Shown here one piece after another: positions 1-64,000 of a DNA stretch of 64,000 nt. The DNA is taken from contig CAYVHV010000012.1 of NCBI GenBank assembly GCA_964451305.1, positions 8,353-72,352 on the forward strand. Direction: 5' to 3'. This DNA is from an uncultured Acidimicrobiales bacterium (lineage in GTDB: Bacteria > Actinomycetota > Acidimicrobiia > Acidimicrobiales > SHLQ01). The notes beneath the pieces are model-generated. The model saw nothing but the letters and a program-made list of their open reading frames with translations. It made no database searches and was not told the origin of the DNA. Within the stretch, counting starts at the first letter, position 1; the number at the start of each line of letters is the position of its first letter. The position numbers and the translations under genes are program-made.

Positions 1-643
1 CAAGCCCGCGTCCACCGGACACGACAAAGGCTGCCTCATCGAGCTTTGGACCATCGCTCTCTTCGACGAAACGATCGATGACCTCAGCAGCACCAGCGGC
101 GCCAGAGTCGACGGTGTCGAGTACTGCCGCGCTCGCTGCGCCGCCACCGGTTTCCTCTGCAACGAAACTCTTTGGCCGGATCAACGCGATTTGGGCGACC
201 TCGCCGGTGAACTTGGTCTTGACGTTGGTCGTGCCACCGAAGACCGGGGATGTGCCGACGAGGGCATCTCCGTCGACGTCGAGGTCGACCAAGTTGCTGA
301 TCACCGGTGCGTCGAGAGCGACCGACAGACGAGCGGCCACATCGCGGCCGTCATAGGTCGTTCCTGCGAGCACGGCATCTGGACCGGTGCCGCCCTCGAT
401 CGCTCCAGCGATCGCCGCGGCGACGTGGACGCCCTGCAGACCTGCTCCGAGGTCCCCTGTCGCGTGGACGGTGCCAGCCCCATGAGCGCCAGCAGCGGTG
501 AGAACGGCATCGCTCGCTTCGCCACCGATGACAACATCGACCGAGTCGCTCAGCGTGCGCGCCTTGGCCAGCATTTCTGTGGAGAGGGTCGAAAGCTCAC
601 CGTCGACGACTTCTCCGTATACCCAAATAGTTGAAATTCCCAT
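1..643 (-). CDS. etfA: Electron transfer flavoprotein alpha subunit (N-terminal ~214 codons; C-terminus beyond window start)
   Basis: Absent from the ORF track because it runs off the window. Manual translation from ATG (rc of 641-643): MGISTIWVYGEVVDGELSTLSTEMLAKARTLSDSVDVVIGGEASDAVLTAAGAHGAGTVHATGD..., which is ETF-alpha-like. It starts 2 nt after the etfB stop on the same strand. Confidence 0.8.
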   Translation of the reverse strand, partial: MGISTIWVYGEVVDGELSTLSTEMLAKARTLSDSVDVVIGGEASDAVLTAAGAHGAGTVHATGDLGAGLQGVHVAAAIAGAIEGGTGPDAVLAGTTYDGRDVAARLSVALDAPVISNLVDLDVDGDALVGTSPVFGGTTNVKTKFTGEVAQIALIRPKSFVAEETGGGAASAAVLDTVDSGAAGAAEVIDRFVEESDGPKLDEAAFVVSGGRGL

Positions 644-645
644 GA

Positions 646-1425
646 TTAGAGCACCTTCAGTTCTTCAAGGAACGCAATGATGCGTTCGTGGGCATCGCCC
701 TCATCAACAATCTTCTCGCCAGCTTCGCGGGCCTCGGCCTCTTCGACCTCGATGATCTCTTGTCCAGATCCGGCCATTCCGACCGATGCTGGATCGATCG
801 ACAAATCGGCGAGCGTTACCTCGTCGACTGGCTTGGATTTCGCCGCCATGATTCCCTTGAACGATGGGTAGCGGGGTTCGACCACACCTGCGGTTACCGA
901 CACGAGGCACGGTGTTGGACAGGTGACCGAATCGAATCCGGATTCGGTCTGACGCTTCACCGCAACAGAGCCGTCTCCCACCTCGATCGACTTGGCAAAG
1001 GTCACCGATGGAAGACCCATGACTGCGGCGATTTGTTCGGGGACGGTGCCGGTGTATCCGTCGCTCGACTCGGTTGCTGCGAGGACGAGATCGGGTTCAG
1101 CTCGTGAGATCGCAGCAGCGAGCACCTTCGATGTGGAGAGCGCGTCGGAGCCAGCGAGCGCATCATCGCTCACCAAAATGGCATCGTCTGCACCCATTGC
1201 AAGCGCCGTCCGAAGGCCGGCCTGTTCTTGGTTGGGAGCCATGGACACGAGCGTGACCTTGCCTCCGCCAGCTGCCTCGACAAGCTGCAACGCCATCTCG
1301 ACTCCGTAGGAATCTGATTCGTCAAGGATCGGCTTCGAATCACGGTTCAGGGTTTTGGTGTCAGCATTGAGCGATCCGGTCTCGGCCGGATCGGGAATCT
1401 GTTTCACACATACGACAACGTTCAT
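646..1425 (-). CDS. etfB: Electron transfer flavoprotein beta subunit
   Basis: ORF 646..1539(-). MNVVVCVKQIPDP...LDESDSYGVEMALQL...GADDAILVSD is the typical EtfB/FixA N-terminus. Start trimmed to the internal ATG at 1425 (MNVVVCVKQ). Confidence 0.9.
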   Translation of the reverse strand: MNVVVCVKQIPDPAETGSLNADTKTLNRDSKPILDESDSYGVEMALQLVEAAGGGKVTLVSMAPNQEQAGLRTALAMGADDAILVSDDALAGSDALSTSKVLAAAISRAEPDLVLAATESSDGYTGTVPEQIAAVMGLPSVTFAKSIEVGDGSVAVKRQTESGFDSVTCPTPCLVSVTAGVVEPRYPSFKGIMAAKSKPVDEVTLADLSIDPASVGMAGSGQEIIEVEEAEAREAGEKIVDEGDAHERIIAFLEELKVL

Positions 1426-1657
1426 TGGCCTAATATGCCCCTTGTTCTGTTGACTTGTACGACCACATGCTCTGGCGTTGGCATTCTCGCCTCCGCCGTT
1501 GGCATGCCGGAACGATCTGGCCCCGGTCGTATTGATCAAGATAGTTGGACTTCCTACATTTTACCCAACCTTACCGGCCGGTAACTTAGACGAGAACATT
1601 GGAGCAAATGTTGAGAGGTCACACACAGCACCGACCGATGAGTTCGACGACATCAGC

Positions 1658-2608
1658 ATGAAGATCGTCCTTATCGCCAATGCTTCGGCCTCATCTGTCA
1701 CCGCACGAACGCGGGTCGTGATCCAAAAAGCGCTCTCGGCTGACCACGACGTCGAACTTCGAGAAACCGCCCGCCGTGGTCACGCAACACGAATTGCTAA
1801 AGGCGCTGCCGCCGAAGGCGTGGACATCGTTGCGGTCCTCGGCGGTGACGGCACGCTAAATGAGGCCGCCAACGGCATCGTTGGCACAAACACCGCGCTC
1901 GCCCCCATCCCAGGAGGATCGACGAACGTCTTCGCACGAACACTCGGTCTCCCAGAAGACCCCGTTCACGCAACCGCGTTAACCCTCGAGGCAATCGATT
2001 CACAATCGATTCGCTCCATCGGGCTCGGATCAGCAAACGAGCGCTACTTCCTCTTCCACATCGGCGTCGGGTTCGACGCGGCGGTTGTGGAACAGGTGGA
2101 GAAACGCGGACACCTGAAGCGATATGCCGGCCATGCGTTCTTCGCTTGGGCCGGATTCGACACCTGGGTCCGACACTTCGACCGAAAGAACCCACACTTC
2201 ACCGTCGAATACGACAACGGCGCGGTTATCGACGACGGCTACTTTGCCATCTGCCTAAACACCGACCCGTACACCTACCTCGGCACTCGACCGTTCACCG
2301 TCGTCCCCGGCGCAACGCTCGATACCCCACTCAGCCTCGTCACCCTCCGGTCCCTCAGCGCCTTCAATCTGACGAAACTCATGATGAAGAGCCTGTCCAA
2401 CCCCGACGGGGTCACAACCGGCCGCGGTGTCCATGTCCGCAACGACGTCACCTCCGCTCGAATCACGAGCGACACCGCATTTCCCTACCAACTCGACGGG
2501 GACTATCTCGGTGATGTCACCTCGATCGACCTTCGATGGCGACCCGATGCCATCCGCCTCGTCGTACCCGACGGACGCCACGTACCACGCCCTGACGACA
2601 TCCTCTAG
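1658..2608 (+). CDS. Diacylglycerol kinase catalytic-domain (LCB5/YegS-like) lipid kinase
   Basis: ORF 1478..2608(+). MKIVLIAN...VAVLGGDGTLNEAANGI...PIPGGSTNVFARTLG matches the DAGK_cat GGDGT motif. Start moved to ATG 1658. Confidence 0.8.
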   Translation: MKIVLIANASASSVTARTRVVIQKALSADHDVELRETARRGHATRIAKGAAAEGVDIVAVLGGDGTLNEAANGIVGTNTALAPIPGGSTNVFARTLGLPEDPVHATALTLEAIDSQSIRSIGLGSANERYFLFHIGVGFDAAVVEQVEKRGHLKRYAGHAFFAWAGFDTWVRHFDRKNPHFTVEYDNGAVIDDGYFAICLNTDPYTYLGTRPFTVVPGATLDTPLSLVTLRSLSAFNLTKLMMKSLSNPDGVTTGRGVHVRNDVTSARITSDTAFPYQLDGDYLGDVTSIDLRWRPDAIRLVVPDGRHVPRPDDIL

Positions 2609-2646
2609 CGCAGAACCCCGCCGCTAACGCAGAACCCCGCCGCTAA
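2609..2646. repeat. Tandem direct duplication, 2 x 19 bp (cgcagaaccccgccgctaa), with a third diverged copy continuing into the glpQ 3' end
   Basis: Read directly: 2609-2627 and 2628-2646 are identical. The unit contains the stop and last codons of the minus-strand gene (ctaacgcag). Confidence 0.9.
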
Positions 2647-3323
2647 CGCAGTGCCCGAACGGCGACATCGGGCACGTTCGTAATGATCCCAGCCACGCCC
2701 ATCTTCGCAAGCTCCACCATGCGGTCAGGGTCATCGACCGTCCACACGTTCACCGACAAGTCCGCCTCGTGAGCAGCAGCAATCCAACGAGACGAAACCA
2801 GCGTGTCCCACGGATTGATCGCACCATGTGAATGAGCCGTGACACGACCGATCGACACCTCAGGACCAACATCATCCATCGTGATCAACGCCGTGGGAAC
2901 CCGTGAGTCCCGGTCACGAACCGCATTGACCGCTCCCATATCGAATGAACTGATCAGACACTTGTCGGCGCTGAGCAGCTCACGAGCTGCGTCAAGAACA
3001 CCAGGCACCATTGTGTGCTCCGGATCGAAGCTCTCCTTCGCTGGATCGTTCTTAATCTCGATATTGACGCCCATATCACCGCACGCAGAAATTGCATCGG
3101 CCAGAGATGGAATGAAATCTGGAAGATCAGCAAAGGCCAACGTGGCCAGCAACTCCCCACTCTCCAACTCCTCATCGTGGAATACCGCGAGCTGCCCATC
3201 GGCGGTTTGCTGAACATCGAGCTCGACCCAATCCGCTCCAAGCTCGCGAGCGCCCACAAATGCTTCGATGGTGTTTTCGGTGAACGCCGCCGATGCGCCC
3301 CTGTGCCCAATGATCAGAGTCAT
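2643..3323 (-). CDS. glpQ: Glycerophosphodiester phosphodiesterase
   Basis: ORF 2643..3386(-). MTLIIGHRGASAAFTENTIEAF...ELDVQQTADGQLAVFHDEEL is the GDPD signature (HRG...E.D...HD). Start trimmed to ATG 3323. Confidence 0.85.
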   Translation of the reverse strand: MTLIIGHRGASAAFTENTIEAFVGARELGADWVELDVQQTADGQLAVFHDEELESGELLATLAFADLPDFIPSLADAISACGDMGVNIEIKNDPAKESFDPEHTMVPGVLDAARELLSADKCLISSFDMGAVNAVRDRDSRVPTALITMDDVGPEVSIGRVTAHSHGAINPWDTLVSSRWIAAAHEADLSVNVWTVDDPDRMVELAKMGVAGIITNVPDVAVRALR

Positions 3324-3561
3324 GGGTCCGAGCGTAGCGAAACCCAAACCCGAGCGACTGAGGCAAGTTGCCCAACTCGCGAGCAAGCCAACCGTTTTTC
3401 AACGATCTACCACCCACAAATTACACCGATGTAACACAGAAAGTGATCCTTCACCCACAAAGAGCGAGGAAATGCTTGCTACCGAGAGTGCCCGCATATA
3501 CATTCTGCGTAGCGAGTCACGTTCTGGGCATGCTGGGCGGCATGGGCATGGAACGGATTCG

Positions 3562-3906
3562 ATGCGTGGAGGAAACGTGTCAATCTCAATTGAAGACCCA
3601 GCGGTATTCCCAACTCGGGAATCCATCGAACCCAAGGTGTGGCGTAGCGACGCCGCATGCCGGGATACCGATCCCGATCTGTTCTTCCCTGTCGGCCAAA
3701 CCGGCCCGGCGATCGAACACATCGAGAACGCAAAGTCCGTTTGTCAAACGTGCGTTGTGCGAGTCGAATGCCTCGAATACGCGTTGATGACAAACCAGGA
3801 CGCCGGAATTTGGGGAGGCCTCACCGAAGACGACCGACGCAAGATTCGTCGTGAACGTCGTAAGGCCAACCGCGCTGCACAGGCAGCGATCCAAGCAAAG
3901 AGCTAG
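3562..3906 (+). CDS. whiB: WhiB-family transcriptional regulator (4Fe-4S)
   Basis: C-terminal part of ORF 3268..3906(+). WRSDAACRDTDPDLFFP...AKSVCQTCVVRVECLEYAL...GIWGGLTEDDRRKIRR gives the four-Cys and GIWGG motifs. Start is uncertain: ATG 3562, or in-frame GTG 3577 preceded by GGAGGA. Confidence 0.85.
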   Translation: MRGGNVSISIEDPAVFPTRESIEPKVWRSDAACRDTDPDLFFPVGQTGPAIEHIENAKSVCQTCVVRVECLEYALMTNQDAGIWGGLTEDDRRKIRRERRKANRAAQAAIQAKS

Positions 3907-4766
3907 TCCGGTACCGAGAAATCGAGTTGAAGCGCCAGGTCGTAGACCTGGCGCTTCTTCGCGTTTGTCATCGCCACGACCGTCTCCACCGCATCGCGCC
4001 GAGTCGCCCCACCATCGGCCTCTCGCTCAAGTGCCCGGAGAAGCGCTTCTGGCGAAGCATCGACTGGAGTCGCTCCGGACAGAATGAGCACGAACTCACC
4101 CCGCGGCTCGCGATCCTCGAAGTGAGCAATCGCCTCATCGAGGGATCCCCGCCATACCTCTTCAAACCTCTTTGTTAGTTCGCGGGCAAACACGATTTGC
4201 CGTCCACCACCGAGCGCTGCGGCCAAGTCCGTCAACGTTCGAACCAGTCGATGTGGAGCCTCGAACAACACGACCGTCCGAGATTCGTTTGTGAGTTCGC
4301 CAATTCGCTGAGATCGCTCGGCTCCTTTCCGGGGAAGGAAACCGTCGAAGCAGAATCGGTCGGTAGCAAGACCGCTCACCACAAGCCCGACGAGCACCGC
4401 GCTCGCACCGGGGATGGCCTCGACACGCTGCCCCGCGTCTATCACGGCCTGGACGACGCGTTGTCCCGGATCCGACACGGCCGGAGTTCCAGCGTCGGAT
4501 ACCAGCACGACCGTCTCACCCCTGCCGATTCGAGCGACAACCTCGGCGCTCGCCGAAGCTTCGGTGTGCTCGTTGCACACGATGAACGGATCGTGAGCAA
4601 TCCCAAAGTGAGCAAAGAGCGAACCGGTCCGTCTCGTATCTTCACAGGCAACAGAATCCGCGTTCGTCAACGCTTCGATCGACCGCGGCGACAAATCTCC
4701 AAGATTGCCAATGGGGGTCGAGACCAACACGAGTGACGGCTGGCGTTGCTCTCCTATATCGCTCAC
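3903..4766 (-). CDS. rsmI: 16S rRNA (cytidine1402-2'-O)-methyltransferase
   Basis: ORF 3903..4766(-). LVLVSTPIGNLGDLSPRSIEALTNADSVACEDTRRTGSL is the tetrapyrrole-methylase-fold RsmI N-terminus. GTG start overlaps the stop of the upstream DUF192 gene (GTGA). Confidence 0.85.
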   Translation of the reverse strand: MSDIGEQRQPSLVLVSTPIGNLGDLSPRSIEALTNADSVACEDTRRTGSLFAHFGIAHDPFIVCNEHTEASASAEVVARIGRGETVVLVSDAGTPAVSDPGQRVVQAVIDAGQRVEAIPGASAVLVGLVVSGLATDRFCFDGFLPRKGAERSQRIGELTNESRTVVLFEAPHRLVRTLTDLAAALGGGRQIVFARELTKRFEEVWRGSLDEAIAHFEDREPRGEFVLILSGATPVDASPEALLRALEREADGGATRRDAVETVVAMTNAKKRQVYDLALQLDFSVPD

Positions 4767-5116
4767 GTAGGTGAGATCGAGCCAGGCTCGTCACGGATTT
4801 CGAGTTGTGCTCCCGGTTCAACATTCCAATGGTTGAAGCGGCCCGCCGTCGTTTCGATCGCGCATGCGGCGCCGAACTCCACCTTAGAAACACGGTGTTT
4901 GGGCATCGTGACGATTCGCAGCACCTTCATCTCGTCGTCGCAGAATGCAACATCGATAGGGAACTTCATGCCGATCGTGTGAACGCTTTTGGTCTTGTCG
5001 AGCAACAACGCTCCATCGATTTCGTTGCGCCCGAGCAAGCCCAGTGTTCGCGAGCGCACCGAGTCGGCCCGTTCGACCGATGCCAAAACCGTGCCCTCAT
5101 GGAGAAGCCATGCCAT
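4763..5116 (-). CDS. DUF192-family protein
   Basis: C-terminal part of ORF 4763..5389(-). MAWLLHEGTVLASVERADS...RTLGLLGR...LLLDKTKSVHTIGMKFPIDVAFCD resembles DUF192/COG1430. The longer ORF overlaps ychF and was trimmed to ATG 5116. Confidence 0.65.
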   Translation of the reverse strand: MAWLLHEGTVLASVERADSVRSRTLGLLGRNEIDGALLLDKTKSVHTIGMKFPIDVAFCDDEMKVLRIVTMPKHRVSKVEFGAACAIETTAGRFNHWNVEPGAQLEIRDEPGSISPT

Positions 5117-5185
5117 GGGCGAGAGCTTAGGACTTGTGAGCACCAGGGAACGAATGCAGCACCCGCCGGTAAGCTCGTGAACCGT

Positions 5186-6259
5186 ATGGAACGATTTGGA
5201 TTCGTTGGACTCCCGAATGCGGGAAAGTCCTCTCTCTTCAACGCACTCGCAGGTGGCGGCGCTCTCGCCGCCCCTTACGCGTTTGCGACCACCGACCCGA
5301 ACGTTGGAGTAGCCAAGGTCTTCGACTCTCGGCTCGACGCACTTTCCGAGATGTCCAATTCGAAGAAAGTCATTCACGCGAGTGTCCAATTCAATGACAT
5401 CGGCGGGCTCGTAGAGGGAGCGAGCCAGGGTGAGGGTCTCGGCAACAAGTTCCTCGCAGGCATCCGCGAAGTCGACGCCATCGTGTTCGTACTGCGAGCG
5501 TTTCCCGACGACGATGTCCCTGGTCCGACGGATCCCTTAGAACACCTCGGTGTTGTCGAAACAGAACTCGCGCTCGCAGACCTCGATACCGCAGAGAAGC
5601 AGCTCGAGAAAGTTGGCCGAGCGGCCCGAGTCGACAAGTCGAAGGAAGGCGAGACGGCCCTTCTCGAGAAAGTCGTCGAGCTGCTTAGCGACGGAACTCC
5701 GCTCTACAAGAGCAGCCTGACCGACGATGAACGCGAGGAATTGAAGCCATTCTTCTTCCTGACGAACAAGCCGGTTCTCGCCGTCGTCAACATTGGCGAA
5801 GACCAACTCGAAGAGGGCGACGCCCTCGCCGCGCCGGTCAGTGAAGCATTGGGCGGCGCCGAAGTGGTTGCAACGTGCGTGCAGCTCGAAGCCGAAGCTG
5901 CGCTTCTCGAAGACGACGAGCGAGCCGAGATGCTCGAGGGGCTCGGCCTAGGCGAAGGCGCCATGCCACGGTTTATTCGAGCTGCGTACGAGCTCATGGG
6001 ACTTCGCACTTACCTCACCACCGGCGAGAAAGAGACCCGGGCTTGGACCTTCCGTGCCGGATCGACCGCACCACAAGCCGCCGGGGTCATTCACACCGAC
6101 TTCGAACGAGGCTTTATCCGAGCGGAAACCATCAACTGGGACGAGCTCGTCACCGCTGGATCCTGGGCAGCTGCCCGAGACAAGGGCTTGGTCCGCTCCG
6201 AAGGCAAGGACTACATCGTCCAAGATGGCGATGTTATGGAGTTCAGATTCAACGTCTAG
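5186..6259 (+). CDS. ychF: Ribosome-binding ATPase YchF (Obg-like GTPase family)
   Basis: ORF 4805..6259(+). From MERFGFVGLPNAGKSSLFNAL (P-loop) to the C-terminal TGS region ...FERGFIRAE...EGKDYIVQDGDVMEFRFNV. Start moved to ATG 5186. Confidence 0.9.
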   Translation: MERFGFVGLPNAGKSSLFNALAGGGALAAPYAFATTDPNVGVAKVFDSRLDALSEMSNSKKVIHASVQFNDIGGLVEGASQGEGLGNKFLAGIREVDAIVFVLRAFPDDDVPGPTDPLEHLGVVETELALADLDTAEKQLEKVGRAARVDKSKEGETALLEKVVELLSDGTPLYKSSLTDDEREELKPFFFLTNKPVLAVVNIGEDQLEEGDALAAPVSEALGGAEVVATCVQLEAEAALLEDDERAEMLEGLGLGEGAMPRFIRAAYELMGLRTYLTTGEKETRAWTFRAGSTAPQAAGVIHTDFERGFIRAETINWDELVTAGSWAAARDKGLVRSEGKDYIVQDGDVMEFRFNV

Positions 6260-6350
6260 GACGCTCTGATCAGGGTCATCGATCACCCGCGAAAAATCCA
6301 TCTCCGAAATCTCGCGACTTCTTTCGTCCCTGATCCGTCACTACATCTGT

Positions 6351-6396
6351 AAGCGCTGCAGGTAACCCGCCACCTGCAGCGTTTACGTTTTTTCGT
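6351..6396 (+). terminator. Rho-independent terminator downstream of ychF
   Basis: Stem gcgctgcaggt (6353-6363) pairs with acctgcagcg (6372-6381), loop aacccgcc, followed by tttacgttttttcg. Confidence 0.75.
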
Positions 6397-6477
6397 CAGC
6401 CGTCAAGCGCACTGCTCCGCCCTTCGAATTCGCGATTCTCGGCCGGAAGTCGACAGATACTGGCTATATTTATTCGA

Positions 6478-6567
6478 ATGTCGAAGCGCACTCAGAAGAA
6501 GAAGTTGAAGGCTCGCCGCTCGAAGGCCAACCACGGTCGCAAGCCAAACATGGGCCGCAACAGCTAA
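6478..6567 (+). CDS. Small basic protein resembling actinobacterial 50S ribosomal protein bL37 (29 aa)
   Basis: Below the ORF-track size cutoff. Manual translation: MSKRTQKKKLKARRSKANHGRKPNMGRNS. The K/R-rich N-terminus plus ANHG(K/R)(K/R)PN matches my recollection of mycobacterial bL37 (..KANHGKRPN..). Confidence 0.55.
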   Translation: MSKRTQKKKLKARRSKANHGRKPNMGRNS

Positions 6568-6648
6568 TTTGCTGTTCAGTCGTAGGACCGAGCATTCGTT
6601 TATGCTCGCCGCGCCAACATTCGAGCGCGTAGTTTTCGGATCCATGCC

Positions 6649-6795
6649 ATGTCCATAGTCGGCGTTTTCGCCATCGGCCTCATGGTTATCGTTCTCGCCA
6701 TCGCCATTTTCTCTCTCGTCGTGCTCGCGATCATCCCGATCGGCCGCTTCCTCGAAAAGCGCGCCATGAGACAATCCGAGGATGACCAGACCTAA
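6649..6795 (+). CDS. Small single-pass membrane protein (48 aa), hypothetical
   Basis: Manual translation: MSIVGVFAIGLMVIVLAIAIFSLVVLAIIPIGRFLEKRAMRQSEDDQT. One long hydrophobic helix with a charged tail. Not in the ORF track (<60 aa). Confidence 0.4.
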   Translation: MSIVGVFAIGLMVIVLAIAIFSLVVLAIIPIGRFLEKRAMRQSEDDQT

Positions 6796-6986
6796 CGGGT
6801 CTGCAGCAAACGCGCTCGTCGCGGGGTCCCGGAGCAGCCTCGAGCAACATTGAACGACCCACTTCAAAAGAGTTTTCGCGAATTTCACTCCCCGAATACT
6901 CCCTCGCCAGCGTATTGGGTAGTTTGTTGCCCGTTAGAGAGGCGGCCAACACGGGCCGCCTGCGCGACAAGCCGGAGGGGCAACTC

Positions 6987-8156
6987 ATGCGCAGAAATTC
7001 CAAACTCATCCTCGCGCTGATCTCAGTGCTCAGCCTGTTGGCGGTTGCATGTGGCAGCACGACTGACGCCGTCACCGATGCTGCAAGCGACGTGGTGGAA
7101 GAAACGACCGACGCTGTCGATGAAGCGACCGGAGGAGACGAGGGAGAAGACGAGGCTGTCGAAGCATCCGACGTCAGTGTCGGCCTCGTGTACGACATTG
7201 GTGGCCGTGGCGACCTCTCCTTCAACGACTCGGCAGCAGCTGGTCTCGATCGCGCAGAGGCCGATCTCGGCATTGGCTTCACCGACCTGTCGCCAAACGA
7301 CGATGGATCGAACCGCGGCGACCTCCTTCAGCTCGCCGCAGACGACAACCCGATCGTGATCGGCGTCGGCTTCTTGTTCGAGGGAGACGCTATTGCGACA
7401 GCAGCAGAGAACCCAGACACCAACTTTGCTGTCATCGACTCCGCCGTTCTCGACTTCGACCAGAGCCCTCCTGCTCCGTTCGGACCGAATATTGCAGGCC
7501 TCACCTTCGCCGAGCACGAAGGTTCGTACTTGGTCGGCGTCGCCGCTGCACTCACCAGCGAGACCGACACCCTCGGCTTTGTCGGTGGCGTCAGCGGCAT
7601 TGGCCTCATCGAGCGATTCGAAGCTGGCTTCCGAGCCGGCGCACAGTCGGTCAACCCAGACATCGAAGTGATCGTCGAGTACATCACCGCCGCCCCTGAC
7701 TTCGATGGCTTCAACCAGCCCGACCGAGCCCAGGTCATCGCAACCACCATGTTCGAAGACGGCGCAGACGTCATCTACCACGCTGCCGGCGGTGCTGGAA
7801 ACGGCATGTTCCAAGCAGCAGCAGACTTCACCGACGACAACGGCTCGAAGGTCTGGGGCATCGGCGTTGACTCCGACCAGTTCGAAACCATCGGCGCAGT
7901 CAGCCCTGAACTTCAAGAGTTCGTTCTCACCTCGATGCTCAAGCGTGTCGATGTTGCGGTCTTCGAAGTCCTTCAGGCGCAAGCCAATGGCGAGTTCGTC
8001 GCAGGAAACACCGTGTACGACCTCTCGGTCGACGGCGTTGGATACTCCACCACTGGAGGCTTCATCGACGACATCGTTCCTCAGATCGAAGAGGCCCGCG
8101 AGGCCATCATTGCGGGCGACGTCGTGGTTCCAACCGATCCAGCCGACCTCGGCTAA
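6987..8156 (+). CDS. BMP-family (PnrA/Med-like) ABC transporter substrate-binding lipoprotein, nucleoside-type
   Basis: ORF 6915..8156(+). MRRNSKLILALISVLSLLAVACGS is a signal peptide with lipobox; ...VGLVYDIGGRGDLSFNDSA... is the BMP family core. GGAGGGG lies 6 nt upstream of ATG 6987. Confidence 0.85.
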   Translation: MRRNSKLILALISVLSLLAVACGSTTDAVTDAASDVVEETTDAVDEATGGDEGEDEAVEASDVSVGLVYDIGGRGDLSFNDSAAAGLDRAEADLGIGFTDLSPNDDGSNRGDLLQLAADDNPIVIGVGFLFEGDAIATAAENPDTNFAVIDSAVLDFDQSPPAPFGPNIAGLTFAEHEGSYLVGVAAALTSETDTLGFVGGVSGIGLIERFEAGFRAGAQSVNPDIEVIVEYITAAPDFDGFNQPDRAQVIATTMFEDGADVIYHAAGGAGNGMFQAAADFTDDNGSKVWGIGVDSDQFETIGAVSPELQEFVLTSMLKRVDVAVFEVLQAQANGEFVAGNTVYDLSVDGVGYSTTGGFIDDIVPQIEEAREAIIAGDVVVPTDPADLG

Positions 8157-8169
8157 ACAACCGGCCTCA

Positions 8170-8204
8170 CGTGTGGCATGCGATATTGCCACACGCTGAT
8201 TTTC
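8170..8204 (+). terminator. Hairpin / partial terminator (attenuator) between the binding-protein gene and the ABC ATPase
   Basis: Perfect 9-bp stem cgtgtggca (8170-8178) / tgccacacg (8187-8195), then ctgatttt. The U-tract is weak, so probably partial termination. Confidence 0.5.
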
Positions 8205-8302
8205 GAGACCGGGCTCTCCCATTTCTCTCCTTCGGGAGCGATCGGGTAGGGTCCGGTCTCGGTCGTTTTACGCGGAGGGTTTGAAAGCGATATGACCAGA
8301 AC

Positions 8303-9838
8303 ATGACTGCCGCGATTGAGCTGTCGGGCATCACTAAAAGGTTCCCAGGCGTCATTGCAAACGATGACGTGAACCTCACTGTGGAGAAGGGCGAAATCCA
8401 CGCGATCTGCGGCGAAAATGGCGCGGGCAAATCGACGCTCATGAAGATCCTCTACGGGCTCCAACCGCCCGACGAAGGATCGATGAAAGTCAACGGCGAA
8501 GAGGTCAGCTTCTCGACACCAAACGATGCGATCGATCGCGGTATCGGCATGGTCCATCAGCACTTCATGCTCGCAGACCAATTGACGGTGCTTGAGAACA
8601 TCATCCTCGGCGCCGAACCCGCCGGCGCTGGCGGCATCATCAAGTTCAAAGAAGCAGAGGCCCACCTGTCAAAGGTGGCCGCCGACTACGGCCTGACGAT
8701 CGACCCAAACGACTTCATCGAGACGCTCGAGGTCGGGGCACGCCAACGCGTCGAGATCATCAAGGTCCTCTACCGCGGCGCTGACATCTTGATCCTCGAT
8801 GAGCCCACGGCAGTGTTGGTGCCCCAAGAGGTCGAAGCATTGTTCGAAAACATGCGCGACCTCAAAGCCGCTGGTGCAACGATTCTGTTCATCGATCACA
8901 AGCTCGAAGAAGTCCTCGAGATCTCGGACAGCATCACGGTGCTTCGCCATGGTAAGACCGTCGCGAGCATGCCCAACGAGGGCGTTACTGCCCATGACCT
9001 AGCCGAACTGATGGTGGGTAGTGAGCTCCCTACCCCGGAGACTGCGGAATCGACGGTTACCGGCGAGGTTGCGCTGGCGGTCGAGAACATCACCGTGGCC
9101 GACGCCGACGGACGGCCCGCAATCGAGAACGTCAACCTCACGATTCACAAGGGTGAGATCCTCGGCATTGCCGGAGTCGAGGGCAATGGCCAAGGTGAAC
9201 TCGTCGACGCCCTGATCGGAACCGCATCGGTTTCGGCCGGCTCCATCAACCTCCTCGGGCAAGACATCACGAAGTTGTCGGTTCGACGGCGTCGTGAAGG
9301 CGGGATTGGATACGTTCCCGAAGACCGCCATCACGAGGGGCTACTCCTCAACGCCCCGCTGTGGGAGAACGCTGCGCTTGGGCATCAAACGCAATCCCCG
9401 TATGGCTCGCGTTGGTTCATCGACCGGAGCGGTGCCCGGAACCAGACCGAGGTCATCAAAGAAGCGTTCGACGTCCGGACACCGAACATTGATGTCTCAG
9501 CTCACGCGCTCTCCGGTGGCAACCAACAGAAGTTGATCATCGGCCGCGAGCTCACCGCCAACCCGACGTTACTCGTCGCAGCACATCCGACGCGCGGGGT
9601 TGATGTCGGCGCGCAGGCAGCGATTTGGGAGCAGATTCGCGAAGCTCGCGCCGATGGCTTGGCGACGTTATTGATCTCTGCCGACCTCGACGAGTTGATA
9701 GGCCTATCCGACCGGATCGTGGTGATGTTCCGCGGCAAACTCGTCGCCACGGTCGACCCGGACACGGTGACGCCACGCGACCTCGGGGCGTACATGACCG
9801 GTGCCGCAACACAAGATGATGGAGCTGTGAGCCCATGA
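8303..9838 (+). CDS. ABC transporter ATP-binding protein, duplicated ABC domains (sugar/nucleoside type)
   Basis: ORF 8303..9838(+). Walker A GENGAGKST, a second domain GVEGNGQGEL, signature LSGGNQQK, and two Walker B ILILDEP-type motifs. Confidence 0.9.
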   Translation: MTAAIELSGITKRFPGVIANDDVNLTVEKGEIHAICGENGAGKSTLMKILYGLQPPDEGSMKVNGEEVSFSTPNDAIDRGIGMVHQHFMLADQLTVLENIILGAEPAGAGGIIKFKEAEAHLSKVAADYGLTIDPNDFIETLEVGARQRVEIIKVLYRGADILILDEPTAVLVPQEVEALFENMRDLKAAGATILFIDHKLEEVLEISDSITVLRHGKTVASMPNEGVTAHDLAELMVGSELPTPETAESTVTGEVALAVENITVADADGRPAIENVNLTIHKGEILGIAGVEGNGQGELVDALIGTASVSAGSINLLGQDITKLSVRRRREGGIGYVPEDRHHEGLLLNAPLWENAALGHQTQSPYGSRWFIDRSGARNQTEVIKEAFDVRTPNIDVSAHALSGGNQQKLIIGRELTANPTLLVAAHPTRGVDVGAQAAIWEQIREARADGLATLLISADLDELIGLSDRIVVMFRGKLVATVDPDTVTPRDLGAYMTGAATQDDGAVSP

Positions 9839-10962
9839 GAAAGCTTGCCTTTAGTCTTGCGGGCCCACTGAGCGCTTTCGCTCTGACGCTCGTCATCTCA
9901 TCGCTCGCACTCGTCGCTTTCGGATCAAATCCGATCGCAGCGTTCTCCGACATGCTTGGCCATGCTTCCGAACTCGAAACACAGGTGGAGATCCTCAACC
10001 GAGCAACGCCGCTCTATCTTTCGGCGGTCGCAGCGGCGATTGGTTTCCGCATGAACCTGTTCAACATCGGTGTGGAGGGCCAGTACCTCTTCGCCTTTAT
10101 CGTCGCCGCCCAGGTCGGCTCGCTCTTGGCACTCCCATCGATTCTTCACATCCCGCTGATCTTGATCACTTCGATGCTCGTCGGAGGCCTCTTCGCAGGT
10201 ATCGCAGGACTGCTGAAAGTCACTCGTGGAGTCAACGAGGTTATTTCGACGATCATGCTCAACTCGATCGCCGTCGCCGGGCTCATCGCTGCGCTGCAGG
10301 CGCGCTGGCAGCCCGAACAAGAGAACTTCTCGTCGACCACGCTCGGTACGGCTCCGGTCGACGAGAGCGGCTTGTTGCCCCACGTCAATGGGGTCGTCGA
10401 GATCTTCACCCGCGAAATCGGCCAGGGGGTCGAACTGACCGGAATGATCTTCGTAGCAGTCGCCGCTGGGGTCTCCTACTACGTGCTCCTCAACAAAATG
10501 CGGTTCGGCTTTGACCTACGGGCGAGTGGTCTCAACCCATTCGCCGCACGCGCTGGCGGTGTGCCGCCGAAACAGATGATCGTGCTGGCGATGTTCCTCT
10601 CCGGTGCTGTTGCCGGCTTGATCGGCATGGTCGAACTCGCCGACGTCGGCCGCTTTCCCGCAGACCCGATCCAAGGACTCGGTTTCGCCGGAATCGCGGT
10701 CGCCCTCCTCGGTCGCAACAACCCAGGTGCGATGGCATTCTCCGCATTACTCTTCGCCTTCCTCGATGTATCGGCTGGCATCTTGCAGAGCACCCAAACC
10801 GCAACCAAAGAGATCGTCAACATCATGCAAGGCATCGTCTTGCTCGCTGCGGTGATCGCTTATGGCGTTACCAAGCGCATTCAAACCCGCGAAGAGGCCC
10901 GAGCAACCGCTGAGGCGCTGCTTCGCCAGGATGAAAACACACCCTCGGGAGCTGCGGTATGA
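9835..10962 (+). CDS. ABC transporter permease (BMP/nucleoside-type, first)
   Basis: ORF 9835..10962(+). Polytopic hydrophobic protein with an ATGA overlap to the ATPase stop. FNIGVEGQ motif typical of this permease family. Confidence 0.85.
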   Translation: MRKLAFSLAGPLSAFALTLVISSLALVAFGSNPIAAFSDMLGHASELETQVEILNRATPLYLSAVAAAIGFRMNLFNIGVEGQYLFAFIVAAQVGSLLALPSILHIPLILITSMLVGGLFAGIAGLLKVTRGVNEVISTIMLNSIAVAGLIAALQARWQPEQENFSSTTLGTAPVDESGLLPHVNGVVEIFTREIGQGVELTGMIFVAVAAGVSYYVLLNKMRFGFDLRASGLNPFAARAGGVPPKQMIVLAMFLSGAVAGLIGMVELADVGRFPADPIQGLGFAGIAVALLGRNNPGAMAFSALLFAFLDVSAGILQSTQTATKEIVNIMQGIVLLAAVIAYGVTKRIQTREEARATAEALLRQDENTPSGAAV

Positions 10963-12197
10963 AATTCCTCAGTGACCTTCCCGCCTGGATTCGCTGGCCC
11001 CTCTATGCATTCGCAGGCATCTTTCTGCTGACGCTCGTTCAAACGATCTCAGACACCGAACGCCTCACGCAGGTTGCCACGGCGAGACAAATGCTGCGCT
11101 TCGCTGTACCGATCTTCCTCGCCGGACTCGGCGGACTCTTCAGCGAACGCTCTGGAGTCGTCAACATCGGACTCGAAGGCATGCTGATCCTCGGCATGTG
11201 GTTCGGCGCGTGGGGCTCCATCGAATTTGGACCTTGGTGGGGTCTTGTCATCGGCATGATCGGCGGAGGGATCGGTGGACTCCTTCACGCGATAGCAACC
11301 GTTGGCTTCGGCGTCGATCACATCATCTCCGGTGTCGCCATCAACATCCTCGCACCGGCGTTTACACGGTTCCTCTCCGACGAGGTCTGGGCCTCTCCAA
11401 CGACCTCTCCGCAGACCCAAAGCGTGGGCACATGGGACGTTCCGTTTCTCGCTGGCGGAACCATCTTTGGATGGGAATCGCCAGACTGGCTCTTGACGAT
11501 TAGCCAGACCGAGATTTGGTTTCTTCACGACTCGGCGCAACTCGCCCGTGGGCTTTTGCGGGGAACCCACTGGGTGTCGTACTTAGTGATTGTGCTCGTG
11601 CCTTTCACGACATGGTTGATCTGGCGCACTCGATTCGGCCTTCGGCTCCGTATCGCTGGTGAGAACCCGCAGGCGGGCGCAGCTCAAGGCATCAACATCA
11701 TTCGATACAAGTATGTCGCCGTGATCATCTCCGGCGTGCTGGCCGGACTCGGTGGAGCGTTCATCTCGACCGAGTTGTCAGGCTTGTTCCAAGGTGGAAA
11801 CAGCGCAGGCCGAGGCTTCATTGGCCTTGCAGCGCTGATCTTTGGCAACTGGCGTCCAGGCGGAGTGCTCATTGGAGCCCTCTTGTTCGGGTACGTCTTC
11901 GGTCTTGATCTCCGTGACCTCGACGGAACAGCATCACACGCCATGCTGCTCGTCAACACGATCGCTCTGGCCGGTGTTGCTGCATGGGCGGTGAAGGGTC
12001 AACGAACCACCGACGCCATCATGGCCGTCATCCTCGGCGGACTGTCGTTGACCTGGTGGTTATCCGCCGACACGGTCCCGAGTTGGTGGAGCGACGTCCT
12101 ACCGTTCGTACTCGTCTTGTTGGTCTTGGTCTTCTTCTCGCAACGACTTCGTGCACCGGAGAAACTCGGGGCGCCGTACTTTAGGGGATCGACGTAG
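10959..12197 (+). CDS. ABC transporter permease (BMP/nucleoside-type, second)
   Basis: ORF 10959..12197(+). Polytopic, with VNIGLEGMLILG motif and an ATGA overlap to the preceding permease. Confidence 0.85.
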   Translation: MKFLSDLPAWIRWPLYAFAGIFLLTLVQTISDTERLTQVATARQMLRFAVPIFLAGLGGLFSERSGVVNIGLEGMLILGMWFGAWGSIEFGPWWGLVIGMIGGGIGGLLHAIATVGFGVDHIISGVAINILAPAFTRFLSDEVWASPTTSPQTQSVGTWDVPFLAGGTIFGWESPDWLLTISQTEIWFLHDSAQLARGLLRGTHWVSYLVIVLVPFTTWLIWRTRFGLRLRIAGENPQAGAAQGINIIRYKYVAVIISGVLAGLGGAFISTELSGLFQGGNSAGRGFIGLAALIFGNWRPGGVLIGALLFGYVFGLDLRDLDGTASHAMLLVNTIALAGVAAWAVKGQRTTDAIMAVILGGLSLTWWLSADTVPSWWSDVLPFVLVLLVLVFFSQRLRAPEKLGAPYFRGST

Positions 12198-13025
12198 ATG
12201 TACGAACCGGCCGCGTTCGCCGAGAACGGCGTCGCCATCTTCCCCGATGCTTTCTCGCCTCAACAGCTCGACAGTTTTCGAGCTGCGGTCGACAGGCTGG
12301 TCGACGATTTCGACCCCGACGGTGTCCGCACCGTGTTCTCGACCGATGACCAGAGCCACGCTCGTAGCGACTACTTCCTGACATCGGGTGACAAAATCCG
12401 TTACTTCCTCGAGGACGGAGCGATCGACTCCAACGGCGAATTCGTACTCGAGAAACGTCAAGCGCTCAACAAGATCGGTCATGCCATGCATGACATCGAT
12501 CCAGATATCTCAGCGTTCTCTCGTTCGAATGGATTCGCGAGCGCCGCCAGCGCAGTCGGAATGAGTCACCCGCGGTTGCTTCAGTCGATGATCATTTTCA
12601 AAAACCCCGAGGTCGGTGGCGAGGTCAGCATTCATACCGATCACACATTCCTGTGGACCGAGCCGCAAAGTGCCATCGGGTTTTGGGTCGCCATCGATGA
12701 CGCCACGCAAGAAAACGGATGCTTGTGGGCGCTTCCAGGAGGCCACACGCTGCCGGTCAAGTCACGTTTCCAGCGAACTACCGCAGGGGATCAGACCGAG
12801 ATGGTGATGTTCGATGAGCAGCCGTACCCCGAAGATGGTTGGGTGCCGCTCGAGGTCGAGGCAGGCACGCTCATCGCGCTACACGGCACGCTTCCCCACT
12901 ACAGCGCTCCGAACCTCTCACAAAAGCCCCGACTCGCGTTCACGTTGCACTGCATTGAGGCCGATGCTGCGTACCCAGCGAACAACTGGCTACAACGCGC
13001 GGAGCTTCCCCTCGCTGGATTCTGA
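12198..13025 (+). CDS. Phytanoyl-CoA dioxygenase (PhyH) family Fe(II)/2-oxoglutarate oxygenase
   Basis: ORF 12198..13025(+). ...VSIHTDHTF... (HxD) and ...LIALHGTLPHYSAPN... (distal His) fit the PhyH fold. ATG directly abuts the permease stop (TAGATG). Confidence 0.7.
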   Translation: MYEPAAFAENGVAIFPDAFSPQQLDSFRAAVDRLVDDFDPDGVRTVFSTDDQSHARSDYFLTSGDKIRYFLEDGAIDSNGEFVLEKRQALNKIGHAMHDIDPDISAFSRSNGFASAASAVGMSHPRLLQSMIIFKNPEVGGEVSIHTDHTFLWTEPQSAIGFWVAIDDATQENGCLWALPGGHTLPVKSRFQRTTAGDQTEMVMFDEQPYPEDGWVPLEVEAGTLIALHGTLPHYSAPNLSQKPRLAFTLHCIEADAAYPANNWLQRAELPLAGF

Positions 13026-13049
13026 GACCGCAACTCCTAGCGTAGGAGC

Positions 13050-15131
13050 GTGACTCACTCGGACTCCTCCCACGACACGCCCAACGAACCCGACCCACAT
13101 CTCTGGCTCGAAGAAGTCGAAGGCGATGATGCCCTCGCCTGGGTTCGAGAACAAAACGAGCGAACCCTCGCCGAGCTCCAAGCGAACCCACGATATGCAG
13201 GTTTCGAGGCCGCCGCCCTCGAGGTGCTGACCTCCGACGATCGCATCCCCTACGGCACGATCCGCGACGGTTGGCTCTACAACTTCTGGCAGGACGATGA
13301 GCACGTCCGCGGCCTGTGGCGACGCACTCCGCTCGAGAGCTTCCGCACCGATGACCCCGATTGGGATGTACTGCTCGACGTCGATGCTCTGGCAGAGGCA
13401 GAGCAGTCGAATCATGTATTCAAGGGCGCCAATGTGTTTCGGCGTCCGGGCGCTGACAACTACAAGTGCATGATCTCACTGTCCGATGGCGGCAAGGACG
13501 CGATCACCCAACGAGAGTTCGACATGAAGGAGCGAACCTTCGTCGACGACGGCTTCATCACTCCTGAGGCAAAGCAGGGAGCCGACTGGCTCGATGACGA
13601 CACGTTACTCATCGCCACCGATTGGGCTGACGAAGATGCCCCAACCGTGACCGACTCCGGCTACCCCTTCGTCGTCAAACGGTGGGAGCGGGGAACACCG
13701 CTCGCAGAAGCGGTCGAAGTTTTGCGGGGCACGCCGAGTGACGTTGGAGTCTTCCCGTTCACGATCGAACTCGAAGACCGCACCCTGATCTCGGGAGCTC
13801 AGCAAGCCGACACATTCTTCACCACGACCTATTGGCTGTTCACAGACTCAGGTCCGGTGCAGTTTCCAATTCCGCCGAAGTCAACACCGAACGGCATCTC
13901 CCACGGCCGACTATTACTTTCGCTCGAACAGGACTGGCAGCCAGGTGACGTCGCCTTTGAAACCGGTGACCTCGTCGCCTTCGAGATCCAACCCTTTCTC
14001 GATACGCACGAGTTAGGGCCGGTCGAGCTCGTCTTTCGACCAACAGTCACACAGGCGGTCAACGGTATCGCTGTCGCCGCGGGTGGAACGCTGCTCGCAA
14101 TCACCGAGAACGTCGTCGGCCAAGTGCTCCGCCTCGAGCCCGATGACTCGGGATGGAAGACGACACCAATCGACCTTCCTGGATCCGGAGATGTGGGAAT
14201 TACATTTGCTGATCGAGACGAAGATCTCGTGCTGATCAACTATGAGGATTTCCTCACGCCGACATCGTTGCTCGCGCTGAATTCGACCACAAATGAGATC
14301 GATTCGCTCAAGAGCGTCCCGCCTCGCTTCGATGCCGACGGACTCGTGGTTGAGCAGCTCATGGCCACCTCGACCGACGGCACGAAGATTCCGCACTTCA
14401 TTGTTCGGCGACAAGACGTAGCGTTCGACGGATCAACACCGACGCTGTTGTACGGATATGGCGGTTTCCAGGTGCCACTCAACCCGTCGTATAGCGGGAC
14501 GATTGGCCGCAACTGGCTTGAACAGGGCGGCGCATTTGTTATGGCCAACATTCGTGGTGGTGGCGAGTTTGGTCCGGCGTGGCATCAAGCTGGACTCAAG
14601 ACCCATCGCCAACGCGTCTACGACGACTTCATTTCTGTTGCGGAGTCGTTGGTGACATCGGGCCTTACCTCACCCGATCACCTCGGCATTATGGGCGGAT
14701 CGAACGGTGGCCTCCTGATGGGCGTCATGTTGAATCAACGGCCCGACCTTTGGAACGCCGTCGTCATTCAGGTTCCCCTGCTCGACATGCTCCGCTATCA
14801 CCTATTGCTCGCTGGCGCCTCATGGGTCGACGAGTACGGATCTCCAGATGTCCCTGAAGAGCGGGCGTTCCTCGAGACGATCTCGCCGTATCAGAACTTC
14901 GATGACGCACTCTCGTACCCGACCCCGCTGTTCGTTACCTCGACAAAGGACGATCGGGTCCACCCGGGTCACGCGAGAAAGCTGGCGAAAAAGTTCGAGG
15001 ATGCCGGACTTTCGTTCTGGTACTACGAGAACATCGATGGCGGACACTCCGCTGCTGCGAACCAGACCGAAGCAGCGAAACGAACCGCGCTGGAGTACAC
15101 GTACCTCATGGAACAGCTCACGACGGACTAG
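13050..15131 (+). CDS. Prolyl oligopeptidase family (S9A) serine peptidase
   Basis: ORF 13050..15131(+). N-terminal beta-propeller region, then GIMGGSNGGLLMG (GxSxGG nucleophile elbow), ...DDRVHPGHARK... and ...IDGGHSAAAN. The GTG start is uncertain. Confidence 0.85.
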   Translation: MTHSDSSHDTPNEPDPHLWLEEVEGDDALAWVREQNERTLAELQANPRYAGFEAAALEVLTSDDRIPYGTIRDGWLYNFWQDDEHVRGLWRRTPLESFRTDDPDWDVLLDVDALAEAEQSNHVFKGANVFRRPGADNYKCMISLSDGGKDAITQREFDMKERTFVDDGFITPEAKQGADWLDDDTLLIATDWADEDAPTVTDSGYPFVVKRWERGTPLAEAVEVLRGTPSDVGVFPFTIELEDRTLISGAQQADTFFTTTYWLFTDSGPVQFPIPPKSTPNGISHGRLLLSLEQDWQPGDVAFETGDLVAFEIQPFLDTHELGPVELVFRPTVTQAVNGIAVAAGGTLLAITENVVGQVLRLEPDDSGWKTTPIDLPGSGDVGITFADRDEDLVLINYEDFLTPTSLLALNSTTNEIDSLKSVPPRFDADGLVVEQLMATSTDGTKIPHFIVRRQDVAFDGSTPTLLYGYGGFQVPLNPSYSGTIGRNWLEQGGAFVMANIRGGGEFGPAWHQAGLKTHRQRVYDDFISVAESLVTSGLTSPDHLGIMGGSNGGLLMGVMLNQRPDLWNAVVIQVPLLDMLRYHLLLAGASWVDEYGSPDVPEERAFLETISPYQNFDDALSYPTPLFVTSTKDDRVHPGHARKLAKKFEDAGLSFWYYENIDGGHSAAANQTEAAKRTALEYTYLMEQLTTD

Positions 15132-15141
15132 CGAGTAGCAG

Positions 15142-16005
15142 CTAGTCGCTGAACAGCGTCGGTTCATCGACTGCTGGCGCCTCGGGCTGTGCAGCGAGTT
15201 CGGGGATGACCTCACGAACCTCGTCGTAGAACTCGCGTGCGAGATCGAGCGCCACCGCATTGTCCGGCGTGTGAATGAACACGATCGGCGAACGACCGTC
15301 GCGCAGCCAGCGCGCGACCGTCGTAATCCATGGCGCCCAGAACTCGGGGTTCGTTTCGGCTGCCGTCTGGCCAATGAACCTGACGATCGGGGTCGCACTC
15401 GTCGCGACCGCTCGAACCGGGAGCCGAGGTTTGTTCTCGAACGCCTCGTGCTCGGCTGGGGTTACTCGTGGACCGGCGAACACCGCACGCGAGTCAAATA
15501 TGATGCGGTCCGCTCCACGCGCGGCGAGGAGGTCGTTGAGTGCTCGCTCATTCGAACCGCCATCGAAGAAACCGAGGTGTCGGACCTCGACGGCGTACCT
15601 GTTGGTTTGCGGGAGCGAGGACATGAAACCGTCGAGCACATCGACCGACTCAGGGCCAAACGAGGCAGGGAGCTGGATCGCGATCGGGTCCATCTTTTCA
15701 AGACATGGTTCCAGTGCACGAAAGAATGCTCCGACCTGGTCTGCACAGTTGCGAAGCTTGCGTTCGTGCGTGATTTCCTTGCTGAACTTGAACATGAAGC
15801 GGAAGTCGTCAGAGGTGCTGTCGGCCCAGCGTTGAGCAACCTCGACCGTCGGAAGGGCGTAAAACGTGGTGTTTCCTTCGACGGCTTCGACCAGCGCCGA
15901 GTACGCAGCGAGTTCACCTCCGGGCGGCGTCGACTTTGGGATGGAACGCCCAGGCCAATGGCTATTGGTCCACATCGCACAGCCCACACGTAGGTCTCCA
16001 ACCAC
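15142..16005 (-). CDS. DUF72 (UPF0759) family protein
   Basis: ORF 15142..16005(-). LRVGCAMWTNSHWPG...AVEGNTTFYALP...FRFMFKFSKEITH resembles the DUF72 pattern (IRIGTSGWsy..W...vEiNstFY..p). Confidence 0.7.
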   Translation of the reverse strand: MVGDLRVGCAMWTNSHWPGRSIPKSTPPGGELAAYSALVEAVEGNTTFYALPTVEVAQRWADSTSDDFRFMFKFSKEITHERKLRNCADQVGAFFRALEPCLEKMDPIAIQLPASFGPESVDVLDGFMSSLPQTNRYAVEVRHLGFFDGGSNERALNDLLAARGADRIIFDSRAVFAGPRVTPAEHEAFENKPRLPVRAVATSATPIVRFIGQTAAETNPEFWAPWITTVARWLRDGRSPIVFIHTPDNAVALDLAREFYDEVREVIPELAAQPEAPAVDEPTLFSD

Positions 16006-16027
16006 CCCGAAACGTTACCGCGTTCAC

Positions 16028-16070
16028 GCACCCCTTCGATTTGGGGTCTGACCCCAAATCGAAGGGGTGC
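16028..16070. repeat. 43-nt perfect palindrome (21-nt arms, 1-nt centre) carrying core TTTGGGGTC-T-GACCCCAAA
   Basis: gcaccccttcgatttggggtc t gaccccaaatcgaaggggtgc, verified base by base. Lies between the divergent starts of DUF72 (16005) and the reductase (16143). Confidence 0.95.
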
Positions 16071-16142
16071 GGTTGACCAGCGTCACGTGAAGAATGCCCA
16101 ATGGGTCGGGGTGAGTGCTCAGTTCGCTGGCAAGCTGGGTAT

Positions 16143-17366
16143 ATGACATCGTCAACAGCTGATCTGCTCGTCATCGGCGCAGGACCCGCCGGAGCGGCTG
16201 CGGCGATCCGTGGCGCACGCGGTGGAGCCAAAGTCGTCGTGTTCGACAAAGCGCCCTACGGCCGCGACAAGGTCTGCGGCGATGGCCTCACCCCACGAGC
16301 GATCGCTGCGTTGAACGAACTCAACATCGACTTCAGCGACGCCCACCACATCGTTGGACTCCGCATGATCGCGAACTCCACCGTTCGCGAGCTCGACTGG
16401 CCGTCGGGCGGGCGGTTCCCGAACCACGGGGCCGTGTGGCCGCGTCGCCGTCTCGATGCATCGCTTATCGATGCTGCCACCGAGGCGGGTGCCGAGGTCA
16501 TTTGGGAAACCGAAGCGCTCCCGATCATCGAAGGCGAACGGGTCGTCGGTGTCACCGCAGGTGGGATCGAATGGAAAGCCCCGATGACCGTCATCGCAGC
16601 GGGAGCACCTGGGAAAGTCGCAAAGATGCTCGGCACCGACCGCGTCGAAGACGAACCATTCGGGCTCGCCATTCGAGCCTATGTCCCATCATCGAGACAC
16701 GATGACCAACATCTCGAGGCTTGCCTGACGCTCAAGGACGAACACGGCACACCGGTTCCCGGATATGGCTGGATGTTCCCGGCAGGCGACGGCACCGTGA
16801 ACATCGGTGCCGGTGCCCTCAGCACGATGAAGGGCTTTAAGAAGCTCAACCTGAACAAGCTCCTCGATTCATATCGAGACATGGTCCAGCAGAGCTGGGG
16901 ACTTGGCGAATACGTCGAACGACCACGAGCGTGGCGTCTCCCGATGAGCGCTCAGCGCCGGCACGGTACAGGCTGGGTTGCGATCGGTGACGCCGCAGGT
17001 CTCATCAACCCGATGAATGGTGAGGGCATCGACTACGGGCTCGAGAGCGGCATCCTCGCCGCCGACCTCTTCCTCGATAATCCCGTCACTGCACCAGCAC
17101 GCTATGACCTGGCCGTCGAAGAGATGTTCGACGGGTTCCTAAGCACGGGTCGCCGTTTCAGCTTTCTCATCGGCCACCCATGGATTCTCAACAGCGGCCT
17201 GAAGATGGCGGTCGGAACTGACGCCATAGCGAAGATAACCCTCCAGGTCATGGGTAATCTCGTGGATGGCCAAACTCCCGGTGCGGCGGGTCGGATCTTC
17301 CGGCTCACCGACAAGACCCTCAAGACTGCCGATCCAGTGCTCCGTCGCACACGCGCTGCTGCGTAG
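16143..17366 (+). CDS. Geranylgeranyl reductase family FAD-dependent oxidoreductase
   Basis: ORF 16101..17366(+). DLLVIGAGPAGAAAAIRGARGGAKVVVFDKA...DKVCGDGLTPRA gives the Rossmann GxGxxG plus the GGR-family CGDG motif. Start moved to ATG 16143. Confidence 0.8.
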   Translation: MTSSTADLLVIGAGPAGAAAAIRGARGGAKVVVFDKAPYGRDKVCGDGLTPRAIAALNELNIDFSDAHHIVGLRMIANSTVRELDWPSGGRFPNHGAVWPRRRLDASLIDAATEAGAEVIWETEALPIIEGERVVGVTAGGIEWKAPMTVIAAGAPGKVAKMLGTDRVEDEPFGLAIRAYVPSSRHDDQHLEACLTLKDEHGTPVPGYGWMFPAGDGTVNIGAGALSTMKGFKKLNLNKLLDSYRDMVQQSWGLGEYVERPRAWRLPMSAQRRHGTGWVAIGDAAGLINPMNGEGIDYGLESGILAADLFLDNPVTAPARYDLAVEEMFDGFLSTGRRFSFLIGHPWILNSGLKMAVGTDAIAKITLQVMGNLVDGQTPGAAGRIFRLTDKTLKTADPVLRRTRAAA

Positions 17367-17379
17367 AACGGCCGCATAG

Positions 17380-18105
17380 ATGGCGGCACGACCACTCCCC
17401 GGCGCTGATATTCAGCTCGTCATCTTCGATCTGATGGGCACGCTCATCTGCGATGACGGTGTCGTCGAACGCGCATATCAGGCTGCGTTGCGACAAGCGG
17501 GTATCGACCAAGACAATCCTCTCTTCGACTCCTCGTGGCGTCAGATTGCAGAGTTGCGTGGCCGGCCAACACTTGTGGTCCTGAGCGAAGTACTGGGCGA
17601 CCCGGTGACCGCAGAAGAAGCAACGTGGGCCTTCGACGACAGCATCCTCTCTTCGGTTGCGGACATGGAACCGATCGACGGCGCTCCTGAGGTTCTTCAG
17701 CGCCTTGCTGACGAGGGCATCCTCAGTGCCGTGACCACGAGCTTTACCCCCGAGGTACGCAAGGCCGTGCTGAACAAGTGCGGATGGGACGCGACGTTTG
17801 CAGAGCAACTGTCGGCGAGGGGGAGCAAACGTGGACACCCCGCGCCAGACCTGCTCCTCGAGGCAATTCTCAACCTCGGGGTCGATAGCGTCGCCCAGGT
17901 GGCGATCGTCGGTGATAGCGCAGCCGATCTCGAAGCTGGCAATCGAGCCGGAGCGGGCCTCATCGTCGGTGTTCGCACCGGAGGCGCACCAGCTGGGAAG
18001 CTCGAGGCGGCGCCTCACACCCATCTCATCGACTCCGTCGCCGACCTCCCTCAGGTACTCGATGCTCCACGCACAAAGGGCGCTCGACGCACGTCTGACC
18101 GATAA
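17380..18105 (+). CDS. HAD-superfamily hydrolase (subfamily IA-like)
   Basis: ORF 17380..18105(+). LVIFDLMGTL is the DxxGT-type motif I (DLMGT), and ...VGDSAADLEAGNRAG is motif IV. Confidence 0.75.
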   Translation: MAARPLPGADIQLVIFDLMGTLICDDGVVERAYQAALRQAGIDQDNPLFDSSWRQIAELRGRPTLVVLSEVLGDPVTAEEATWAFDDSILSSVADMEPIDGAPEVLQRLADEGILSAVTTSFTPEVRKAVLNKCGWDATFAEQLSARGSKRGHPAPDLLLEAILNLGVDSVAQVAIVGDSAADLEAGNRAGAGLIVGVRTGGAPAGKLEAAPHTHLIDSVADLPQVLDAPRTKGARRTSDR

Positions 18106-18153
18106 GGGATAAGGACCCGAGACAGTTTCGGCCCAGAGCGGCCATACTTGGAC

Positions 18154-19233
18154 ATGTCTACTTCCACCCCGACACACGAGACCCTGCTGCAAGCACCGAA
18201 AGTGCTGCTTCACGATCACCTCGATGGTGGGTTGCGGCCGATGACGGTGATCGAGCTCGCCGACTCGAGCGGATACACGGGGCTTCCGACCTCCGATCCT
18301 GACGAGCTCGCCCAATGGATGACCAGAGGCGCAGACCGCAAGGACCTCGTGTTGTACCTCGACACGTTTGCCCACACCACCGGGGTGATGCAGACCGCAG
18401 ACGCGCTGCACCGGGTTGCTCGTGAAGCAGCCGAGGACCTCGCCGCCGATGGGGTCGTTTACGCCGAAGTTCGCTTCGCTCCAGAGCTCCATACCGAAAA
18501 TGGGCTCTCCATGGATGATGTCCTCGAGGCCGTCACTGGGGGCTTCGCCGAAGCCAGCGCGGATACACCGCTCACGATTCGAACGATCTGTTCGGCCATG
18601 CGGCAAAACAATCGCAGTCTCGAGGTTGTTCAGCTGGCGGTGCGCTGGCGGGATCGAGGGGTCGTCGGCTTCGACATCGCGGGACCTGAGAAGGGGTTCC
18701 CGCCCGATGACCACATCCTCGCATTTCAGTTCGCCCAGCGGGAGAACTTTCATTTCACCATCCACGCTGGCGAGGCCTACGGACCGAAGTCGATTTGGAA
18801 GGCGCTGCAATGGTGCGGGGCTGAACGCCTCGGCCACGGTGTTCGCATCGTCGATGACATCGTGATCGACGACGACGGCGAGGCTCAACTCGGCCGTCTT
18901 GCGGACTCGATCCGCGATCGACGTATCCCACTTGAGGTCTGCCCGTCTTCGAACTTGCATACCGGTGTTGTCGACGATCTTGCCGATCATCCAATTCGCT
19001 TGTTCAAAGAACTCAAGTTCCGTGTGACGCTCAACACCGACAACCGTCTGATGAGCAACATCTCTATGACTGGAGAGATGGAGAACATGGTCAACGTTTT
19101 TGGTTGGGACCTGCTCGATATGCAGTGGCTCACCGTCAACGGGATGAAGAGTGCGTTCCTGCCGTTCGACGAGCGCCTCTCCCTCATCAATGACGTGATC
19201 AAGCCCAGCTACGCGAAACTGATCAACAGCTAA
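18154..19233 (+). CDS. add: Adenosine deaminase
   Basis: ORF 18148..19233(+). PKVLLHDHLDGGLRP, ...FTIHAGE..., ...RLGHGV... and ...LNTDNRLMS are the canonical ADA metal/catalytic motifs. ATG 18154 preferred over TTG 18148. Confidence 0.9.
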   Translation: MSTSTPTHETLLQAPKVLLHDHLDGGLRPMTVIELADSSGYTGLPTSDPDELAQWMTRGADRKDLVLYLDTFAHTTGVMQTADALHRVAREAAEDLAADGVVYAEVRFAPELHTENGLSMDDVLEAVTGGFAEASADTPLTIRTICSAMRQNNRSLEVVQLAVRWRDRGVVGFDIAGPEKGFPPDDHILAFQFAQRENFHFTIHAGEAYGPKSIWKALQWCGAERLGHGVRIVDDIVIDDDGEAQLGRLADSIRDRRIPLEVCPSSNLHTGVVDDLADHPIRLFKELKFRVTLNTDNRLMSNISMTGEMENMVNVFGWDLLDMQWLTVNGMKSAFLPFDERLSLINDVIKPSYAKLINS

Positions 19234-19309
19234 ACGTCACACTTGGGGTCAGACCCCAAAGGTCATCTTTAAACGTAACTTTTGGGGTCAGACCCCTCAG
19301 GTCATCTTT
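19232..19309. repeat. Two tandem 39-bp units, each containing the palindrome TTGGGGTC-A-GACCCC
   Basis: Unit 1 is 19232-19270 (aaacgtcacacttggggtcagaccccaaaggtcatcttt). Unit 2 is 19271-19309 (aaacgtaacttttggggtcagacccctcaggtcatcttt). 34 of 39 positions are identical by hand alignment. Together they fill the whole convergent spacer. Confidence 0.9.
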
Positions 19310-19574
19310 AGGCAGCGACGTCGGTGTCGGCATCGGCCCGAGCGCCTGCGGTCACGATCTCGTACATCTCCTTGATCGCGGTACTGCCGGTCGTGCAATG
19401 GCGCCAGGGCATAACGGCGTGGATGGCACAACACCATGCGGCCTTCATGAGCTTCGCCGACATGCCGGCGGCGAACGCCATGTGCTCAAAGTAGGTCTCG
19501 TCGACGCTCTCTGGATGTTCGGTGAACTTCTGCGGCAACTTCATGACATCACCGTAGTGATTTTCTCGGAGCAT
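19308..19574 (-). CDS. Small conserved hypothetical protein (DUF6356-like by recollection)
   Basis: ORF 19308..19574(-). ...FTEHPESVDETYFEHMAFAAGMSAKLMKAAWCCAIHAVMPW... An alternative start at the internal ATG (19544) is possible. Confidence 0.45.
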   Translation of the reverse strand: MLRENHYGDVMKLPQKFTEHPESVDETYFEHMAFAAGMSAKLMKAAWCCAIHAVMPWRHCTTGSTAIKEMYEIVTAGARADADTDVAA

Positions 19575-19658
19575 GTGGTCGCAACATTTCGCGGATATTT
19601 CGAGTCATGGTGCAGTAATCCCCTGCAAATCTTCGAATCAATAGATTAAACTTGCTCT

Positions 19659-20117
19659 ATGGATGAGATCGACAAGAAAATCGTGCAACTACTTCAGGTA
19701 GATGCATCGATCTCCGTGCGAGAAATCGCCGACCAGGTCGGGCTGACGTCGACGCCGTGCTGGCGACGAATCCAAGCATTGGAGACGAGCGGGGTCATCA
19801 CTAAACGCGTCGCGCTCGTCGACCCACAACGGCTCAACTTGTCGCTGACCGCACTGGTGCTCGTCCGCACGAATGAACACAATGCAGACTGGACCGAGCG
19901 ATTCCTCAACACGGTCGAACACTTCGACGAAGTTGTGGAGGCATACCGGACGAGCGGCGAACTCGACTATCTGCTCAAAGTCATCGTCCCAAACATGGAC
20001 GCCTTCGATCAGTTCTATTTACGCCTTATCGAACACATCGATCTCTACGACGTACGCAGCACCTTCGTGATGGAGGAGATGAAGCACACGACTGCACTCC
20101 CCCTCGACTACGTCTAG
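19659..20117 (+). CDS. Lrp/AsnC family transcriptional regulator
   Basis: ORF 19659..20117(+). MDEIDKKIVQLLQVDASISVREIADQVGLTSTPCWRRIQALETSGVI is the HTH_AsnC N-terminus, followed by a RAM-like C-terminus. Confidence 0.9.
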   Translation: MDEIDKKIVQLLQVDASISVREIADQVGLTSTPCWRRIQALETSGVITKRVALVDPQRLNLSLTALVLVRTNEHNADWTERFLNTVEHFDEVVEAYRTSGELDYLLKVIVPNMDAFDQFYLRLIEHIDLYDVRSTFVMEEMKHTTALPLDYV

Positions 20118-20131
20118 AGCTCTTTCCGCAC

Positions 20132-20872
20132 TTAGCCGTGCGAGCAGGCGAGCGCAGCACCAACAATGCCCGCCTTGTTCAACATCTGCGCCGGAACCAC
20201 CGGGGTGCGCACCTTGTCGATGTACTCGCTGAAGTCCTCGAACTCTTTGCTGATCCCGCCGCCGAGGATGAACAGCTCGGGCCAGAACAGCTTCTCGATT
20301 TCTCGGAGGACATCCTCGAGGTGGCCGCCCCACTTCTTGAAGGACAAGTCCTTCTCATCTTTGACTCGCGATGACGCTCGGGCCTCCGCTATTTTTCCGT
20401 CCATCTCGAGGTGACCGAACTCGGTGTTCGCGACGAGCGCTCCGTCAGTAAATACTGCAGAGCCAATCCCCGTACCGAGCGTGAGCAAAATGACGGTGCC
20501 CTTCGCCCCAGCACCAGCGCCGAAGCGAACTTCGGCCAAACCTGCAGCGTCAGCGTCGTTGATCATGGTGACGTCGCAGCCGACAACGTCGGTAAAGGTC
20601 GCGTCGCCATCGACCCCGATCCACGACTTGTCGAGGTTTGCGGCGGTACGGATCACGCCACTTTGGACGACACCCGGGAAACCAATCCCGACCGGGCCCG
20701 TCCATTCGTGGTGTTCAGCGAGTTGTCGTGCAACATCTGCAACGGCATCTGGAGTTGACGGTGCTGGAGTCACGATGCGGTGTCGCTCCGAGACCATCTC
20801 CCCCTTCTCGGTGTCGACCGTCGCTGCCTTTACTCCAGAACCACCGATATCAATACCAAGAACGAGCGCCAC
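20132..20872 (-). CDS. ppgK: Polyphosphate glucokinase (ROK family)
   Basis: ORF 20132..20926(-). LGIDIGGSGVKAATVD...GIGFPGVV...NDADAAGLAE...LTLGTGIGSAVF are ROK/PPGK motifs. Start set at in-frame GTG 20872 (VALVLGIDIGG); ATG 20926 is the alternative. Confidence 0.8.
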   Translation of the reverse strand: MALVLGIDIGGSGVKAATVDTEKGEMVSERHRIVTPAPSTPDAVADVARQLAEHHEWTGPVGIGFPGVVQSGVIRTAANLDKSWIGVDGDATFTDVVGCDVTMINDADAAGLAEVRFGAGAGAKGTVILLTLGTGIGSAVFTDGALVANTEFGHLEMDGKIAEARASSRVKDEKDLSFKKWGGHLEDVLREIEKLFWPELFILGGGISKEFEDFSEYIDKVRTPVVPAQMLNKAGIVGAALACSHG

Positions 20873-20935
20873 TGAACTTTCCCTTTTTGTGCGAACCCTG
20901 CAGCGAGAAGATCGCTGCAGGGTCAAGCCTAGGAG

Positions 20936-22342
20936 CTAGGCGGGAGGTTCTGGCGTAACGACCTGTTCGACGCCATCAGGCATTTCGATCTGCGGTGCCT
21001 CAGACTCCGAGGTCTCGGTCAGAGCGTGCACACCGCTACCCGCAGCGGGAGGCGAGACGTTCTTCGATGCGCCACCAGCGTTGAGACTGCCGGCCATCTT
21101 GTCCCGGAGAGGACCCATGATGTCGACGCCGGTTGCGGTCTCGATCTGTTCTGCGATCGCAATGACCGAAGCCGGTAGCTGCTTTGCGATTCCAGGAAGC
21201 GCTTGACCGTCGCCACCAGCATCGATGACCGTCATCTTGTCGATGTCGATTCCGTTGACCGTGGACACGATCTGCTCGATGAGCTCTGGAAGCATGTTGA
21301 GCACGAAGATGTCGTGAGCGTCGTCTCCGGCCGCCTTGTATTGATCGGTCAGGCGCTGGAAGACCTCGACCTGGGCTGCGCCTTCCTCGACAATGTGCGC
21401 TGCGTCTGCGCGAGCCTGCAGCTGACGAGCCTCGAGGTCCGCTTGGGCCGGAAGGACAACGTCGGCCTGAAGACGGCGCTTTTCCAACTCGATTCGCTCG
21501 AGTTCGAGCTCCTGCTCGGCGATGGTCTTTGCCTTCTCGCCCGCAACGCGGGCCTCTTCTTCAGATGCTCGGGCAATGCCGTCGAGCTCTGCGCTTCGAA
21601 CACGCAAGAGGTTCTGCTCTTCGACGATCTTTCGCTCCGCCTGAGCCTGTGCGATCTGGGCACGCTGCTGAGAATCGGCCTCGGCCTGCTCGGCTTCAGC
21701 CTGCTTCTGAGCTTCGGTGACGCGAGCATCCTTGAGCACATCAGCGGTACGACGACGACCAACGGCCTCGAGGTAGCCAACCTCGTCGGTGACATTTTGG
21801 ATCTTCAGGACGTCGAGCTCGAGACCGAGCGTCTTGATGTCGTCGTCGGCCTCTTCGATGAGGAATTGGGAGAACTTGAGACGATCCTCGTTGACCTCTT
21901 CAGGGGTGAGGGTTGCGAGAACACCACGAAGGTTTGCCTCGAGCGTTTCCTTAGCGATCTGAGCGATCGACTGGTGAGGAACGTTCAAAAAGCGCTCGAC
22001 AGAGTTGCCGAGCAGTGAGTCCACGCTCGACACCTTGACGTTCGCAATGCCCTGCACGTTGAGCGGGATGGCGCCCTTTGAGTATGCGTTCAGAACCGAA
22101 ACTTCGAGGGGGATGTTGTTTAGATCCATCCATGAGACTTGCTCGAGCAGCGGAATACGGATGGTACGACCGCCCTTGAGCGTTCGATATCCGAGCTTGC
22201 GCCCATCTGGGGCTACCTGCCCCTTGCCGCCAGAAATCACCGCAACACGGTTGGGCGGACAGATAATGATCAAACTCTTGACGACAAAGATCGCCGTGAG
22301 GATCGCGAGTAGAACCGCAATGCCAACAATTGCAAGAATCAT
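20936..22342 (-). CDS. floT: Flotillin-like SPFH/band-7 domain protein
   Basis: ORF 20936..22399(-). N-terminal TM MILAIVGIAVLLAILTAIFVV, an SPFH core, then a long Ala/Glu/Gln-rich coiled coil (EAQKQAEAEQAEADSQQRAQIAQAQAERK). Start moved to ATG 22342. Confidence 0.8.
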   Translation of the reverse strand: MILAIVGIAVLLAILTAIFVVKSLIIICPPNRVAVISGGKGQVAPDGRKLGYRTLKGGRTIRIPLLEQVSWMDLNNIPLEVSVLNAYSKGAIPLNVQGIANVKVSSVDSLLGNSVERFLNVPHQSIAQIAKETLEANLRGVLATLTPEEVNEDRLKFSQFLIEEADDDIKTLGLELDVLKIQNVTDEVGYLEAVGRRRTADVLKDARVTEAQKQAEAEQAEADSQQRAQIAQAQAERKIVEEQNLLRVRSAELDGIARASEEEARVAGEKAKTIAEQELELERIELEKRRLQADVVLPAQADLEARQLQARADAAHIVEEGAAQVEVFQRLTDQYKAAGDDAHDIFVLNMLPELIEQIVSTVNGIDIDKMTVIDAGGDGQALPGIAKQLPASVIAIAEQIETATGVDIMGPLRDKMAGSLNAGGASKNVSPPAAGSGVHALTETSESEAPQIEMPDGVEQVVTPEPPA

Positions 22343-22411
22343 AAAATTATGTGACCTTCCCGTCGTTATTTCCAGAGTAGAGCATCGGTCGGTGCCCAAG
22401 TATTCCCAGCG

Positions 22412-23017
22412 CTAGAGATCGGGGTCGACCGCAACCACCTGAGCAACGCCACCATCGACCTTGACAATGACGACCTCGTCACCGCGAGCGAAGTCCATAT
22501 CGGGCATCGTTTCGAGAGCACCTGCGGTGAGCTGCAACCGTTCGCCACCGGTATCGAGTGTCACCCGGCCACGCTTTCCCGCCTCGATCGGGACGCTGAC
22601 CGTTGCCAGCCGACCTTCGAGCTGGCGATCACTGATGGAACTATCCGAGTCTCCCTTGCGCAGGAAGCTAAATAGCGCCGTGTTGACTCCAGCGGCGAAC
22701 ACGCCGAGCACGATCGCGAGGATCAGCGTCGTAATTGCCGCCACGCCCACGAGTGACGAGACGACCCCGACGCCTCCGAAGAACGCAAGGAACGCCGTGT
22801 ACGAACTAATTGGAATTCGACGGAACGCCGAGACGTCACCGACCCCAGCGTCCGCTCCGGACACGTCGATATCACCGCCGCCACCAGAGATGTCCACGCC
22901 CGCATCGAGGTCGGCATCAAACCCAACTTCGCCTTCAACGTCTCCCCCGCCGAATGCAAACAGAAGTTGCAGGGGGATTCCGACAATCGCACAGAAGATA
23001 TAAACCCCGATCATCAA
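22412..23017 (-). CDS. NfeD-like membrane protein (flotillin partner)
   Basis: ORF 22412..23017(-). Hydrophobic N-terminal half, then a C-terminal OB-like segment GRLATVSVPIEAGKRGRVTLDTGGERLQLTA...DEVVIVKVDG. Immediately upstream of the flotillin gene, as in yuaF-floT operons. Confidence 0.7.
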   Translation of the reverse strand: MMIGVYIFCAIVGIPLQLLFAFGGGDVEGEVGFDADLDAGVDISGGGGDIDVSGADAGVGDVSAFRRIPISSYTAFLAFFGGVGVVSSLVGVAAITTLILAIVLGVFAAGVNTALFSFLRKGDSDSSISDRQLEGRLATVSVPIEAGKRGRVTLDTGGERLQLTAGALETMPDMDFARGDEVVIVKVDGGVAQVVAVDPDL

Positions 23018-23087
23018 TCCAGTGTAGTTGCTCGTACGCGATCTCTTCCTCTCGTATTGAATGGTCAGAGACCGCTACATTCAGACC

Positions 23088-23711
23088 ATGGCAACGCACG
23101 TGGTCGAGCATCCGCTCATCTCCGAACGACTCACTCAACTTCGAATGAGAGCAACCCCTCGACCGGAGTTCCGCCGTGTGCTCACCGAACTCTCCGGGTT
23201 TGTCATCTACGAGGCAATGCGCGACCTCGCGGTCACACCGATCGATATCGATACACCGCTTGAACCCACAACGGGGGTAAAGGTGACCGCGTCCCCGATC
23301 CTCGTGCCGGTCATGCGCGCTGGTCTCGGAATGCTCGATGCTGCCCTGACGCTGCTGCCCGAATCACGCGTGGGATTCATCGGCCTCAAACGCGATGAGG
23401 ACACCCTGCTCCCCCACGCGTATGCGAATACCGTTCCCGGAGACCTTCAAGGCCGCTCGACGCTCGTCCTCGACCCGATGCTCGCAACCGGTGGCTCGCT
23501 TGTTCACACCTGTGAGTTGCTGCGCGAGTCCAACGCTGGAACCATCACTGTCGCCTGTGTGCTGACGTGTCCGGAAGGAATTGAGCGTATGGCTTCTGAG
23601 TATCCCGATATCGACATCTACACGAGTTCCATCGACATTGCCTTGAACGAGGTTGGATTCATCCGACCTGGCCTAGGCGATGCGGGCGACCGTCAATTCG
23701 GTCTCTCCTGA
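23088..23711 (+). CDS. upp: Uracil phosphoribosyltransferase
   Basis: ORF 23061..23711(+). MATHVVEHPLISERLTQLR...VPVMRAGLGM...LVLDPMLATGGS (PRPP-binding)...IRPGLGDAGDRQFG. Start moved to ATG 23088. Confidence 0.9.
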   Translation: MATHVVEHPLISERLTQLRMRATPRPEFRRVLTELSGFVIYEAMRDLAVTPIDIDTPLEPTTGVKVTASPILVPVMRAGLGMLDAALTLLPESRVGFIGLKRDEDTLLPHAYANTVPGDLQGRSTLVLDPMLATGGSLVHTCELLRESNAGTITVACVLTCPEGIERMASEYPDIDIYTSSIDIALNEVGFIRPGLGDAGDRQFGLS

Positions 23712-24283
23712 TGCTCGATCACGTCTTCGCCGATGCCATCGGCGCACTCCGGTCGGCCCTCGAGCTTGCACTGCTCGAACGCCAAGCCGTCGAGGAACGT
23801 TTCACCACCGACGCCTTGCTTGGCGATACCCGCTGGGAAACCTCGTACAGCATCCCGGGCGAAGGCACGCCTCCTCGGGTACAAGCCGACATGACCCTGC
23901 TCTGGCCAACCTGGTCACAAACGGCGTATCGCAGCTGGTATCTCAGCGGAGAGCTAAGTGACATCCCAGCGATCGAAGCAGAAGTGGTGGCGCGAGCGCA
24001 GCGGCTCCCTGAGCCACCAGACCCGTCCATCGTCCTCGACATCGTCCCGGAAGTATCTCCGCTCATCGGCAACAACATCCTCGAACGCGCAGAAGGTGCA
24101 ACGGTCGAGACGATCTACGGCCACGACCTCACCCGTGCCGAGTACGCGATCGAGATCAGCTACTCAGGTGTTTTTGAGCTCCACGCGGATGTGCTTGCCG
24201 ACGGCAACTTGCTCGACGAGATGTTCCAAGCCGCGGGAGGCTGGATTTCCAGCACCCTGGTACTGCTTTCCGATTCGGTCTAG
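23711..24283 (+). CDS. Hypothetical protein, coupled to upp
   Basis: ORF 23711..24283(+). ATG overlaps the upp stop (TGATG). No motif recognised. Confidence 0.5.
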   Translation: MLDHVFADAIGALRSALELALLERQAVEERFTTDALLGDTRWETSYSIPGEGTPPRVQADMTLLWPTWSQTAYRSWYLSGELSDIPAIEAEVVARAQRLPEPPDPSIVLDIVPEVSPLIGNNILERAEGATVETIYGHDLTRAEYAIEISYSGVFELHADVLADGNLLDEMFQAAGGWISSTLVLLSDSV

Positions 24284-24287
24284 AGCG

Positions 24288-24987
24288 TTAGGAATTCAGT
24301 CGCCCAGAGGTCGCGTCAAGCACGACTGGGTCCCCGGTTGCGACACTCTTCGTGAGCCCACGAGTGTTGGTTATCGACGGCACCTGGGCGAACTGGCTCG
24401 TGTGTTCGGCACTCAAGACGCCATCACCACTCCCCCAGAGCAACACGGACGGCTCCTCGATCGGCCCGAGCGAATTCCACCATGTCGGGGTCAACAGATC
24501 GAACATCACGCTGAACGCGTCGCACTCGACGTAGGCATCAAAGAAACGGTCGACGGTGTCCGAGGGAACGTCTGTGAAGCGGCGGCGGCCGACAGTCTTT
24601 GCCAACGGACTCGAGATCAGTGCCTTCGCAATCGCCCGAACCGGTTCGGGTCTCATGATCCTAGGGATCAGCCTCGTGTCGAGAGCCGGACCGACGAGCG
24701 AGTGAAAAAATGTAGCCGTCGGCCCAGCCAGTGGCTTGTGCAGCGCTGAGCAGAATCGAACCTCCGATCCCGTGGCCCATCACCACCCGAGGGCGCGGCA
24801 GCGCGTTGACCTGCTCGATCAACGCCGCAGCGAAGTCGTCTACCGACAGGGTGGCGTTTGGCAATGGCGTGCCACCAAAACCGGGGAGTGTGATGGGCAC
24901 GATCGTCACATCGTCTGATGGGTGAAGGTCCATCAGTTCAAACCGATGCAGGCTCCCCCGATTTCCCGGGATTACCGCAAGATGCAT
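24288..24987 (-). pseudogene. Alpha/beta-hydrolase-fold gene split by a frameshift in an A6/T6 run
   Basis: ORFs 24661..24987(-) and 24288..24656(-) are adjacent in different frames. Removing one base of the A6 run (24705-24710) gives continuous ...GWADGYIFHSLVGPALDTRLIPRIMRPEPVRAIAK... The nucleophile elbow reads GHGIGG (Ser position is Gly). Confidence 0.6.
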
Positions 24988-25018
24988 CTCATGACCTCAC
25001 GCTCAAGAAACGTCAGAT

Positions 25019-25858
25019 CTATAGACCGGTGTGAATCTCCGGGAGGTCGTCAAAGACAGCGTCTCGCCCTTCGGCCTTCGCACCGAACGATTCCATCATG
25101 TCCGCGGGCTGGAACATACCCGTCTGCCAGGTTGCGATGTAGTGGAGCGAGTCGGCAACGGTGTGGTCACGGGTGTAGTTGATCGTCTCTTTCGTTCCAT
25201 GAATTGCGAGCGGCGACTTCGACGCTATCCGTGCTGCGATGTCCATCACGGCGTTGACCATGGTCTCCTGATCGGCGTACACCTCGTTGACCAGGCCCAC
25301 TTCCTTCGCTCGTGCCGCTGGCATCCGATCGCCGGTGAAGGCCATCTCTCGGGCGATGCCTTCGGGGATGATCTTTGGCAGCCGCTGCAAGGTTCCGACA
25401 TCGGCGGTCATGCCGATGTTGATCTCATGGATGCAGAACCACGAGTCCTCGGTCGCATAACGCATATCGCACGCCGTGATCATGTCGACCCCAGCGCCGA
25501 CGACGCCCCCTTGAGTCGCCACGAGAACGGGCATCCGAGCCCGCTCCAGCGCGTTAAATGTCTCTTGTAGGTGCAGCACGTTGTACCGGAAGACCGAACG
25601 AGCTCGGCCGACCTCGACGTCACCGTCGTCGTCGAGTGCCCCTCCGGTGAACACGCTGAGATCCATCCCAGCGGTGAAGTGTCTGCCGGTCGACGAGATG
25701 ACGATGGCGCGTGCCGCACCCCGATTACTGATCTCATCGACGAGTTGAGGCAGTTCGCTCCAGAACTCGGGGATCATCGAGTTGAGTTCATCGGGTCGAT
25801 TCAGCACGATGTGCGCAATAGAATCGGACTCGGTTACCTCAAAACACATGTTTCCCAT
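25019..25858 (-). CDS. Enoyl-CoA hydratase/isomerase (crotonase) family protein
   Basis: ORF 25019..25858(-). IAHIVLNRPDELNSM...ISSTGRHFTAGMDL...GGVVGAGVDMITACDMRYA is the crotonase oxyanion-hole pattern, dienoyl-CoA-isomerase-like. Confidence 0.85.
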   Translation of the reverse strand: MGNMCFEVTESDSIAHIVLNRPDELNSMIPEFWSELPQLVDEISNRGAARAIVISSTGRHFTAGMDLSVFTGGALDDDGDVEVGRARSVFRYNVLHLQETFNALERARMPVLVATQGGVVGAGVDMITACDMRYATEDSWFCIHEINIGMTADVGTLQRLPKIIPEGIAREMAFTGDRMPAARAKEVGLVNEVYADQETMVNAVMDIAARIASKSPLAIHGTKETINYTRDHTVADSLHYIATWQTGMFQPADMMESFGAKAEGRDAVFDDLPEIHTGL

Positions 25859-25867
25859 GTCGGGAGA

Positions 25868-26845
25868 TTACTCGGCGCAGAAGTCCTTGAGTGACTGGAG
25901 CGGGCGCGCACCGATGTGGGTGATGATTTCAGCGGCTGCGCAGCTGCCCATCTGACCAGCAACATCGAGCGGCGCTCCGCTCGCTAACCCGGCGAGAACA
26001 CCAGCGGCATAGAGGTCACCAGCACCGGTGGTATCGACGCGCTTTTCAACCTCGACCACCGGAACACGAATCACGTCATCTTTGGTCACGATGATCGAAC
26101 CATCGCGGCCTTGGGTGATGCACGCGGTTTCGGTGAGGTCCCGAACGCCAGCGATGAGCGCATCGTGATCTTCGGTACCGAGCAGCGAAACCACTTCGTC
26201 CTGGTTGCCGAAGAGCAACGTGACACGGTCAGCAATGAGCGAAAGCCACTCGTCTCGATGACGGTCGACCGCGAAAGGATCAGAAAGCGTGAGCGATGCG
26301 GTAACCCCGTTGTCCTTTGCGATATCCATCGCATGTCGGATTGCTTGCTTGGCCTCTTCGAGGTCCCACAAGTATCCCTCGCAGTAGAGGATCTTCGACC
26401 CAGCGACGAGGCCCTCATCGATATCGCTTTTCGTCAACCTCGAGCTTGCCCCCAGGAACGTGTTCATCGTGCGCTCACCATCGGGGGTGACCTGAATCAA
26501 ACAGCGCGCCGTTGCTGGCCCAGCGTTCGCCGGGGCGACATCGAACTGGACCCCGGTATCGCGAATTCCTTGGACGAACGCATCGCCGAGTTCGTCGTCT
26601 CGAATCTTGCCGACATAGGCAGCGCCGATCCCGAACGACGCGACTCCGACCATCGTGTTGGCTGCGGAGCCGCCGGATTCCTTCAGCCCATCGGGCATGA
26701 GAGCGGTGAGCGTTTCGGCACGTGGTTCATCGATGAGCGTCATCGATCCACGGTTGAGGTCATGGTCCGCAATGAAGCTGTTGGGTACCTGACCGATCAC
26801 GTCGACGATGGCGTTACCGACGCCAACCACATCTGCAGTACTCAT
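25868..26845 (-). CDS. PfkB-family carbohydrate/nucleoside kinase, adenosine-kinase-like
   Basis: ORF 25868..26845(-). VGVGNAIVDVI...GGSAANT...DTTGAGDLYAAG (PfkB signature 2). The substrate assignment is inferred. Confidence 0.75.
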   Translation of the reverse strand: MSTADVVGVGNAIVDVIGQVPNSFIADHDLNRGSMTLIDEPRAETLTALMPDGLKESGGSAANTMVGVASFGIGAAYVGKIRDDELGDAFVQGIRDTGVQFDVAPANAGPATARCLIQVTPDGERTMNTFLGASSRLTKSDIDEGLVAGSKILYCEGYLWDLEEAKQAIRHAMDIAKDNGVTASLTLSDPFAVDRHRDEWLSLIADRVTLLFGNQDEVVSLLGTEDHDALIAGVRDLTETACITQGRDGSIIVTKDDVIRVPVVEVEKRVDTTGAGDLYAAGVLAGLASGAPLDVAGQMGSCAAAEIITHIGARPLQSLKDFCAE

Positions 26846-26963
26846 TTACTCGTCTCCTCGACGCCTTGGCACGGCCTCCGAAGGTACCATTCTGACCTCC
26901 GACCTCCACCATTCGCTCCCGGGTACATCGTCTGTCGATCCGGACCGCTCAATAAGGAAATCA

Positions 26964-29462
26964 ATGGCTCATCGCTTGCCCCGCACGATCCTTCCCGTTT
27001 CGTACAACGTCGAGATCCAACCCGACCTCGTCAGCCATTCCTTTCGTGGAGCTGTCACGGCGACGTGCGAGGTCGTCGAGGCAACGAACGAGCTGCGCTG
27101 CAACGTTGCCGACCTCACATTGAGTGATGTGACCATCGATGGCAAAGCGGTCTCCTTCACGATCGATGACGAATCCGAACAACTTGTGATCGACTTGGGA
27201 GCGGAACGAGCGCTGGGACCACTGACGTTCGCTGCATCATTCGAGGGAGAACTCAACGACGCTCTGAAGGGGTTCTATCGCTCGACCTTTACCGACGATG
27301 ACGACGTCGAGCACACGATTGCGACAACACAGTTTCAGTCAACCGACGCTCGCCGAGCCTTCCCGTGTTGGGACGAGCCGGACATGAAGGCAACCTTCGA
27401 AATTACGCTCGTCGTCGACCCACGATTCACTGCGGTAAGCAACGGGGCCGAAGTCTCGCGGGAAGACCGCGATGACGGACTCGTCGCGATCGGCTTTGCC
27501 GAAACGATGAAGATGTCGACGTATCTCGTCGCCTTCGTCGTCGGCCCGCTCGAGATCTCAGAGCCCGCCTTCCACCGCGATGTGCCGATCCGCATCGTGC
27601 ATCGTCCAGGTCAAGGCCACCTGACCGGGTTCGCGCTCGAGGTCGCAGTTCATGCCCTTGCCTACTTCGAGGACTACTACGGGATCCCCTACCCCGCGGA
27701 CAAGCTCGACATGATCGCGCTGCCCGACTTCGCGATGGGCGCAATGGAGAACTTGGGGTGTGTCACCTACCGAGAGATCCTGCTCCTCGTCGATCCCGAC
27801 GCTGCGACCCAACCCGAACTTCAGAACGTCGCCGATGTGATCAACCATGAGCTCGCACACATGTGGTTTGGCGATCTGGTCACGATGGGATGGTGGAATG
27901 GCATCTGGCTGAACGAGGCGTTCGCAACCTTCATGGAGATGAAGGCGACCGACGATCACCGTCCTGAATGGATGCGTTGGACGAGCTTTGGAATCAGCCG
28001 TTCTGCAGCGTTCGACATCGACAGTCTCGAAGCCACCCGCCCTATCGAGTTCCCGGTCGTATCACCCGAAGACGCCGAAGGCATGTTCGACCTGCTCACC
28101 TACGAAAAGGGGGCGGCGGTTGTTCGTATGCTCGAACAATGGCTTGGCGAAGAAACGTTCCGAGAGGGCATCCGCCACTACCTCGCAACCCACGCCTACG
28201 GGAACACCGAGACCCATCACCTGTGGGATGCACTCGAGCATATCTCGGGTCGGCCGGTCACCGCTGCAATGGAGACGTGGATCTTCCAAGGCGGGTACCC
28301 GGTCATCGAGGTGACCGCGGGTGAGCTACACCAGCGTCGATTTACCTACACCGGAAAGGGCGAAGCGCAGACGTGGTCGGTTCCAGTGCAATTGCGGACG
28401 ACGTCGGGAGATGTCCACACCGTGGAAGTCCACGAAGACACCGCCGAGCTTCCGGTGCCCGAATCGAGTGTCGCGACATACAACCACTCGGGCAACGGCT
28501 TCTTCCGAGTAAAGGTCCCACGCGAACAGCTGAAGGCCTACGGCGCAAGCGGCGTTGAGGGCCTCGCCCCCGTCGAACGTTTCGGACTGCTCGACGATTC
28601 GTGGACGTTGACCCTCGCCGGCGAAGTCGACCTCGCCGACTACCTCGCGCTCATCGGTGGATATTCGACCGAGACCGATGTATCGGTGTGGCAGCGTGCG
28701 ATCGGTTCGTTGAGCTTCATCGATCACGTCGCATCGGACTCGGACCGGGCCGCGCTGGGCACCATGATCAATGCACTCATCGCTCCGACGCGAGACAAAC
28801 TCGGTACTGAGCCGCCGGCAGGTGAGTCACCTCGAGACGGGCAGTTGCGCGGTTCGCTGTTCGCTGCGGCAGGCACGCTCACCGCCGACGGTTCAGACAC
28901 TCGAAATACGGCGATCGCGTTTGCCCGCGAGATCCTTGCGGCCGACGCCCCCGATGCCGAGCTGCGAAGCGCTGCGGTGAAGATCGTGGCGGCCAACGGC
29001 ACCGACGACGACTTTGCGACATTCCGCTCTGGATTCGAAACCGCTTCTACTCCCCAAGATGAGATCCGTAACCTCTACGCGTTGCCCGCCTTCCCCAGTT
29101 CGACCCATATCGACACGGTTGTATCGATGGCGCTCGACGGGTCGATCCGCACACAGAACGCGCCGTTCGTTCTCGCTCAAGCATTGATGAGCCGCGACCA
29201 CGGTGCGGCCACGTGGGACCGGATCAGTCGCAGCTGGGACGATGTCAACGAACAGTTCCCGTCAAATACGATCGTGCGCATGCTGACCGGCATCCGCTGG
29301 CTGACCAACGAAGACACCCGTACATTGGTACGAGACTTCTTTACCGACCGCGAGATCCCACAGGGTCAAAAGCAGCTCGATCAGCACCTCGAACGCCTCG
29401 ATGTCAACGCTGCATTTCAGACTCGCGTGCAACAGAACCTACAGGCAGCACTTCAGCGTTGA
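26964..29462 (+). CDS. pepN: Aminopeptidase N (M1 family)
   Basis: ORF 26808..29462(+). GAMENLG exopeptidase motif and HELAHMWFGDLVTMGWWNGIWLNEAF (HExxH-x18-E). Start moved to ATG 26964 (MAHRLPRTILPVSY). Confidence 0.9.
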   Translation: MAHRLPRTILPVSYNVEIQPDLVSHSFRGAVTATCEVVEATNELRCNVADLTLSDVTIDGKAVSFTIDDESEQLVIDLGAERALGPLTFAASFEGELNDALKGFYRSTFTDDDDVEHTIATTQFQSTDARRAFPCWDEPDMKATFEITLVVDPRFTAVSNGAEVSREDRDDGLVAIGFAETMKMSTYLVAFVVGPLEISEPAFHRDVPIRIVHRPGQGHLTGFALEVAVHALAYFEDYYGIPYPADKLDMIALPDFAMGAMENLGCVTYREILLLVDPDAATQPELQNVADVINHELAHMWFGDLVTMGWWNGIWLNEAFATFMEMKATDDHRPEWMRWTSFGISRSAAFDIDSLEATRPIEFPVVSPEDAEGMFDLLTYEKGAAVVRMLEQWLGEETFREGIRHYLATHAYGNTETHHLWDALEHISGRPVTAAMETWIFQGGYPVIEVTAGELHQRRFTYTGKGEAQTWSVPVQLRTTSGDVHTVEVHEDTAELPVPESSVATYNHSGNGFFRVKVPREQLKAYGASGVEGLAPVERFGLLDDSWTLTLAGEVDLADYLALIGGYSTETDVSVWQRAIGSLSFIDHVASDSDRAALGTMINALIAPTRDKLGTEPPAGESPRDGQLRGSLFAAAGTLTADGSDTRNTAIAFAREILAADAPDAELRSAAVKIVAANGTDDDFATFRSGFETASTPQDEIRNLYALPAFPSSTHIDTVVSMALDGSIRTQNAPFVLAQALMSRDHGAATWDRISRSWDDVNEQFPSNTIVRMLTGIRWLTNEDTRTLVRDFFTDREIPQGQKQLDQHLERLDVNAAFQTRVQQNLQAALQR

Positions 29463-30607
29463 GCACTCCCGCCCGAAGGCTCCGGCCACCATTTTCATCA
29501 CTCGACGAGCACGAGGTCTTTGCCGTCGAAGCCGAAGACGTCCAGCTATGTGTTCGATCGAGCTCAGACGAGGTCGTGGTGGCCGTTGCTGGTCAGCGGG
29601 TAGCGGCGAGAACCCAAGACGGTGTTGCCGTCGTGTCGATCGGTGATTTGCACCCAAATACGACCTATGTGGCATCGCTCGAAACCGGTCGAGGCGACCG
29701 CGCTGCACAGCTTTCGTTCACGACGCGGCCCGCTCTCTTGGGAGCCACCACCAAGTTCGCCACCATCTCCGACGTTCATCTCGGAGCAACCGACTTTGGT
29801 GGCGCACCTTCGGTCTCCGAACCTGCAGGAACCACTCCGCCGTTCGCGTTACGTTGCGCCGCTGCGGCGGTGAGCGAAGCGATTGCGTGGGGTGCAGAAG
29901 CACTTCTCATCAAAGGCGACCTCACCGATACCGGATCGGATGAAGACTGGGGACTCGCACACGAGCTCCTCGACGATCTTCCAATACCGGTAATGGCGAC
30001 GTGGGGAAACCACGACGTGTGGAAGACCCGCGACATCGATCCAAGCGACGCTGCCAGGACGTTCTCGTTTGCGTCGGGCCCCGTCATCACCGCCGAACTT
30101 GGCCCGATCCGAATCGTGCTCGCTGACACGTCGATGCCGGACAAAGGAATGGGTGACCTCGCCCAACACGCCGACCAGATGCTCCAGTACGCCGATACCG
30201 ATCGGCCGGTCTTCCTCGGCATTCATCACAACATCATGCGGACACCGGTCCCGTGGTTCTGGCCAGCGGGCATTCCATCGACCAACGCCGCACCGGTGCT
30301 CGCCGAACTTGCCCGAGTGAACCCCAACACGTTCATTAGCTCAGGGCACACCCATCGCAATCGACGCCACCATGTCGGCCCAAACCGTGGGCTCACCTTT
30401 ACCGAGGTCTCCGCAACAGCGGACTATCCCGGTGCCTGGGCCGGCTATGAGGTCTCCGAAGACATGATTCGCCAGACGGTCCGCCGTACCGCAGCACCCG
30501 AAGCGCTCAACTGGAGCGAGCGTCACCGAAGCGCCATCAACGGCGTCTGGGCCCGTTGGGCCCAAGGTCGCCTCGATGACCGTTGCGTAGACGTGGCGAT
30601 CACCTAG
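29459..30607 (+). CDS. Calcineurin-like metallophosphoesterase with N-terminal FN3-like (purple-acid-phosphatase-type) domain
   Basis: ORF 29213..30607(+). ISDVHLG, ...KGDLTDTG..., ...WGNHDV..., ...GIHHN... and ...SGHTHRN are the MPE motifs. No ATG follows the pepN stop; the proposed TTG 29459 overlaps it, so start confidence is low. Confidence 0.7.
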   Translation: MSTPARRLRPPFSSLDEHEVFAVEAEDVQLCVRSSSDEVVVAVAGQRVAARTQDGVAVVSIGDLHPNTTYVASLETGRGDRAAQLSFTTRPALLGATTKFATISDVHLGATDFGGAPSVSEPAGTTPPFALRCAAAAVSEAIAWGAEALLIKGDLTDTGSDEDWGLAHELLDDLPIPVMATWGNHDVWKTRDIDPSDAARTFSFASGPVITAELGPIRIVLADTSMPDKGMGDLAQHADQMLQYADTDRPVFLGIHHNIMRTPVPWFWPAGIPSTNAAPVLAELARVNPNTFISSGHTHRNRRHHVGPNRGLTFTEVSATADYPGAWAGYEVSEDMIRQTVRRTAAPEALNWSERHRSAINGVWARWAQGRLDDRCVDVAIT

Positions 30608-30685
30608 ATCGGCATACCGCGCCGATGCCACAAACGCTCGTCGGCAGCGGCCGAAGAATCCCCCTAGTGGCTAATCTCACCGAGT

Positions 30686-31945
30686 ATGAACTTTGACCTA
30701 TCGGCAATCGAGCTCCGGGTGATGTGTGCGTTGGCGGAAAAAGAGTCGACGACACCGGATCAGTATCCGCTGAGCACGAACGCCCTTCGCTCGGCGTGCA
30801 ATCAAAAGACGAGCCGCGATCCAATCACCGATGTCTCCGAAGCCGACATCGAATCAACCATCTTGTCGTTACGAGAGCGCGGTCTCGTTCGCAGCCTGAA
30901 ACCGACAGGTTCGCGGAGTTGGAAACATCGCCAAACCCTGCCCGAAGTCCTTCCGCTCACCGACGGCGAGTTGGCGCTGGTGACCGTGCTTGGGTTGCGC
31001 GGTCCGCAAACTCCTGGTGAACTCCGCCAGCGCACCGAGCGCATTTCCTCCTTCGAATCGGTCGAAGAATTAGAGGGCACACTCCAGGGTCTCGCGAACC
31101 GGGACAACCCTGTCGTAGAGAACCTCGGACGCGAGCCCGGCCAAAGCCAAGACCGCTGGATGCATCGTCTAAGCAGCGACACCCAAAGTCCTCAGCAGGG
31201 TCGCCAGCGCGTGATGGCAGCGGAGTTCGCTGCACTGCACGAGTCGGGATTCTTTGCGCTCCCCAACCCGTGGGACCTCATGTCGGCCAAAGCCATGGAG
31301 GCTGCCGGTGCCAAAGCGGTCGCGACGAGTAGCGCTGCGTTAGCCGCAGTTCTCGGCAAGGATGACTATGGGATCGAGCGCTCCGAGCTGGTCGACCATG
31401 TCGCTCAACTCGCGGAACACCTCTCCATCCCGGTACACGTCGATAGCGAACAGCTCTTCCCGAACGACCCCGGTGGTATTGCCGAGACGGTTCGACTGCT
31501 CGCAGGCGCGGGAGCGGCGGGGGTCTCTATTGAAGACTTTGATCCCGCAACCGAATCGATCATCGATCGGTCAGCGGCCATCGAGGCCGTCACCGAAGCT
31601 GTCGACGCGTGTCGTCAGCATCATCTCGTGCTCACCGCGCGCCATGAGAGTCACCTCTATGGTCCTGCCTCGCTCGACGAAACCATCGAGTGTTTATCGG
31701 CATATGCCGACGCCGGCGCGGACTGTGTGTACGCCCCAGGCCTCACCGACACGGACGAGATCCAACGGCTGGTTGAAAACGTTGGGGCGCCGGTCAACGT
31801 GCTGGCGTTACCCGACGCTCCAGAAAGCGAGTTCCTCGAGTTGATTGGCGTTCGCCGAGCATCCACGGGATCGCTGCTGTTCCGAAACGTCGAACGAACT
31901 ATGGTGGCGGCGATAACCAACTTCCTCGGAAACGGATCACTATGA
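30686..31945 (+). CDS. Fusion protein: N-terminal YceH/DUF480 winged-helix domain plus C-terminal isocitrate lyase/PEP mutase family domain
   Basis: ORF 30686..31945(+). Residues 1-165 align with my recollection of E. coli YceH (LSAIELRVMCALAEKESTTPDQYPLSTNALRSACNQKTSRDP...LRGPQTPGELRQRTERI...REPGQSQDRWMHRL). The rest is ...FFALPNPWDLMSAKAMEAAGAKAVATSSAA...VHVDSE...AGVSIED, which is ICL/PEPM-like. Confidence 0.75.
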   Translation: MNFDLSAIELRVMCALAEKESTTPDQYPLSTNALRSACNQKTSRDPITDVSEADIESTILSLRERGLVRSLKPTGSRSWKHRQTLPEVLPLTDGELALVTVLGLRGPQTPGELRQRTERISSFESVEELEGTLQGLANRDNPVVENLGREPGQSQDRWMHRLSSDTQSPQQGRQRVMAAEFAALHESGFFALPNPWDLMSAKAMEAAGAKAVATSSAALAAVLGKDDYGIERSELVDHVAQLAEHLSIPVHVDSEQLFPNDPGGIAETVRLLAGAGAAGVSIEDFDPATESIIDRSAAIEAVTEAVDACRQHHLVLTARHESHLYGPASLDETIECLSAYADAGADCVYAPGLTDTDEIQRLVENVGAPVNVLALPDAPESEFLELIGVRRASTGSLLFRNVERTMVAAITNFLGNGSL

Positions 31946-32592
31946 CCACCACCGATAGCGACGAAACTCCCGCTCGGCCCGTTCACCTGACCGTCTATTC
32001 GGACTTTCTCTGACCGTGGTGCTACGTCGGGACCGTGCGTCTCGACAAGCTGCAAGAACAGATGGGTGACCGAATCACCGTCGAGTGGAAGTCCTTTCTA
32101 TTGCGAGCGGAGCCAAAGACGGACGATCACGATGCGTTCGTCGAGTACACAACGTCGTGGCTGCGCCCGGCCGAGATGGAGGCCGAAGCACACTTCACCG
32201 TCTGGGCGAGTGCCGAAAGCCAACCCGATTCGAGCATTCCGGCCCAGGTCGCGTTCAAAACTGTCGAGGCGATCGCTCCCGAGCTCGCCAAGCCGTTCCA
32301 CGACCGGCTGATGACCGCATACTTCACCGAGAACCGCAATATCTCAAATAGCGACGTCCTCATGGAACTCGCTGGCGACGTGGGGGTCGATACCGCCGCT
32401 CTTGAAGAAGCGGGCCGAAGCCGCCGTGACGAGTTCACTCAGCTCGTGATCGACGAACACAACAGCGCAATGTCCCACAACGTCACCGGGATACCCACCG
32501 TGCTGTTTGAGAATCAGTTCCCCGTGCCGGGCGCGCAACCGCTCGCCGCATATGTGGACATCGTCGAACGGATCGAAGCGCACTTCGCGTAG
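31942..32592 (+). CDS. DsbA/FrnE-family thiol:disulfide oxidoreductase with in-frame TGA at the first Cys of CPWC (candidate Sec codon, or nonsense-disrupted gene)
   Basis: Manual translation from ATG 31942 (ATGA overlap with the upstream stop): MTTTDSDETPARPVHLTVYSDFL-TGA(32011-32013)-PWCYVGTVRLDKLQEQ..., continuous with track ORF 32035..32592. C-terminus NVTGIPTVLFENQFPVPGAQP is the DsbA/FrnE cis-Pro region. Confidence 0.6.
32026..32046 (+). promoter_or_regulatory. Hairpin 12 nt downstream of the in-frame TGA (SECIS-like candidate)
   Basis: gtcggga(c) / (g)tctcgac gives 7-8 bp including one G-U pair. The apical loop ccgtgcg contains GU, and a possible 3-bp lower stem (tgc/gca region) is separated by an internal loop. 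Confidence 0.35.
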
Positions 32593-32653
32593 CTGTGACC
32601 TGACCTGCTCGCGAGCGTTGACTACGGTGTGGCTGAACCGGCGGCTTTGACAC

Positions 32654-33247
32654 ATGACTTTCTCTTTCGAACCACAACTGATCAAACAGGACTCGGCGGT
32701 TCCCCTCAGAATGATGACCGGCGGCTGGATAGCTGGCGCTGCGATCATCTTGCTCATCGGACCGGTAGCAAACCGGCTCATTGCATTCATGGGAATCTCC
32801 TTGATCGCCGGGGGCTTGATCGCGCTTCACCTGCGTGGCACTCGCATGTGGCGGATGGTCCTCGGCGCGAGCGCTGGGGCTGTCGCTGCGTGGCTCGGCT
32901 TTCGTTTCGCATTCTCCGATCGACTACTCCCAGCGACCAGCGACCCGCTCGAGCTGGCAAATACCGATCTGCTCTTCGCCGTCGCCCTCGGTCTTTGTGT
33001 CCTTTCGATTGGTCTCGGCGGAGTGCTCGAGGCGGTCCGCGCACAGGGAACGCCGGGCTCATCTCCCGTTCCGGTCAAGATCTTCCTCATCGTCGTCGGC
33101 CTATTTATTACCGCGGCGATTGCGAGCGGCGCTGGGGTCTCTATGGGAATCACCCTCCTGCTCGCCATCGGTGCTGCTGCTGGACTGAGCGCTATGGCCT
33201 TCCTCCGAAGAGAACGTCCGGCGAGCGACTTCGTCCCACAACCCTGA
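32654..33247 (+). CDS. Hypothetical polytopic membrane protein
   Basis: ORF 32654..33247(+). About five hydrophobic segments (WIAGAAIILLIGPV..., FMGISLIAGGLIAL..., LLFAVALGLCVLSIGLGGV..., IFLIVVGLFITAAIA..., ITLLLAIGAAAGL). Confidence 0.6.
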   Translation: MTFSFEPQLIKQDSAVPLRMMTGGWIAGAAIILLIGPVANRLIAFMGISLIAGGLIALHLRGTRMWRMVLGASAGAVAAWLGFRFAFSDRLLPATSDPLELANTDLLFAVALGLCVLSIGLGGVLEAVRAQGTPGSSPVPVKIFLIVVGLFITAAIASGAGVSMGITLLLAIGAAAGLSAMAFLRRERPASDFVPQP

Positions 33248-33263
33248 CGGCTAGCCTCTCGGC

Positions 33264-34433
33264 GTGCGCGTACTCATCATCTCCAACGACGTCATCTCCG
33301 GCTTCGGGGTCCCCGTTGCGGCGCCTGGTCTACGGGCCATGGGCTTGGCCGCTGGTCTGACCGCTCACGGCCACGATGTATCGACATCGGTCCCGAGCGA
33401 CCTGCTCGCGCTCGTTTTCGGTGACGAGATCCCTCCAGCGCCCGACGGCGTCGACATCGTGTCTCCTCCCGATTTGATGGCTCACATAGAGCAGATCGGC
33501 GCCGACACCGTCGTATTTATCAACTCAAATTTGTCGCCACACCTGCACCCAACGCCAGGCGTCACGTTCGTCTACGACCTCTTTGCTCCGAAGTTGCTCG
33601 AGGGTCTAGCGAGCACGACCGGTGGGCGTCCGTTCGCTGGTGCGGCAGCGGAGAAGGAACGGGCACTTGCGCTCGCCGACCATGTGTGGGTGAATGGCCG
33701 GCGCAAGATGGGCTATGCGCTCGGTTGGTTACTGCGTGACGAGGTCGACCGGATCCGTACAGAGATCTTCGCCAAGCCTTCGCTTCGTGACCGCGACGTG
33801 GCGAACATGATCACCTTGGTCGAGATGCCGGTGTCGCTCCCCGAAACGGTCGAGGTTTCCACCGTCACGACCACCGAATCGCCAGACCCGGTGCGCCTCG
33901 GCCTTGCCGGATACGCACAAGCATGGAGCACGCTGTCCGAGGTCGCTCTTGGCCATCGGCTGATGATCGACGCTGGACATGCACTTCACGCCCTCACGCC
34001 ACAACACTGGGCGGGAAATCCCGATGATGCGCCGCGCCAAGCACTCCCTCCCGAAACGATTCTCCACGACGGACCATTGCCGTTCGATGAGTTCGCCCGC
34101 TGGGTGCAATCGATGGATGCGATGGTCGATCTCTTCGAACCCAGCGCAGAACGCGCCTTTGCCATGATCACGCGAAGCGCTGTAGCTCTTCGGCTCGGAG
34201 TGCCGCTTATCCATGCGGTCGATTCGGAGATCTCCGACGTAATCGAGTTCTACGACGCCGGCTGGGTTCTCGATCCTCACGATCACGATCGCTGGAACCA
34301 GATCGCCGTCGAGGTAGCAGATCCATCGATCCTCACTCGAAAGCAGCAGGGCGCTCGCCGAGTTTCACTCGAACGGTTTGCTCCTCACGCAGCCCTCGCC
34401 GAAGCGTCTGCTCGGCTGCAACACGCGACGTAA
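33264..34433 (+). CDS. Glycosyltransferase, GT-B fold (GT4-like, divergent)
   Basis: ORF 33264..34433(+). MRVLIISNDVISGFGVPVAAPGLRAMGLAAGLTAHGHDV is the typical GT4 N-terminus, with a divergent C-terminus ...ERAFAMITRSAVALRLGVPLI. GTG start. Confidence 0.6.
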   Translation: MRVLIISNDVISGFGVPVAAPGLRAMGLAAGLTAHGHDVSTSVPSDLLALVFGDEIPPAPDGVDIVSPPDLMAHIEQIGADTVVFINSNLSPHLHPTPGVTFVYDLFAPKLLEGLASTTGGRPFAGAAAEKERALALADHVWVNGRRKMGYALGWLLRDEVDRIRTEIFAKPSLRDRDVANMITLVEMPVSLPETVEVSTVTTTESPDPVRLGLAGYAQAWSTLSEVALGHRLMIDAGHALHALTPQHWAGNPDDAPRQALPPETILHDGPLPFDEFARWVQSMDAMVDLFEPSAERAFAMITRSAVALRLGVPLIHAVDSEISDVIEFYDAGWVLDPHDHDRWNQIAVEVADPSILTRKQQGARRVSLERFAPHAALAEASARLQHAT

Positions 34434-34444
34434 GGAGCGGCACC

Positions 34445-35518
34445 ATGTCAGAAACCGCCCCGACGAATCTGAGCGTGCTCGTTCCATTCTGGGGACTCGC
34501 TGGCGGGGTCATCAAGATCCTCGACTATGCGGCCCACGGAGTAGACCTCGGATTGGCGGTCACCGTCTGGGCTCCTCCACTTCCCGAAGCGGATCATCCA
34601 ATACATCAACTACCGGTCGCTCGACGTCTGATCGATGACCCTGCGGTGGATATCGCCCTCCTCGATGAACTCGACCTTCGAGACCGGGCAGGTGTCGGCC
34701 ACGTCGCCCTCTTTACCGAACCCACACATCATCGCCTGATCGAGCGAGCGATCGATCGACCTCTCGGCGCAACGCTGTGCCACCTGGTCCAAGGCACTCG
34801 ACATGCAAACCCGCTCTGGCAAGACGGCGTGAACTATCGGCTGTTACACCGACCGATGACCCGGATCGCCGTCACCCCCCAAGTCTTTGATGCGATCTCT
34901 CCGCTGGTCAACCAACGCTTCTCGCTCACCACGATCGTCGAGGGTCACGCTGCGGAGTACTTCAGCGGACGTCCCCCTCGCGACACGCTCGAAACACAGA
35001 CAGCTCGACCGTTGCGGGTTCTCTACACCACATGGAAATCTGACCTCGGCGACCGCGTTGCTGAGCTACTGGCCAACGACGAACGCTTCGCATTTATCGC
35101 AGTCCGCTCAGAAACCTCATGGCCGGCGTTGAGAAATCGGTACCACGGCGCCGACGTTCTCCTCTGCGCTCCTGGCCCCGAAGAGGGCTTCTACCTCCCT
35201 GGGCTTGAGGCAATGGCGGCCGAGGTCGCTGTGGTCTCTGCTGTCGTCGGCGGCAACGCCACCTATCTACATGACGGGGAGAATGCGTTGGTGGTTGGCT
35301 ATGACGACGCGGAGCAACATCGCGCAGCGCTCGTTCGCTTGGCCGAAAACCCGTCCTTGCGTCAGACGCTCGTAGCGACCGGCCGAGAGACAATTGCCCG
35401 CCATTCCCTTGTCCGAGAACGCGCCGATTTCAAAAGCGTCCTCGCAAACACACAACGCTCCGAACCAGCGCAGAACGGCCAACTAGCCTACGAAGCGAAC
35501 GACCAGGAGGCCCCATGA
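34445..35518 (+). CDS. Glycosyltransferase family 4 (GT-B)
   Basis: ORF 34445..35518(+). ...LLCAPGPEEGFYLPGLEAMAAEVAVVSAVVGGNATYLHDGENALVV contains the E-x7-E nucleotide-sugar motif. Confidence 0.75.
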   Translation: MSETAPTNLSVLVPFWGLAGGVIKILDYAAHGVDLGLAVTVWAPPLPEADHPIHQLPVARRLIDDPAVDIALLDELDLRDRAGVGHVALFTEPTHHRLIERAIDRPLGATLCHLVQGTRHANPLWQDGVNYRLLHRPMTRIAVTPQVFDAISPLVNQRFSLTTIVEGHAAEYFSGRPPRDTLETQTARPLRVLYTTWKSDLGDRVAELLANDERFAFIAVRSETSWPALRNRYHGADVLLCAPGPEEGFYLPGLEAMAAEVAVVSAVVGGNATYLHDGENALVVGYDDAEQHRAALVRLAENPSLRQTLVATGRETIARHSLVRERADFKSVLANTQRSEPAQNGQLAYEANDQEAP

Positions 35519-35817
35519 GCAGCACATCGCCAAATATCGGACTCACGCCAGCGACACCCATCACCTCCGATGAGAAGGCCGAACTCGACTTCCTGCGCTA
35601 TGAGGCGGCATACCTGCAACGCCGACTCGACGTTGTCGAAGACGAACTTGTTCACACCATCATCGAGCGCGACACCATTCGTCATGAGCGAAACCTAATG
35701 GCTCAGGACTTCTCGTGGACCCTCCAACGCCTCGCCCGCTCGCCAGCCGGTGTCGTGTTGTCACGCACCGCTGGATTCCGGCGCATGCTCGAAACGTGGG
35801 GACATGCCGCCGACTGA
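35515..35817 (+). CDS. Hypothetical small protein with predicted coiled coil
   Basis: ORF 35515..35817(+). ATGA overlap with the preceding GT. EKAELDFLRYEAAYLQRRLDVVEDELVHTIIERDTIRHE is heptad-like. Confidence 0.5.
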   Translation: MSSTSPNIGLTPATPITSDEKAELDFLRYEAAYLQRRLDVVEDELVHTIIERDTIRHERNLMAQDFSWTLQRLARSPAGVVLSRTAGFRRMLETWGHAAD

Positions 35818-36505
35818 CCGTCCATCGATAGAGGTCGTGCCAACGGCCGATCCAGAGGCACCCCCGCCCTTGACCCGTTGCTGCTATCGCGGGCGGCTCC
35901 GTCTTTCGGGGCCGGCGTCCGACGGCGAAGCCACCTTCGACGACTTGGTGATGCCGTCGGAACTCAACGACGCAATGTCATCGGCCGACATCGTGTCGAT
36001 CCTCGACCCGATGTCGTTCCCGTGGAACTCGATCGATCTCGATGTAAACGCGGTCGTGATCATCGACGCGTCGATGTGCAGCGATGACGACCTCGATGCT
36101 CTGCTGCCCGTGCTCGGTTCGCTGACCGCCGCAGACACGGTCATCGATCCGACCGACTCTCCCTCGCGTTCGTTGAGCCGAGCGTTGGGAACTCGCACTC
36201 ATCAGCCGTCGGTCGATGAGTGGCCGGCAGTCCAGCAGGAGAAGCACCTCCTGCGAGCCGATCGTCGAATCACCGATCGAATCGCCCGAGAGATCGGCGA
36301 CCACGCCATTGTCCAGCGCGTCGAGATCGACGAGCTCGTGGCGTCAGGAATTCGGATCGATACTTACCTATCTGAGGCCGCTGCTGCGCTGGATAGCACG
36401 GCGGTTGGCCTCTGGGGAGTCCGCACCGAGCCAGGCGCCCCGTTGCATCATGGATGGGCAATCTTTGAACCAACAGGTCACACGAACCAATGCATCCAGT
36501 ACTGA
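35804..36505 (+). CDS. Hypothetical protein
   Basis: ORF 35750..36505(+), with start moved to ATG 35804 (MPPTDRPS), overlapping the previous gene by 14 nt. No motif recognised. Confidence 0.45.
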   Translation: MPPTDRPSIEVVPTADPEAPPPLTRCCYRGRLRLSGPASDGEATFDDLVMPSELNDAMSSADIVSILDPMSFPWNSIDLDVNAVVIIDASMCSDDDLDALLPVLGSLTAADTVIDPTDSPSRSLSRALGTRTHQPSVDEWPAVQQEKHLLRADRRITDRIAREIGDHAIVQRVEIDELVASGIRIDTYLSEAAAALDSTAVGLWGVRTEPGAPLHHGWAIFEPTGHTNQCIQY

Positions 36506-37254
36506 TCGCCGGGGTCCACCGAAGCGGGACATCGTGGGTTGCGCGAACGCTCCACGAGGCTGGAATGAACCTCGGAGACGACCTCCTCGGCGACCAACCA
36601 GGCAATCCATACGGTCATTTCGAAGACAACCGCGTCGTTGCATTGCACGATGCCGCGCTCGAAGAACAAGACTTGACATGGAAGAGCACGACTCCGGTCC
36701 AACATCGTTCAGAGTCCGACCTACGTGTTGGTATCGATGCGATCGTACGTGAGCGAAGCAATACGGCGACACCGTGGGCCATAAAGGACCCTCGGCTGTG
36801 CTTGTTTCTTCCGGAATGGCTTGCCGTTGCACCCCAGAGTCGCCTGATCGTCGTCTTTCGCAGACCCGACGAGGTTGTCGAGTCGCTGCGCCGACGACAC
36901 GCCCGGCGATGGGTCCACACTCGCCATGTTGATCCAAGCGATCTTGCCTTTTGGGAACAGCCCGACCTTGGACTGCACCTGTGGGTTCACTACAACGAAC
37001 AACTGCTCATCAGCGCGAGATCAATGGATCCAGGTCACGTGCACGTCATCGAATGGAACACCACCGGCGCGACTTCGAGGCTGGTCTCATCGATCGCCGA
37101 GAAATGGAATCTCGAACTTACGCCGACGACGATTTCCCTAGATCCCACGCTCGGGAAACGTTCCACACGCCCGCTCGAAGTCCATGATCCACGTTTGATC
37201 ACCCGAGCGGAAGCAGCGTGGGCTGGTCTTCAGGAACTGCGAAGCGCTCCATAG
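36490..37254 (+). CDS. Sulfotransferase family protein
   Basis: ORF 36490..37254(+). VLIAGVHRSGTSWVARTL is 5'-PSB-loop-like and VVFRRPDEVVESLRRR is 3'-PB-like (R-x7-S). Overlaps the previous gene by 16 nt. Confidence 0.65.
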   Translation: MHPVLIAGVHRSGTSWVARTLHEAGMNLGDDLLGDQPGNPYGHFEDNRVVALHDAALEEQDLTWKSTTPVQHRSESDLRVGIDAIVRERSNTATPWAIKDPRLCLFLPEWLAVAPQSRLIVVFRRPDEVVESLRRRHARRWVHTRHVDPSDLAFWEQPDLGLHLWVHYNEQLLISARSMDPGHVHVIEWNTTGATSRLVSSIAEKWNLELTPTTISLDPTLGKRSTRPLEVHDPRLITRAEAAWAGLQELRSAP

Positions 37255-37329
37255 TCCACCGGGGCCTATTTTCGTCTCGTTGCAACAGTTCGTCTCAAGT
37301 CATCGAGAGCCGACGCCGATCTCCTCGGT

Positions 37330-37845
37330 ATGGACATGATTGGAGATCGTCGCGGGAAATCACGTCGCAAGATCGTTCTTCTCGATCTCGAAAATATGCT
37401 CTTTGGCGATCACAAGGGCAACGACAACGGCCAGCCACGCGACCGCTCAGCGGAAATTCTTGAACTCGCTCAAGCTCGCCGACCCGGCGACACCATCATC
37501 GTTGGATGCAACCCCCACCTCGTCTTCCTCGCTCACGACCTTTTCCCTGGATCCAAGATCGTGACGGGCAAAGGCAAGGACGGCGCCGACCTCGCATTGA
37601 TCGATGCCCTCGATCTCTCCCGAGCAATCGACCGGTATGACGAACTCTGTATCGTCTCGGGCGATCACCTCTTCTGCGAAGTGGCCCACCCCGCGCACTA
37701 CGCAGGCCTCACGGTGCGCATCGTTGCTCCGCACGCAGGCCTGAGCACTGCACTTCGGGTATACGCCGACACTGCAGTCTTCCTTCCCGAAGAATTTGAT
37801 CCCGAAGCCGACGACGAGCTCGACGCCGGCCCACTCGCCGCCTGA
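37330..37845 (+). CDS. NYN/LabA-like (PIN-fold) domain protein
   Basis: ORF 37330..37845(+). IVLLDLENML..., ...GKGKDGADLALIDAL... and ...LCIVSGDHLF...GLTVRIV match the NYN domain acidic-residue pattern. Confidence 0.7.
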   Translation: MDMIGDRRGKSRRKIVLLDLENMLFGDHKGNDNGQPRDRSAEILELAQARRPGDTIIVGCNPHLVFLAHDLFPGSKIVTGKGKDGADLALIDALDLSRAIDRYDELCIVSGDHLFCEVAHPAHYAGLTVRIVAPHAGLSTALRVYADTAVFLPEEFDPEADDELDAGPLAA

Positions 37846-37920
37846 CCAAGAACGCATCAGCGCCGAACGGCCTCCAAATTTCGTCTAAGGGCAACCGCTT
37901 CCAAGGCCGATGCCACTTGG

Positions 37921-38286
37921 ATGGAACGGCGCCTATTTCATCGTGAGAGCATTGCAATGAATGGCGACCTTTCATGGGTAACCAAAGGGCGCCTCGGCCG
38001 CAAGCAAACGCAGCGTTCGTATGTGAGAACCCTCAACCTGTCCCTCGATGGCGCCCGTATCGAGCTGAAGGGCCACTACCCGTTCCTCGTCGACGCGGTC
38101 GCTCGAATACAACTTGGGATTCGTTACTGCGACGTGCGCATACTCGACGTCGTACACACAGGCGAGCGCACGATCTTGCGTATCTTCTTCATCTCACCAG
38201 ACCCAGACTTCGTGTCGGTGATAGAGGATCAGCTCCCGTCACTCACCGCAGATCGTGAGCTCCATGAACGCAAGTGGATGGCCTAA
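37921..38286 (+). CDS. Stand-alone PilZ domain protein (putative c-di-GMP receptor)
   Basis: ORF 37921..38286(+). RRLFHR at residues 3-8 (RRxxxR) and NLSLDG at 39-44 ((D/N)xSxxG), with canonical ~30-residue spacing. Confidence 0.7.
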   Translation: MERRLFHRESIAMNGDLSWVTKGRLGRKQTQRSYVRTLNLSLDGARIELKGHYPFLVDAVARIQLGIRYCDVRILDVVHTGERTILRIFFISPDPDFVSVIEDQLPSLTADRELHERKWMA

Positions 38287-38948
38287 CGCTTCTTCGGCCG
38301 ATTCATCTTTGCTTCGAGTGTGACCTGCTTCTTTGTCGCAGCCCACGAGCAGATCGGGCACTCCTCAAGATCGTGATAGCGGGCCGGGCAATACTCTCGC
38401 CCGAAGAAGATGATTTGCAGGTGCCTCCGGTTCCACGTGTCCTCGGGGAATACTGCCTTTAGGTCTTTCTCGGTTCGTTCGACCGTCGTCCCGTTCGAGA
38501 GGCCCCACCGATTCGCGAGGCGATGAATGTGGGTATCGACGGCGAAGGCAGGCACATCGAACGCACCGGCCATAACGACGCTCGCTGTCTTGTGCCCCAC
38601 TCCGGCGAGTGACTCAAGGAAATCCCAGTCCGGAATGATCTCTCCCCCCGCATCGACGATCTGGTGGGCCATCGTCGACAAGTTCCGGGCTTTGGTCGGA
38701 GCGAGACCGATCTGCTTGATCAACGACAGAATCTCGTCTGGATGCAGCGCAGCCATCTTTTCGGGGGTGTCCGCGACCGCGAAGAGCCCCGGCGTCACCT
38801 CGTTGACCTTCTTGTCGGTGGTTTGAGCGGACAGAGCGACAGCGACCACCAGCGTGTACGGGTCGTGATGGTCGAGAGGAACAGGGGTCTCGGGATACAG
38901 ATCGTCCAACATCACGCCGATGCGGTCCGCTTTCTCAGCACGTTTCAT
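38283..38948 (-). CDS. nth: Endonuclease III (HhH-GPD family)
   Basis: ORF 38283..39257(-) trimmed to ATG 38948. ...DPYTLVVAVALSAQTTDKKVN...LAGVGHKTASVV...AVDTHIHRLANRWG gives the HhH plus catalytic Lys/Asp pattern. Cys-rich C-terminal loop CPARYHDLEECPIC. Confidence 0.85.
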   Translation of the reverse strand: MKRAEKADRIGVMLDDLYPETPVPLDHHDPYTLVVAVALSAQTTDKKVNEVTPGLFAVADTPEKMAALHPDEILSLIKQIGLAPTKARNLSTMAHQIVDAGGEIIPDWDFLESLAGVGHKTASVVMAGAFDVPAFAVDTHIHRLANRWGLSNGTTVERTEKDLKAVFPEDTWNRRHLQIIFFGREYCPARYHDLEECPICSWAATKKQVTLEAKMNRPKKR

Positions 38949-39041
38949 GCCCCGCACCCTACCCAGCACCAGATCGACGGAACGAAGAAGTTCACCTCGG
39001 TGGGTGTGCAAACCAGGGAACACTGTCGGCAAACTAGAGGG

Positions 39042-40025
39042 ATGACGCCCCTCGAAGTTCTTCCGCGAGAAGGAGCCGGTGCCGAAGTACTCGGGGTTGA
39101 TGTGTCCGCCATGACCGTCGGCGAATGGAACCAGATCGAAGCGGCCTTCGCCGCGTTCGGTCTCCTGGTATTCCGAGACCAGATTCTGACCGAGCGCGAC
39201 CACGTCGAATTCGCGCAACGTTGGGGGGCTCCCGTTCCCCCTGACCGTCGGGCGCATCCGACCGAGCCTGAAATCGCCGTTCGGGATGCAACGTCACCCT
39301 CGGAACCAGGGAGCCAGAGCACACAAGGGGTCTGGTACGCCGATCGAAGCTATGCCTTGCGCCCACCACTCGGATCGGTCGAGATCGCTCGAGAGATTCC
39401 AGCCGGTGGGGCAACGACCATCTTTGCCGACACGCACGCCGCATTCGACACGTTGAGCAGCGGCACGCAGCGGGCGTTGGAAGCGCTCCGTGCGGTCCAT
39501 ACACACCCGGTACCCGGTGGTGATGTTGAGGAATCTCGACATCCAATTGTGATCCACCACCCGGTGAGTGGTCGAAAGACGCTCTTCGTCAATCCAACAT
39601 TCACCACGAGCGTCGAAGACATGGACGAACGAGAAGGCCTTGGACTGCTCAACCAGTTGTACGACCATTGCCAGCAGCCCGAGTTTCTGACCACGGTCGA
39701 ATGGGAACTTGGAATGGTCGTCATATGGGACAGTCGAGCGGTCTGGGAATTCTCTCCTCGTGCAACCGACCAGCCGACCATGCACCGGGTCACGATCTCT
39801 GGCACCGAGCTACGACCCGCAATCGCCCCTGCAAAGAAGGACCCGACGCTCACCCAACGCGCTGGAGCGACCCTCGCCGGAGGCATTCTGACAGCAGCGA
39901 TGACCGGCATTGCCGAGGTGATCGACCCCGAACGGGTCAAACACGACATCGAAATTGTGAGTGAGGCACCCGAGCCCGATGACCTCCCCGATTTCGACTT
40001 TGGTGAGCTCCCCCCACTGGACTAA
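39042..40025 (+). CDS. TauD/TfdA-family protein with non-canonical metal-site residues
   Basis: ORF 38664..40025(+) trimmed to ATG 39042 (after AGAGGG). Collinear with my recollection of E. coli TauD. WYAD replaces WHTD, IWDSRAVWEF replaces IWDNRVTQHY, and MHRVTISG matches MHRATILG. Confidence 0.75.
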   Translation: MTPLEVLPREGAGAEVLGVDVSAMTVGEWNQIEAAFAAFGLLVFRDQILTERDHVEFAQRWGAPVPPDRRAHPTEPEIAVRDATSPSEPGSQSTQGVWYADRSYALRPPLGSVEIAREIPAGGATTIFADTHAAFDTLSSGTQRALEALRAVHTHPVPGGDVEESRHPIVIHHPVSGRKTLFVNPTFTTSVEDMDEREGLGLLNQLYDHCQQPEFLTTVEWELGMVVIWDSRAVWEFSPRATDQPTMHRVTISGTELRPAIAPAKKDPTLTQRAGATLAGGILTAAMTGIAEVIDPERVKHDIEIVSEAPEPDDLPDFDFGELPPLD

Positions 40026-40029
40026 CCGG

Positions 40030-40905
40030 CTAGCCGACGCGCCCGACCGGCGATCCCCAACGCTGACGAAGTGCATCGAGGATCGCTGCTTTACGAGCGC
40101 TCGCCGACCAGTAGGGCGTTCGACGCTTCGGATCGATTGCACCGGCGAGCAATTGCCAGATCATCAACGCGAACCGCATAGCGGCCTTGCGTCGACCGAA
40201 TTGTCGAGACATCAAGAGAATCGTGTTGCGTTCCATCAAATACTCGACGGTTGGAGACGGCGTGCTCACCATGGGGTTCTCGACCATTGCGCCGCGAACC
40301 AATCCCACGTCGAAGCCCGCCTTCTTTGCGCGCAAACCTAGGTCGGCTTCCTCGCAATACGCGAAGTAGCGCTCATCGAACAGCCCGATGGTCGACAAGC
40401 ACGTACGGCTTGCCATCATCATCGTTCCATGTGGGTAGTCGACCTCTTCAAAGCCAACGTCACCGGCGGCAGGAACGAGAATCGGGCCAAAGACATGGTC
40501 GACGAATGGGCGCAGTCCATCACCAACATCGGCACTCAACAACCCCGCGTCCGGATGCTCGTCTGCAGCGCGAAGCATCATCGAGAGCGTGTCGGGAGCC
40601 GGCAGCGCGTCGTGCGGGGCAACAACGGACCACTCGCCTCCGGATTCGTCGCGTAACCATTGTTCCCAGCCGCGATTCGCAGCGGGTCCAAAGCCACTGT
40701 TGAAACCGACCTCGATTAGGGAGAGATCACGCTCTGAGATTGCGGCGAGACGTTCGTGTAGCTCCCGTTGGTTCTCCGCTGTCGAGCCGTTGTCGACGAT
40801 CACCACCCGAGCGACCTCGGGCAACGCCGAGAACCTTCGAGCGGTTTGAGCGCACGAGCGTGGTTGGTTCCAATGAATGAGGATGACCGTTACGGACGCC
40901 TGCAT
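40030..40905 (-). CDS. Glycosyltransferase family 2
   Basis: ORF 40030..40944(-). VTVILIHWNQP...RVVIVDNGSTAENQ...LSADVGDG... is the GT-A fold with a DxD-like region. Start taken at the internal ATG 40905. Confidence 0.75.
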   Translation of the reverse strand: MQASVTVILIHWNQPRSCAQTARRFSALPEVARVVIVDNGSTAENQRELHERLAAISERDLSLIEVGFNSGFGPAANRGWEQWLRDESGGEWSVVAPHDALPAPDTLSMMLRAADEHPDAGLLSADVGDGLRPFVDHVFGPILVPAAGDVGFEEVDYPHGTMMMASRTCLSTIGLFDERYFAYCEEADLGLRAKKAGFDVGLVRGAMVENPMVSTPSPTVEYLMERNTILLMSRQFGRRKAAMRFALMIWQLLAGAIDPKRRTPYWSASARKAAILDALRQRWGSPVGRVG

Positions 40906-40915
40906 CCTCTGGAAG

Positions 40916-41941
40916 CTACCGGATTGGTCGAAGCCCGGTAACAACGATCGACGTATCGAGATCTTTGAGTTGCTCGGTGAGCCGAAGTATGACGTCGTTG
41001 CCGAGATCGCTCACGCCCATGTCGGCGGCGACCTGCATGTCATTGCGAGCCGACAGCTGATCGAGCTCGGAGCCATGTGGAGTGAACGAGAGAACATCGA
41101 GTTCGACCTCGCCGTCTTGACCAATCGCTCCGGCTAACCCTGCGAGGAGCGGAACGAAGACTTGGATCTCGCCCGAGTCGTCGTGAAAGGTGCCAACGCA
41201 GCCGCGAATTGGTCCGCCGCAAACAGTATTTGAGTAGTAGCCCCGAAGCGTGGCACGAACACCCGGGTTCGCTTGACGATCGGTCTTGAACTCGTCGACG
41301 GTGTGGCTGGGTCCGCGTAGGTTGAAATGGTCGGGAGGAAGCCCGTCAGCTGATAACCAATGCGCCGGAAAGCGGCTTCGATCGACCGATTCGATACGAC
41401 GAGGCGCCGAAGCTGACACGAACTCGCGAACCTCTCGGGTTGCTAGCGCCTCGAGATGGGTTCGGTGAAGACCGCCGCGGGCGGTATCGACGAGGTCGCG
41501 TTCGAAGGCCAATGCGAGCAGATCGAAGAGTCCGGACATGCCAAATGCCCACAGGTCGACGTGGCTGTCGTTGTCCTCACCGCGAAAGATCCGTCCACCG
41601 GGGTGCGATGCCGATGCGAGTTCGATCCAGAGACGGGTGTTCGCCCAATCCGCTATCGGCAAGAGGACCGCTGGCGCGATCGGACGTTCCCTCTCACGCT
41701 GTTCGAGCAGCGCGTGGATTGGGATGAACCCCTCGAGGCATGGCCACTGGACCGTCGAAGGATCCCACGTATTCCAGAAAGAACGCAGTTCCATCGGCAG
41801 GCGCAAGGGGGCGATTGCCTCCTCGATCTCACCGATGTGCCGACGGTGCTTGGAACGACGCGACCAAGGCCGTATCGATACGCCGTATGGTCGGCCTGAG
41901 AAATTAAGGCGTTCGATCGCCTCGTCTACCAAGATCATCAC
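40916..41941 (-). CDS. Hypothetical protein with SMI1/KNR4 (SUKH)-like N-terminal region
   Basis: ORF 40916..41941(-). ...IEEAIAPLRLPMELRSFWNTWD...LLPIADWANTRLWIEL... resembles the SUKH pattern. The C-terminal ~170 aa are unassigned. Confidence 0.4.
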   Translation of the reverse strand: MMILVDEAIERLNFSGRPYGVSIRPWSRRSKHRRHIGEIEEAIAPLRLPMELRSFWNTWDPSTVQWPCLEGFIPIHALLEQRERERPIAPAVLLPIADWANTRLWIELASASHPGGRIFRGEDNDSHVDLWAFGMSGLFDLLALAFERDLVDTARGGLHRTHLEALATREVREFVSASAPRRIESVDRSRFPAHWLSADGLPPDHFNLRGPSHTVDEFKTDRQANPGVRATLRGYYSNTVCGGPIRGCVGTFHDDSGEIQVFVPLLAGLAGAIGQDGEVELDVLSFTPHGSELDQLSARNDMQVAADMGVSDLGNDVILRLTEQLKDLDTSIVVTGLRPIR

Positions 41942-41995
41942 ACGAGGAATCGGCGTGGAAAAGCGTCGCCTTTACCCATTGTCCAAGATTTTGGG

Positions 41996-42406
41996 TCAGA
42001 CAAATCCGCGGCGAATTCGAAGCGACGACCACGCCCACTGCGACAGCGGTATGACGACCACCGCTGGCGCAAACGCAGCGACGCACAATCCGTACCAAAC
42101 AATGTGTGGCGCCGAGTCAGCACTGAGCGATGCATCTCCGAATTCGACCCAACTCAGCACGAAGAACGCAGCGCTGAGCCCGAGCGAGATCCCGGCGCGC
42201 TCGCTCCATTGATCATCGCTTGCAAGACGCGAGGCAGCAAAGACGGATGCGACGACCATGATGACCCCGACACCGCTGCCGTTGTTGTCGATCGTTGCTG
42301 GGTTCCCATCGATGTACCGAGCAACGACATACGAAGCCCACGCAGCGAACGGGATGAAAACACTCGCCGCAACCAATCGGAGAATCCGCCCTGGAGTTCC
42401 ACTCAT
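41996..42406 (-). CDS. Hypothetical membrane protein (4 predicted TM)
   Basis: ORF 41996..42406(-). Four hydrophobic segments; no motif recognised. Confidence 0.5.
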   Translation of the reverse strand: MSGTPGRILRLVAASVFIPFAAWASYVVARYIDGNPATIDNNGSGVGVIMVVASVFAASRLASDDQWSERAGISLGLSAAFFVLSWVEFGDASLSADSAPHIVWYGLCVAAFAPAVVVIPLSQWAWSSLRIRRGFV

Positions 42407-42584
42407 TCCTCCACGCTCTCACCCTTGGGCGACCACCGCTAGGGTCGCCCGGCCCACCGATTCGTGGCGTCTGAACTTGCATTCGACCGCGAGTACAACC
42501 TGCGGTACCCTCCCATAAGGCGGTCGAGGAAATGTACTTCCATGACCATGGAATTCATTCGTCACAATACGAGGTCAAACACTT

Positions 42585-44057
42585 ATGAAGGTTCAATCCC
42601 CCCGGCGAGGGAAGAAACTCGCCTCCGCCCTGCTTACTGCCGGTGTTGTCGGCGCGACGCTGGTCGCTCCCACGTCCGCAGTTGGCGCTCAGACAGCAAC
42701 CTCGTGCGGAACCGCTCCGGCTGGGTACAACGTCATCGAATCCAATGCCCGCATCATTCGCGGCACGACCGGACCAGACTTCATCTGTGCTGGCCCGGGT
42801 AACAACATCATTCGCGCAATGGGCCAAGACGACATCATCTTTGGTGGCGACGGCATCGACGTGATCTTTGGCGGATTCGGCAATGACACCATCGATGGTG
42901 GCGCAGGCGACGACCGAATCACCGCAGGTTCCGGCCTCGACACCGTGAACGCTGGGCCCGGCAATGACACTGTTCTTGCAGGCAATGGCCCCGACGTCGT
43001 CGATGGCGGCGCAGGCGCCGACCAATTGACCGGCGGCAACGGCAACGACACGCTCTCCGGTGGTGTCGGCAACGACCGACTCATCGGCAACATGGGCCTC
43101 GACACCTTGATTGGAAACGACGGCCGGGACACGCTTCAGGGCGGCATCGGCAACGACCGGATCATCGGCGGAAACGGCCATGACAATCTCAACGGTGGCG
43201 ACAGCGACGATGTCCTCTTCGGCGGCAACGGCAACGACCTCCTTCAGGGTGGTAACGGCGAAGATCAGCTCACCGGCGGCAACGGCAACGACGATCTCCG
43301 AGGACAGGGCAACCCCGACATCCTTCGGGGAAACAACGGTGACGACATCTTGAACGGTGGCAACGGCCTCAACACCGCTGTCGGCGGAGATGGCGCCGAC
43401 GTGTGCTTTAATGCAGCCGGCGACGGAACGAGCTGTGAGTCCCTCGACGGTGTGGTACTCGCTGAACCTTCTCAGGTCATCATCGCAACCTTCCCTAACG
43501 AAATCGGGGGCTTGGCGACGATCACTGGTCAGAACTGGCGAGTGAACCCATCGTTCCCACTCGAAGCAGACATTCGTGTCACCATCCCTGGCCTTCAGCC
43601 AGGCTCGGCAACGATCGTCGACGGTAGCTGGGCAGTTACAGCGCCATCGTCGTTCGCATTCGGCACGGACATCACCGCCACCAACCTGAGCACGACCCAG
43701 GTGCTCGATCAGGCGCTTGAGAGCTTCGACTACAACCCACGGACCCGGGATCTCACGGTCACGGGCGAGACGGATGCGACCGTCCGAGTGCTTGTCTACA
43801 ACAACGCTGACGAGCTCGTGTTTGTCGAGCAGATCACCTTCGATGCGGCTGGAAACGGTGAGGCGAACTTCACCGAGGTTGCAAACATTGGGTCGATCGA
43901 TATCTCCCGACAGGATTCTGACGGCGACATTGCGGTGTACCTCGATGTGCACCGCGATCCGGTAGATCTGACCGCTCCAGCTGCACCACAAGATGATGCG
44001 GCCGACGACGACGAAGAGATCGAAGATACCCCCGAGGACATCCCCGACGAGGTATAG
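42585..44057 (+). CDS. Secreted calcium-binding RTX-type (GGxGxD nonapeptide) repeat protein
   Basis: ORF 42585..44057(+). Signal peptide MKVQSPRRGKKLASALLTAGVVGATLVAPTSAVGA, then roughly 20 consecutive nonapeptides (GGNGNDTLS GGVGNDRLI ...). These are followed by ~200 aa of non-repeat sequence and an acidic tail DDAADDDEEIEDTPEDIPDEV. Confidence 0.85.
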   Translation: MKVQSPRRGKKLASALLTAGVVGATLVAPTSAVGAQTATSCGTAPAGYNVIESNARIIRGTTGPDFICAGPGNNIIRAMGQDDIIFGGDGIDVIFGGFGNDTIDGGAGDDRITAGSGLDTVNAGPGNDTVLAGNGPDVVDGGAGADQLTGGNGNDTLSGGVGNDRLIGNMGLDTLIGNDGRDTLQGGIGNDRIIGGNGHDNLNGGDSDDVLFGGNGNDLLQGGNGEDQLTGGNGNDDLRGQGNPDILRGNNGDDILNGGNGLNTAVGGDGADVCFNAAGDGTSCESLDGVVLAEPSQVIIATFPNEIGGLATITGQNWRVNPSFPLEADIRVTIPGLQPGSATIVDGSWAVTAPSSFAFGTDITATNLSTTQVLDQALESFDYNPRTRDLTVTGETDATVRVLVYNNADELVFVEQITFDAAGNGEANFTEVANIGSIDISRQDSDGDIAVYLDVHRDPVDLTAPAAPQDDAADDDEEIEDTPEDIPDEV

Positions 44058-44078
44058 CCCGACGCCTACTATGGCGCT

Positions 44079-44993
44079 GTGACGTCGCCACAGCCGAAAC
44101 GACTCATCTGGGTTGTTCCGGCTGTGGCTTTCGTCATTTTTGGGTTCGCTGGGCCTGCTACACAGGTTGACGGTCTTGCCCAAGAGGCGACAAAGATCGT
44201 TGTCGAAGCAACTGCGACATCGATCTCAAAGGAGACTGCGATAGCCCCGGCCGTCCCAGAGCCTCAGGTCCTTGGCGAAGCACAGATTGCTGGACCCACG
44301 ACGACACAACCCGCTCCCGTCACCCCGACAGCCCCTCCGGCTCCAACCCGACCCGATCGAGCAGAGTTGACCCCAGCCCAGCTCGCCGATCGCAGGCTTG
44401 ATACCTTCGATGCGCTGGACCCTCCAATCGACGACGTCTTTGTCTCGACGGTCGAATCGCCGGCCCCTCTGGATGTCATCGCACGAAGCACATGGAACCC
44501 GGAGTGCCCTGTTAGCCCGGCCGACCTGTCGTATGCACAAGTGTCCTTCTACGGCTTCGACGGCCGCTTCCATACCGGTGAGCTGTTGCTCCACTCCGAG
44601 TACGCAGACGATATTGTCGGGATCTTTGCTCGACTGCACGAGATGCGATTCCCGATTGAAGAGATGCGCGTGGTGTCACTAGATGACTTCGCAAACCCGA
44701 TCGCCACCGAGAACAACACGACGGTCTTCACCTGTCGACGATCGGTGTCTTCGTCACGTTGGTCGCGCCACGCCCACGGCGATGCCATCGATATCAACCC
44801 ATTCCACAATCCGTACGTATCGAACAGCCGTGTCATTCCTGAACTGGCAACCGCCTACGTCGACCGCGATCGTGAAGTCCCTGGTCTCATCAACGCCGAA
44901 GTGCGGGCGATGTTCAGCGAGATCGGCTGGGGTTGGGGCGGCAACTGGAATTCCGTCAAAGACTGGATGCACTTCAGCGCAACGGGCAGGTAA
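44079..44993 (+). CDS. M15-family (VanY/LD-carboxypeptidase-like) peptidoglycan peptidase, membrane-anchored
   Basis: ORF 44079..44993(+). N-terminal TM LIWVVPAVAFVIFGFAG, then ...SRHAHGDAIDINP... (H-x6-D) and ...DWMHFSATG (distal His). GTG start. Confidence 0.75.
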   Translation: MTSPQPKRLIWVVPAVAFVIFGFAGPATQVDGLAQEATKIVVEATATSISKETAIAPAVPEPQVLGEAQIAGPTTTQPAPVTPTAPPAPTRPDRAELTPAQLADRRLDTFDALDPPIDDVFVSTVESPAPLDVIARSTWNPECPVSPADLSYAQVSFYGFDGRFHTGELLLHSEYADDIVGIFARLHEMRFPIEEMRVVSLDDFANPIATENNTTVFTCRRSVSSSRWSRHAHGDAIDINPFHNPYVSNSRVIPELATAYVDRDREVPGLINAEVRAMFSEIGWGWGGNWNSVKDWMHFSATGR

Positions 44994-45017
44994 CGCGCTC
45001 GACGCGCGCCGACCGGC

Positions 45018-46169
45018 CTAGCTCGCGTCTATCGCCGGTTCATCTCCATCGGCCATGATCCACTCGGCGAGCTTCTCCAAGCGGTGAACGCCCAGGTACG
45101 CGAGCACCAGCCCAACGACTGCAAAGACGAGCAACACGATGTCGGTTCGGAGTTGATCGAGGAAAATCGCGGTGGTCGCCACCTCCAGGAGCGCCATGAA
45201 GGCAACGAACCTGATCACCGTTCTCTCACTGACCTTCGCGGCAACCCACGCGCCCAAGGGCGCTCCCCAGACCACGATCGGTGCAGCGGCGAGCCAAATG
45301 CCAAAGAGGTCGAACTGTACGGCCGGCTCGGGCCCGAAGGTCGCTCCGGCGACCGCAACGACCTCGCTGCCATCTGGGTTGAGGCCAATATCGAGCTGAC
45401 CATGCCAGAATCCGAGCACGAACAACCCGACGAGCGAGACGGTTGCCATCGCAATGATGCTCGTCGGGATGGCGACCTTTGGCGTGACTCCGGCTACCAG
45501 CACGATGAACACGAAGAGGAAGACATCGGTTCCTGAACCGGTCAGCGCCGAAAACAGTCCACCGACAAAGGCGAAGACGGACATGACGAGCACGGAACGA
45601 AAACCCCAGTCGGGCACCTCGTCATAGCGCGAGGTCCGGTTCGAGCAGATGCGAACGATGACCGCCACCGCAAAGATTGCGATCGTGAACGCTACCTTGA
45701 CGAACGATGGCTCGATGCGCGGAGACCAAAACGGTGTATTCGGGTCGCCGAGAGCAACCAGGCCAACGCCGAACCCGACGATGCCACCAGCCACTCCTAA
45801 CCCGAGCGCCTTCCAATCAATTTTGCGTCCGGACAAGATGATCGATGCTGACGCCATGACCATCCCGGTGGCCTGAATCACGATGGAGAACGTGCGCGCG
45901 ACCGGAGCCGAAATTCCGATCACCTTCGTAAAGACTGGAAATGCCACCGCGCCACCGCCTTGTGGGGTGGATCCTGCAACGAAGCTGCCGACGACCATCG
46001 TTGCCGAAGAACGCCAATTGTCTAGAACCCTGTCGAAGTGTCCAAAGGTAAACACAAAGACGAACCACCCAATGGTGAAGGCTGCGGGCAGACCCCAGAC
46101 AGCCGCTCGCCGAATGACGCCCAGTTCTTTGTCCACTTCGTGTTTCTGGGTTGCCTCGGCCGTATCCAT
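45018..46169 (-). CDS. TauE/SafE (TSUP, DUF81) family anion exporter-like membrane protein
   Basis: ORF 45018..46235(-). Polytopic, with internally repeated halves rich in G/A/V (..VGSFVAGSTPQGGGAVAFPV.., ..GGLFSALTGSGTDVFLF..). Start moved to ATG 46169. Confidence 0.6.
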   Translation of the reverse strand: MDTAEATQKHEVDKELGVIRRAAVWGLPAAFTIGWFVFVFTFGHFDRVLDNWRSSATMVVGSFVAGSTPQGGGAVAFPVFTKVIGISAPVARTFSIVIQATGMVMASASIILSGRKIDWKALGLGVAGGIVGFGVGLVALGDPNTPFWSPRIEPSFVKVAFTIAIFAVAVIVRICSNRTSRYDEVPDWGFRSVLVMSVFAFVGGLFSALTGSGTDVFLFVFIVLVAGVTPKVAIPTSIIAMATVSLVGLFVLGFWHGQLDIGLNPDGSEVVAVAGATFGPEPAVQFDLFGIWLAAAPIVVWGAPLGAWVAAKVSERTVIRFVAFMALLEVATTAIFLDQLRTDIVLLVFAVVGLVLAYLGVHRLEKLAEWIMADGDEPAIDAS

Positions 46170-46306
46170 CACGTCGTGAACCCACCGTCGGCAATAGTTG
46201 TTCCGATTCTGTTCATCTCCTGTGTCGGACTGCACTGCGGATCGAAAGGGAAGAAGAACGAATGATGGGTTTGGAAGTCGCTCTTTGGAACTACTGTTTC
46301 GTGGAT

Positions 46307-46876
46307 ATGGACATCAAAAACAAAAAACCACTGATCGCAGGAGGCGGTATCGTCGCCATCGCCGTCTTGGCGTGGCTCGCCTTCGGATTCTTCGGTATCC
46401 AAACAGCATTTATCGACAATGAGGTTTCTGAGGCAGGACCAACCTTTGGTGACCCTGCCGTCGTCGAGACCGATGAGTTCCAAGAAGCCATGGAGCTTGC
46501 GGAAGAAAACTCAACGTCCACTGCTGAAGGCGATCCCGACATGGCTGGAGAAATCCAGACCGTCTTCACCGGTAGTTTCGAAGACAACGTCATCAACGGA
46601 TACGAGATTCTCGGCACCGCCTCGGTTCTGACCGACGGAAGCGATCAGCGCTTCCTCCGCCTTGAAGGGTTCAACTCGCCCAACGGTCCCGATCTCAAGG
46701 TCTACTTGCGGGCCGCCAACGGAGACTTCGTCAGCCTTGGTGACCTCAAGGGCAACATTGGTGACCAGAACTATGAGATCCCCCCAGATGTCGACCTCAC
46801 CGAATTCAGCTTCGTCGACATTTGGTGCGAGCGCTTTAGCGTCGGCTTCGGCGGAGCACAGCTCGCCGCCGTCTAA
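46307..46876 (+). CDS. DM13-domain protein with N-terminal membrane anchor
   Basis: ORF 46151..46876(+). TM IAGGGIVAIAVLAWLAFGFFGI, then ...GSFEDNVINGYEILGTASVLTDGSDQRFLRLEGFNSPNGPDLKVYL...DIWCERFSVGFGGAQL, which fits the DM13 pattern. Start ATG 46307 (or 46263). Confidence 0.65.
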   Translation: MDIKNKKPLIAGGGIVAIAVLAWLAFGFFGIQTAFIDNEVSEAGPTFGDPAVVETDEFQEAMELAEENSTSTAEGDPDMAGEIQTVFTGSFEDNVINGYEILGTASVLTDGSDQRFLRLEGFNSPNGPDLKVYLRAANGDFVSLGDLKGNIGDQNYEIPPDVDLTEFSFVDIWCERFSVGFGGAQLAAV

Positions 46877-46987
46877 CACGTAGTCACCACCTGGAGATGT
46901 TCCTGCGCCCCCGATTTCGGACGTGGTGCAGGGACATCGTGGTTTTTGGGTTCTTCCATCGCCCCGATCGACAAGTACGGTCGGGTC

Positions 46988-48403
46988 ATGGCTGGGGGCA
47001 CAGAGACGAGCACACATCGCGAGCATGACGAGGCGCTCCCATTTCCAGTCATCCTGGCTCTCGCCGGCGGGTACCTCGGGATATCAACCTTGGTCAACCT
47101 CATCAATACGCTGCTGGTCTTCTTCTACTTGCCTCCCGAAACCGCGGGGCTCCCATCGCTTCTCAGTGACGCCACCATTCTCGGCGTACTCAATGTGGTG
47201 GCGATCATCGCCGCCGCAGGACGATTCACCGACTCGATCACCGATCCACTCATCGCCGCGTGGTCCGACAGAAGCACGAACAAAAGGGGCCGACGCATTC
47301 CGTTCATGGCCGCCGGAATGGTTCCGGCGGCAGTCTTCACCGTGTTGATGTTCGTTCCTCCGAACGCGACGGCGAGTGGCCTGAATGTGGTGTGGCTTCT
47401 GGGCATTCAAGTGCTCTTATACATCAGCTTGACCGCGTACCTGACCCCGGCGTTCGCGCTCGTCGCGGACCTCGGCGCAGACCCCGCTGAGCGGCTCCGG
47501 CTGTCGACGTGGACGTCGATGGCGTGGGCGATTGGCATCGTCGTTGCAGCTATGACGTTCTTTATCGGGCCAGCGCTCGACGGTACCTTCGAGACGTTCC
47601 GCGCGTGGCAGGTCGCGATCGGGATCGTGTGCGCCGTTGCCCTTACCTTCATGGCCATTCCTGTGTTGTTGATCGACGAGCCACGTTGGGTACGTGACAC
47701 CCCATCGACAATGCCGCTGTTGGCGTCGATCAAGACCGTCCTCGGAAACCCATTCTTCCGGTTCTATGCGGCTGCTGATTTCGTTTATTTTGCGGGCCTG
47801 GCGATTATTCAGACGGGACTGCTGTTCTACGTCACGGTCCTCTTGGAGTTAGAGGAATGGGTTTCCACAGTCTTGCTCTTGTTGATGGTCATTGTCTCTG
47901 CGTTCTTGTTCCCACTCATCGCTGGGTGGGCAAGAAAACAGGGTGGCGGTAAGCGCCTCACCGTGATGGCGTTCATCATTGCGTCGGGGGTCTTCCTCGC
48001 GATCGCAGGAGTTGGACTCATCGATCGACTTCCGTTCCTCCAAGCCGCGCTTCCAATCGCAGTCTTTGCGCTCCCCTTCGCCATCCTGAGCGTCATGCCG
48101 CAGTGGATTCTCGCCGACATTGCCGAGCACGCAGCCCGCACCGGTGGCGAAGCGCAGGCGGGCATGTTCTACGCAACCCGGACGTTCCTCCAAAAGCTTG
48201 CGACCACGCTCGGCGTCGTGATGTTCGCCCTACTCCTGCAATTTGGACGCGACGTCGGCGACGACCTCGGTGTGAGGCTCACCGGCGTCGGAGGAGCGTT
48301 GCTCTACATGATGGCAGCGATACTTTTCCGCAAGTACGACGAGGTCCGTTTACAGCGCGAGCTCGCCGAAGCCGGACAGGTTTCGGAGTTCTCCAAAGCC
48401 TGA
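46988..48403 (+). CDS. MFS transporter, glycoside-pentoside-hexuronide (GPH) family-like
   Basis: ORF 46946..48403(+). DSITDPLIAAWSDRSTNKRGRRIPFMAAG is the GPH signature (D-x3-DP-x5-D-R-x6-GR-x-RP-like). About 12 TM segments. Confidence 0.75.
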   Translation: MAGGTETSTHREHDEALPFPVILALAGGYLGISTLVNLINTLLVFFYLPPETAGLPSLLSDATILGVLNVVAIIAAAGRFTDSITDPLIAAWSDRSTNKRGRRIPFMAAGMVPAAVFTVLMFVPPNATASGLNVVWLLGIQVLLYISLTAYLTPAFALVADLGADPAERLRLSTWTSMAWAIGIVVAAMTFFIGPALDGTFETFRAWQVAIGIVCAVALTFMAIPVLLIDEPRWVRDTPSTMPLLASIKTVLGNPFFRFYAAADFVYFAGLAIIQTGLLFYVTVLLELEEWVSTVLLLLMVIVSAFLFPLIAGWARKQGGGKRLTVMAFIIASGVFLAIAGVGLIDRLPFLQAALPIAVFALPFAILSVMPQWILADIAEHAARTGGEAQAGMFYATRTFLQKLATTLGVVMFALLLQFGRDVGDDLGVRLTGVGGALLYMMAAILFRKYDEVRLQRELAEAGQVSEFSKA

Positions 48404-48435
48404 GGCCAGTGAACGTCAAAGCACCGCTGGTGGGC

Positions 48436-49662
48436 CTACTGAATACGCATTCCTGAGATTGCCCGGCTGATCACGAGCTGCTGGATCTGTTCGGTGCCCT
48501 CGAAGATGTCGTGAATCTTGGCATCGCGATGCCAGCGCTCGACCGGGTACTCGCGAACGTACCCATAACCACCGAGGATCTGGATGGCACGCTCGGTCAC
48601 CCACGTTGCGGTGCGCCCAGCCTTTAGCTTGGCCATCGAACCTTCGGCGTTCTCGAACTGGCCGTTCTTGGCAAGCCACGCAGCGCGATGCACGAGTAGC
48701 CGCGATGCTTCGATCTCGGTCAGCATGTCCGCGAGCATGAAGGCAATCGATTGGTTCTGAATGATCGGACGACCGAACTGCACTCGTTCCTTTGCGTACT
48801 CGAGCGAGTACTCGTATGCAGCACGGGCAATGCCGATCGCCTGTGCTCCAACAGCTGGACGAGTCGACTCGAAGGTCTTCATCGCCGAGTTGCTCACCGC
48901 ACCCTTGGTTCCCTCTCGAATCTTGGCGTGCTTTTCGTCCATGCGTTCCTTGCCACCGAGCAAGAACGAGCCTGGGATCTTCACGTCTTCGAGGATCACT
49001 TCAGCGGTGTGGCTCGCACGAATGCCGTGCTTCTTGAACTTTTGGCCTTGACGAAGCGTGCCATCTTCTTTGGCTTCAACGGGCACGACAAAGCTGGCAT
49101 GACCCTTGGTCCCAAGCTCTGGATCAACGACGGCAACCACGACGTGCACGTCGGCAATACCACCGTTGGTAATCCATGTCTTGGTGCCGTTGAGCGTCCA
49201 TTCGTCCTTTGCCTCGTCATAGGTCGCACGGGTCCGCATGGCAGAAACGTCGGAGCCTGCGTCCGGTTCAGATGAGCAGAATGCGCCGAGCTTGATGTCG
49301 TCGGCGGTGCCATACATCTGAGGTACCCATTCCATGACCTGTTCGGGAGAACCGGCCGCAGCAACACCGGCCGCAGCAAGCCCCGTACCCATCAGCGCCA
49401 TCGCAATGCCTGCGTCTCCCCAAAAGAGTTCTTCGAGCAGCACCATCGATGAGAGCCCGGTGGGATCGTTCATCATGGTCTCCGCCATGATTTCCCAGCC
49501 GTACAGTCCAAGTTTGGCGGCCTCTTCGATAATTGGCCATGGCGTTTCTTCACGCTCGTCCCACTCTTCGGCTGAAGGACGCATCACGTCTACAGCAAAT
49601 CCATGTACCCAGTCCTTGAGCTGAACTTGATCATCGTTGAGTGCTAGTGAGAAATCGGCCAT
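48436..49662 (-). CDS. Acyl-CoA dehydrogenase
   Basis: ORF 48436..49662(-). ...FCSSEPDAGSD..., ...KTWITNGG... and ...ILGGYGYVREYPVERWHRDAKIHDIFEGTEQIQ are canonical ACAD motifs. Confidence 0.9.
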   Translation of the reverse strand: MADFSLALNDDQVQLKDWVHGFAVDVMRPSAEEWDEREETPWPIIEEAAKLGLYGWEIMAETMMNDPTGLSSMVLLEELFWGDAGIAMALMGTGLAAAGVAAAGSPEQVMEWVPQMYGTADDIKLGAFCSSEPDAGSDVSAMRTRATYDEAKDEWTLNGTKTWITNGGIADVHVVVAVVDPELGTKGHASFVVPVEAKEDGTLRQGQKFKKHGIRASHTAEVILEDVKIPGSFLLGGKERMDEKHAKIREGTKGAVSNSAMKTFESTRPAVGAQAIGIARAAYEYSLEYAKERVQFGRPIIQNQSIAFMLADMLTEIEASRLLVHRAAWLAKNGQFENAEGSMAKLKAGRTATWVTERAIQILGGYGYVREYPVERWHRDAKIHDIFEGTEQIQQLVISRAISGMRIQ

Positions 49663-49705
49663 GAGAGCTCCTCGTGCAGTGGCGGCAATCCCGCCGTGAG
49701 ATCTA

Positions 49706-49739
49706 ATCGGTTACTAAGCCTACGAGCTTAGTTACCGAT
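49706..49739. promoter_or_regulatory. Operator-like inverted repeat upstream of the acyl-CoA dehydrogenase
   Basis: atcggttactaagc (49706-49719), spacer ctacga, gcttagttaccgat (49726-49739). 13 of 14 arm positions are complementary. It lies 44-77 nt upstream of the ACAD start codon. Confidence 0.5.
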
Positions 49740-49873
49740 GAGTAACCTCGGCGGGTAAGAAAGTGCCTGAAGTACTAGGACGCCAGCCCCCAAGTTTCAC
49801 AGAGAATTTCGCAGAATTCGCCGAGAAACACTCGAAACCACCTCAGGTGCCCGCCGACGCAGCCGATACAACC

Positions 49874-49891
49874 AATACCAATCTTGGTATT
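49874..49891. promoter_or_regulatory. Perfect 18-bp palindrome upstream of the first cNMP-binding gene
   Basis: aataccaa tc ttggtatt (8-bp arms, 2-bp spacer). It lies ~80 nt upstream of ATG 49973. Confidence 0.45.
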
Positions 49892-49972
49892 CGGCGGAAT
49901 ATGTTATGAAAATCGGCGATCGGCTGCACCAGCAGCATCAATCCACTGCAAATACCTAGGGTCAACCATCAC

Positions 49973-50368
49973 ATGGGCTTTCTCCGCAAGATAGACAAAG
50001 AACTCAAAGCACTGAAGGGCTCGTATAGCGAAGACGAACTCGAAGCGATCAGCAAGCATGGGACGATCATCGACCTGCCACCCGGCAAGGTCCTCTTCCC
50101 GGAGGGCCAGGCTGGAACAGAGTCAGCGATCATCCTTTCCGGACAAGCAAAGCTGTCGACCAACGGCGCCAATATCTCATTGCTCGAACCGGGAGCCGTC
50201 GTTGGTGAAGCCGCGATCTTGACCGGAGAACCACGTACGACCACGGTGTCATCGGTATCGATGCTAAAGGTCTCCGTCCTCAACGCTGGAGCACTGCTCA
50301 GCGTTATAGAAGAGAGTCCAGACTTTCGCTCACGCATCGGCGTGACGATCGAGGCTGACGCCGCCTAA
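49973..50368 (+). CDS. Stand-alone cyclic-nucleotide-binding domain protein (131 aa)
   Basis: ORF 49973..50368(+). ...GKVLFPEGQAGTESAIILSG...GAVVGEAAILTGEPRTTTVSS is the phosphate-binding-cassette pattern G-E-x-A-(I/L)-x6-R-T-(T/A). No output domain. Confidence 0.8.
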   Translation: MGFLRKIDKELKALKGSYSEDELEAISKHGTIIDLPPGKVLFPEGQAGTESAIILSGQAKLSTNGANISLLEPGAVVGEAAILTGEPRTTTVSSVSMLKVSVLNAGALLSVIEESPDFRSRIGVTIEADAA

Positions 50369-50530
50369 CTGCCAACTTGTCGGGCGTCGACATCGACGGC
50401 GACGATGCTGTTGACGAGCCTGCGCGCTGGCTGTGAAAGCGGTCTCAGTGCCCAGAGACACGTCAATTCGGGGCAGGTAATCGACCGACGAACGGTTTGA
50501 GTAGATACCGGAACTCAACTGGAGAAGACC

Positions 50531-50929
50531 ATGTTCTTTAATAAAGCCCCTCAGATCAACCCAACCTTGTGCGCACTGAACGAATCGTTCAACGATCACG
50601 AACTTTCATCGCTCAGCACCTTGGGAACCGTCGTTGAACTGCCCGCCGGTGCCGTGCTCGCTCGAGAAGGTGCGGTCGGCCAAGAGGCTGTCGTCGTCAT
50701 CTCCGGAACCGCTCTTGTCGTACGCGACACCGAGACGATCGCGACCGCCGGACCGTCAACAATCCTGGGCGAAATAGCGCTGCTGACCGGCGAGGCTCGC
50801 AACGCATCACTGATCGCCGAGACCGACCTCGTGATCAGCGTGTTGAACCGCCGCGAGTTCAACTCGTGGCTCAACGAGTGCCCACGCATCGAGCGTCAGG
50901 TCAACGACCTCGCTGCCAGCCGTTCGTAA
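50531..50929 (+). CDS. Stand-alone cyclic-nucleotide-binding domain protein (132 aa), paralogue of the preceding gene
   Basis: ORF 50531..50929(+). ...GAVLAREGAVGQEAVVVISG...STILGEIALLTGEARNASLIA. GGAGAAG RBS lies before the ATG. Confidence 0.8.
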   Translation: MFFNKAPQINPTLCALNESFNDHELSSLSTLGTVVELPAGAVLAREGAVGQEAVVVISGTALVVRDTETIATAGPSTILGEIALLTGEARNASLIAETDLVISVLNRREFNSWLNECPRIERQVNDLAASRS

Positions 50930-51024
50930 ACACACGAGAAGACGGCTAGAAAAACTGCTGCGATCACCGAAATCACCCCAGTTTGGTGGTCGAGGGAAGC
51001 TGACACCGCCAGTAGCCTAACGCT

Positions 51025-54000
51025 GTGAGTGACACTCTTCCAGAACTAGCCAAGGTCTACGTCCCAAGCGACACCGAACACGTCGTAACAGCGAAATGGG
51101 CGGAGAGCGGCGTATTCCACGCCGAACCCTCCGAGACTGCGAACACCGCTGACGGCGCAGCGACCTATTCGGTCGTGATCCCGCCTCCAAATGTGACCGC
51201 AGCGTTGCACCTCGGCCATGCGCTGAACAACACGCTTCAAGATGTGCTTGTGCGCTACCACAGGATGCGTGGCTTCAACACGCTGTGGATGCCAGGCACC
51301 GACCACGCTGGCATCGCGACCCAGACCGTCGTCGAGAAACGTCTCCTCCAGCAGGGCACGAAACGCCTCGACATGGGACGCGAAGCGTTCATTTCCAAGA
51401 CCCAGGAATGGAAGGACGAGTACGAGTCGGTCATCCTCGGTCAGTTGTCAGAAATGGGGGCGAGCTGCGACTACGAACGCACCCGCTTCACGATGGACGA
51501 GATGTGCACTGTTGCGGTTCGACACGCATTCTTCGTGCTGTTCAAAGACGGGCTTGTGTACCGTGGAAAACGGCTTGTGAACTGGGACCCCGTGACCGGA
51601 ACAGCACTCGCCGATGACGAGGTCGAGATGGAAGACGTCGCTGGCCACATGTGGTACCTGCGGTACCCACTCGAGGACGGATCCGGCCATGTCACGGTTG
51701 CCACGACTCGACCAGAAACAATGTTCGGCGACACCGCGGTCGCGGTGAACCCAGAGCATCCACGAGCGGCTGAACTGCGCGGAAAGAACGTCGTTCTTCC
51801 AATCGTTGGTCGCGTTATTCCGATCATCGAAGACGACTACGTCGTTATTGGCGACCCCGAGTCATCGGACGCGAAAGCACAGATGTCGAGCGGCTTTCTC
51901 AAGGTCACACCCGCTCATGATCCAAACGATTGGGAGATTGGACTTCGTCACGAGCTCGAGGCCATCAACGTCATGGCCCCGGACGCGTCGATCAGCGATC
52001 AATACGGTTGGGAGGAGATTTCGCCGGAAGCTCGATCGTTTGTCGGGCTAGCGCGCGAAGATGCTCGCTCCGCTGTCGTGGCGTGGTTCGACGAACACGA
52101 TCTCCTCGAGAAGGTGGTCGACTACAGCCACTCGGTCGGCCACAGCTATCGAAGCCATGTCCCTGTTGAGCCATGGCTTTCGGACCAGTGGTACGTGCGA
52201 GCATCCGATGACCGGATGGCTGGATCTGCTCTGCGTGCGCAACTCGACACCCAGGCAACAACCCGCGCTGAGCATCATCAGCCCGGCGATGCAAACGGCG
52301 ATGGTGAGCTTCGCTTCGTTCCAGAACGTTACGCCCGCACGTACCAGCAATGGCACGAAGGAATCCGTGATTGGTGTATCAGCCGCCAGGTCTGGTGGGG
52401 TCACCAGATTCCGGTCTGGAGCACGACGATCGCCGATGCGTCCGGCCACCATCCAGACCCTGCAATCGATGCTGCTCTCAACAACGTCGAACCTGGAACT
52501 GCGGTGCCAATACAGAGTCGCTGGTCGAGCGCCGGGGCGTTCCACGTAGCCCGGCGCGTGACCGACGATGAGTTCGTCGAGTCGGTGTGTGTGCCGCCTC
52601 AGAACACGCTCGACCATGAACCCCGCGACGACGACTCAATGAGCGAATTCGAACTCGTCGCTGCACTGGAAGCGGTCGGGTTCGAGCGAGATCCCGACGT
52701 GCTCGACACGTGGTTCTCATCGGCGCTCTGGCCAATGTCCACGATGGGATGGCCATACCCTCAGGACTTCCCCGAAACGACCGGCAACGGAAGCGACCTT
52801 CTCCAAACCTTTAATCCCACGTCGCTACTCAGCACCGCTCGCGAGATCATCACGCTGTGGGTCAGCCGCATGGTGATGTTTAATCGGTACTTCCTCGACG
52901 GCCAGCTTCCGTACACCGACGTGTTTATCCACGCCATGGTTCAAGACGGACACGGCCAGAAGATGTCGAAGAGTCTCGGTAATGGCGTCGACCCTCGCGA
53001 CATCATTTACAGCCACGGCGCAGACGCGATGCGCTTCACGTTGGTGCAGATGACCACCGACACCCAAGACGTTCGCATGCCCGTGGACATGGTGTGTGCG
53101 TACACCGGTGACTCCTTTACACCGAAGTTCATTACGACAAAGGCCGGCTATCAGGTCGCTGCTCCAAGCCAAGCCTGCCCTGTGGACCCATCCAAGATGA
53201 TGGCCAGCGCGTACGGCGTGGCGGTCGGGGCTGTCGAAATCACCGAAGACCTGCCGTTGGCTCGCAACACCTCGACCAAGTTCGACGGTGGACGCAACTT
53301 CTCGAACAAGGTCTGGAACGCGGTCCGCTTTGCCATCGGGCGTCTCGACGGCTCGTCCACGCCGACCGACAGTACCGATCCGTCGACCGGTCGCTTCATC
53401 GACCGATGGATCTTGTCCCGTCTCGCGACGACGATCGATGCCCTTGAGAAAGCTGTCGAGAACTACCAGTTCAATGTCTACGCAGACACGCTCTACGACT
53501 TCATCTGGCACGACGTATGCGACCGCTACCTCGAAGCGATCAAGCCAACCATCGACGATGACGCTGCACAGCAAGCAGTGCTTGGCGCAGTCCTCGACGC
53601 ATCGCTACGCCTGATGCATCCGGTGTGCCCGTTCATCACCGAAACCCTATGGCCACACGTGAGCGACGCTCGTACGGGTGAGATTTCCGGGCTCGCGCTC
53701 CCAGCATCGGATTTGCTCGCTACCGCTGCATGGCCAGTCGCAGAAAACGTTCTGTTCGATGCTTCGGTCGTGACCGATTTCGACCGAGCGTTCGACCTAA
53801 TCACGAAGATCCGCACGATTCGGGCGAAGCAGAATGTGAAGCCAAAGCAGCAAATCGTGCTCCATGCTCCCGATCAGATCCTCGATCTTGTCAGCACGAC
53901 CGGCGGCCTTATCGAGACCCTTTCGGGCATTGGTGAGGTTCGGCACTCAGACGATGAAATTCCGGCAATATCATCGCCGTTTGCCTTCGAGGGTTGTCAG

Positions 54001-54231
54001 ATCAACCTGTCGGGCCTGACGAACGACATGGACCTCGGGGTCGAACGGGAACGGATCGAAACGGCCATCGAACAGAAGCTCAAGCAAATCGCTGGGTTCA
54101 AGGCAAAGCTGTCAAATGATGGGTACGTCAATGGAGCGCCAGCGCACCTCGTGCAAGAAACTCGCGATCTACTCGCCGCTACCGAGGAAGACTTAGCAAT
54201 TGCGCGAGTGGCGTTGGAGAGCCTCGGATGA
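51025..54231 (+). CDS. valS: Valine--tRNA ligase (long form, 1068 aa)
   Basis: ORF 51025..54231(+). PPPNVTAALHLGHALN (HIGH), WMPGTDHAGIATQ, KMSKSLGN (KMSKS), and a C-terminal coiled coil. GTG start. Confidence 0.95.
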   Translation: MSDTLPELAKVYVPSDTEHVVTAKWAESGVFHAEPSETANTADGAATYSVVIPPPNVTAALHLGHALNNTLQDVLVRYHRMRGFNTLWMPGTDHAGIATQTVVEKRLLQQGTKRLDMGREAFISKTQEWKDEYESVILGQLSEMGASCDYERTRFTMDEMCTVAVRHAFFVLFKDGLVYRGKRLVNWDPVTGTALADDEVEMEDVAGHMWYLRYPLEDGSGHVTVATTRPETMFGDTAVAVNPEHPRAAELRGKNVVLPIVGRVIPIIEDDYVVIGDPESSDAKAQMSSGFLKVTPAHDPNDWEIGLRHELEAINVMAPDASISDQYGWEEISPEARSFVGLAREDARSAVVAWFDEHDLLEKVVDYSHSVGHSYRSHVPVEPWLSDQWYVRASDDRMAGSALRAQLDTQATTRAEHHQPGDANGDGELRFVPERYARTYQQWHEGIRDWCISRQVWWGHQIPVWSTTIADASGHHPDPAIDAALNNVEPGTAVPIQSRWSSAGAFHVARRVTDDEFVESVCVPPQNTLDHEPRDDDSMSEFELVAALEAVGFERDPDVLDTWFSSALWPMSTMGWPYPQDFPETTGNGSDLLQTFNPTSLLSTAREIITLWVSRMVMFNRYFLDGQLPYTDVFIHAMVQDGHGQKMSKSLGNGVDPRDIIYSHGADAMRFTLVQMTTDTQDVRMPVDMVCAYTGDSFTPKFITTKAGYQVAAPSQACPVDPSKMMASAYGVAVGAVEITEDLPLARNTSTKFDGGRNFSNKVWNAVRFAIGRLDGSSTPTDSTDPSTGRFIDRWILSRLATTIDALEKAVENYQFNVYADTLYDFIWHDVCDRYLEAIKPTIDDDAAQQAVLGAVLDASLRLMHPVCPFITETLWPHVSDARTGEISGLALPASDLLATAAWPVAENVLFDASVVTDFDRAFDLITKIRTIRAKQNVKPKQQIVLHAPDQILDLVSTTGGLIETLSGIGEVRHSDDEIPAISSPFAFEGCQINLSGLTNDMDLGVERERIETAIEQKLKQIAGFKAKLSNDGYVNGAPAHLVQETRDLLAATEEDLAIARVALESLG

Positions 54232-55094
54232 GCGAACGCATTCGCGTTCGGGTAGGCGGGGTGCCTGAGCATTTTAATCTCCCGTGGCTCCTCGCAATCG
54301 AAGAGGGCCTGTTCACCAACGCTGGATATGACGTCGAATGGATCGACTTTCCCGACGGCACCGGCGCGATCATGGCAGCTCTTGCCAACGGCGATCTCGA
54401 TATGGCCACTCCACTGACCGAGGGCGCCGTGACAGCTATCGCCAACGGCGCGTCAGCTCGTTTCGTCTCCGTATGGGTTGACTCTCCGCTGTTGTGGGGA
54501 ATTCATGTCGCTGCCGCCAACCATGACGCCACAGTTGCTGATCTCGAGGGGCAGCGGTTCGCTATCTCTCGTCACGGATCCGGTTCTGAGCTCATGGCTC
54601 GAGTACTCGCTGAGGAATTCCAGTGGGCGCTCACGAATGACAGTTGGGTCGTCGTCGGCGGTCTGGACGGGGCGTTGGAGGCACTTCCCAACGGTGATGC
54701 GGAGATCTTCTTGTGGAACAAGTCGATGACCCAGCCTCACGTTACAGACGGCACCTTCGCGAGGGCTGGGGTTCTCTCGACCCCGTGGCCGAGCTTCGCC
54801 GTTGCTTCCAACCCAGATTTTCTTCGAAAACACTCCACGTCGGCAATCGAGGTTTCAACAATCGCTCTTCAGCGTGCGGAGCAACTGTCGAAAAACCCTG
54901 ATCTCGCAGACGAGGTTGCCGAACGGTACGACTTGGCGCTGGCGAGCGCAGCAGAATGGGCTGAAGAGATTCGCTGGACGTCACCAGATGCGGATCTGGA
55001 CACCGCCATGATCACGCAGGTCGCGAGCCGCATGCAGCGCCTCGGCCGAATCGACGAGGTTCCGGAACTGAACGCACTCGCCTGGTTCAGATGA
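54228..55094 (+). CDS. NMT1/THI5-like periplasmic-binding-protein-fold protein without signal peptide
   Basis: ORF 54228..55094(+). MSERIRVRVGGVPEHFNLPWLLAIEEGLF...VEWIDFPDGTGAIMAAL. ATGA overlap with the valS stop. Family call from recollection. Confidence 0.55.
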   Translation: MSERIRVRVGGVPEHFNLPWLLAIEEGLFTNAGYDVEWIDFPDGTGAIMAALANGDLDMATPLTEGAVTAIANGASARFVSVWVDSPLLWGIHVAAANHDATVADLEGQRFAISRHGSGSELMARVLAEEFQWALTNDSWVVVGGLDGALEALPNGDAEIFLWNKSMTQPHVTDGTFARAGVLSTPWPSFAVASNPDFLRKHSTSAIEVSTIALQRAEQLSKNPDLADEVAERYDLALASAAEWAEEIRWTSPDADLDTAMITQVASRMQRLGRIDEVPELNALAWFR

Positions 55095-55857
55095 TGGTCC
55101 AACCACCGTCGACATAGAGGGTCTGACCCGTCATGTAGCTGCTCGCATCGGAGGCGAGGTAGAGCAGCGCTCCATCGAGTTCGTGTTCTTGACCGGCTCG
55201 GCCCATCGGTGCGCCGCGCCTGATGAACTCTTGACCGCGGTCGGTGTCGAACATGGCGTCTTTGGTCATTTCCGATTCGAACCATCCCGGTCCGATCCCG
55301 TTCACGCGTATGGCGTTTCGGGCCCATTCGCTTGCGAGTTCTCGCGTCAAATGCACGAGACCGCCCTTGGCTGCCGCATAGCCAGGAAGCGGTAGTGGCC
55401 CTCCCGCGACCTGACCGAGCACGGACGCGATGTTGATAATCGAGCCGGGTCGACCGCCCTCGATCATCACGTGCGCTGCCCGTCGAGCAAGGTCATATGG
55501 GGCCACAAGATCGATCTGAAGTTCTCTTCGGAAGTCCTCGAGATCATCATCGACGGCCTTCACCGTCCGGCTGATGCCAGCGTTGTTCACCACGACATCG
55601 ATCGCACCAAACTCAGACAAGGCTGCCTCAATAATCGCTGGCACCGCCTCGTCATGGGCGAGGTCTGCCCGTACAACAACAGCGTTGCTCAGTCCGTTTG
55701 CCAGGCTCTCGAGCCGTTCGACACGACGCGCTGCCAAAACCAGTGAGGCCCCTGCAGCATCACACACGCGTGCAAAGCGGGCGCCGAGCCCGGAACTTGC
55801 ACCGGTAATGATGACGACCTTGCCATCGAGACGGAACGTGGAAAGCGGATCGAACAT
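55087..55857 (-). CDS. Short-chain dehydrogenase/reductase (FabG-like)
   Basis: ORF 55087..55857(-). VVIITGASSGLGARFA (TGxxxGxG), NNAG, and Y-x3-K in PGYAAAKGG. Confidence 0.9.
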   Translation of the reverse strand: MFDPLSTFRLDGKVVIITGASSGLGARFARVCDAAGASLVLAARRVERLESLANGLSNAVVVRADLAHDEAVPAIIEAALSEFGAIDVVVNNAGISRTVKAVDDDLEDFRRELQIDLVAPYDLARRAAHVMIEGGRPGSIINIASVLGQVAGGPLPLPGYAAAKGGLVHLTRELASEWARNAIRVNGIGPGWFESEMTKDAMFDTDRGQEFIRRGAPMGRAGQEHELDGALLYLASDASSYMTGQTLYVDGGWTII

Positions 55858-55866
55858 CCTCGAACT

Positions 55867-57969
55867 CTACGCACCAGCGCCGTTCTTGGAGAGGTGGGTC
55901 AGGAGGAAGTCTCGTTGCAGGTGAAGGAGGTTCTCCGCGACCTGCTCCTGGGGGGTCATGTGTGTCACGCCGCTCAAGGGGAGCACTTCGTGTGGACGCC
56001 CAGCTTCGAGGAGCGCCTGACTCAGCTTCAGCGTGTGCGCTGCGACGACGTTGTCATCTGCGAGACCGTGGATGAGCATCAACGGTCGCTCGAGGTTGAC
56101 AGCATCGGACATCAACCCACTCCGCTCGTAATTTTCGGGGTACTCGTCGGGGTGACCGATGTACCGCTCGGTGTAATGCGTGTCGTATAGGCGCCAGTCG
56201 GTCACCGGCGCTCCAGATACCGCCGCGTGCACAGCATCGGGGCGACGCATGACCGCGAGCGCAGCGAGGTAACCACCGAAGGACCAGCCGCGAATCCCAA
56301 CTCGGGAGAGGTCGAGCTCACTTCGAGTTTCAGCGAGCGCGTGAAGTGCATCGATCTGGTCGTCGAGCACCTTGGAGGCGAAGTCCCCCCAGATCTCTCG
56401 TTCGAAGGCTGGCCCTCGATTGGGGGTCCCTCGGCCGTCGATGATGACGACAGCAAAACCCTGTTCGGCAAACCATTGAGAGGTCGCGTACGCGTTGCGC
56501 GACCGGAGCACCCGCTGGGCGTGTGGACCGCCGTACGGGTCTAGAAGCACCGGCAGCGGAGAGCCATCGTGGTCTGCGGGAAGGCAGAGGGCCGTCCGGG
56601 ATTTCTGGGTACCCAACTGGTGGAACGTCGGCGTCGATGCAAAACCCGGGCTATCAGCGAAGGAGTCGATAGTCGTCTGGCTGCCATCACCCCAGTGGAC
56701 CACGGTGACGGTGTCACCATCGGGGCGCGCCGTTGCCACCACGTGGGTCGGACCGCCAACGCTGACCGTTACGAAGAGGTGCTCACTGGTGAGTAATTCG
56801 ATCGAACCGTCGAGTGAAAGTTTGGCGAACAACGAATCGGTTCCATCGGTGGTCACCGTCGCAAGGATCACTCCATCCTCGACTGCGATCAGAGAGCGAA
56901 CGTTGTAGCCGTGGTCGATGGGAGCAGTGTCGACGGCGACCTTTCGGGTGTCGCCATCATCGACGACCATGATGACGCCGAGTTCGGACTGGTGAGGAGT
57001 ACCCGACTGCAACTCAACCCAGTGGGCGTCGGTGATCCGTTGCACTTCTTCGGCCGCGCCCGTGTCGGGGTCGAAATCGATGATGGCCAGCGTCTTCTGA
57101 TCCCGCGTTTGAACGGTGCAACGAACCACGTCTCGAGATTCGAGGGACAGCCACTGGACCGAGGCCAGGTACTCGAACTCGCCCCGACTCCAATCGATCT
57201 GCCGCTCCGGTCCGGCATCGACATCGAGAATCCAGAGCTGGACATCCGCATTGGTCGTACCAGCCGCGGGGTAACGGATTGCCCGCGGCGCGCTCCACGG
57301 TTGTTCCGGAGACGAGATCCACCATTGGTCCACCGCGGACGTATCCACCCGAGCCGCCACCAGACGTCGGCCCGATGGCGACCACCAAAACCCTCTCCCC
57401 CGCTTCATCTCTTCGGCTGCAACGAACTCGGCAGAACCCCAAGAGACGTCGTCGCCACCCTCGTCAGTTCCCGGAACGAGACGGTCGGTTTCGCCATTCG
57501 TCAGACGAAGGGTTGCACCACTGACGTACGCCACCCGCGACCCATCGGACTCAAAGCGAGGGTCAAAGACGTTGCCATCGGTGACCATCGACGTGATCTC
57601 ACCATCGTCACGTACATGAAAGAGTTCGCCGCCGAGGGAAAATACAACCTCGCTATTGTCCGGACGGGCGGAGAATGACACCACCCCGCCCTGTTGCTCT
57701 CGAGCTCGCTCGCGGCGCGCCCGCTCGGCATCGGTCAGGTCACGATCGCTGCGGCCACTCGCATCGAATAACGCCACAGGCTCCTCACCAGCGCGCACGA
57801 TCCACAAGCTGTTGTTGGGATCGAGCGGTCCGGCAGAACGGAGGAACAGCACCGATGAGCCGTCCGCGGCCACCGAATAGGACCGAGGTGCACCGAGAGA
57901 GAATCGCCGTGTCGCTGCGTGGCGACGCGGAAAGGACTGAACAAATTCCGAAGTTTGCAATTTAGTCAC
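55867..57969 (-). CDS. S9-family dipeptidyl aminopeptidase / prolyl oligopeptidase-like serine peptidase
   Basis: ORF 55867..58380(-) trimmed to in-frame GTG 57969 (VTKLQTSEFVQSFPRRHAATRRFSLGAP...). Propeller region, then GIRGWSFGGYLA (GxSxGG), ...HGLADDNV... and ...GVTHM. Confidence 0.8.
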   Translation of the reverse strand: MTKLQTSEFVQSFPRRHAATRRFSLGAPRSYSVAADGSSVLFLRSAGPLDPNNSLWIVRAGEEPVALFDASGRSDRDLTDAERARRERAREQQGGVVSFSARPDNSEVVFSLGGELFHVRDDGEITSMVTDGNVFDPRFESDGSRVAYVSGATLRLTNGETDRLVPGTDEGGDDVSWGSAEFVAAEEMKRGRGFWWSPSGRRLVAARVDTSAVDQWWISSPEQPWSAPRAIRYPAAGTTNADVQLWILDVDAGPERQIDWSRGEFEYLASVQWLSLESRDVVRCTVQTRDQKTLAIIDFDPDTGAAEEVQRITDAHWVELQSGTPHQSELGVIMVVDDGDTRKVAVDTAPIDHGYNVRSLIAVEDGVILATVTTDGTDSLFAKLSLDGSIELLTSEHLFVTVSVGGPTHVVATARPDGDTVTVVHWGDGSQTTIDSFADSPGFASTPTFHQLGTQKSRTALCLPADHDGSPLPVLLDPYGGPHAQRVLRSRNAYATSQWFAEQGFAVVIIDGRGTPNRGPAFEREIWGDFASKVLDDQIDALHALAETRSELDLSRVGIRGWSFGGYLAALAVMRRPDAVHAAVSGAPVTDWRLYDTHYTERYIGHPDEYPENYERSGLMSDAVNLERPLMLIHGLADDNVVAAHTLKLSQALLEAGRPHEVLPLSGVTHMTPQEQVAENLLHLQRDFLLTHLSKNGAGA

Positions 57970-57996
57970 CCCATCATCTTGGCCCGAGGGCCGACT

Positions 57997-58455
57997 ATGA
58001 GGAATGATGATTCGGTGAGTACCGAAATTCAGGTCGATGATGAAACACGGGCGGCGCTGCTGCTCTTCAACGAGCGCGTGGAAGCAACCGCTGCTGCCGA
58101 GCGAGGCAAGAAGAAAATTGCCAAGGCCGAACGCGCGAAAGCTGAAGCTGCGAAAGAGGTTCGACGGGTCAATGACAACCCCGACGCAACCGCCGAGCAG
58201 AAGGCCGAAGCCGAGGCTGCCTACAAGGCAGCGTCCGATCACTTCCAGGTCGTACAAGCCAACCCGCTCGCCGGAGAACAGCGCCCCAAGCCAAAGGCCG
58301 AAGAGCCCCCGGCAGCTGACACAGCGGACGACTCTGGTACCGCAGACGGCTCTGAGGCCTCCGCCGACGCCCCTGCCCAAGGAGACGAGCTGGCCGAGGC
58401 GAGCGCTGACGAAGAAGCGCCGTCATCTGAAGAAGCGTCACCCGAAGGGGAATAG
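57997..58455 (+). CDS. Hypothetical Lys/Ala/Glu-rich low-complexity protein
   Basis: ORF 57919..58455(+) trimmed to ATG 57997. ...AAAERGKKKIAKAERAKAEAAKEVRR...AEQKAEAEAAYKAA..., with an acidic tail. Confidence 0.45.
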   Translation: MRNDDSVSTEIQVDDETRAALLLFNERVEATAAAERGKKKIAKAERAKAEAAKEVRRVNDNPDATAEQKAEAEAAYKAASDHFQVVQANPLAGEQRPKPKAEEPPAADTADDSGTADGSEASADAPAQGDELAEASADEEAPSSEEASPEGE

Positions 58456-58464
58456 CTTCCGTTC

Positions 58465-59541
58465 ATGGGCGCTCACATCACAGGTTCGGGTATCTACTTG
58501 CCCGACAACGTCGTCACCAATGACGACCTTGCGACGATTATGGACACGTCCAATGAATGGATCGTCAAGCGAAGCGGCGTCGAAGAACGACGCGTCGCTC
58601 AGCCTGGCGTCGGTTCAGCTGAGCTAGGCGCTCAGGCGGTTCTAGCGGCTCTCGATGACGCTGGCCTTGAACCGGCGGACGTCGATGCGATCGTGTCGGC
58701 CACCATGACCCCAGATCATTACGCACCTGGTAACGCTCCACTCATCCAGCATCGAGCTGGCCTCGGGAACGTCGGAGCCTTTGAGGTTCGGCAACAATGT
58801 GGTGGTTTCTTGTACGGCATGGACCTTGCCGACATGTTGATCGCAACAAACCGCGCCGAAACGGTCGTCGTCGTCGGAGCCGAAGCCCATCGGGGCTACA
58901 TGCCATATGGAGCGAGCCTCGATATTCTCCTTGGCACATCGACGGCCGAACCCACTGCGGACGACTACGAAGCAGCGACGGCCAGCAGAGCATGGAGCGT
59001 GCTCTTTGGCGATGCGGGTGCAGCGATGGTTTTCCAGCCCGGAACCGATGAGACCGGAGTGCTCGGCTCCAGCCTTCATAGCAACGGTGACCTCTTCGAT
59101 CTCATCCACGTGCCCGGACCCGGTTTTGTCCATCAGCCGTGGTCGAGCTCGGCACAGATCGAAGCTGGACTCCACAACCCACAGATGAACGGGCGCGAGC
59201 TATTCCGCCAGGCGGTCCGCCTCATGCCAGAGTCCGTACTCGGGGTCCTCGACGACTCTCCGTTCGAACTCGACGACGTCGACATGGTGCTCGCTCATCA
59301 AGCAAACCAACGAATCCTCGACGGCATCGCGAAACAGCTCGATATCGCTCCGGAGCGTGTCCCATCGAACATTTCAAAGTACGGCAACACCACCGCAGCG
59401 ACGCTTCCGTTGCTCTACCACAGTGTCCGAGATGAGCTCGCCGATGATGCCCTGCTCGCGTTCACGGCGTTTGGAGCAGGCGCCCACTGGGGCGCCATGC
59501 TCTACCGCGAGCCGTCGTCAGCGCCTACTTCTGCTTCGTAA
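58465..59541 (+). CDS. 3-oxoacyl-ACP synthase III (FabH-like KAS III)
   Basis: ORF 58465..59541(+). ...NEWIVKRSGVEERR..., active-site Cys in VRQQCGGFLYG, ...LAHQANQRI... (His) and ...YGNTTAATLP... (Asn). Confidence 0.8.
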   Translation: MGAHITGSGIYLPDNVVTNDDLATIMDTSNEWIVKRSGVEERRVAQPGVGSAELGAQAVLAALDDAGLEPADVDAIVSATMTPDHYAPGNAPLIQHRAGLGNVGAFEVRQQCGGFLYGMDLADMLIATNRAETVVVVGAEAHRGYMPYGASLDILLGTSTAEPTADDYEAATASRAWSVLFGDAGAAMVFQPGTDETGVLGSSLHSNGDLFDLIHVPGPGFVHQPWSSSAQIEAGLHNPQMNGRELFRQAVRLMPESVLGVLDDSPFELDDVDMVLAHQANQRILDGIAKQLDIAPERVPSNISKYGNTTAATLPLLYHSVRDELADDALLAFTAFGAGAHWGAMLYREPSSAPTSAS

Positions 59542-60175
59542 CGACGTAGGTGTCGGCGAAGCGGTCCATAACCGTCCGGTGTTCGGGATCACTGAACAAG
59601 AACACGAGTGACACGATGTTCAAGATTCCCTGCCCGATCAGGCTGATCAGGATGCCGAGGACCGGGATCACAGTGAGGATGTCGAGAATGTGATTGCCGC
59701 TTCGTTTGATGCCGTCGGGGGTGCCGAGTGGTTCGGTTCCGTCTGCTCGCACGATGCGGAGGCCAAGAATTTGCTTGCCGACCCCACCGCTCATGAAGGT
59801 GTTCATCAGCGTGTGATAGGTGGCGATGAGGATCGTGCCGATCAGACTGAGAAGCACGAAGCCACCCGAGGTGAGGTCGAGAGAATCGCCGCCGCCCGAA
59901 AGCGTCCCGGTCAGCACCGCTCCGCCGCCGAAGATGGCGCCAACAATTCCGACCAGAATGCCATCGATAATGGCAGCAGCAACACGCATCCACGGGTCAG
60001 CAAGTTCACGTCCGTTGGCGATTGTCGACGCACCAGGAACAACGAAACCACTCTGCTGTTGGGCGCCTTGTTGCTGAGGTCCGCCGACCCACTGGCCGCC
60101 GTCCCACCACCGAACCGTTCCTGGAGGGTCTCCCTGCGCTGGGTACCAGCCTGCCGGTTGACTTGATCCACTCAT
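59525..60175 (-). CDS. RDD-family membrane protein with N-terminal GWYPD-type (DUF2510-like) motif
   Basis: ORF 59525..60190(-). PAGWYPAQGDPPGTVRWWDGGQWV, then the RDD region RVAAAIIDGILVG...RIVRADG. Start at ATG 60175 or 60190. Confidence 0.65.
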   Translation of the reverse strand: MSGSSQPAGWYPAQGDPPGTVRWWDGGQWVGGPQQQGAQQQSGFVVPGASTIANGRELADPWMRVAAAIIDGILVGIVGAIFGGGAVLTGTLSGGGDSLDLTSGGFVLLSLIGTILIATYHTLMNTFMSGGVGKQILGLRIVRADGTEPLGTPDGIKRSGNHILDILTVIPVLGILISLIGQGILNIVSLVFLFSDPEHRTVMDRFADTYVVTKQK

Positions 60176-60344
60176 TGATCTCTCCCACACGTGCTTGCGT
60201 TCGTTTGTAACGCGGTGTTATCCAACTCCACACTATGCGACCAACGGTTTCAGGTTTGGGATTCTTCCCCCATGCTGCGAAAACTGAACACGCATCGCCG
60301 TATGTTCTGTCCGGAAAACCACGAAATGGACCTACTCTGGGCAC

Positions 60345-61202
60345 GTGGATCCAATTCGCTACGAGTCACATCCTGTACCGGAGCTCGAGCAACCCATCTT
60401 CGTGATGGCCTTTAAAGGCTTGTTCGATATGGGCGAGGCAGCGACGGCAGCGGTCGATTGGCTATCGATGACACACAACGGAAAGCCCGCCGTGTCGATC
60501 GATCCCGAATTGTTATTCGACTTCCAGGAAACACGGCCCGAGATCAGGCTCGGCGCGAACGGAAATCGTGAGATCCATTGGCCAGCCAACAATGTGGTCT
60601 GGGCCAAGACGCCAGCGGGATCACCGGACCTTGTTCTGCTCAGCGGCGTAGAGCCAAACCTGCGGTGGCGGTCGTTTTGCGCGACGCTCGGTGAGATCAT
60701 TGAGAACTTCGGTGTCACGAAGGTGATTACTCTTGGCTCCGCCCTCGCAATGGTTCCCCACACCCGGTCGTTCCCCGTCACTGCTTCGACCCGGGATGAG
60801 AACCTCGCCGCTGCCCTCGAGGTCGGCCAGCCAACATATGTTGGACCAACGGGCTTGATCGGATCATTCCATCAGCACCTCGCCGGCTCAGAGACCCCCG
60901 TGCTGTCGCTCCGGGTGAACGTACCCCACTATGTCCCGGGTAGTCCGTCGCCGAAAGCAACGTCTGCGCTACTCGCTCGTCTCGAAACGCTTTGTGGTGT
61001 CCCAACCGACCATGTTGGCATGGCTGATGATATTCGCGATTGGGAGTCTCGGGTTCACCAGGCTCTCACCGATGACGACGAGGTCCGCGCGTATGTTGCC
61101 GACCTCGAACTCAAGAGTGACAGCGAGCCGGCAATCGTCTTCGACGCTGGCGATATGGCTGACGAGGTCGAGAAGTTCCTCCGCAATCAAGACGAGACCT
61201 AG
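60345..61202 (+). CDS. PAC2 (proteasome assembly chaperone 2-like) family protein
   Basis: ORF 60345..61202(+). ...PIFVMAFKGLFDMGEAATAAVDWL...LLSGVEPNLRWRSF...PHYV... resembles the actinobacterial PAC2 family. GTG start. Confidence 0.6.
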   Translation: MDPIRYESHPVPELEQPIFVMAFKGLFDMGEAATAAVDWLSMTHNGKPAVSIDPELLFDFQETRPEIRLGANGNREIHWPANNVVWAKTPAGSPDLVLLSGVEPNLRWRSFCATLGEIIENFGVTKVITLGSALAMVPHTRSFPVTASTRDENLAAALEVGQPTYVGPTGLIGSFHQHLAGSETPVLSLRVNVPHYVPGSPSPKATSALLARLETLCGVPTDHVGMADDIRDWESRVHQALTDDDEVRAYVADLELKSDSEPAIVFDAGDMADEVEKFLRNQDET

Positions 61203-61205
61203 CTC

Positions 61206-61223
61206 GCGGCGATGGGTCGCCGC
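61206..61223. terminator. Short GC hairpin in the convergent spacer (possible bidirectional terminator)
   Basis: gcggcga tggg tcgccgc: 7-bp perfect stem, 4-nt loop. No clear U-tract. Confidence 0.35.
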
Positions 61224-61225
61224 TG

Positions 61226-62212
61226 CTACGCGCTCACATCGACGACGACCCGGCCTCGGATCTTGCCGCCGATGATTTCGTCTGCGACCCGCGGTACGTC
61301 GTCGAGGCCAACTTCGCTCGTGATTGCATCGAGCAGGTTAACGTCGAGATCTGTCGTCAGACGGTTCCACGCAAGTTCGCGTCGCTCCGGTGTCTCGTGG
61401 ACCGAATCCACGCCGATGAGCGCGATCCCTCGCAAGATGAGCGGAGCGACCGTCGTAACAAGATCCATACCCTGGGCCAAGCCACACGCAGCAACACACC
61501 CCTTGGGAGCGGTCGCAGCGAGGACGTTGGCGAGCGTATGGCTTCCAGCCACGTCGATGGCTCCCGCCCATCGGGCTTTCGCCATCGGCCGCCCTCCCGG
61601 TTCGTTCAGTTCGTCGCGGTGCAATAGTTCGGTCGCTCCGAGCGACCGAAGGTACTCGCCAACTTGTTCGACTCGACCTGTCGATGCGATCACCTCGTAG
61701 CCGAGCTTTGCAAGGACAGCCACAGCGACAGAGCCAACGCCACCGGCCGCGCCGGTGACGAGGATCTTTCCGCGTTCGGGCGTGAGACCGTGGTCTTCAA
61801 GCGCGAGCACCGACAACATGGCGGTGTAGCCGGCAGTCCCGATCGCAGCCGCTTGATAGGTCGAGAACTCAGCGGGAATCAGCGTGAGCCATTCCCCTTG
61901 CACACGAGCACGCTCGGCCAGCCCGCCCCAGTGTTTCTCCCCGACATCCCAGCCGTTGAGGACAACCCTGTCGCCGGCCTTGAGCTTGTCGTTCTCTGAG
62001 TTGAGAACCGTGCCAGCGAAGTCGACACCAGGAACCATCGGCCAACTTCGAACAATCGGCGAGCTATTGGTTATCGCCAGACCATCCTTGTAGTTGACCG
62101 TCGAGTATTCGACGGCGACCAGAGTGTCGCCGTCAGGCATCTGATCATCGTCGATCTCTGCGATCTCGATCGAAAATTCATCGTTGACGTTATTGAGGAG
62201 AACTGCTCGCAT
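61226..62212 (-). CDS. YhdH/AcuI-type NADPH:quinone oxidoreductase / acrylyl-CoA reductase (MDR superfamily)
   Basis: ORF 61226..62251(-) trimmed to ATG 62212. MRAVLL...VAVEYSTVNYKDGLAI...PGVDFAGTV...VTGAAGGVGS. Confidence 0.8.
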   Translation of the reverse strand: MRAVLLNNVNDEFSIEIAEIDDDQMPDGDTLVAVEYSTVNYKDGLAITNSSPIVRSWPMVPGVDFAGTVLNSENDKLKAGDRVVLNGWDVGEKHWGGLAERARVQGEWLTLIPAEFSTYQAAAIGTAGYTAMLSVLALEDHGLTPERGKILVTGAAGGVGSVAVAVLAKLGYEVIASTGRVEQVGEYLRSLGATELLHRDELNEPGGRPMAKARWAGAIDVAGSHTLANVLAATAPKGCVAACGLAQGMDLVTTVAPLILRGIALIGVDSVHETPERRELAWNRLTTDLDVNLLDAITSEVGLDDVPRVADEIIGGKIRGRVVVDVSA

Positions 62213-62257
62213 GGCGCCTGACCCTAGGCGCTCTTTGCGAATTCGACGCAACCGCAG

Positions 62258-62938
62258 CTATGACGCTGAGTCTTGTGGAGTGGTCGTCGGGTGCTGAACA
62301 GCCGGCAGATTCTTCAGGCTCGTCCAGTTCTGGAAGGCCATCGCTCCCAAGATGATCGGGGCAAACAACAGGTTCGTCACGAACCAGAGCACCGGGGCGA
62401 GCACCGCAGCGATGGCGATCGATACCCATGCGGCCCGGCGTCGTCGTTCGAGTGGATCTCCCGGAAGGAGGTCGGTCATGATGTGGCCGCCATCGAGAGG
62501 GACGATCGGCACCAAGTTGAACGCGCTCCAGCCAAACGTTGTGAACAAGCCGATGTTGAACAGGTTCCTCACGAATACCGTGTCTTCGACTACCCCGGCG
62601 CTTCGAACAGCAAGAATGATCGCTCCGAGGACGATGCCGGTGAGCGGCCCCGCGAAGCTAATGAAGATCGACTGACCCCGGCTTGGAGGCTTGGCCAGCC
62701 GATATCGGGTGAGGCCCGCCATCCCAGCGAGACTGATCTGAGGTGTCCCTACCGTTCCCTGCGAACGAGCGGCGAACGCATGCCCAAACTCGTGGATGAG
62801 GACAGCCACCACTGCAATGATGACGAAGGCGACGATCAGGTCGATCCGGTCATCGAAGGAGATAAACCCGAGGAACCCGAGGGTCAGCAAGAACGAGCCC
62901 TCAATGTTGACGGGAAATCCTAGTAATCGAAATGCCAT
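62258..62938 (-). CDS. M50-family site-2 protease-like membrane metalloprotease
   Basis: ORF 62258..62938(-). LIHEFGHAFAAR (HExxH within a TM helix) and NLVPIVPLDGGH (the second conserved motif). Confidence 0.8.
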   Translation of the reverse strand: MAFRLLGFPVNIEGSFLLTLGFLGFISFDDRIDLIVAFVIIAVVAVLIHEFGHAFAARSQGTVGTPQISLAGMAGLTRYRLAKPPSRGQSIFISFAGPLTGIVLGAIILAVRSAGVVEDTVFVRNLFNIGLFTTFGWSAFNLVPIVPLDGGHIMTDLLPGDPLERRRRAAWVSIAIAAVLAPVLWFVTNLLFAPIILGAMAFQNWTSLKNLPAVQHPTTTPQDSAS

Positions 62939-62987
62939 AGAAAACTCTCTGTAGATTCCGCGGCAGTCACGAGCCGTGCTTTTCAGG

Positions 62988-63887
62988 CTATTCGAGTTCT
63001 AGCCCACTTCGTTCTTCGGCGGTCAAGCAACTTGCAATCTGAGAATTGACCCGATCCTGATCGTCAACGTTTCCGGACAGGTCGGCTTCGATGGTGACTC
63101 GCACGAACTCGCGGTCGTCATAGAGGCCATCGATGCAGCCGACCGTCGGCGCGGAGAGCTCCAAGGAGACCTGCTCTCCAATAGCGCGACCGACCGAAAC
63201 GCACTCGGTATAGAGGTCGAGGAATCGGTTCTGCACCTCGGTGTCGGCGATGAGAAAGTCAAAAGGTTCTTCTTCGAGCAATGCCGCCCAGAAGGGTTGG
63301 TACTCATCGCCGGACTGGAGTCGAGAAGAAACACAGGCTGCTTCGGTCGGCGGAAGGGGTGCGCCGCCGGCCACGATGAGTTCGGCGGAGAAGTCATCGA
63401 TCGCGGCTGGCGTTGCGCACGCCTGCACAGCACTGATGACGGCGTTGAGTTCACCCTCACCAGCGTCGGCGGCGGTTGCCGCGGCCTCGTCGGCGCATGC
63501 CTGCTCGTCGAGCGAGAGGACGAGGCCCGAGATTGCAAGCTCGGTGAACGTGGCAGCGTTCTCGGAGTCTTCATCGACCACGAACGCTGGTGGGACATCG
63601 CCATCTCCGCCAACGCCGACCACCGCGTCGTCATTTTCTGGATCGACCCCTGCGCCATCTTGGCCGTCATCGGCTCCATCACCGGCTGCTGGAACGGTTG
63701 CAGTGACATCACCTTCGGTGACGACCTCACCGGATGAATCGTCATCGTCACCATCTCCATCAGAGTCGGTTGGGGTGGTCGTGGTCGTCGTATCGGTGTC
63801 ACCTGGCCCTGGCTCGACGATCGAGTCGGCCTGGCCACAGCTTGCGAGTAGCAAGGCAGCGATGAACATCTTCACGACGAGCTTCAT
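62988..63887 (-). CDS. Hypothetical acidic lipoprotein
   Basis: ORF 62988..63887(-). MKLVVKMFIAALLLASCG gives signal peptide plus lipobox, then a T/D/G-rich low-complexity linker and a Cys-containing C-terminal domain. Confidence 0.65.
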   Translation of the reverse strand: MKLVVKMFIAALLLASCGQADSIVEPGPGDTDTTTTTTPTDSDGDGDDDDSSGEVVTEGDVTATVPAAGDGADDGQDGAGVDPENDDAVVGVGGDGDVPPAFVVDEDSENAATFTELAISGLVLSLDEQACADEAAATAADAGEGELNAVISAVQACATPAAIDDFSAELIVAGGAPLPPTEAACVSSRLQSGDEYQPFWAALLEEEPFDFLIADTEVQNRFLDLYTECVSVGRAIGEQVSLELSAPTVGCIDGLYDDREFVRVTIEADLSGNVDDQDRVNSQIASCLTAEERSGLELE

Positions 63888-64000
63888 GGCCCCACGTTAC
63901 GAGAACTGCAGTGCGGACCGTATTCACGGCGAGAACAACGTCTTCGCCGCCCTCCTCGGATCACTCCGTCGGCTTCAAAGATCTGTCCGCTGAAGATGCG

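Follow-up and report, generated by a model that had tools for sequence, protein, structure and literature searches.

A TauD-fold protein with replaced iron-binding histidines and a conserved C-terminal module in an uncultured Acidimicrobiales bacterium

The window analysed here, a 64,000-nucleotide stretch of DNA from an uncultured Acidimicrobiales bacterium, contains a complete coding sequence on the plus strand at positions 39042..40025 (327 codons followed by a TAA stop at 40023-40025), whose 327-aa product joins a TauD fold to a C-terminal module. The ATG at 39042 was taken as the start because the orthologues all open with MTPLE[VI]. A longer, mechanically called open reading frame begins with a GTG at 38664, and its upstream part runs over nth on the opposite strand. 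This divergent neighbour (38283..38948, minus strand), which encodes endonuclease III, serves as a synteny anchor in all orthologous loci. On the other side, at 40916..41941 on the minus strand, lies the gene of a 341-aa protein with no Pfam match, and every clade locus examined has a gene of corresponding size downstream of, and on the strand opposite to, the TauD-like gene.

Residues 1-255 (39042..39806, plus strand) form a TauD/TfdA double-stranded beta-helix domain, as indicated by PF02668, AlphaFold2 and Foldseek. The match to the Pfam TauD profile (PF02668; E value 1.8e-41) scores 143 bits against a cut-off of 27 and covers profile positions 9-248 of 267. A sequence-only reading of the same DNA had aligned the protein collinearly with E. 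coli TauD and had proposed a structure prediction. The collinearity is borne out by HMMER alignments to solved TauD, RdpA/AAD-1, PlaO1 and AtsK sequences (E values 5e-34 to 4e-15). The AlphaFold2 model, built from the family alignment, has a mean pLDDT of 88.8, with values of 92-98 across the catalytic fold except in the loop of residues 81-100, and in a Foldseek comparison it matches the TauD structure 3pvj_B with an E value of 2.5e-25 and a TM score of 0.85 (normalised to target length); identity to the TauD structures is 28-31%. Both the profile match and the structural superposition place the protein in the TauD/TfdA fold. In the HMMER alignment to the solved chains, a TauD loop is shortened, with about 30 residues absent between query residues 156 and 166. 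The score against the NCBIfam TauD equivalog NF007104 is 134 bits, below its cut-off of 313, and the 327-aa protein is thus not an orthologue of TauD.

The first iron-binding His position (H99 in TauD) is occupied by Tyr99 (codon TAC, 39336..39338, plus strand), one base away from CAC (His), and the second (TauD H255) by Glu236 (codon GAA, 39747..39749, plus strand), two changes away from CAY (His). The carboxylate ligand is retained as Asp101 (codon GAT, 39342..39344, plus strand; TauD D101). HMMER alignments to TauD, RdpA and AAD-1 chains, a MAFFT alignment of 121 sequences and the Pfam match all agree on the triad Y99/D101/E236, the very replacement that the sequence-only reading had called. 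The query segment W-Y99-A-D101 aligns with W-H-T-D of the enzymes, V-W-E236-F-S with T-Q-H-Y/F-A, and M-H-R249-V-T-I with M-H-R-A-T-I. No further His was found on the triad-bearing strands in the HMMER and MAFFT alignments, and an alternative register with genuine His residues at the ligand positions, against which the claim had been hedged, was not obtained. The residues that bind 2-oxoglutarate (2OG) are present: Arg249 (codon CGG, 39786..39788, plus strand; TauD R266), whose surroundings had already been recognised as kept, and Thr126, which binds the C5-carboxylate (codon ACC, 39417..39419, plus strand; TauD T126). These two columns are 96% and 98% conserved, respectively, among tail-less relatives. 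The protein therefore lacks the H-x-D...H pattern of a functional Fe(II)/2-oxoglutarate dioxygenase and has the Arg and Thr that bind the C5-carboxylate. The Fe/2OG halogenase variant (HxA/G...H) was considered and ruled out, as the Asp is present and both His residues are gone.

According to the account given in PMC2767507, which cites Grzyska et al. 2007, E. coli TauD retains 33% of its activity with H255E and 81% with H255Q, and is inactive with D101A. Because H255E retains this activity, E236 alone does not prove inactivity. In the literature searched, nothing was found on the effect of a Tyr at the TauD H99 position. Of the two substitutions, only Tyr99 appears clearly disabling, and residual or altered metal chemistry may remain. 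The argument for a probable inactivity is carried by Tyr99 together with the pattern across the clade.

An identical protein is called on 18 contigs in NCBI and ENA. Variants in the 90% identity cluster include A83L, A83T and D243E; all five that span both positions carry Y99 and E236, and one shorter cluster fragment reaching position 236 also has a Glu there. Since the 18 contigs and all covering cluster variants agree, Y99 and E236 are fixed and are not read errors. The comparison with the nearest orthologue (P0002, at locus L004; 84% identical) yields a pN of 0.10 and a pS of 0.69, with a dN/dS of about 0.05 at saturated dS (0.045 for the catalytic part and 0.051 for the tail); in comparisons more distant than this one, synonymous sites are saturated and dN/dS is unusable. 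From residue 254 onward, the two proteins are unchanged except for four substitutions in the last 28 residues. At the codon corresponding to query position 236, P0002 has AAC (Asn) where the window has GAA (Glu), and this position has thus changed more than once. Judged by its substitution pattern, the window gene is under purifying selection and is not a pseudogene, and the earlier view that an intact frame of 327 codons speaks against simple decay holds. Two marks of a pseudoenzyme, in the operational sense, are found here: essential catalytic residues are missing, and the gene is maintained, as seen from purifying selection, conserved synteny and recovery on 18 contigs.

The best genome matches are two MAGs labelled 'uncultured Acidimicrobiales', with 71% and 68% identity. 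Synteny was sampled with six clade members (33-79% identity), which gave eight loci (L004-L011). In seven of the eight (L004-L010), the order is a glycosyltransferase, a sulfotransferase, an NYN-domain protein, a protein of about 121 aa and nth (minus strand), followed in some loci by a gene of about 490 aa with no Pfam match, then the TauD-like gene (plus strand), a GT2 gene present only in some loci (minus strand), a gene of about 340 aa without a Pfam match (minus strand) and a membrane protein of about 135 aa (minus strand). The most distant locus, L011, has the same anchor genes with several inserted genes, and no minus-strand gene of about 135 aa follows. Because this neighbourhood is shared, the clade members are orthologues and not scattered paralogues.

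The fate of the active site was followed in a clade set comprising the query and 66 relatives that cover its full length, including the last ~70 residues. The H-D-H triad and the Arg are intact in 21 of the 66 tail-bearing relatives and degenerate in the other 45. Orthologues with HxD...H do exist, as the sequence-only reading had allowed; its companion scenario, in which the window copy would be a lone degenerate outlier among them, fails on these counts. The states found at positions 99, 101 and 236, with that at 249 after the stroke, are HDN/R, HER/R, HSH/Q, HNH/T, HDR/R, RES/R, REN/R, QDR/T, HGR/T, HLQ/R, SVS/T, KVS/R, YGH/R, FGQ/R, NGH/G, SDL/M and HPV/R. In the tail-less comparison group, by contrast, H-D-H is present in 50/50 and the Arg in 48/50. 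A subfamily with Tyr and Glu at the ligand positions, the existence of which had been raised as a question, was looked for and not found: only members of the query's own cluster (at least 99% identity) have Y/D/E, and the states of the nearest orthologues are HDN, HER, HSH and HNH.

In the neighbour-joining tree, the proteins with a tail fall into a single clade with intact basal branches, and the intact P0005-P0008, P0010 and P0011 are nested deep among degenerate members. On a tree calculated without the four diagnostic columns, and with loss assumed to be irreversible, eight independent losses are counted (bootstrap range 5-10, median 7), a figure that depends on a topology which is only moderately robust. 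In the degenerate members, conservation falls at D101, P120, G123, T126 (2OG loop), H236, R249, H72 and N231, and the Arg and the Thr of the 2OG site are each retained in 38% of the degenerate orthologues. The two loops that flank the TauD active site have median lengths of 18 and 11 residues in degenerate members versus 34 and 32 in intact ones, and the catalytic part as a whole has a median of 232 versus 272 residues. When pairs with the same tail distance are compared, so that the tail serves as a clock within the protein, the catalytic domain of degenerate pairs has diverged 1.4-1.7 times faster than that of intact pairs, which shows that selection on the active site is relaxed. The beta-helix fold is still constrained, and the tail fully so. 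The window copy keeps the long loop of residues 62-98, D101, T126 and R249, has lost both His residues, and has a short 153-167 loop; it is best described as an apparent early stage of active-site degradation, a pseudoenzyme in the making.

The C-terminal module comprises residues 262-327 (39825..40022, plus strand) and was recognised by phmmer, by alignment A3 (tails and free-standing proteins), by profile search and by its conservation of 0.79. The last 72 residues (256-327) are the best-conserved part of the clade, with the same mean column identity in intact (0.79) and degenerate (0.79) members. The ~65-aa module consists of a hydrophobic Gly/Ala helix, the sequence EPE(K/R), the sequence (D/E)IEIV, an acidic linker and the terminal LDFGxLPPLD-COOH. 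In the query, the Gly/Ala-rich hydrophobic helix covers residues 270-294 (LTQRAGATLAGGILTAAMTGIAEVI; 39849..39923, plus strand), and the terminal motif reads FGELPPLD-COOH (39999..40022, plus strand). AlphaFold2 models the tail as a low-confidence helix (270-294; pLDDT 55-69) followed by coil, which is consistent with a flexible appendage; the low pLDDT could also mean that AlphaFold2 cannot place the tail. A membrane anchor was considered for the helix and judged unlikely, given a median Kyte-Doolittle value of 1.30, which falls short of the 2.13 that a real transmembrane segment of the window reaches; its summed value on the Hessa scale is +6.3. Searches of Pfam, NCBIfam and PDB sequences with the module returned no family and no structural relative, and no description of it was found in the literature searched. 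Residues 256-327 had been passed over in the sequence-only reading, and they are the most informative feature of the protein, being both conserved and homologous to a free-standing family.

This homology was established with residues 258-327 as a phmmer query, run exhaustively against 1.84 billion representative proteins; it took the place of a word-index search with the tail alone, which returned only two fragments and missed known clade members. The phmmer search yielded 25 proteins, namely nine TauD-like clade members or fragments and 16 free-standing proteins of 73-109 aa in which the match reaches their own C-terminus; with the tail as a single sequence, free-standing members are detected down to an E value of 1e-9. 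The consensus of alignment A3 runs from basic residues through G-x-x-L-A-A-A-M-L-G-L-G-E-V-I-E-P-E-K-T-x-V-x-I-E and an acidic Pro-containing linker to L-D-F-G-D-L-P-P-L-[DNE]-COOH, and the Pro of EPE and the terminal F, G, L, P and L are invariant. The query tail conforms to the family pattern, G-x-x-L-A-A-A-M-x-G-[LI]-[GA]-E-V-[IL]-E-P-E-[KR], an acidic linker and L-D-F-G-x-L-P-P-L-[DNE]. Against the A3 profile it has an E value of 6.1e-26, being itself one of the 19 rows from which the profile was made. The profile search found at least 260 clusters of free-standing proteins of 73-110 aa. All named clusters belong to Acidimicrobiales, Acidimicrobiaceae, Microthrixaceae or Candidatus Poriferisocius, except one that is labelled only Actinomycetota.

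The genomic context of the free-standing form varies by lineage, and across L012-L018 and L026 no universal gene-neighbour partner was found. A degenerate DNA pattern run on metagenomes gave ten loci, of which four contain the module. In L012-L014 and L016, an EF-G paralogue of 678-681 aa precedes the module gene by 17-48 bp. These four loci amount to about one observation, because the EF-G-like proteins of L012-L014 share 86-92% identity and the L016 protein has a similar score, which indicates closely related genomes. In L015, L017 and L026, the neighbours of the module gene include epimerase/DUF1731 and Polyketide_cyc2 genes. A HAD gene is present in L015 and L017 as well, and in these two loci a small LapA-like membrane protein is encoded just upstream of the module gene. 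In L018, the module gene follows an unrelated 489-aa ORF. The ~490-aa gene without a Pfam match that accompanies some of the TauD-like genes was examined as a candidate module-linked gene and rejected, since neither the window nor L004 and L007 have such a gene and it shows no homology to the L018 ORF.

We propose, with a probability of about 68%, that the window gene encodes a folded TauD-fold protein that acts as a non-catalytic scaffold with a tail, i.e., a pseudoenzyme or at most a crippled Fe(II)/2OG dioxygenase. A TauD-family enzyme of an Acidimicrobiales ancestor would have acquired the ~65-aa C-terminal module, after which its selected role may have become tied to the scaffold and the tail. 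Catalysis would then have become dispensable, so that many lineages could each shed metal ligands, 2OG-binding residues and substrate loops on their own, with selection still acting on the beta-helix scaffold and the tail. The TauD domain might thus serve as a stable scaffold presenting a flexible tail, the terminal linear motif of which would dock onto a putative partner. TauD-family proteins are normally oligomeric, and an oligomeric scaffold may display several tails. We infer a docking motif because the tail is flexible and terminal, has invariant C-terminal residues and also exists as a separate gene.

Of the three options that the sequence-only reading had left side by side, a non-catalytic derivative of the dioxygenase fold is thus the one favoured here, whereas a conserved non-canonical metal site loses ground through the confinement of Y/D/E to one cluster, and a decaying gene is rejected. 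A metalloenzyme that still functions through a Tyr/Asp/Glu site, whether as an Fe(II)/2OG oxygenase with reduced activity or as a catalyst employing a harder metal (Fe(III) or Mn), would fit the retention of Asp101, Thr126, Arg249 and most of the pocket, the near-identity of the active-site strands in the window copy and P0002, the strong purifying selection on the fold, and the activities of TauD H255E and H255Q given above. We nevertheless regard it as quite unlikely, as the single cluster with Y/D/E and the states of its nearest orthologues (HDN, HER, HSH/Q and HNH/T) reveal no conserved Y/E design, the same positions drift freely across the clade, including to Gly, Arg, Val and Leu, and the 153-167 loop has become shorter. 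Moreover, a site of three anionic oxygen ligands should prefer Fe(III), which is incapable of O2 activation. It is unlikely, too, that the domain is a non-catalytic sensor or binder in which 2OG, succinate or a sulfonate, held by Arg249 and Thr126, would modulate the tail. Both residues are present in the window copy, Arg249 also occurs in the close relatives P0002, P0009 and P0012, and the strands lining the pocket are conserved between the window copy and P0002; however, with a retention of 38% each, the Arg and the Thr are gone from most degenerate orthologues, so that ligand binding cannot serve as the function of the whole clade, and 2OG binding in the TauD/TfdA family depends largely on metal chelation.

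A decaying gene or recent pseudogene with an open frame by chance, or an assembly or sequencing artefact, is hardly credible. Two of the three ligands are indeed replaced and one loop is deleted relative to TauD, but the reading frame stays open for 327 codons, 18 independent contigs yield an identical protein, pN lies far from pS in the comparison with L004 (0.10 vs 0.69), pLDDT exceeds 92 across the fold, and the tail is nearly invariant with respect to the 84%-identical P0002. A further reading, which we consider improbable, would make the module, rather than the dioxygenase fold, the functional unit. As an adaptor found in Acidimicrobiia alone, the module would represent a new acidic short linear motif (LDFGxLPPLD-COOH) that docks onto a conserved cellular machine, and the ancestral TauD-like protein might have been a protein hydroxylase brought by its tail to a translation factor or other target, with many descendants keeping only the oligomeric, tail-displaying scaffold. 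In one lineage, as noted, the gene of the free-standing form follows that of an EF-G paralogue. The motif also bears what we take to be a loose resemblance to the acidic, hydrophobic C-terminal peptides of the archaeal and eukaryotic ribosomal stalk P-proteins, which recruit translational GTPases.

The clade offers a natural series for studying the repurposing of an enzyme fold. Pseudoenzymes are common, whereas a transition caught under way is rare, and here one orthologous gene at one chromosomal position has active sites that range, among related genomes, from intact through half-degraded to fully degraded, with about 5-10 independent losses. The tail provides an internal control showing on which part of the protein selection acts. 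The undescribed small-protein module is, in addition, widespread in Acidimicrobiia, an abundant and mostly uncultured aquatic group. Automatic annotation labels some clade proteins 'taurine dioxygenase'. For the greater part of the clade this label is almost certainly incorrect, and it would inflate the organosulfonate use inferred for these bacteria.

Among known systems, TauD from E. coli and Pseudomonas putida (PDB: 1os7 and 3pvj) shares with the window protein the fold, the collinear sequence and the Asp, Thr and Arg positions. In contrast to TauD, the window protein has Y99 and E236 in place of His and lacks about 30 loop residues; its C-terminal extension of about 70 aa is present in no solved TauD-family protein. 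The best PDB sequence matches are the aryloxyalkanoate dioxygenases RdpA/AAD-1 (6d1o; E value 4.9e-34), and the alkylsulfatase AtsK also matches (E value 3.6e-15). Unlike the window protein, RdpA/AAD-1 and AtsK are canonical HxD...H enzymes without the tail. Among pseudoenzymes of the 2OG-oxygenase and cupin superfamilies, JARID2 is an example of a JmjC protein without iron ligands. Catalytically inactive seed storage proteins are described in PMC3765361 as members of the cupin superfamily. JARID2 and the inactive cupins have in common with the window protein that the double-stranded beta-helix is kept, the metal ligands are lost, selection is maintained and the function is, here presumably, non-catalytic. 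The window case differs from them in being bacterial, in belonging to the TauD/TfdA branch, in showing repeated loss among orthologues rather than one fixation, and in carrying a short C-terminal module that is encoded elsewhere as a gene of its own. The literature search retrieved no description of a TauD-branch pseudoenzyme or of repeated loss among bacterial orthologues. AspH, according to passages in PMC10915816 and PMC13168262, is a 2OG oxygenase with a two-ligand iron site that deviates from the canonical 2-His-1-carboxylate triad. The ligand that AspH lacks is the carboxylate; its two His residues remain, and its variant site is both conserved and active. In the window protein, by contrast, neither His remains, and the variant shows no conservation. 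Pseudoenzymes of this superfold are already known. The general phenomenon is to be expected, and it is the series of losses and the undescribed module that are worth pursuing.

The mechanically predicted open reading frames exceed the real genes on both strands. That of the TauD-like gene (window 38664..40025, forward strand) carries 126 extra upstream codons from a GTG at 38664, while that of the divergent nth gene (endonuclease III; 38283..39257, reverse strand) is extended upstream by about 103 codons to 39257, and the two therefore overlap in antisense. Based on the lengths of orthologues, the real starts are 39042 for the TauD-like gene and about 38948 for nth. In some assemblies the same TauD-like gene has been called from Met24 (MTVGEW...), yielding the 304-aa proteins P0123, P0124 and P0127 and losing the conserved N-terminal strand MTPLEV...; the difference from a Met1 start is an annotation inconsistency only.

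Five loci with TauD-like relatives contain a gene of 485–510 codons without a Pfam match between nth and the TauD-like gene (L002, 4518-5876; L006, 6413-7945; L009, 6486-7955; L010, 5232-6689; L011, 4269-5786), with 36–60% identity among the four full-length copies compared. It is missing from the window, L004 and L007, and across the loci its presence does not correlate with the status of the triad. On the downstream side, a protein of about 340 residues without a Pfam match is encoded on the opposite strand in all orthologous loci fetched (L004–L011); its counterpart in the window is the 341-aa product of 40916..41941 (reverse strand). A gene for a membrane protein of about 135 residues (window 41996..42406, reverse strand) comes after it in L004–L009.

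In P0065 (452 aa), from a single 2.7-kb JGI contig, a TauD-like catalytic part that is itself intact is fused in frame with the C-terminal ~180 residues of a homologue of this 341-aa neighbour (47% identity, E value 3e-62). The catalytic part stops at ...MHRITID, precisely where the C-terminal tail module would start. Because the two genes are convergent in the window, the fusion arose either by rearrangement or as a chimera of the assembly.

As a free-standing protein of 83–98 aa, the tail module is encoded 17–48 bp downstream of an EF-G paralogue of 678–681 aa, in which all five EF-G domains are present (both genes: L012, 4947-7270; L013, 4916-7297; L014, 4947-7294; L016, 3938-6252). This pairing was observed only in one lineage of closely related genomes, including Candidatus Poriferisocius.

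The window has an even GC content (0.57–0.62 over 1..64000); no tRNA genes and no Rfam families at the gathering threshold were found across its 64 kb.

Genes for a sulfotransferase-family protein (36490..37254, forward), a member of the TauE/SafE sulfite-exporter family (45018..46235, reverse) and an RTX calcium-binding-repeat protein (42585..44057, forward) all lie less than 7 kb from the TauD-like gene, and several orthologous loci share them in synteny. Such a neighbourhood hints that the ancestral enzyme of the clade was active in organosulfur metabolism, but it may be no more than a reflection of conserved gene order. Some clade members are named 'taurine dioxygenase' at source, among them P0013, P0023 and the degenerate P0027 (Q, D, H and Q at positions 99, 101, 236 and 249); one so named is attributed to a Verrucomicrobiales MAG, probably through a binning error, since the synteny of the clade is that of Acidimicrobiales.
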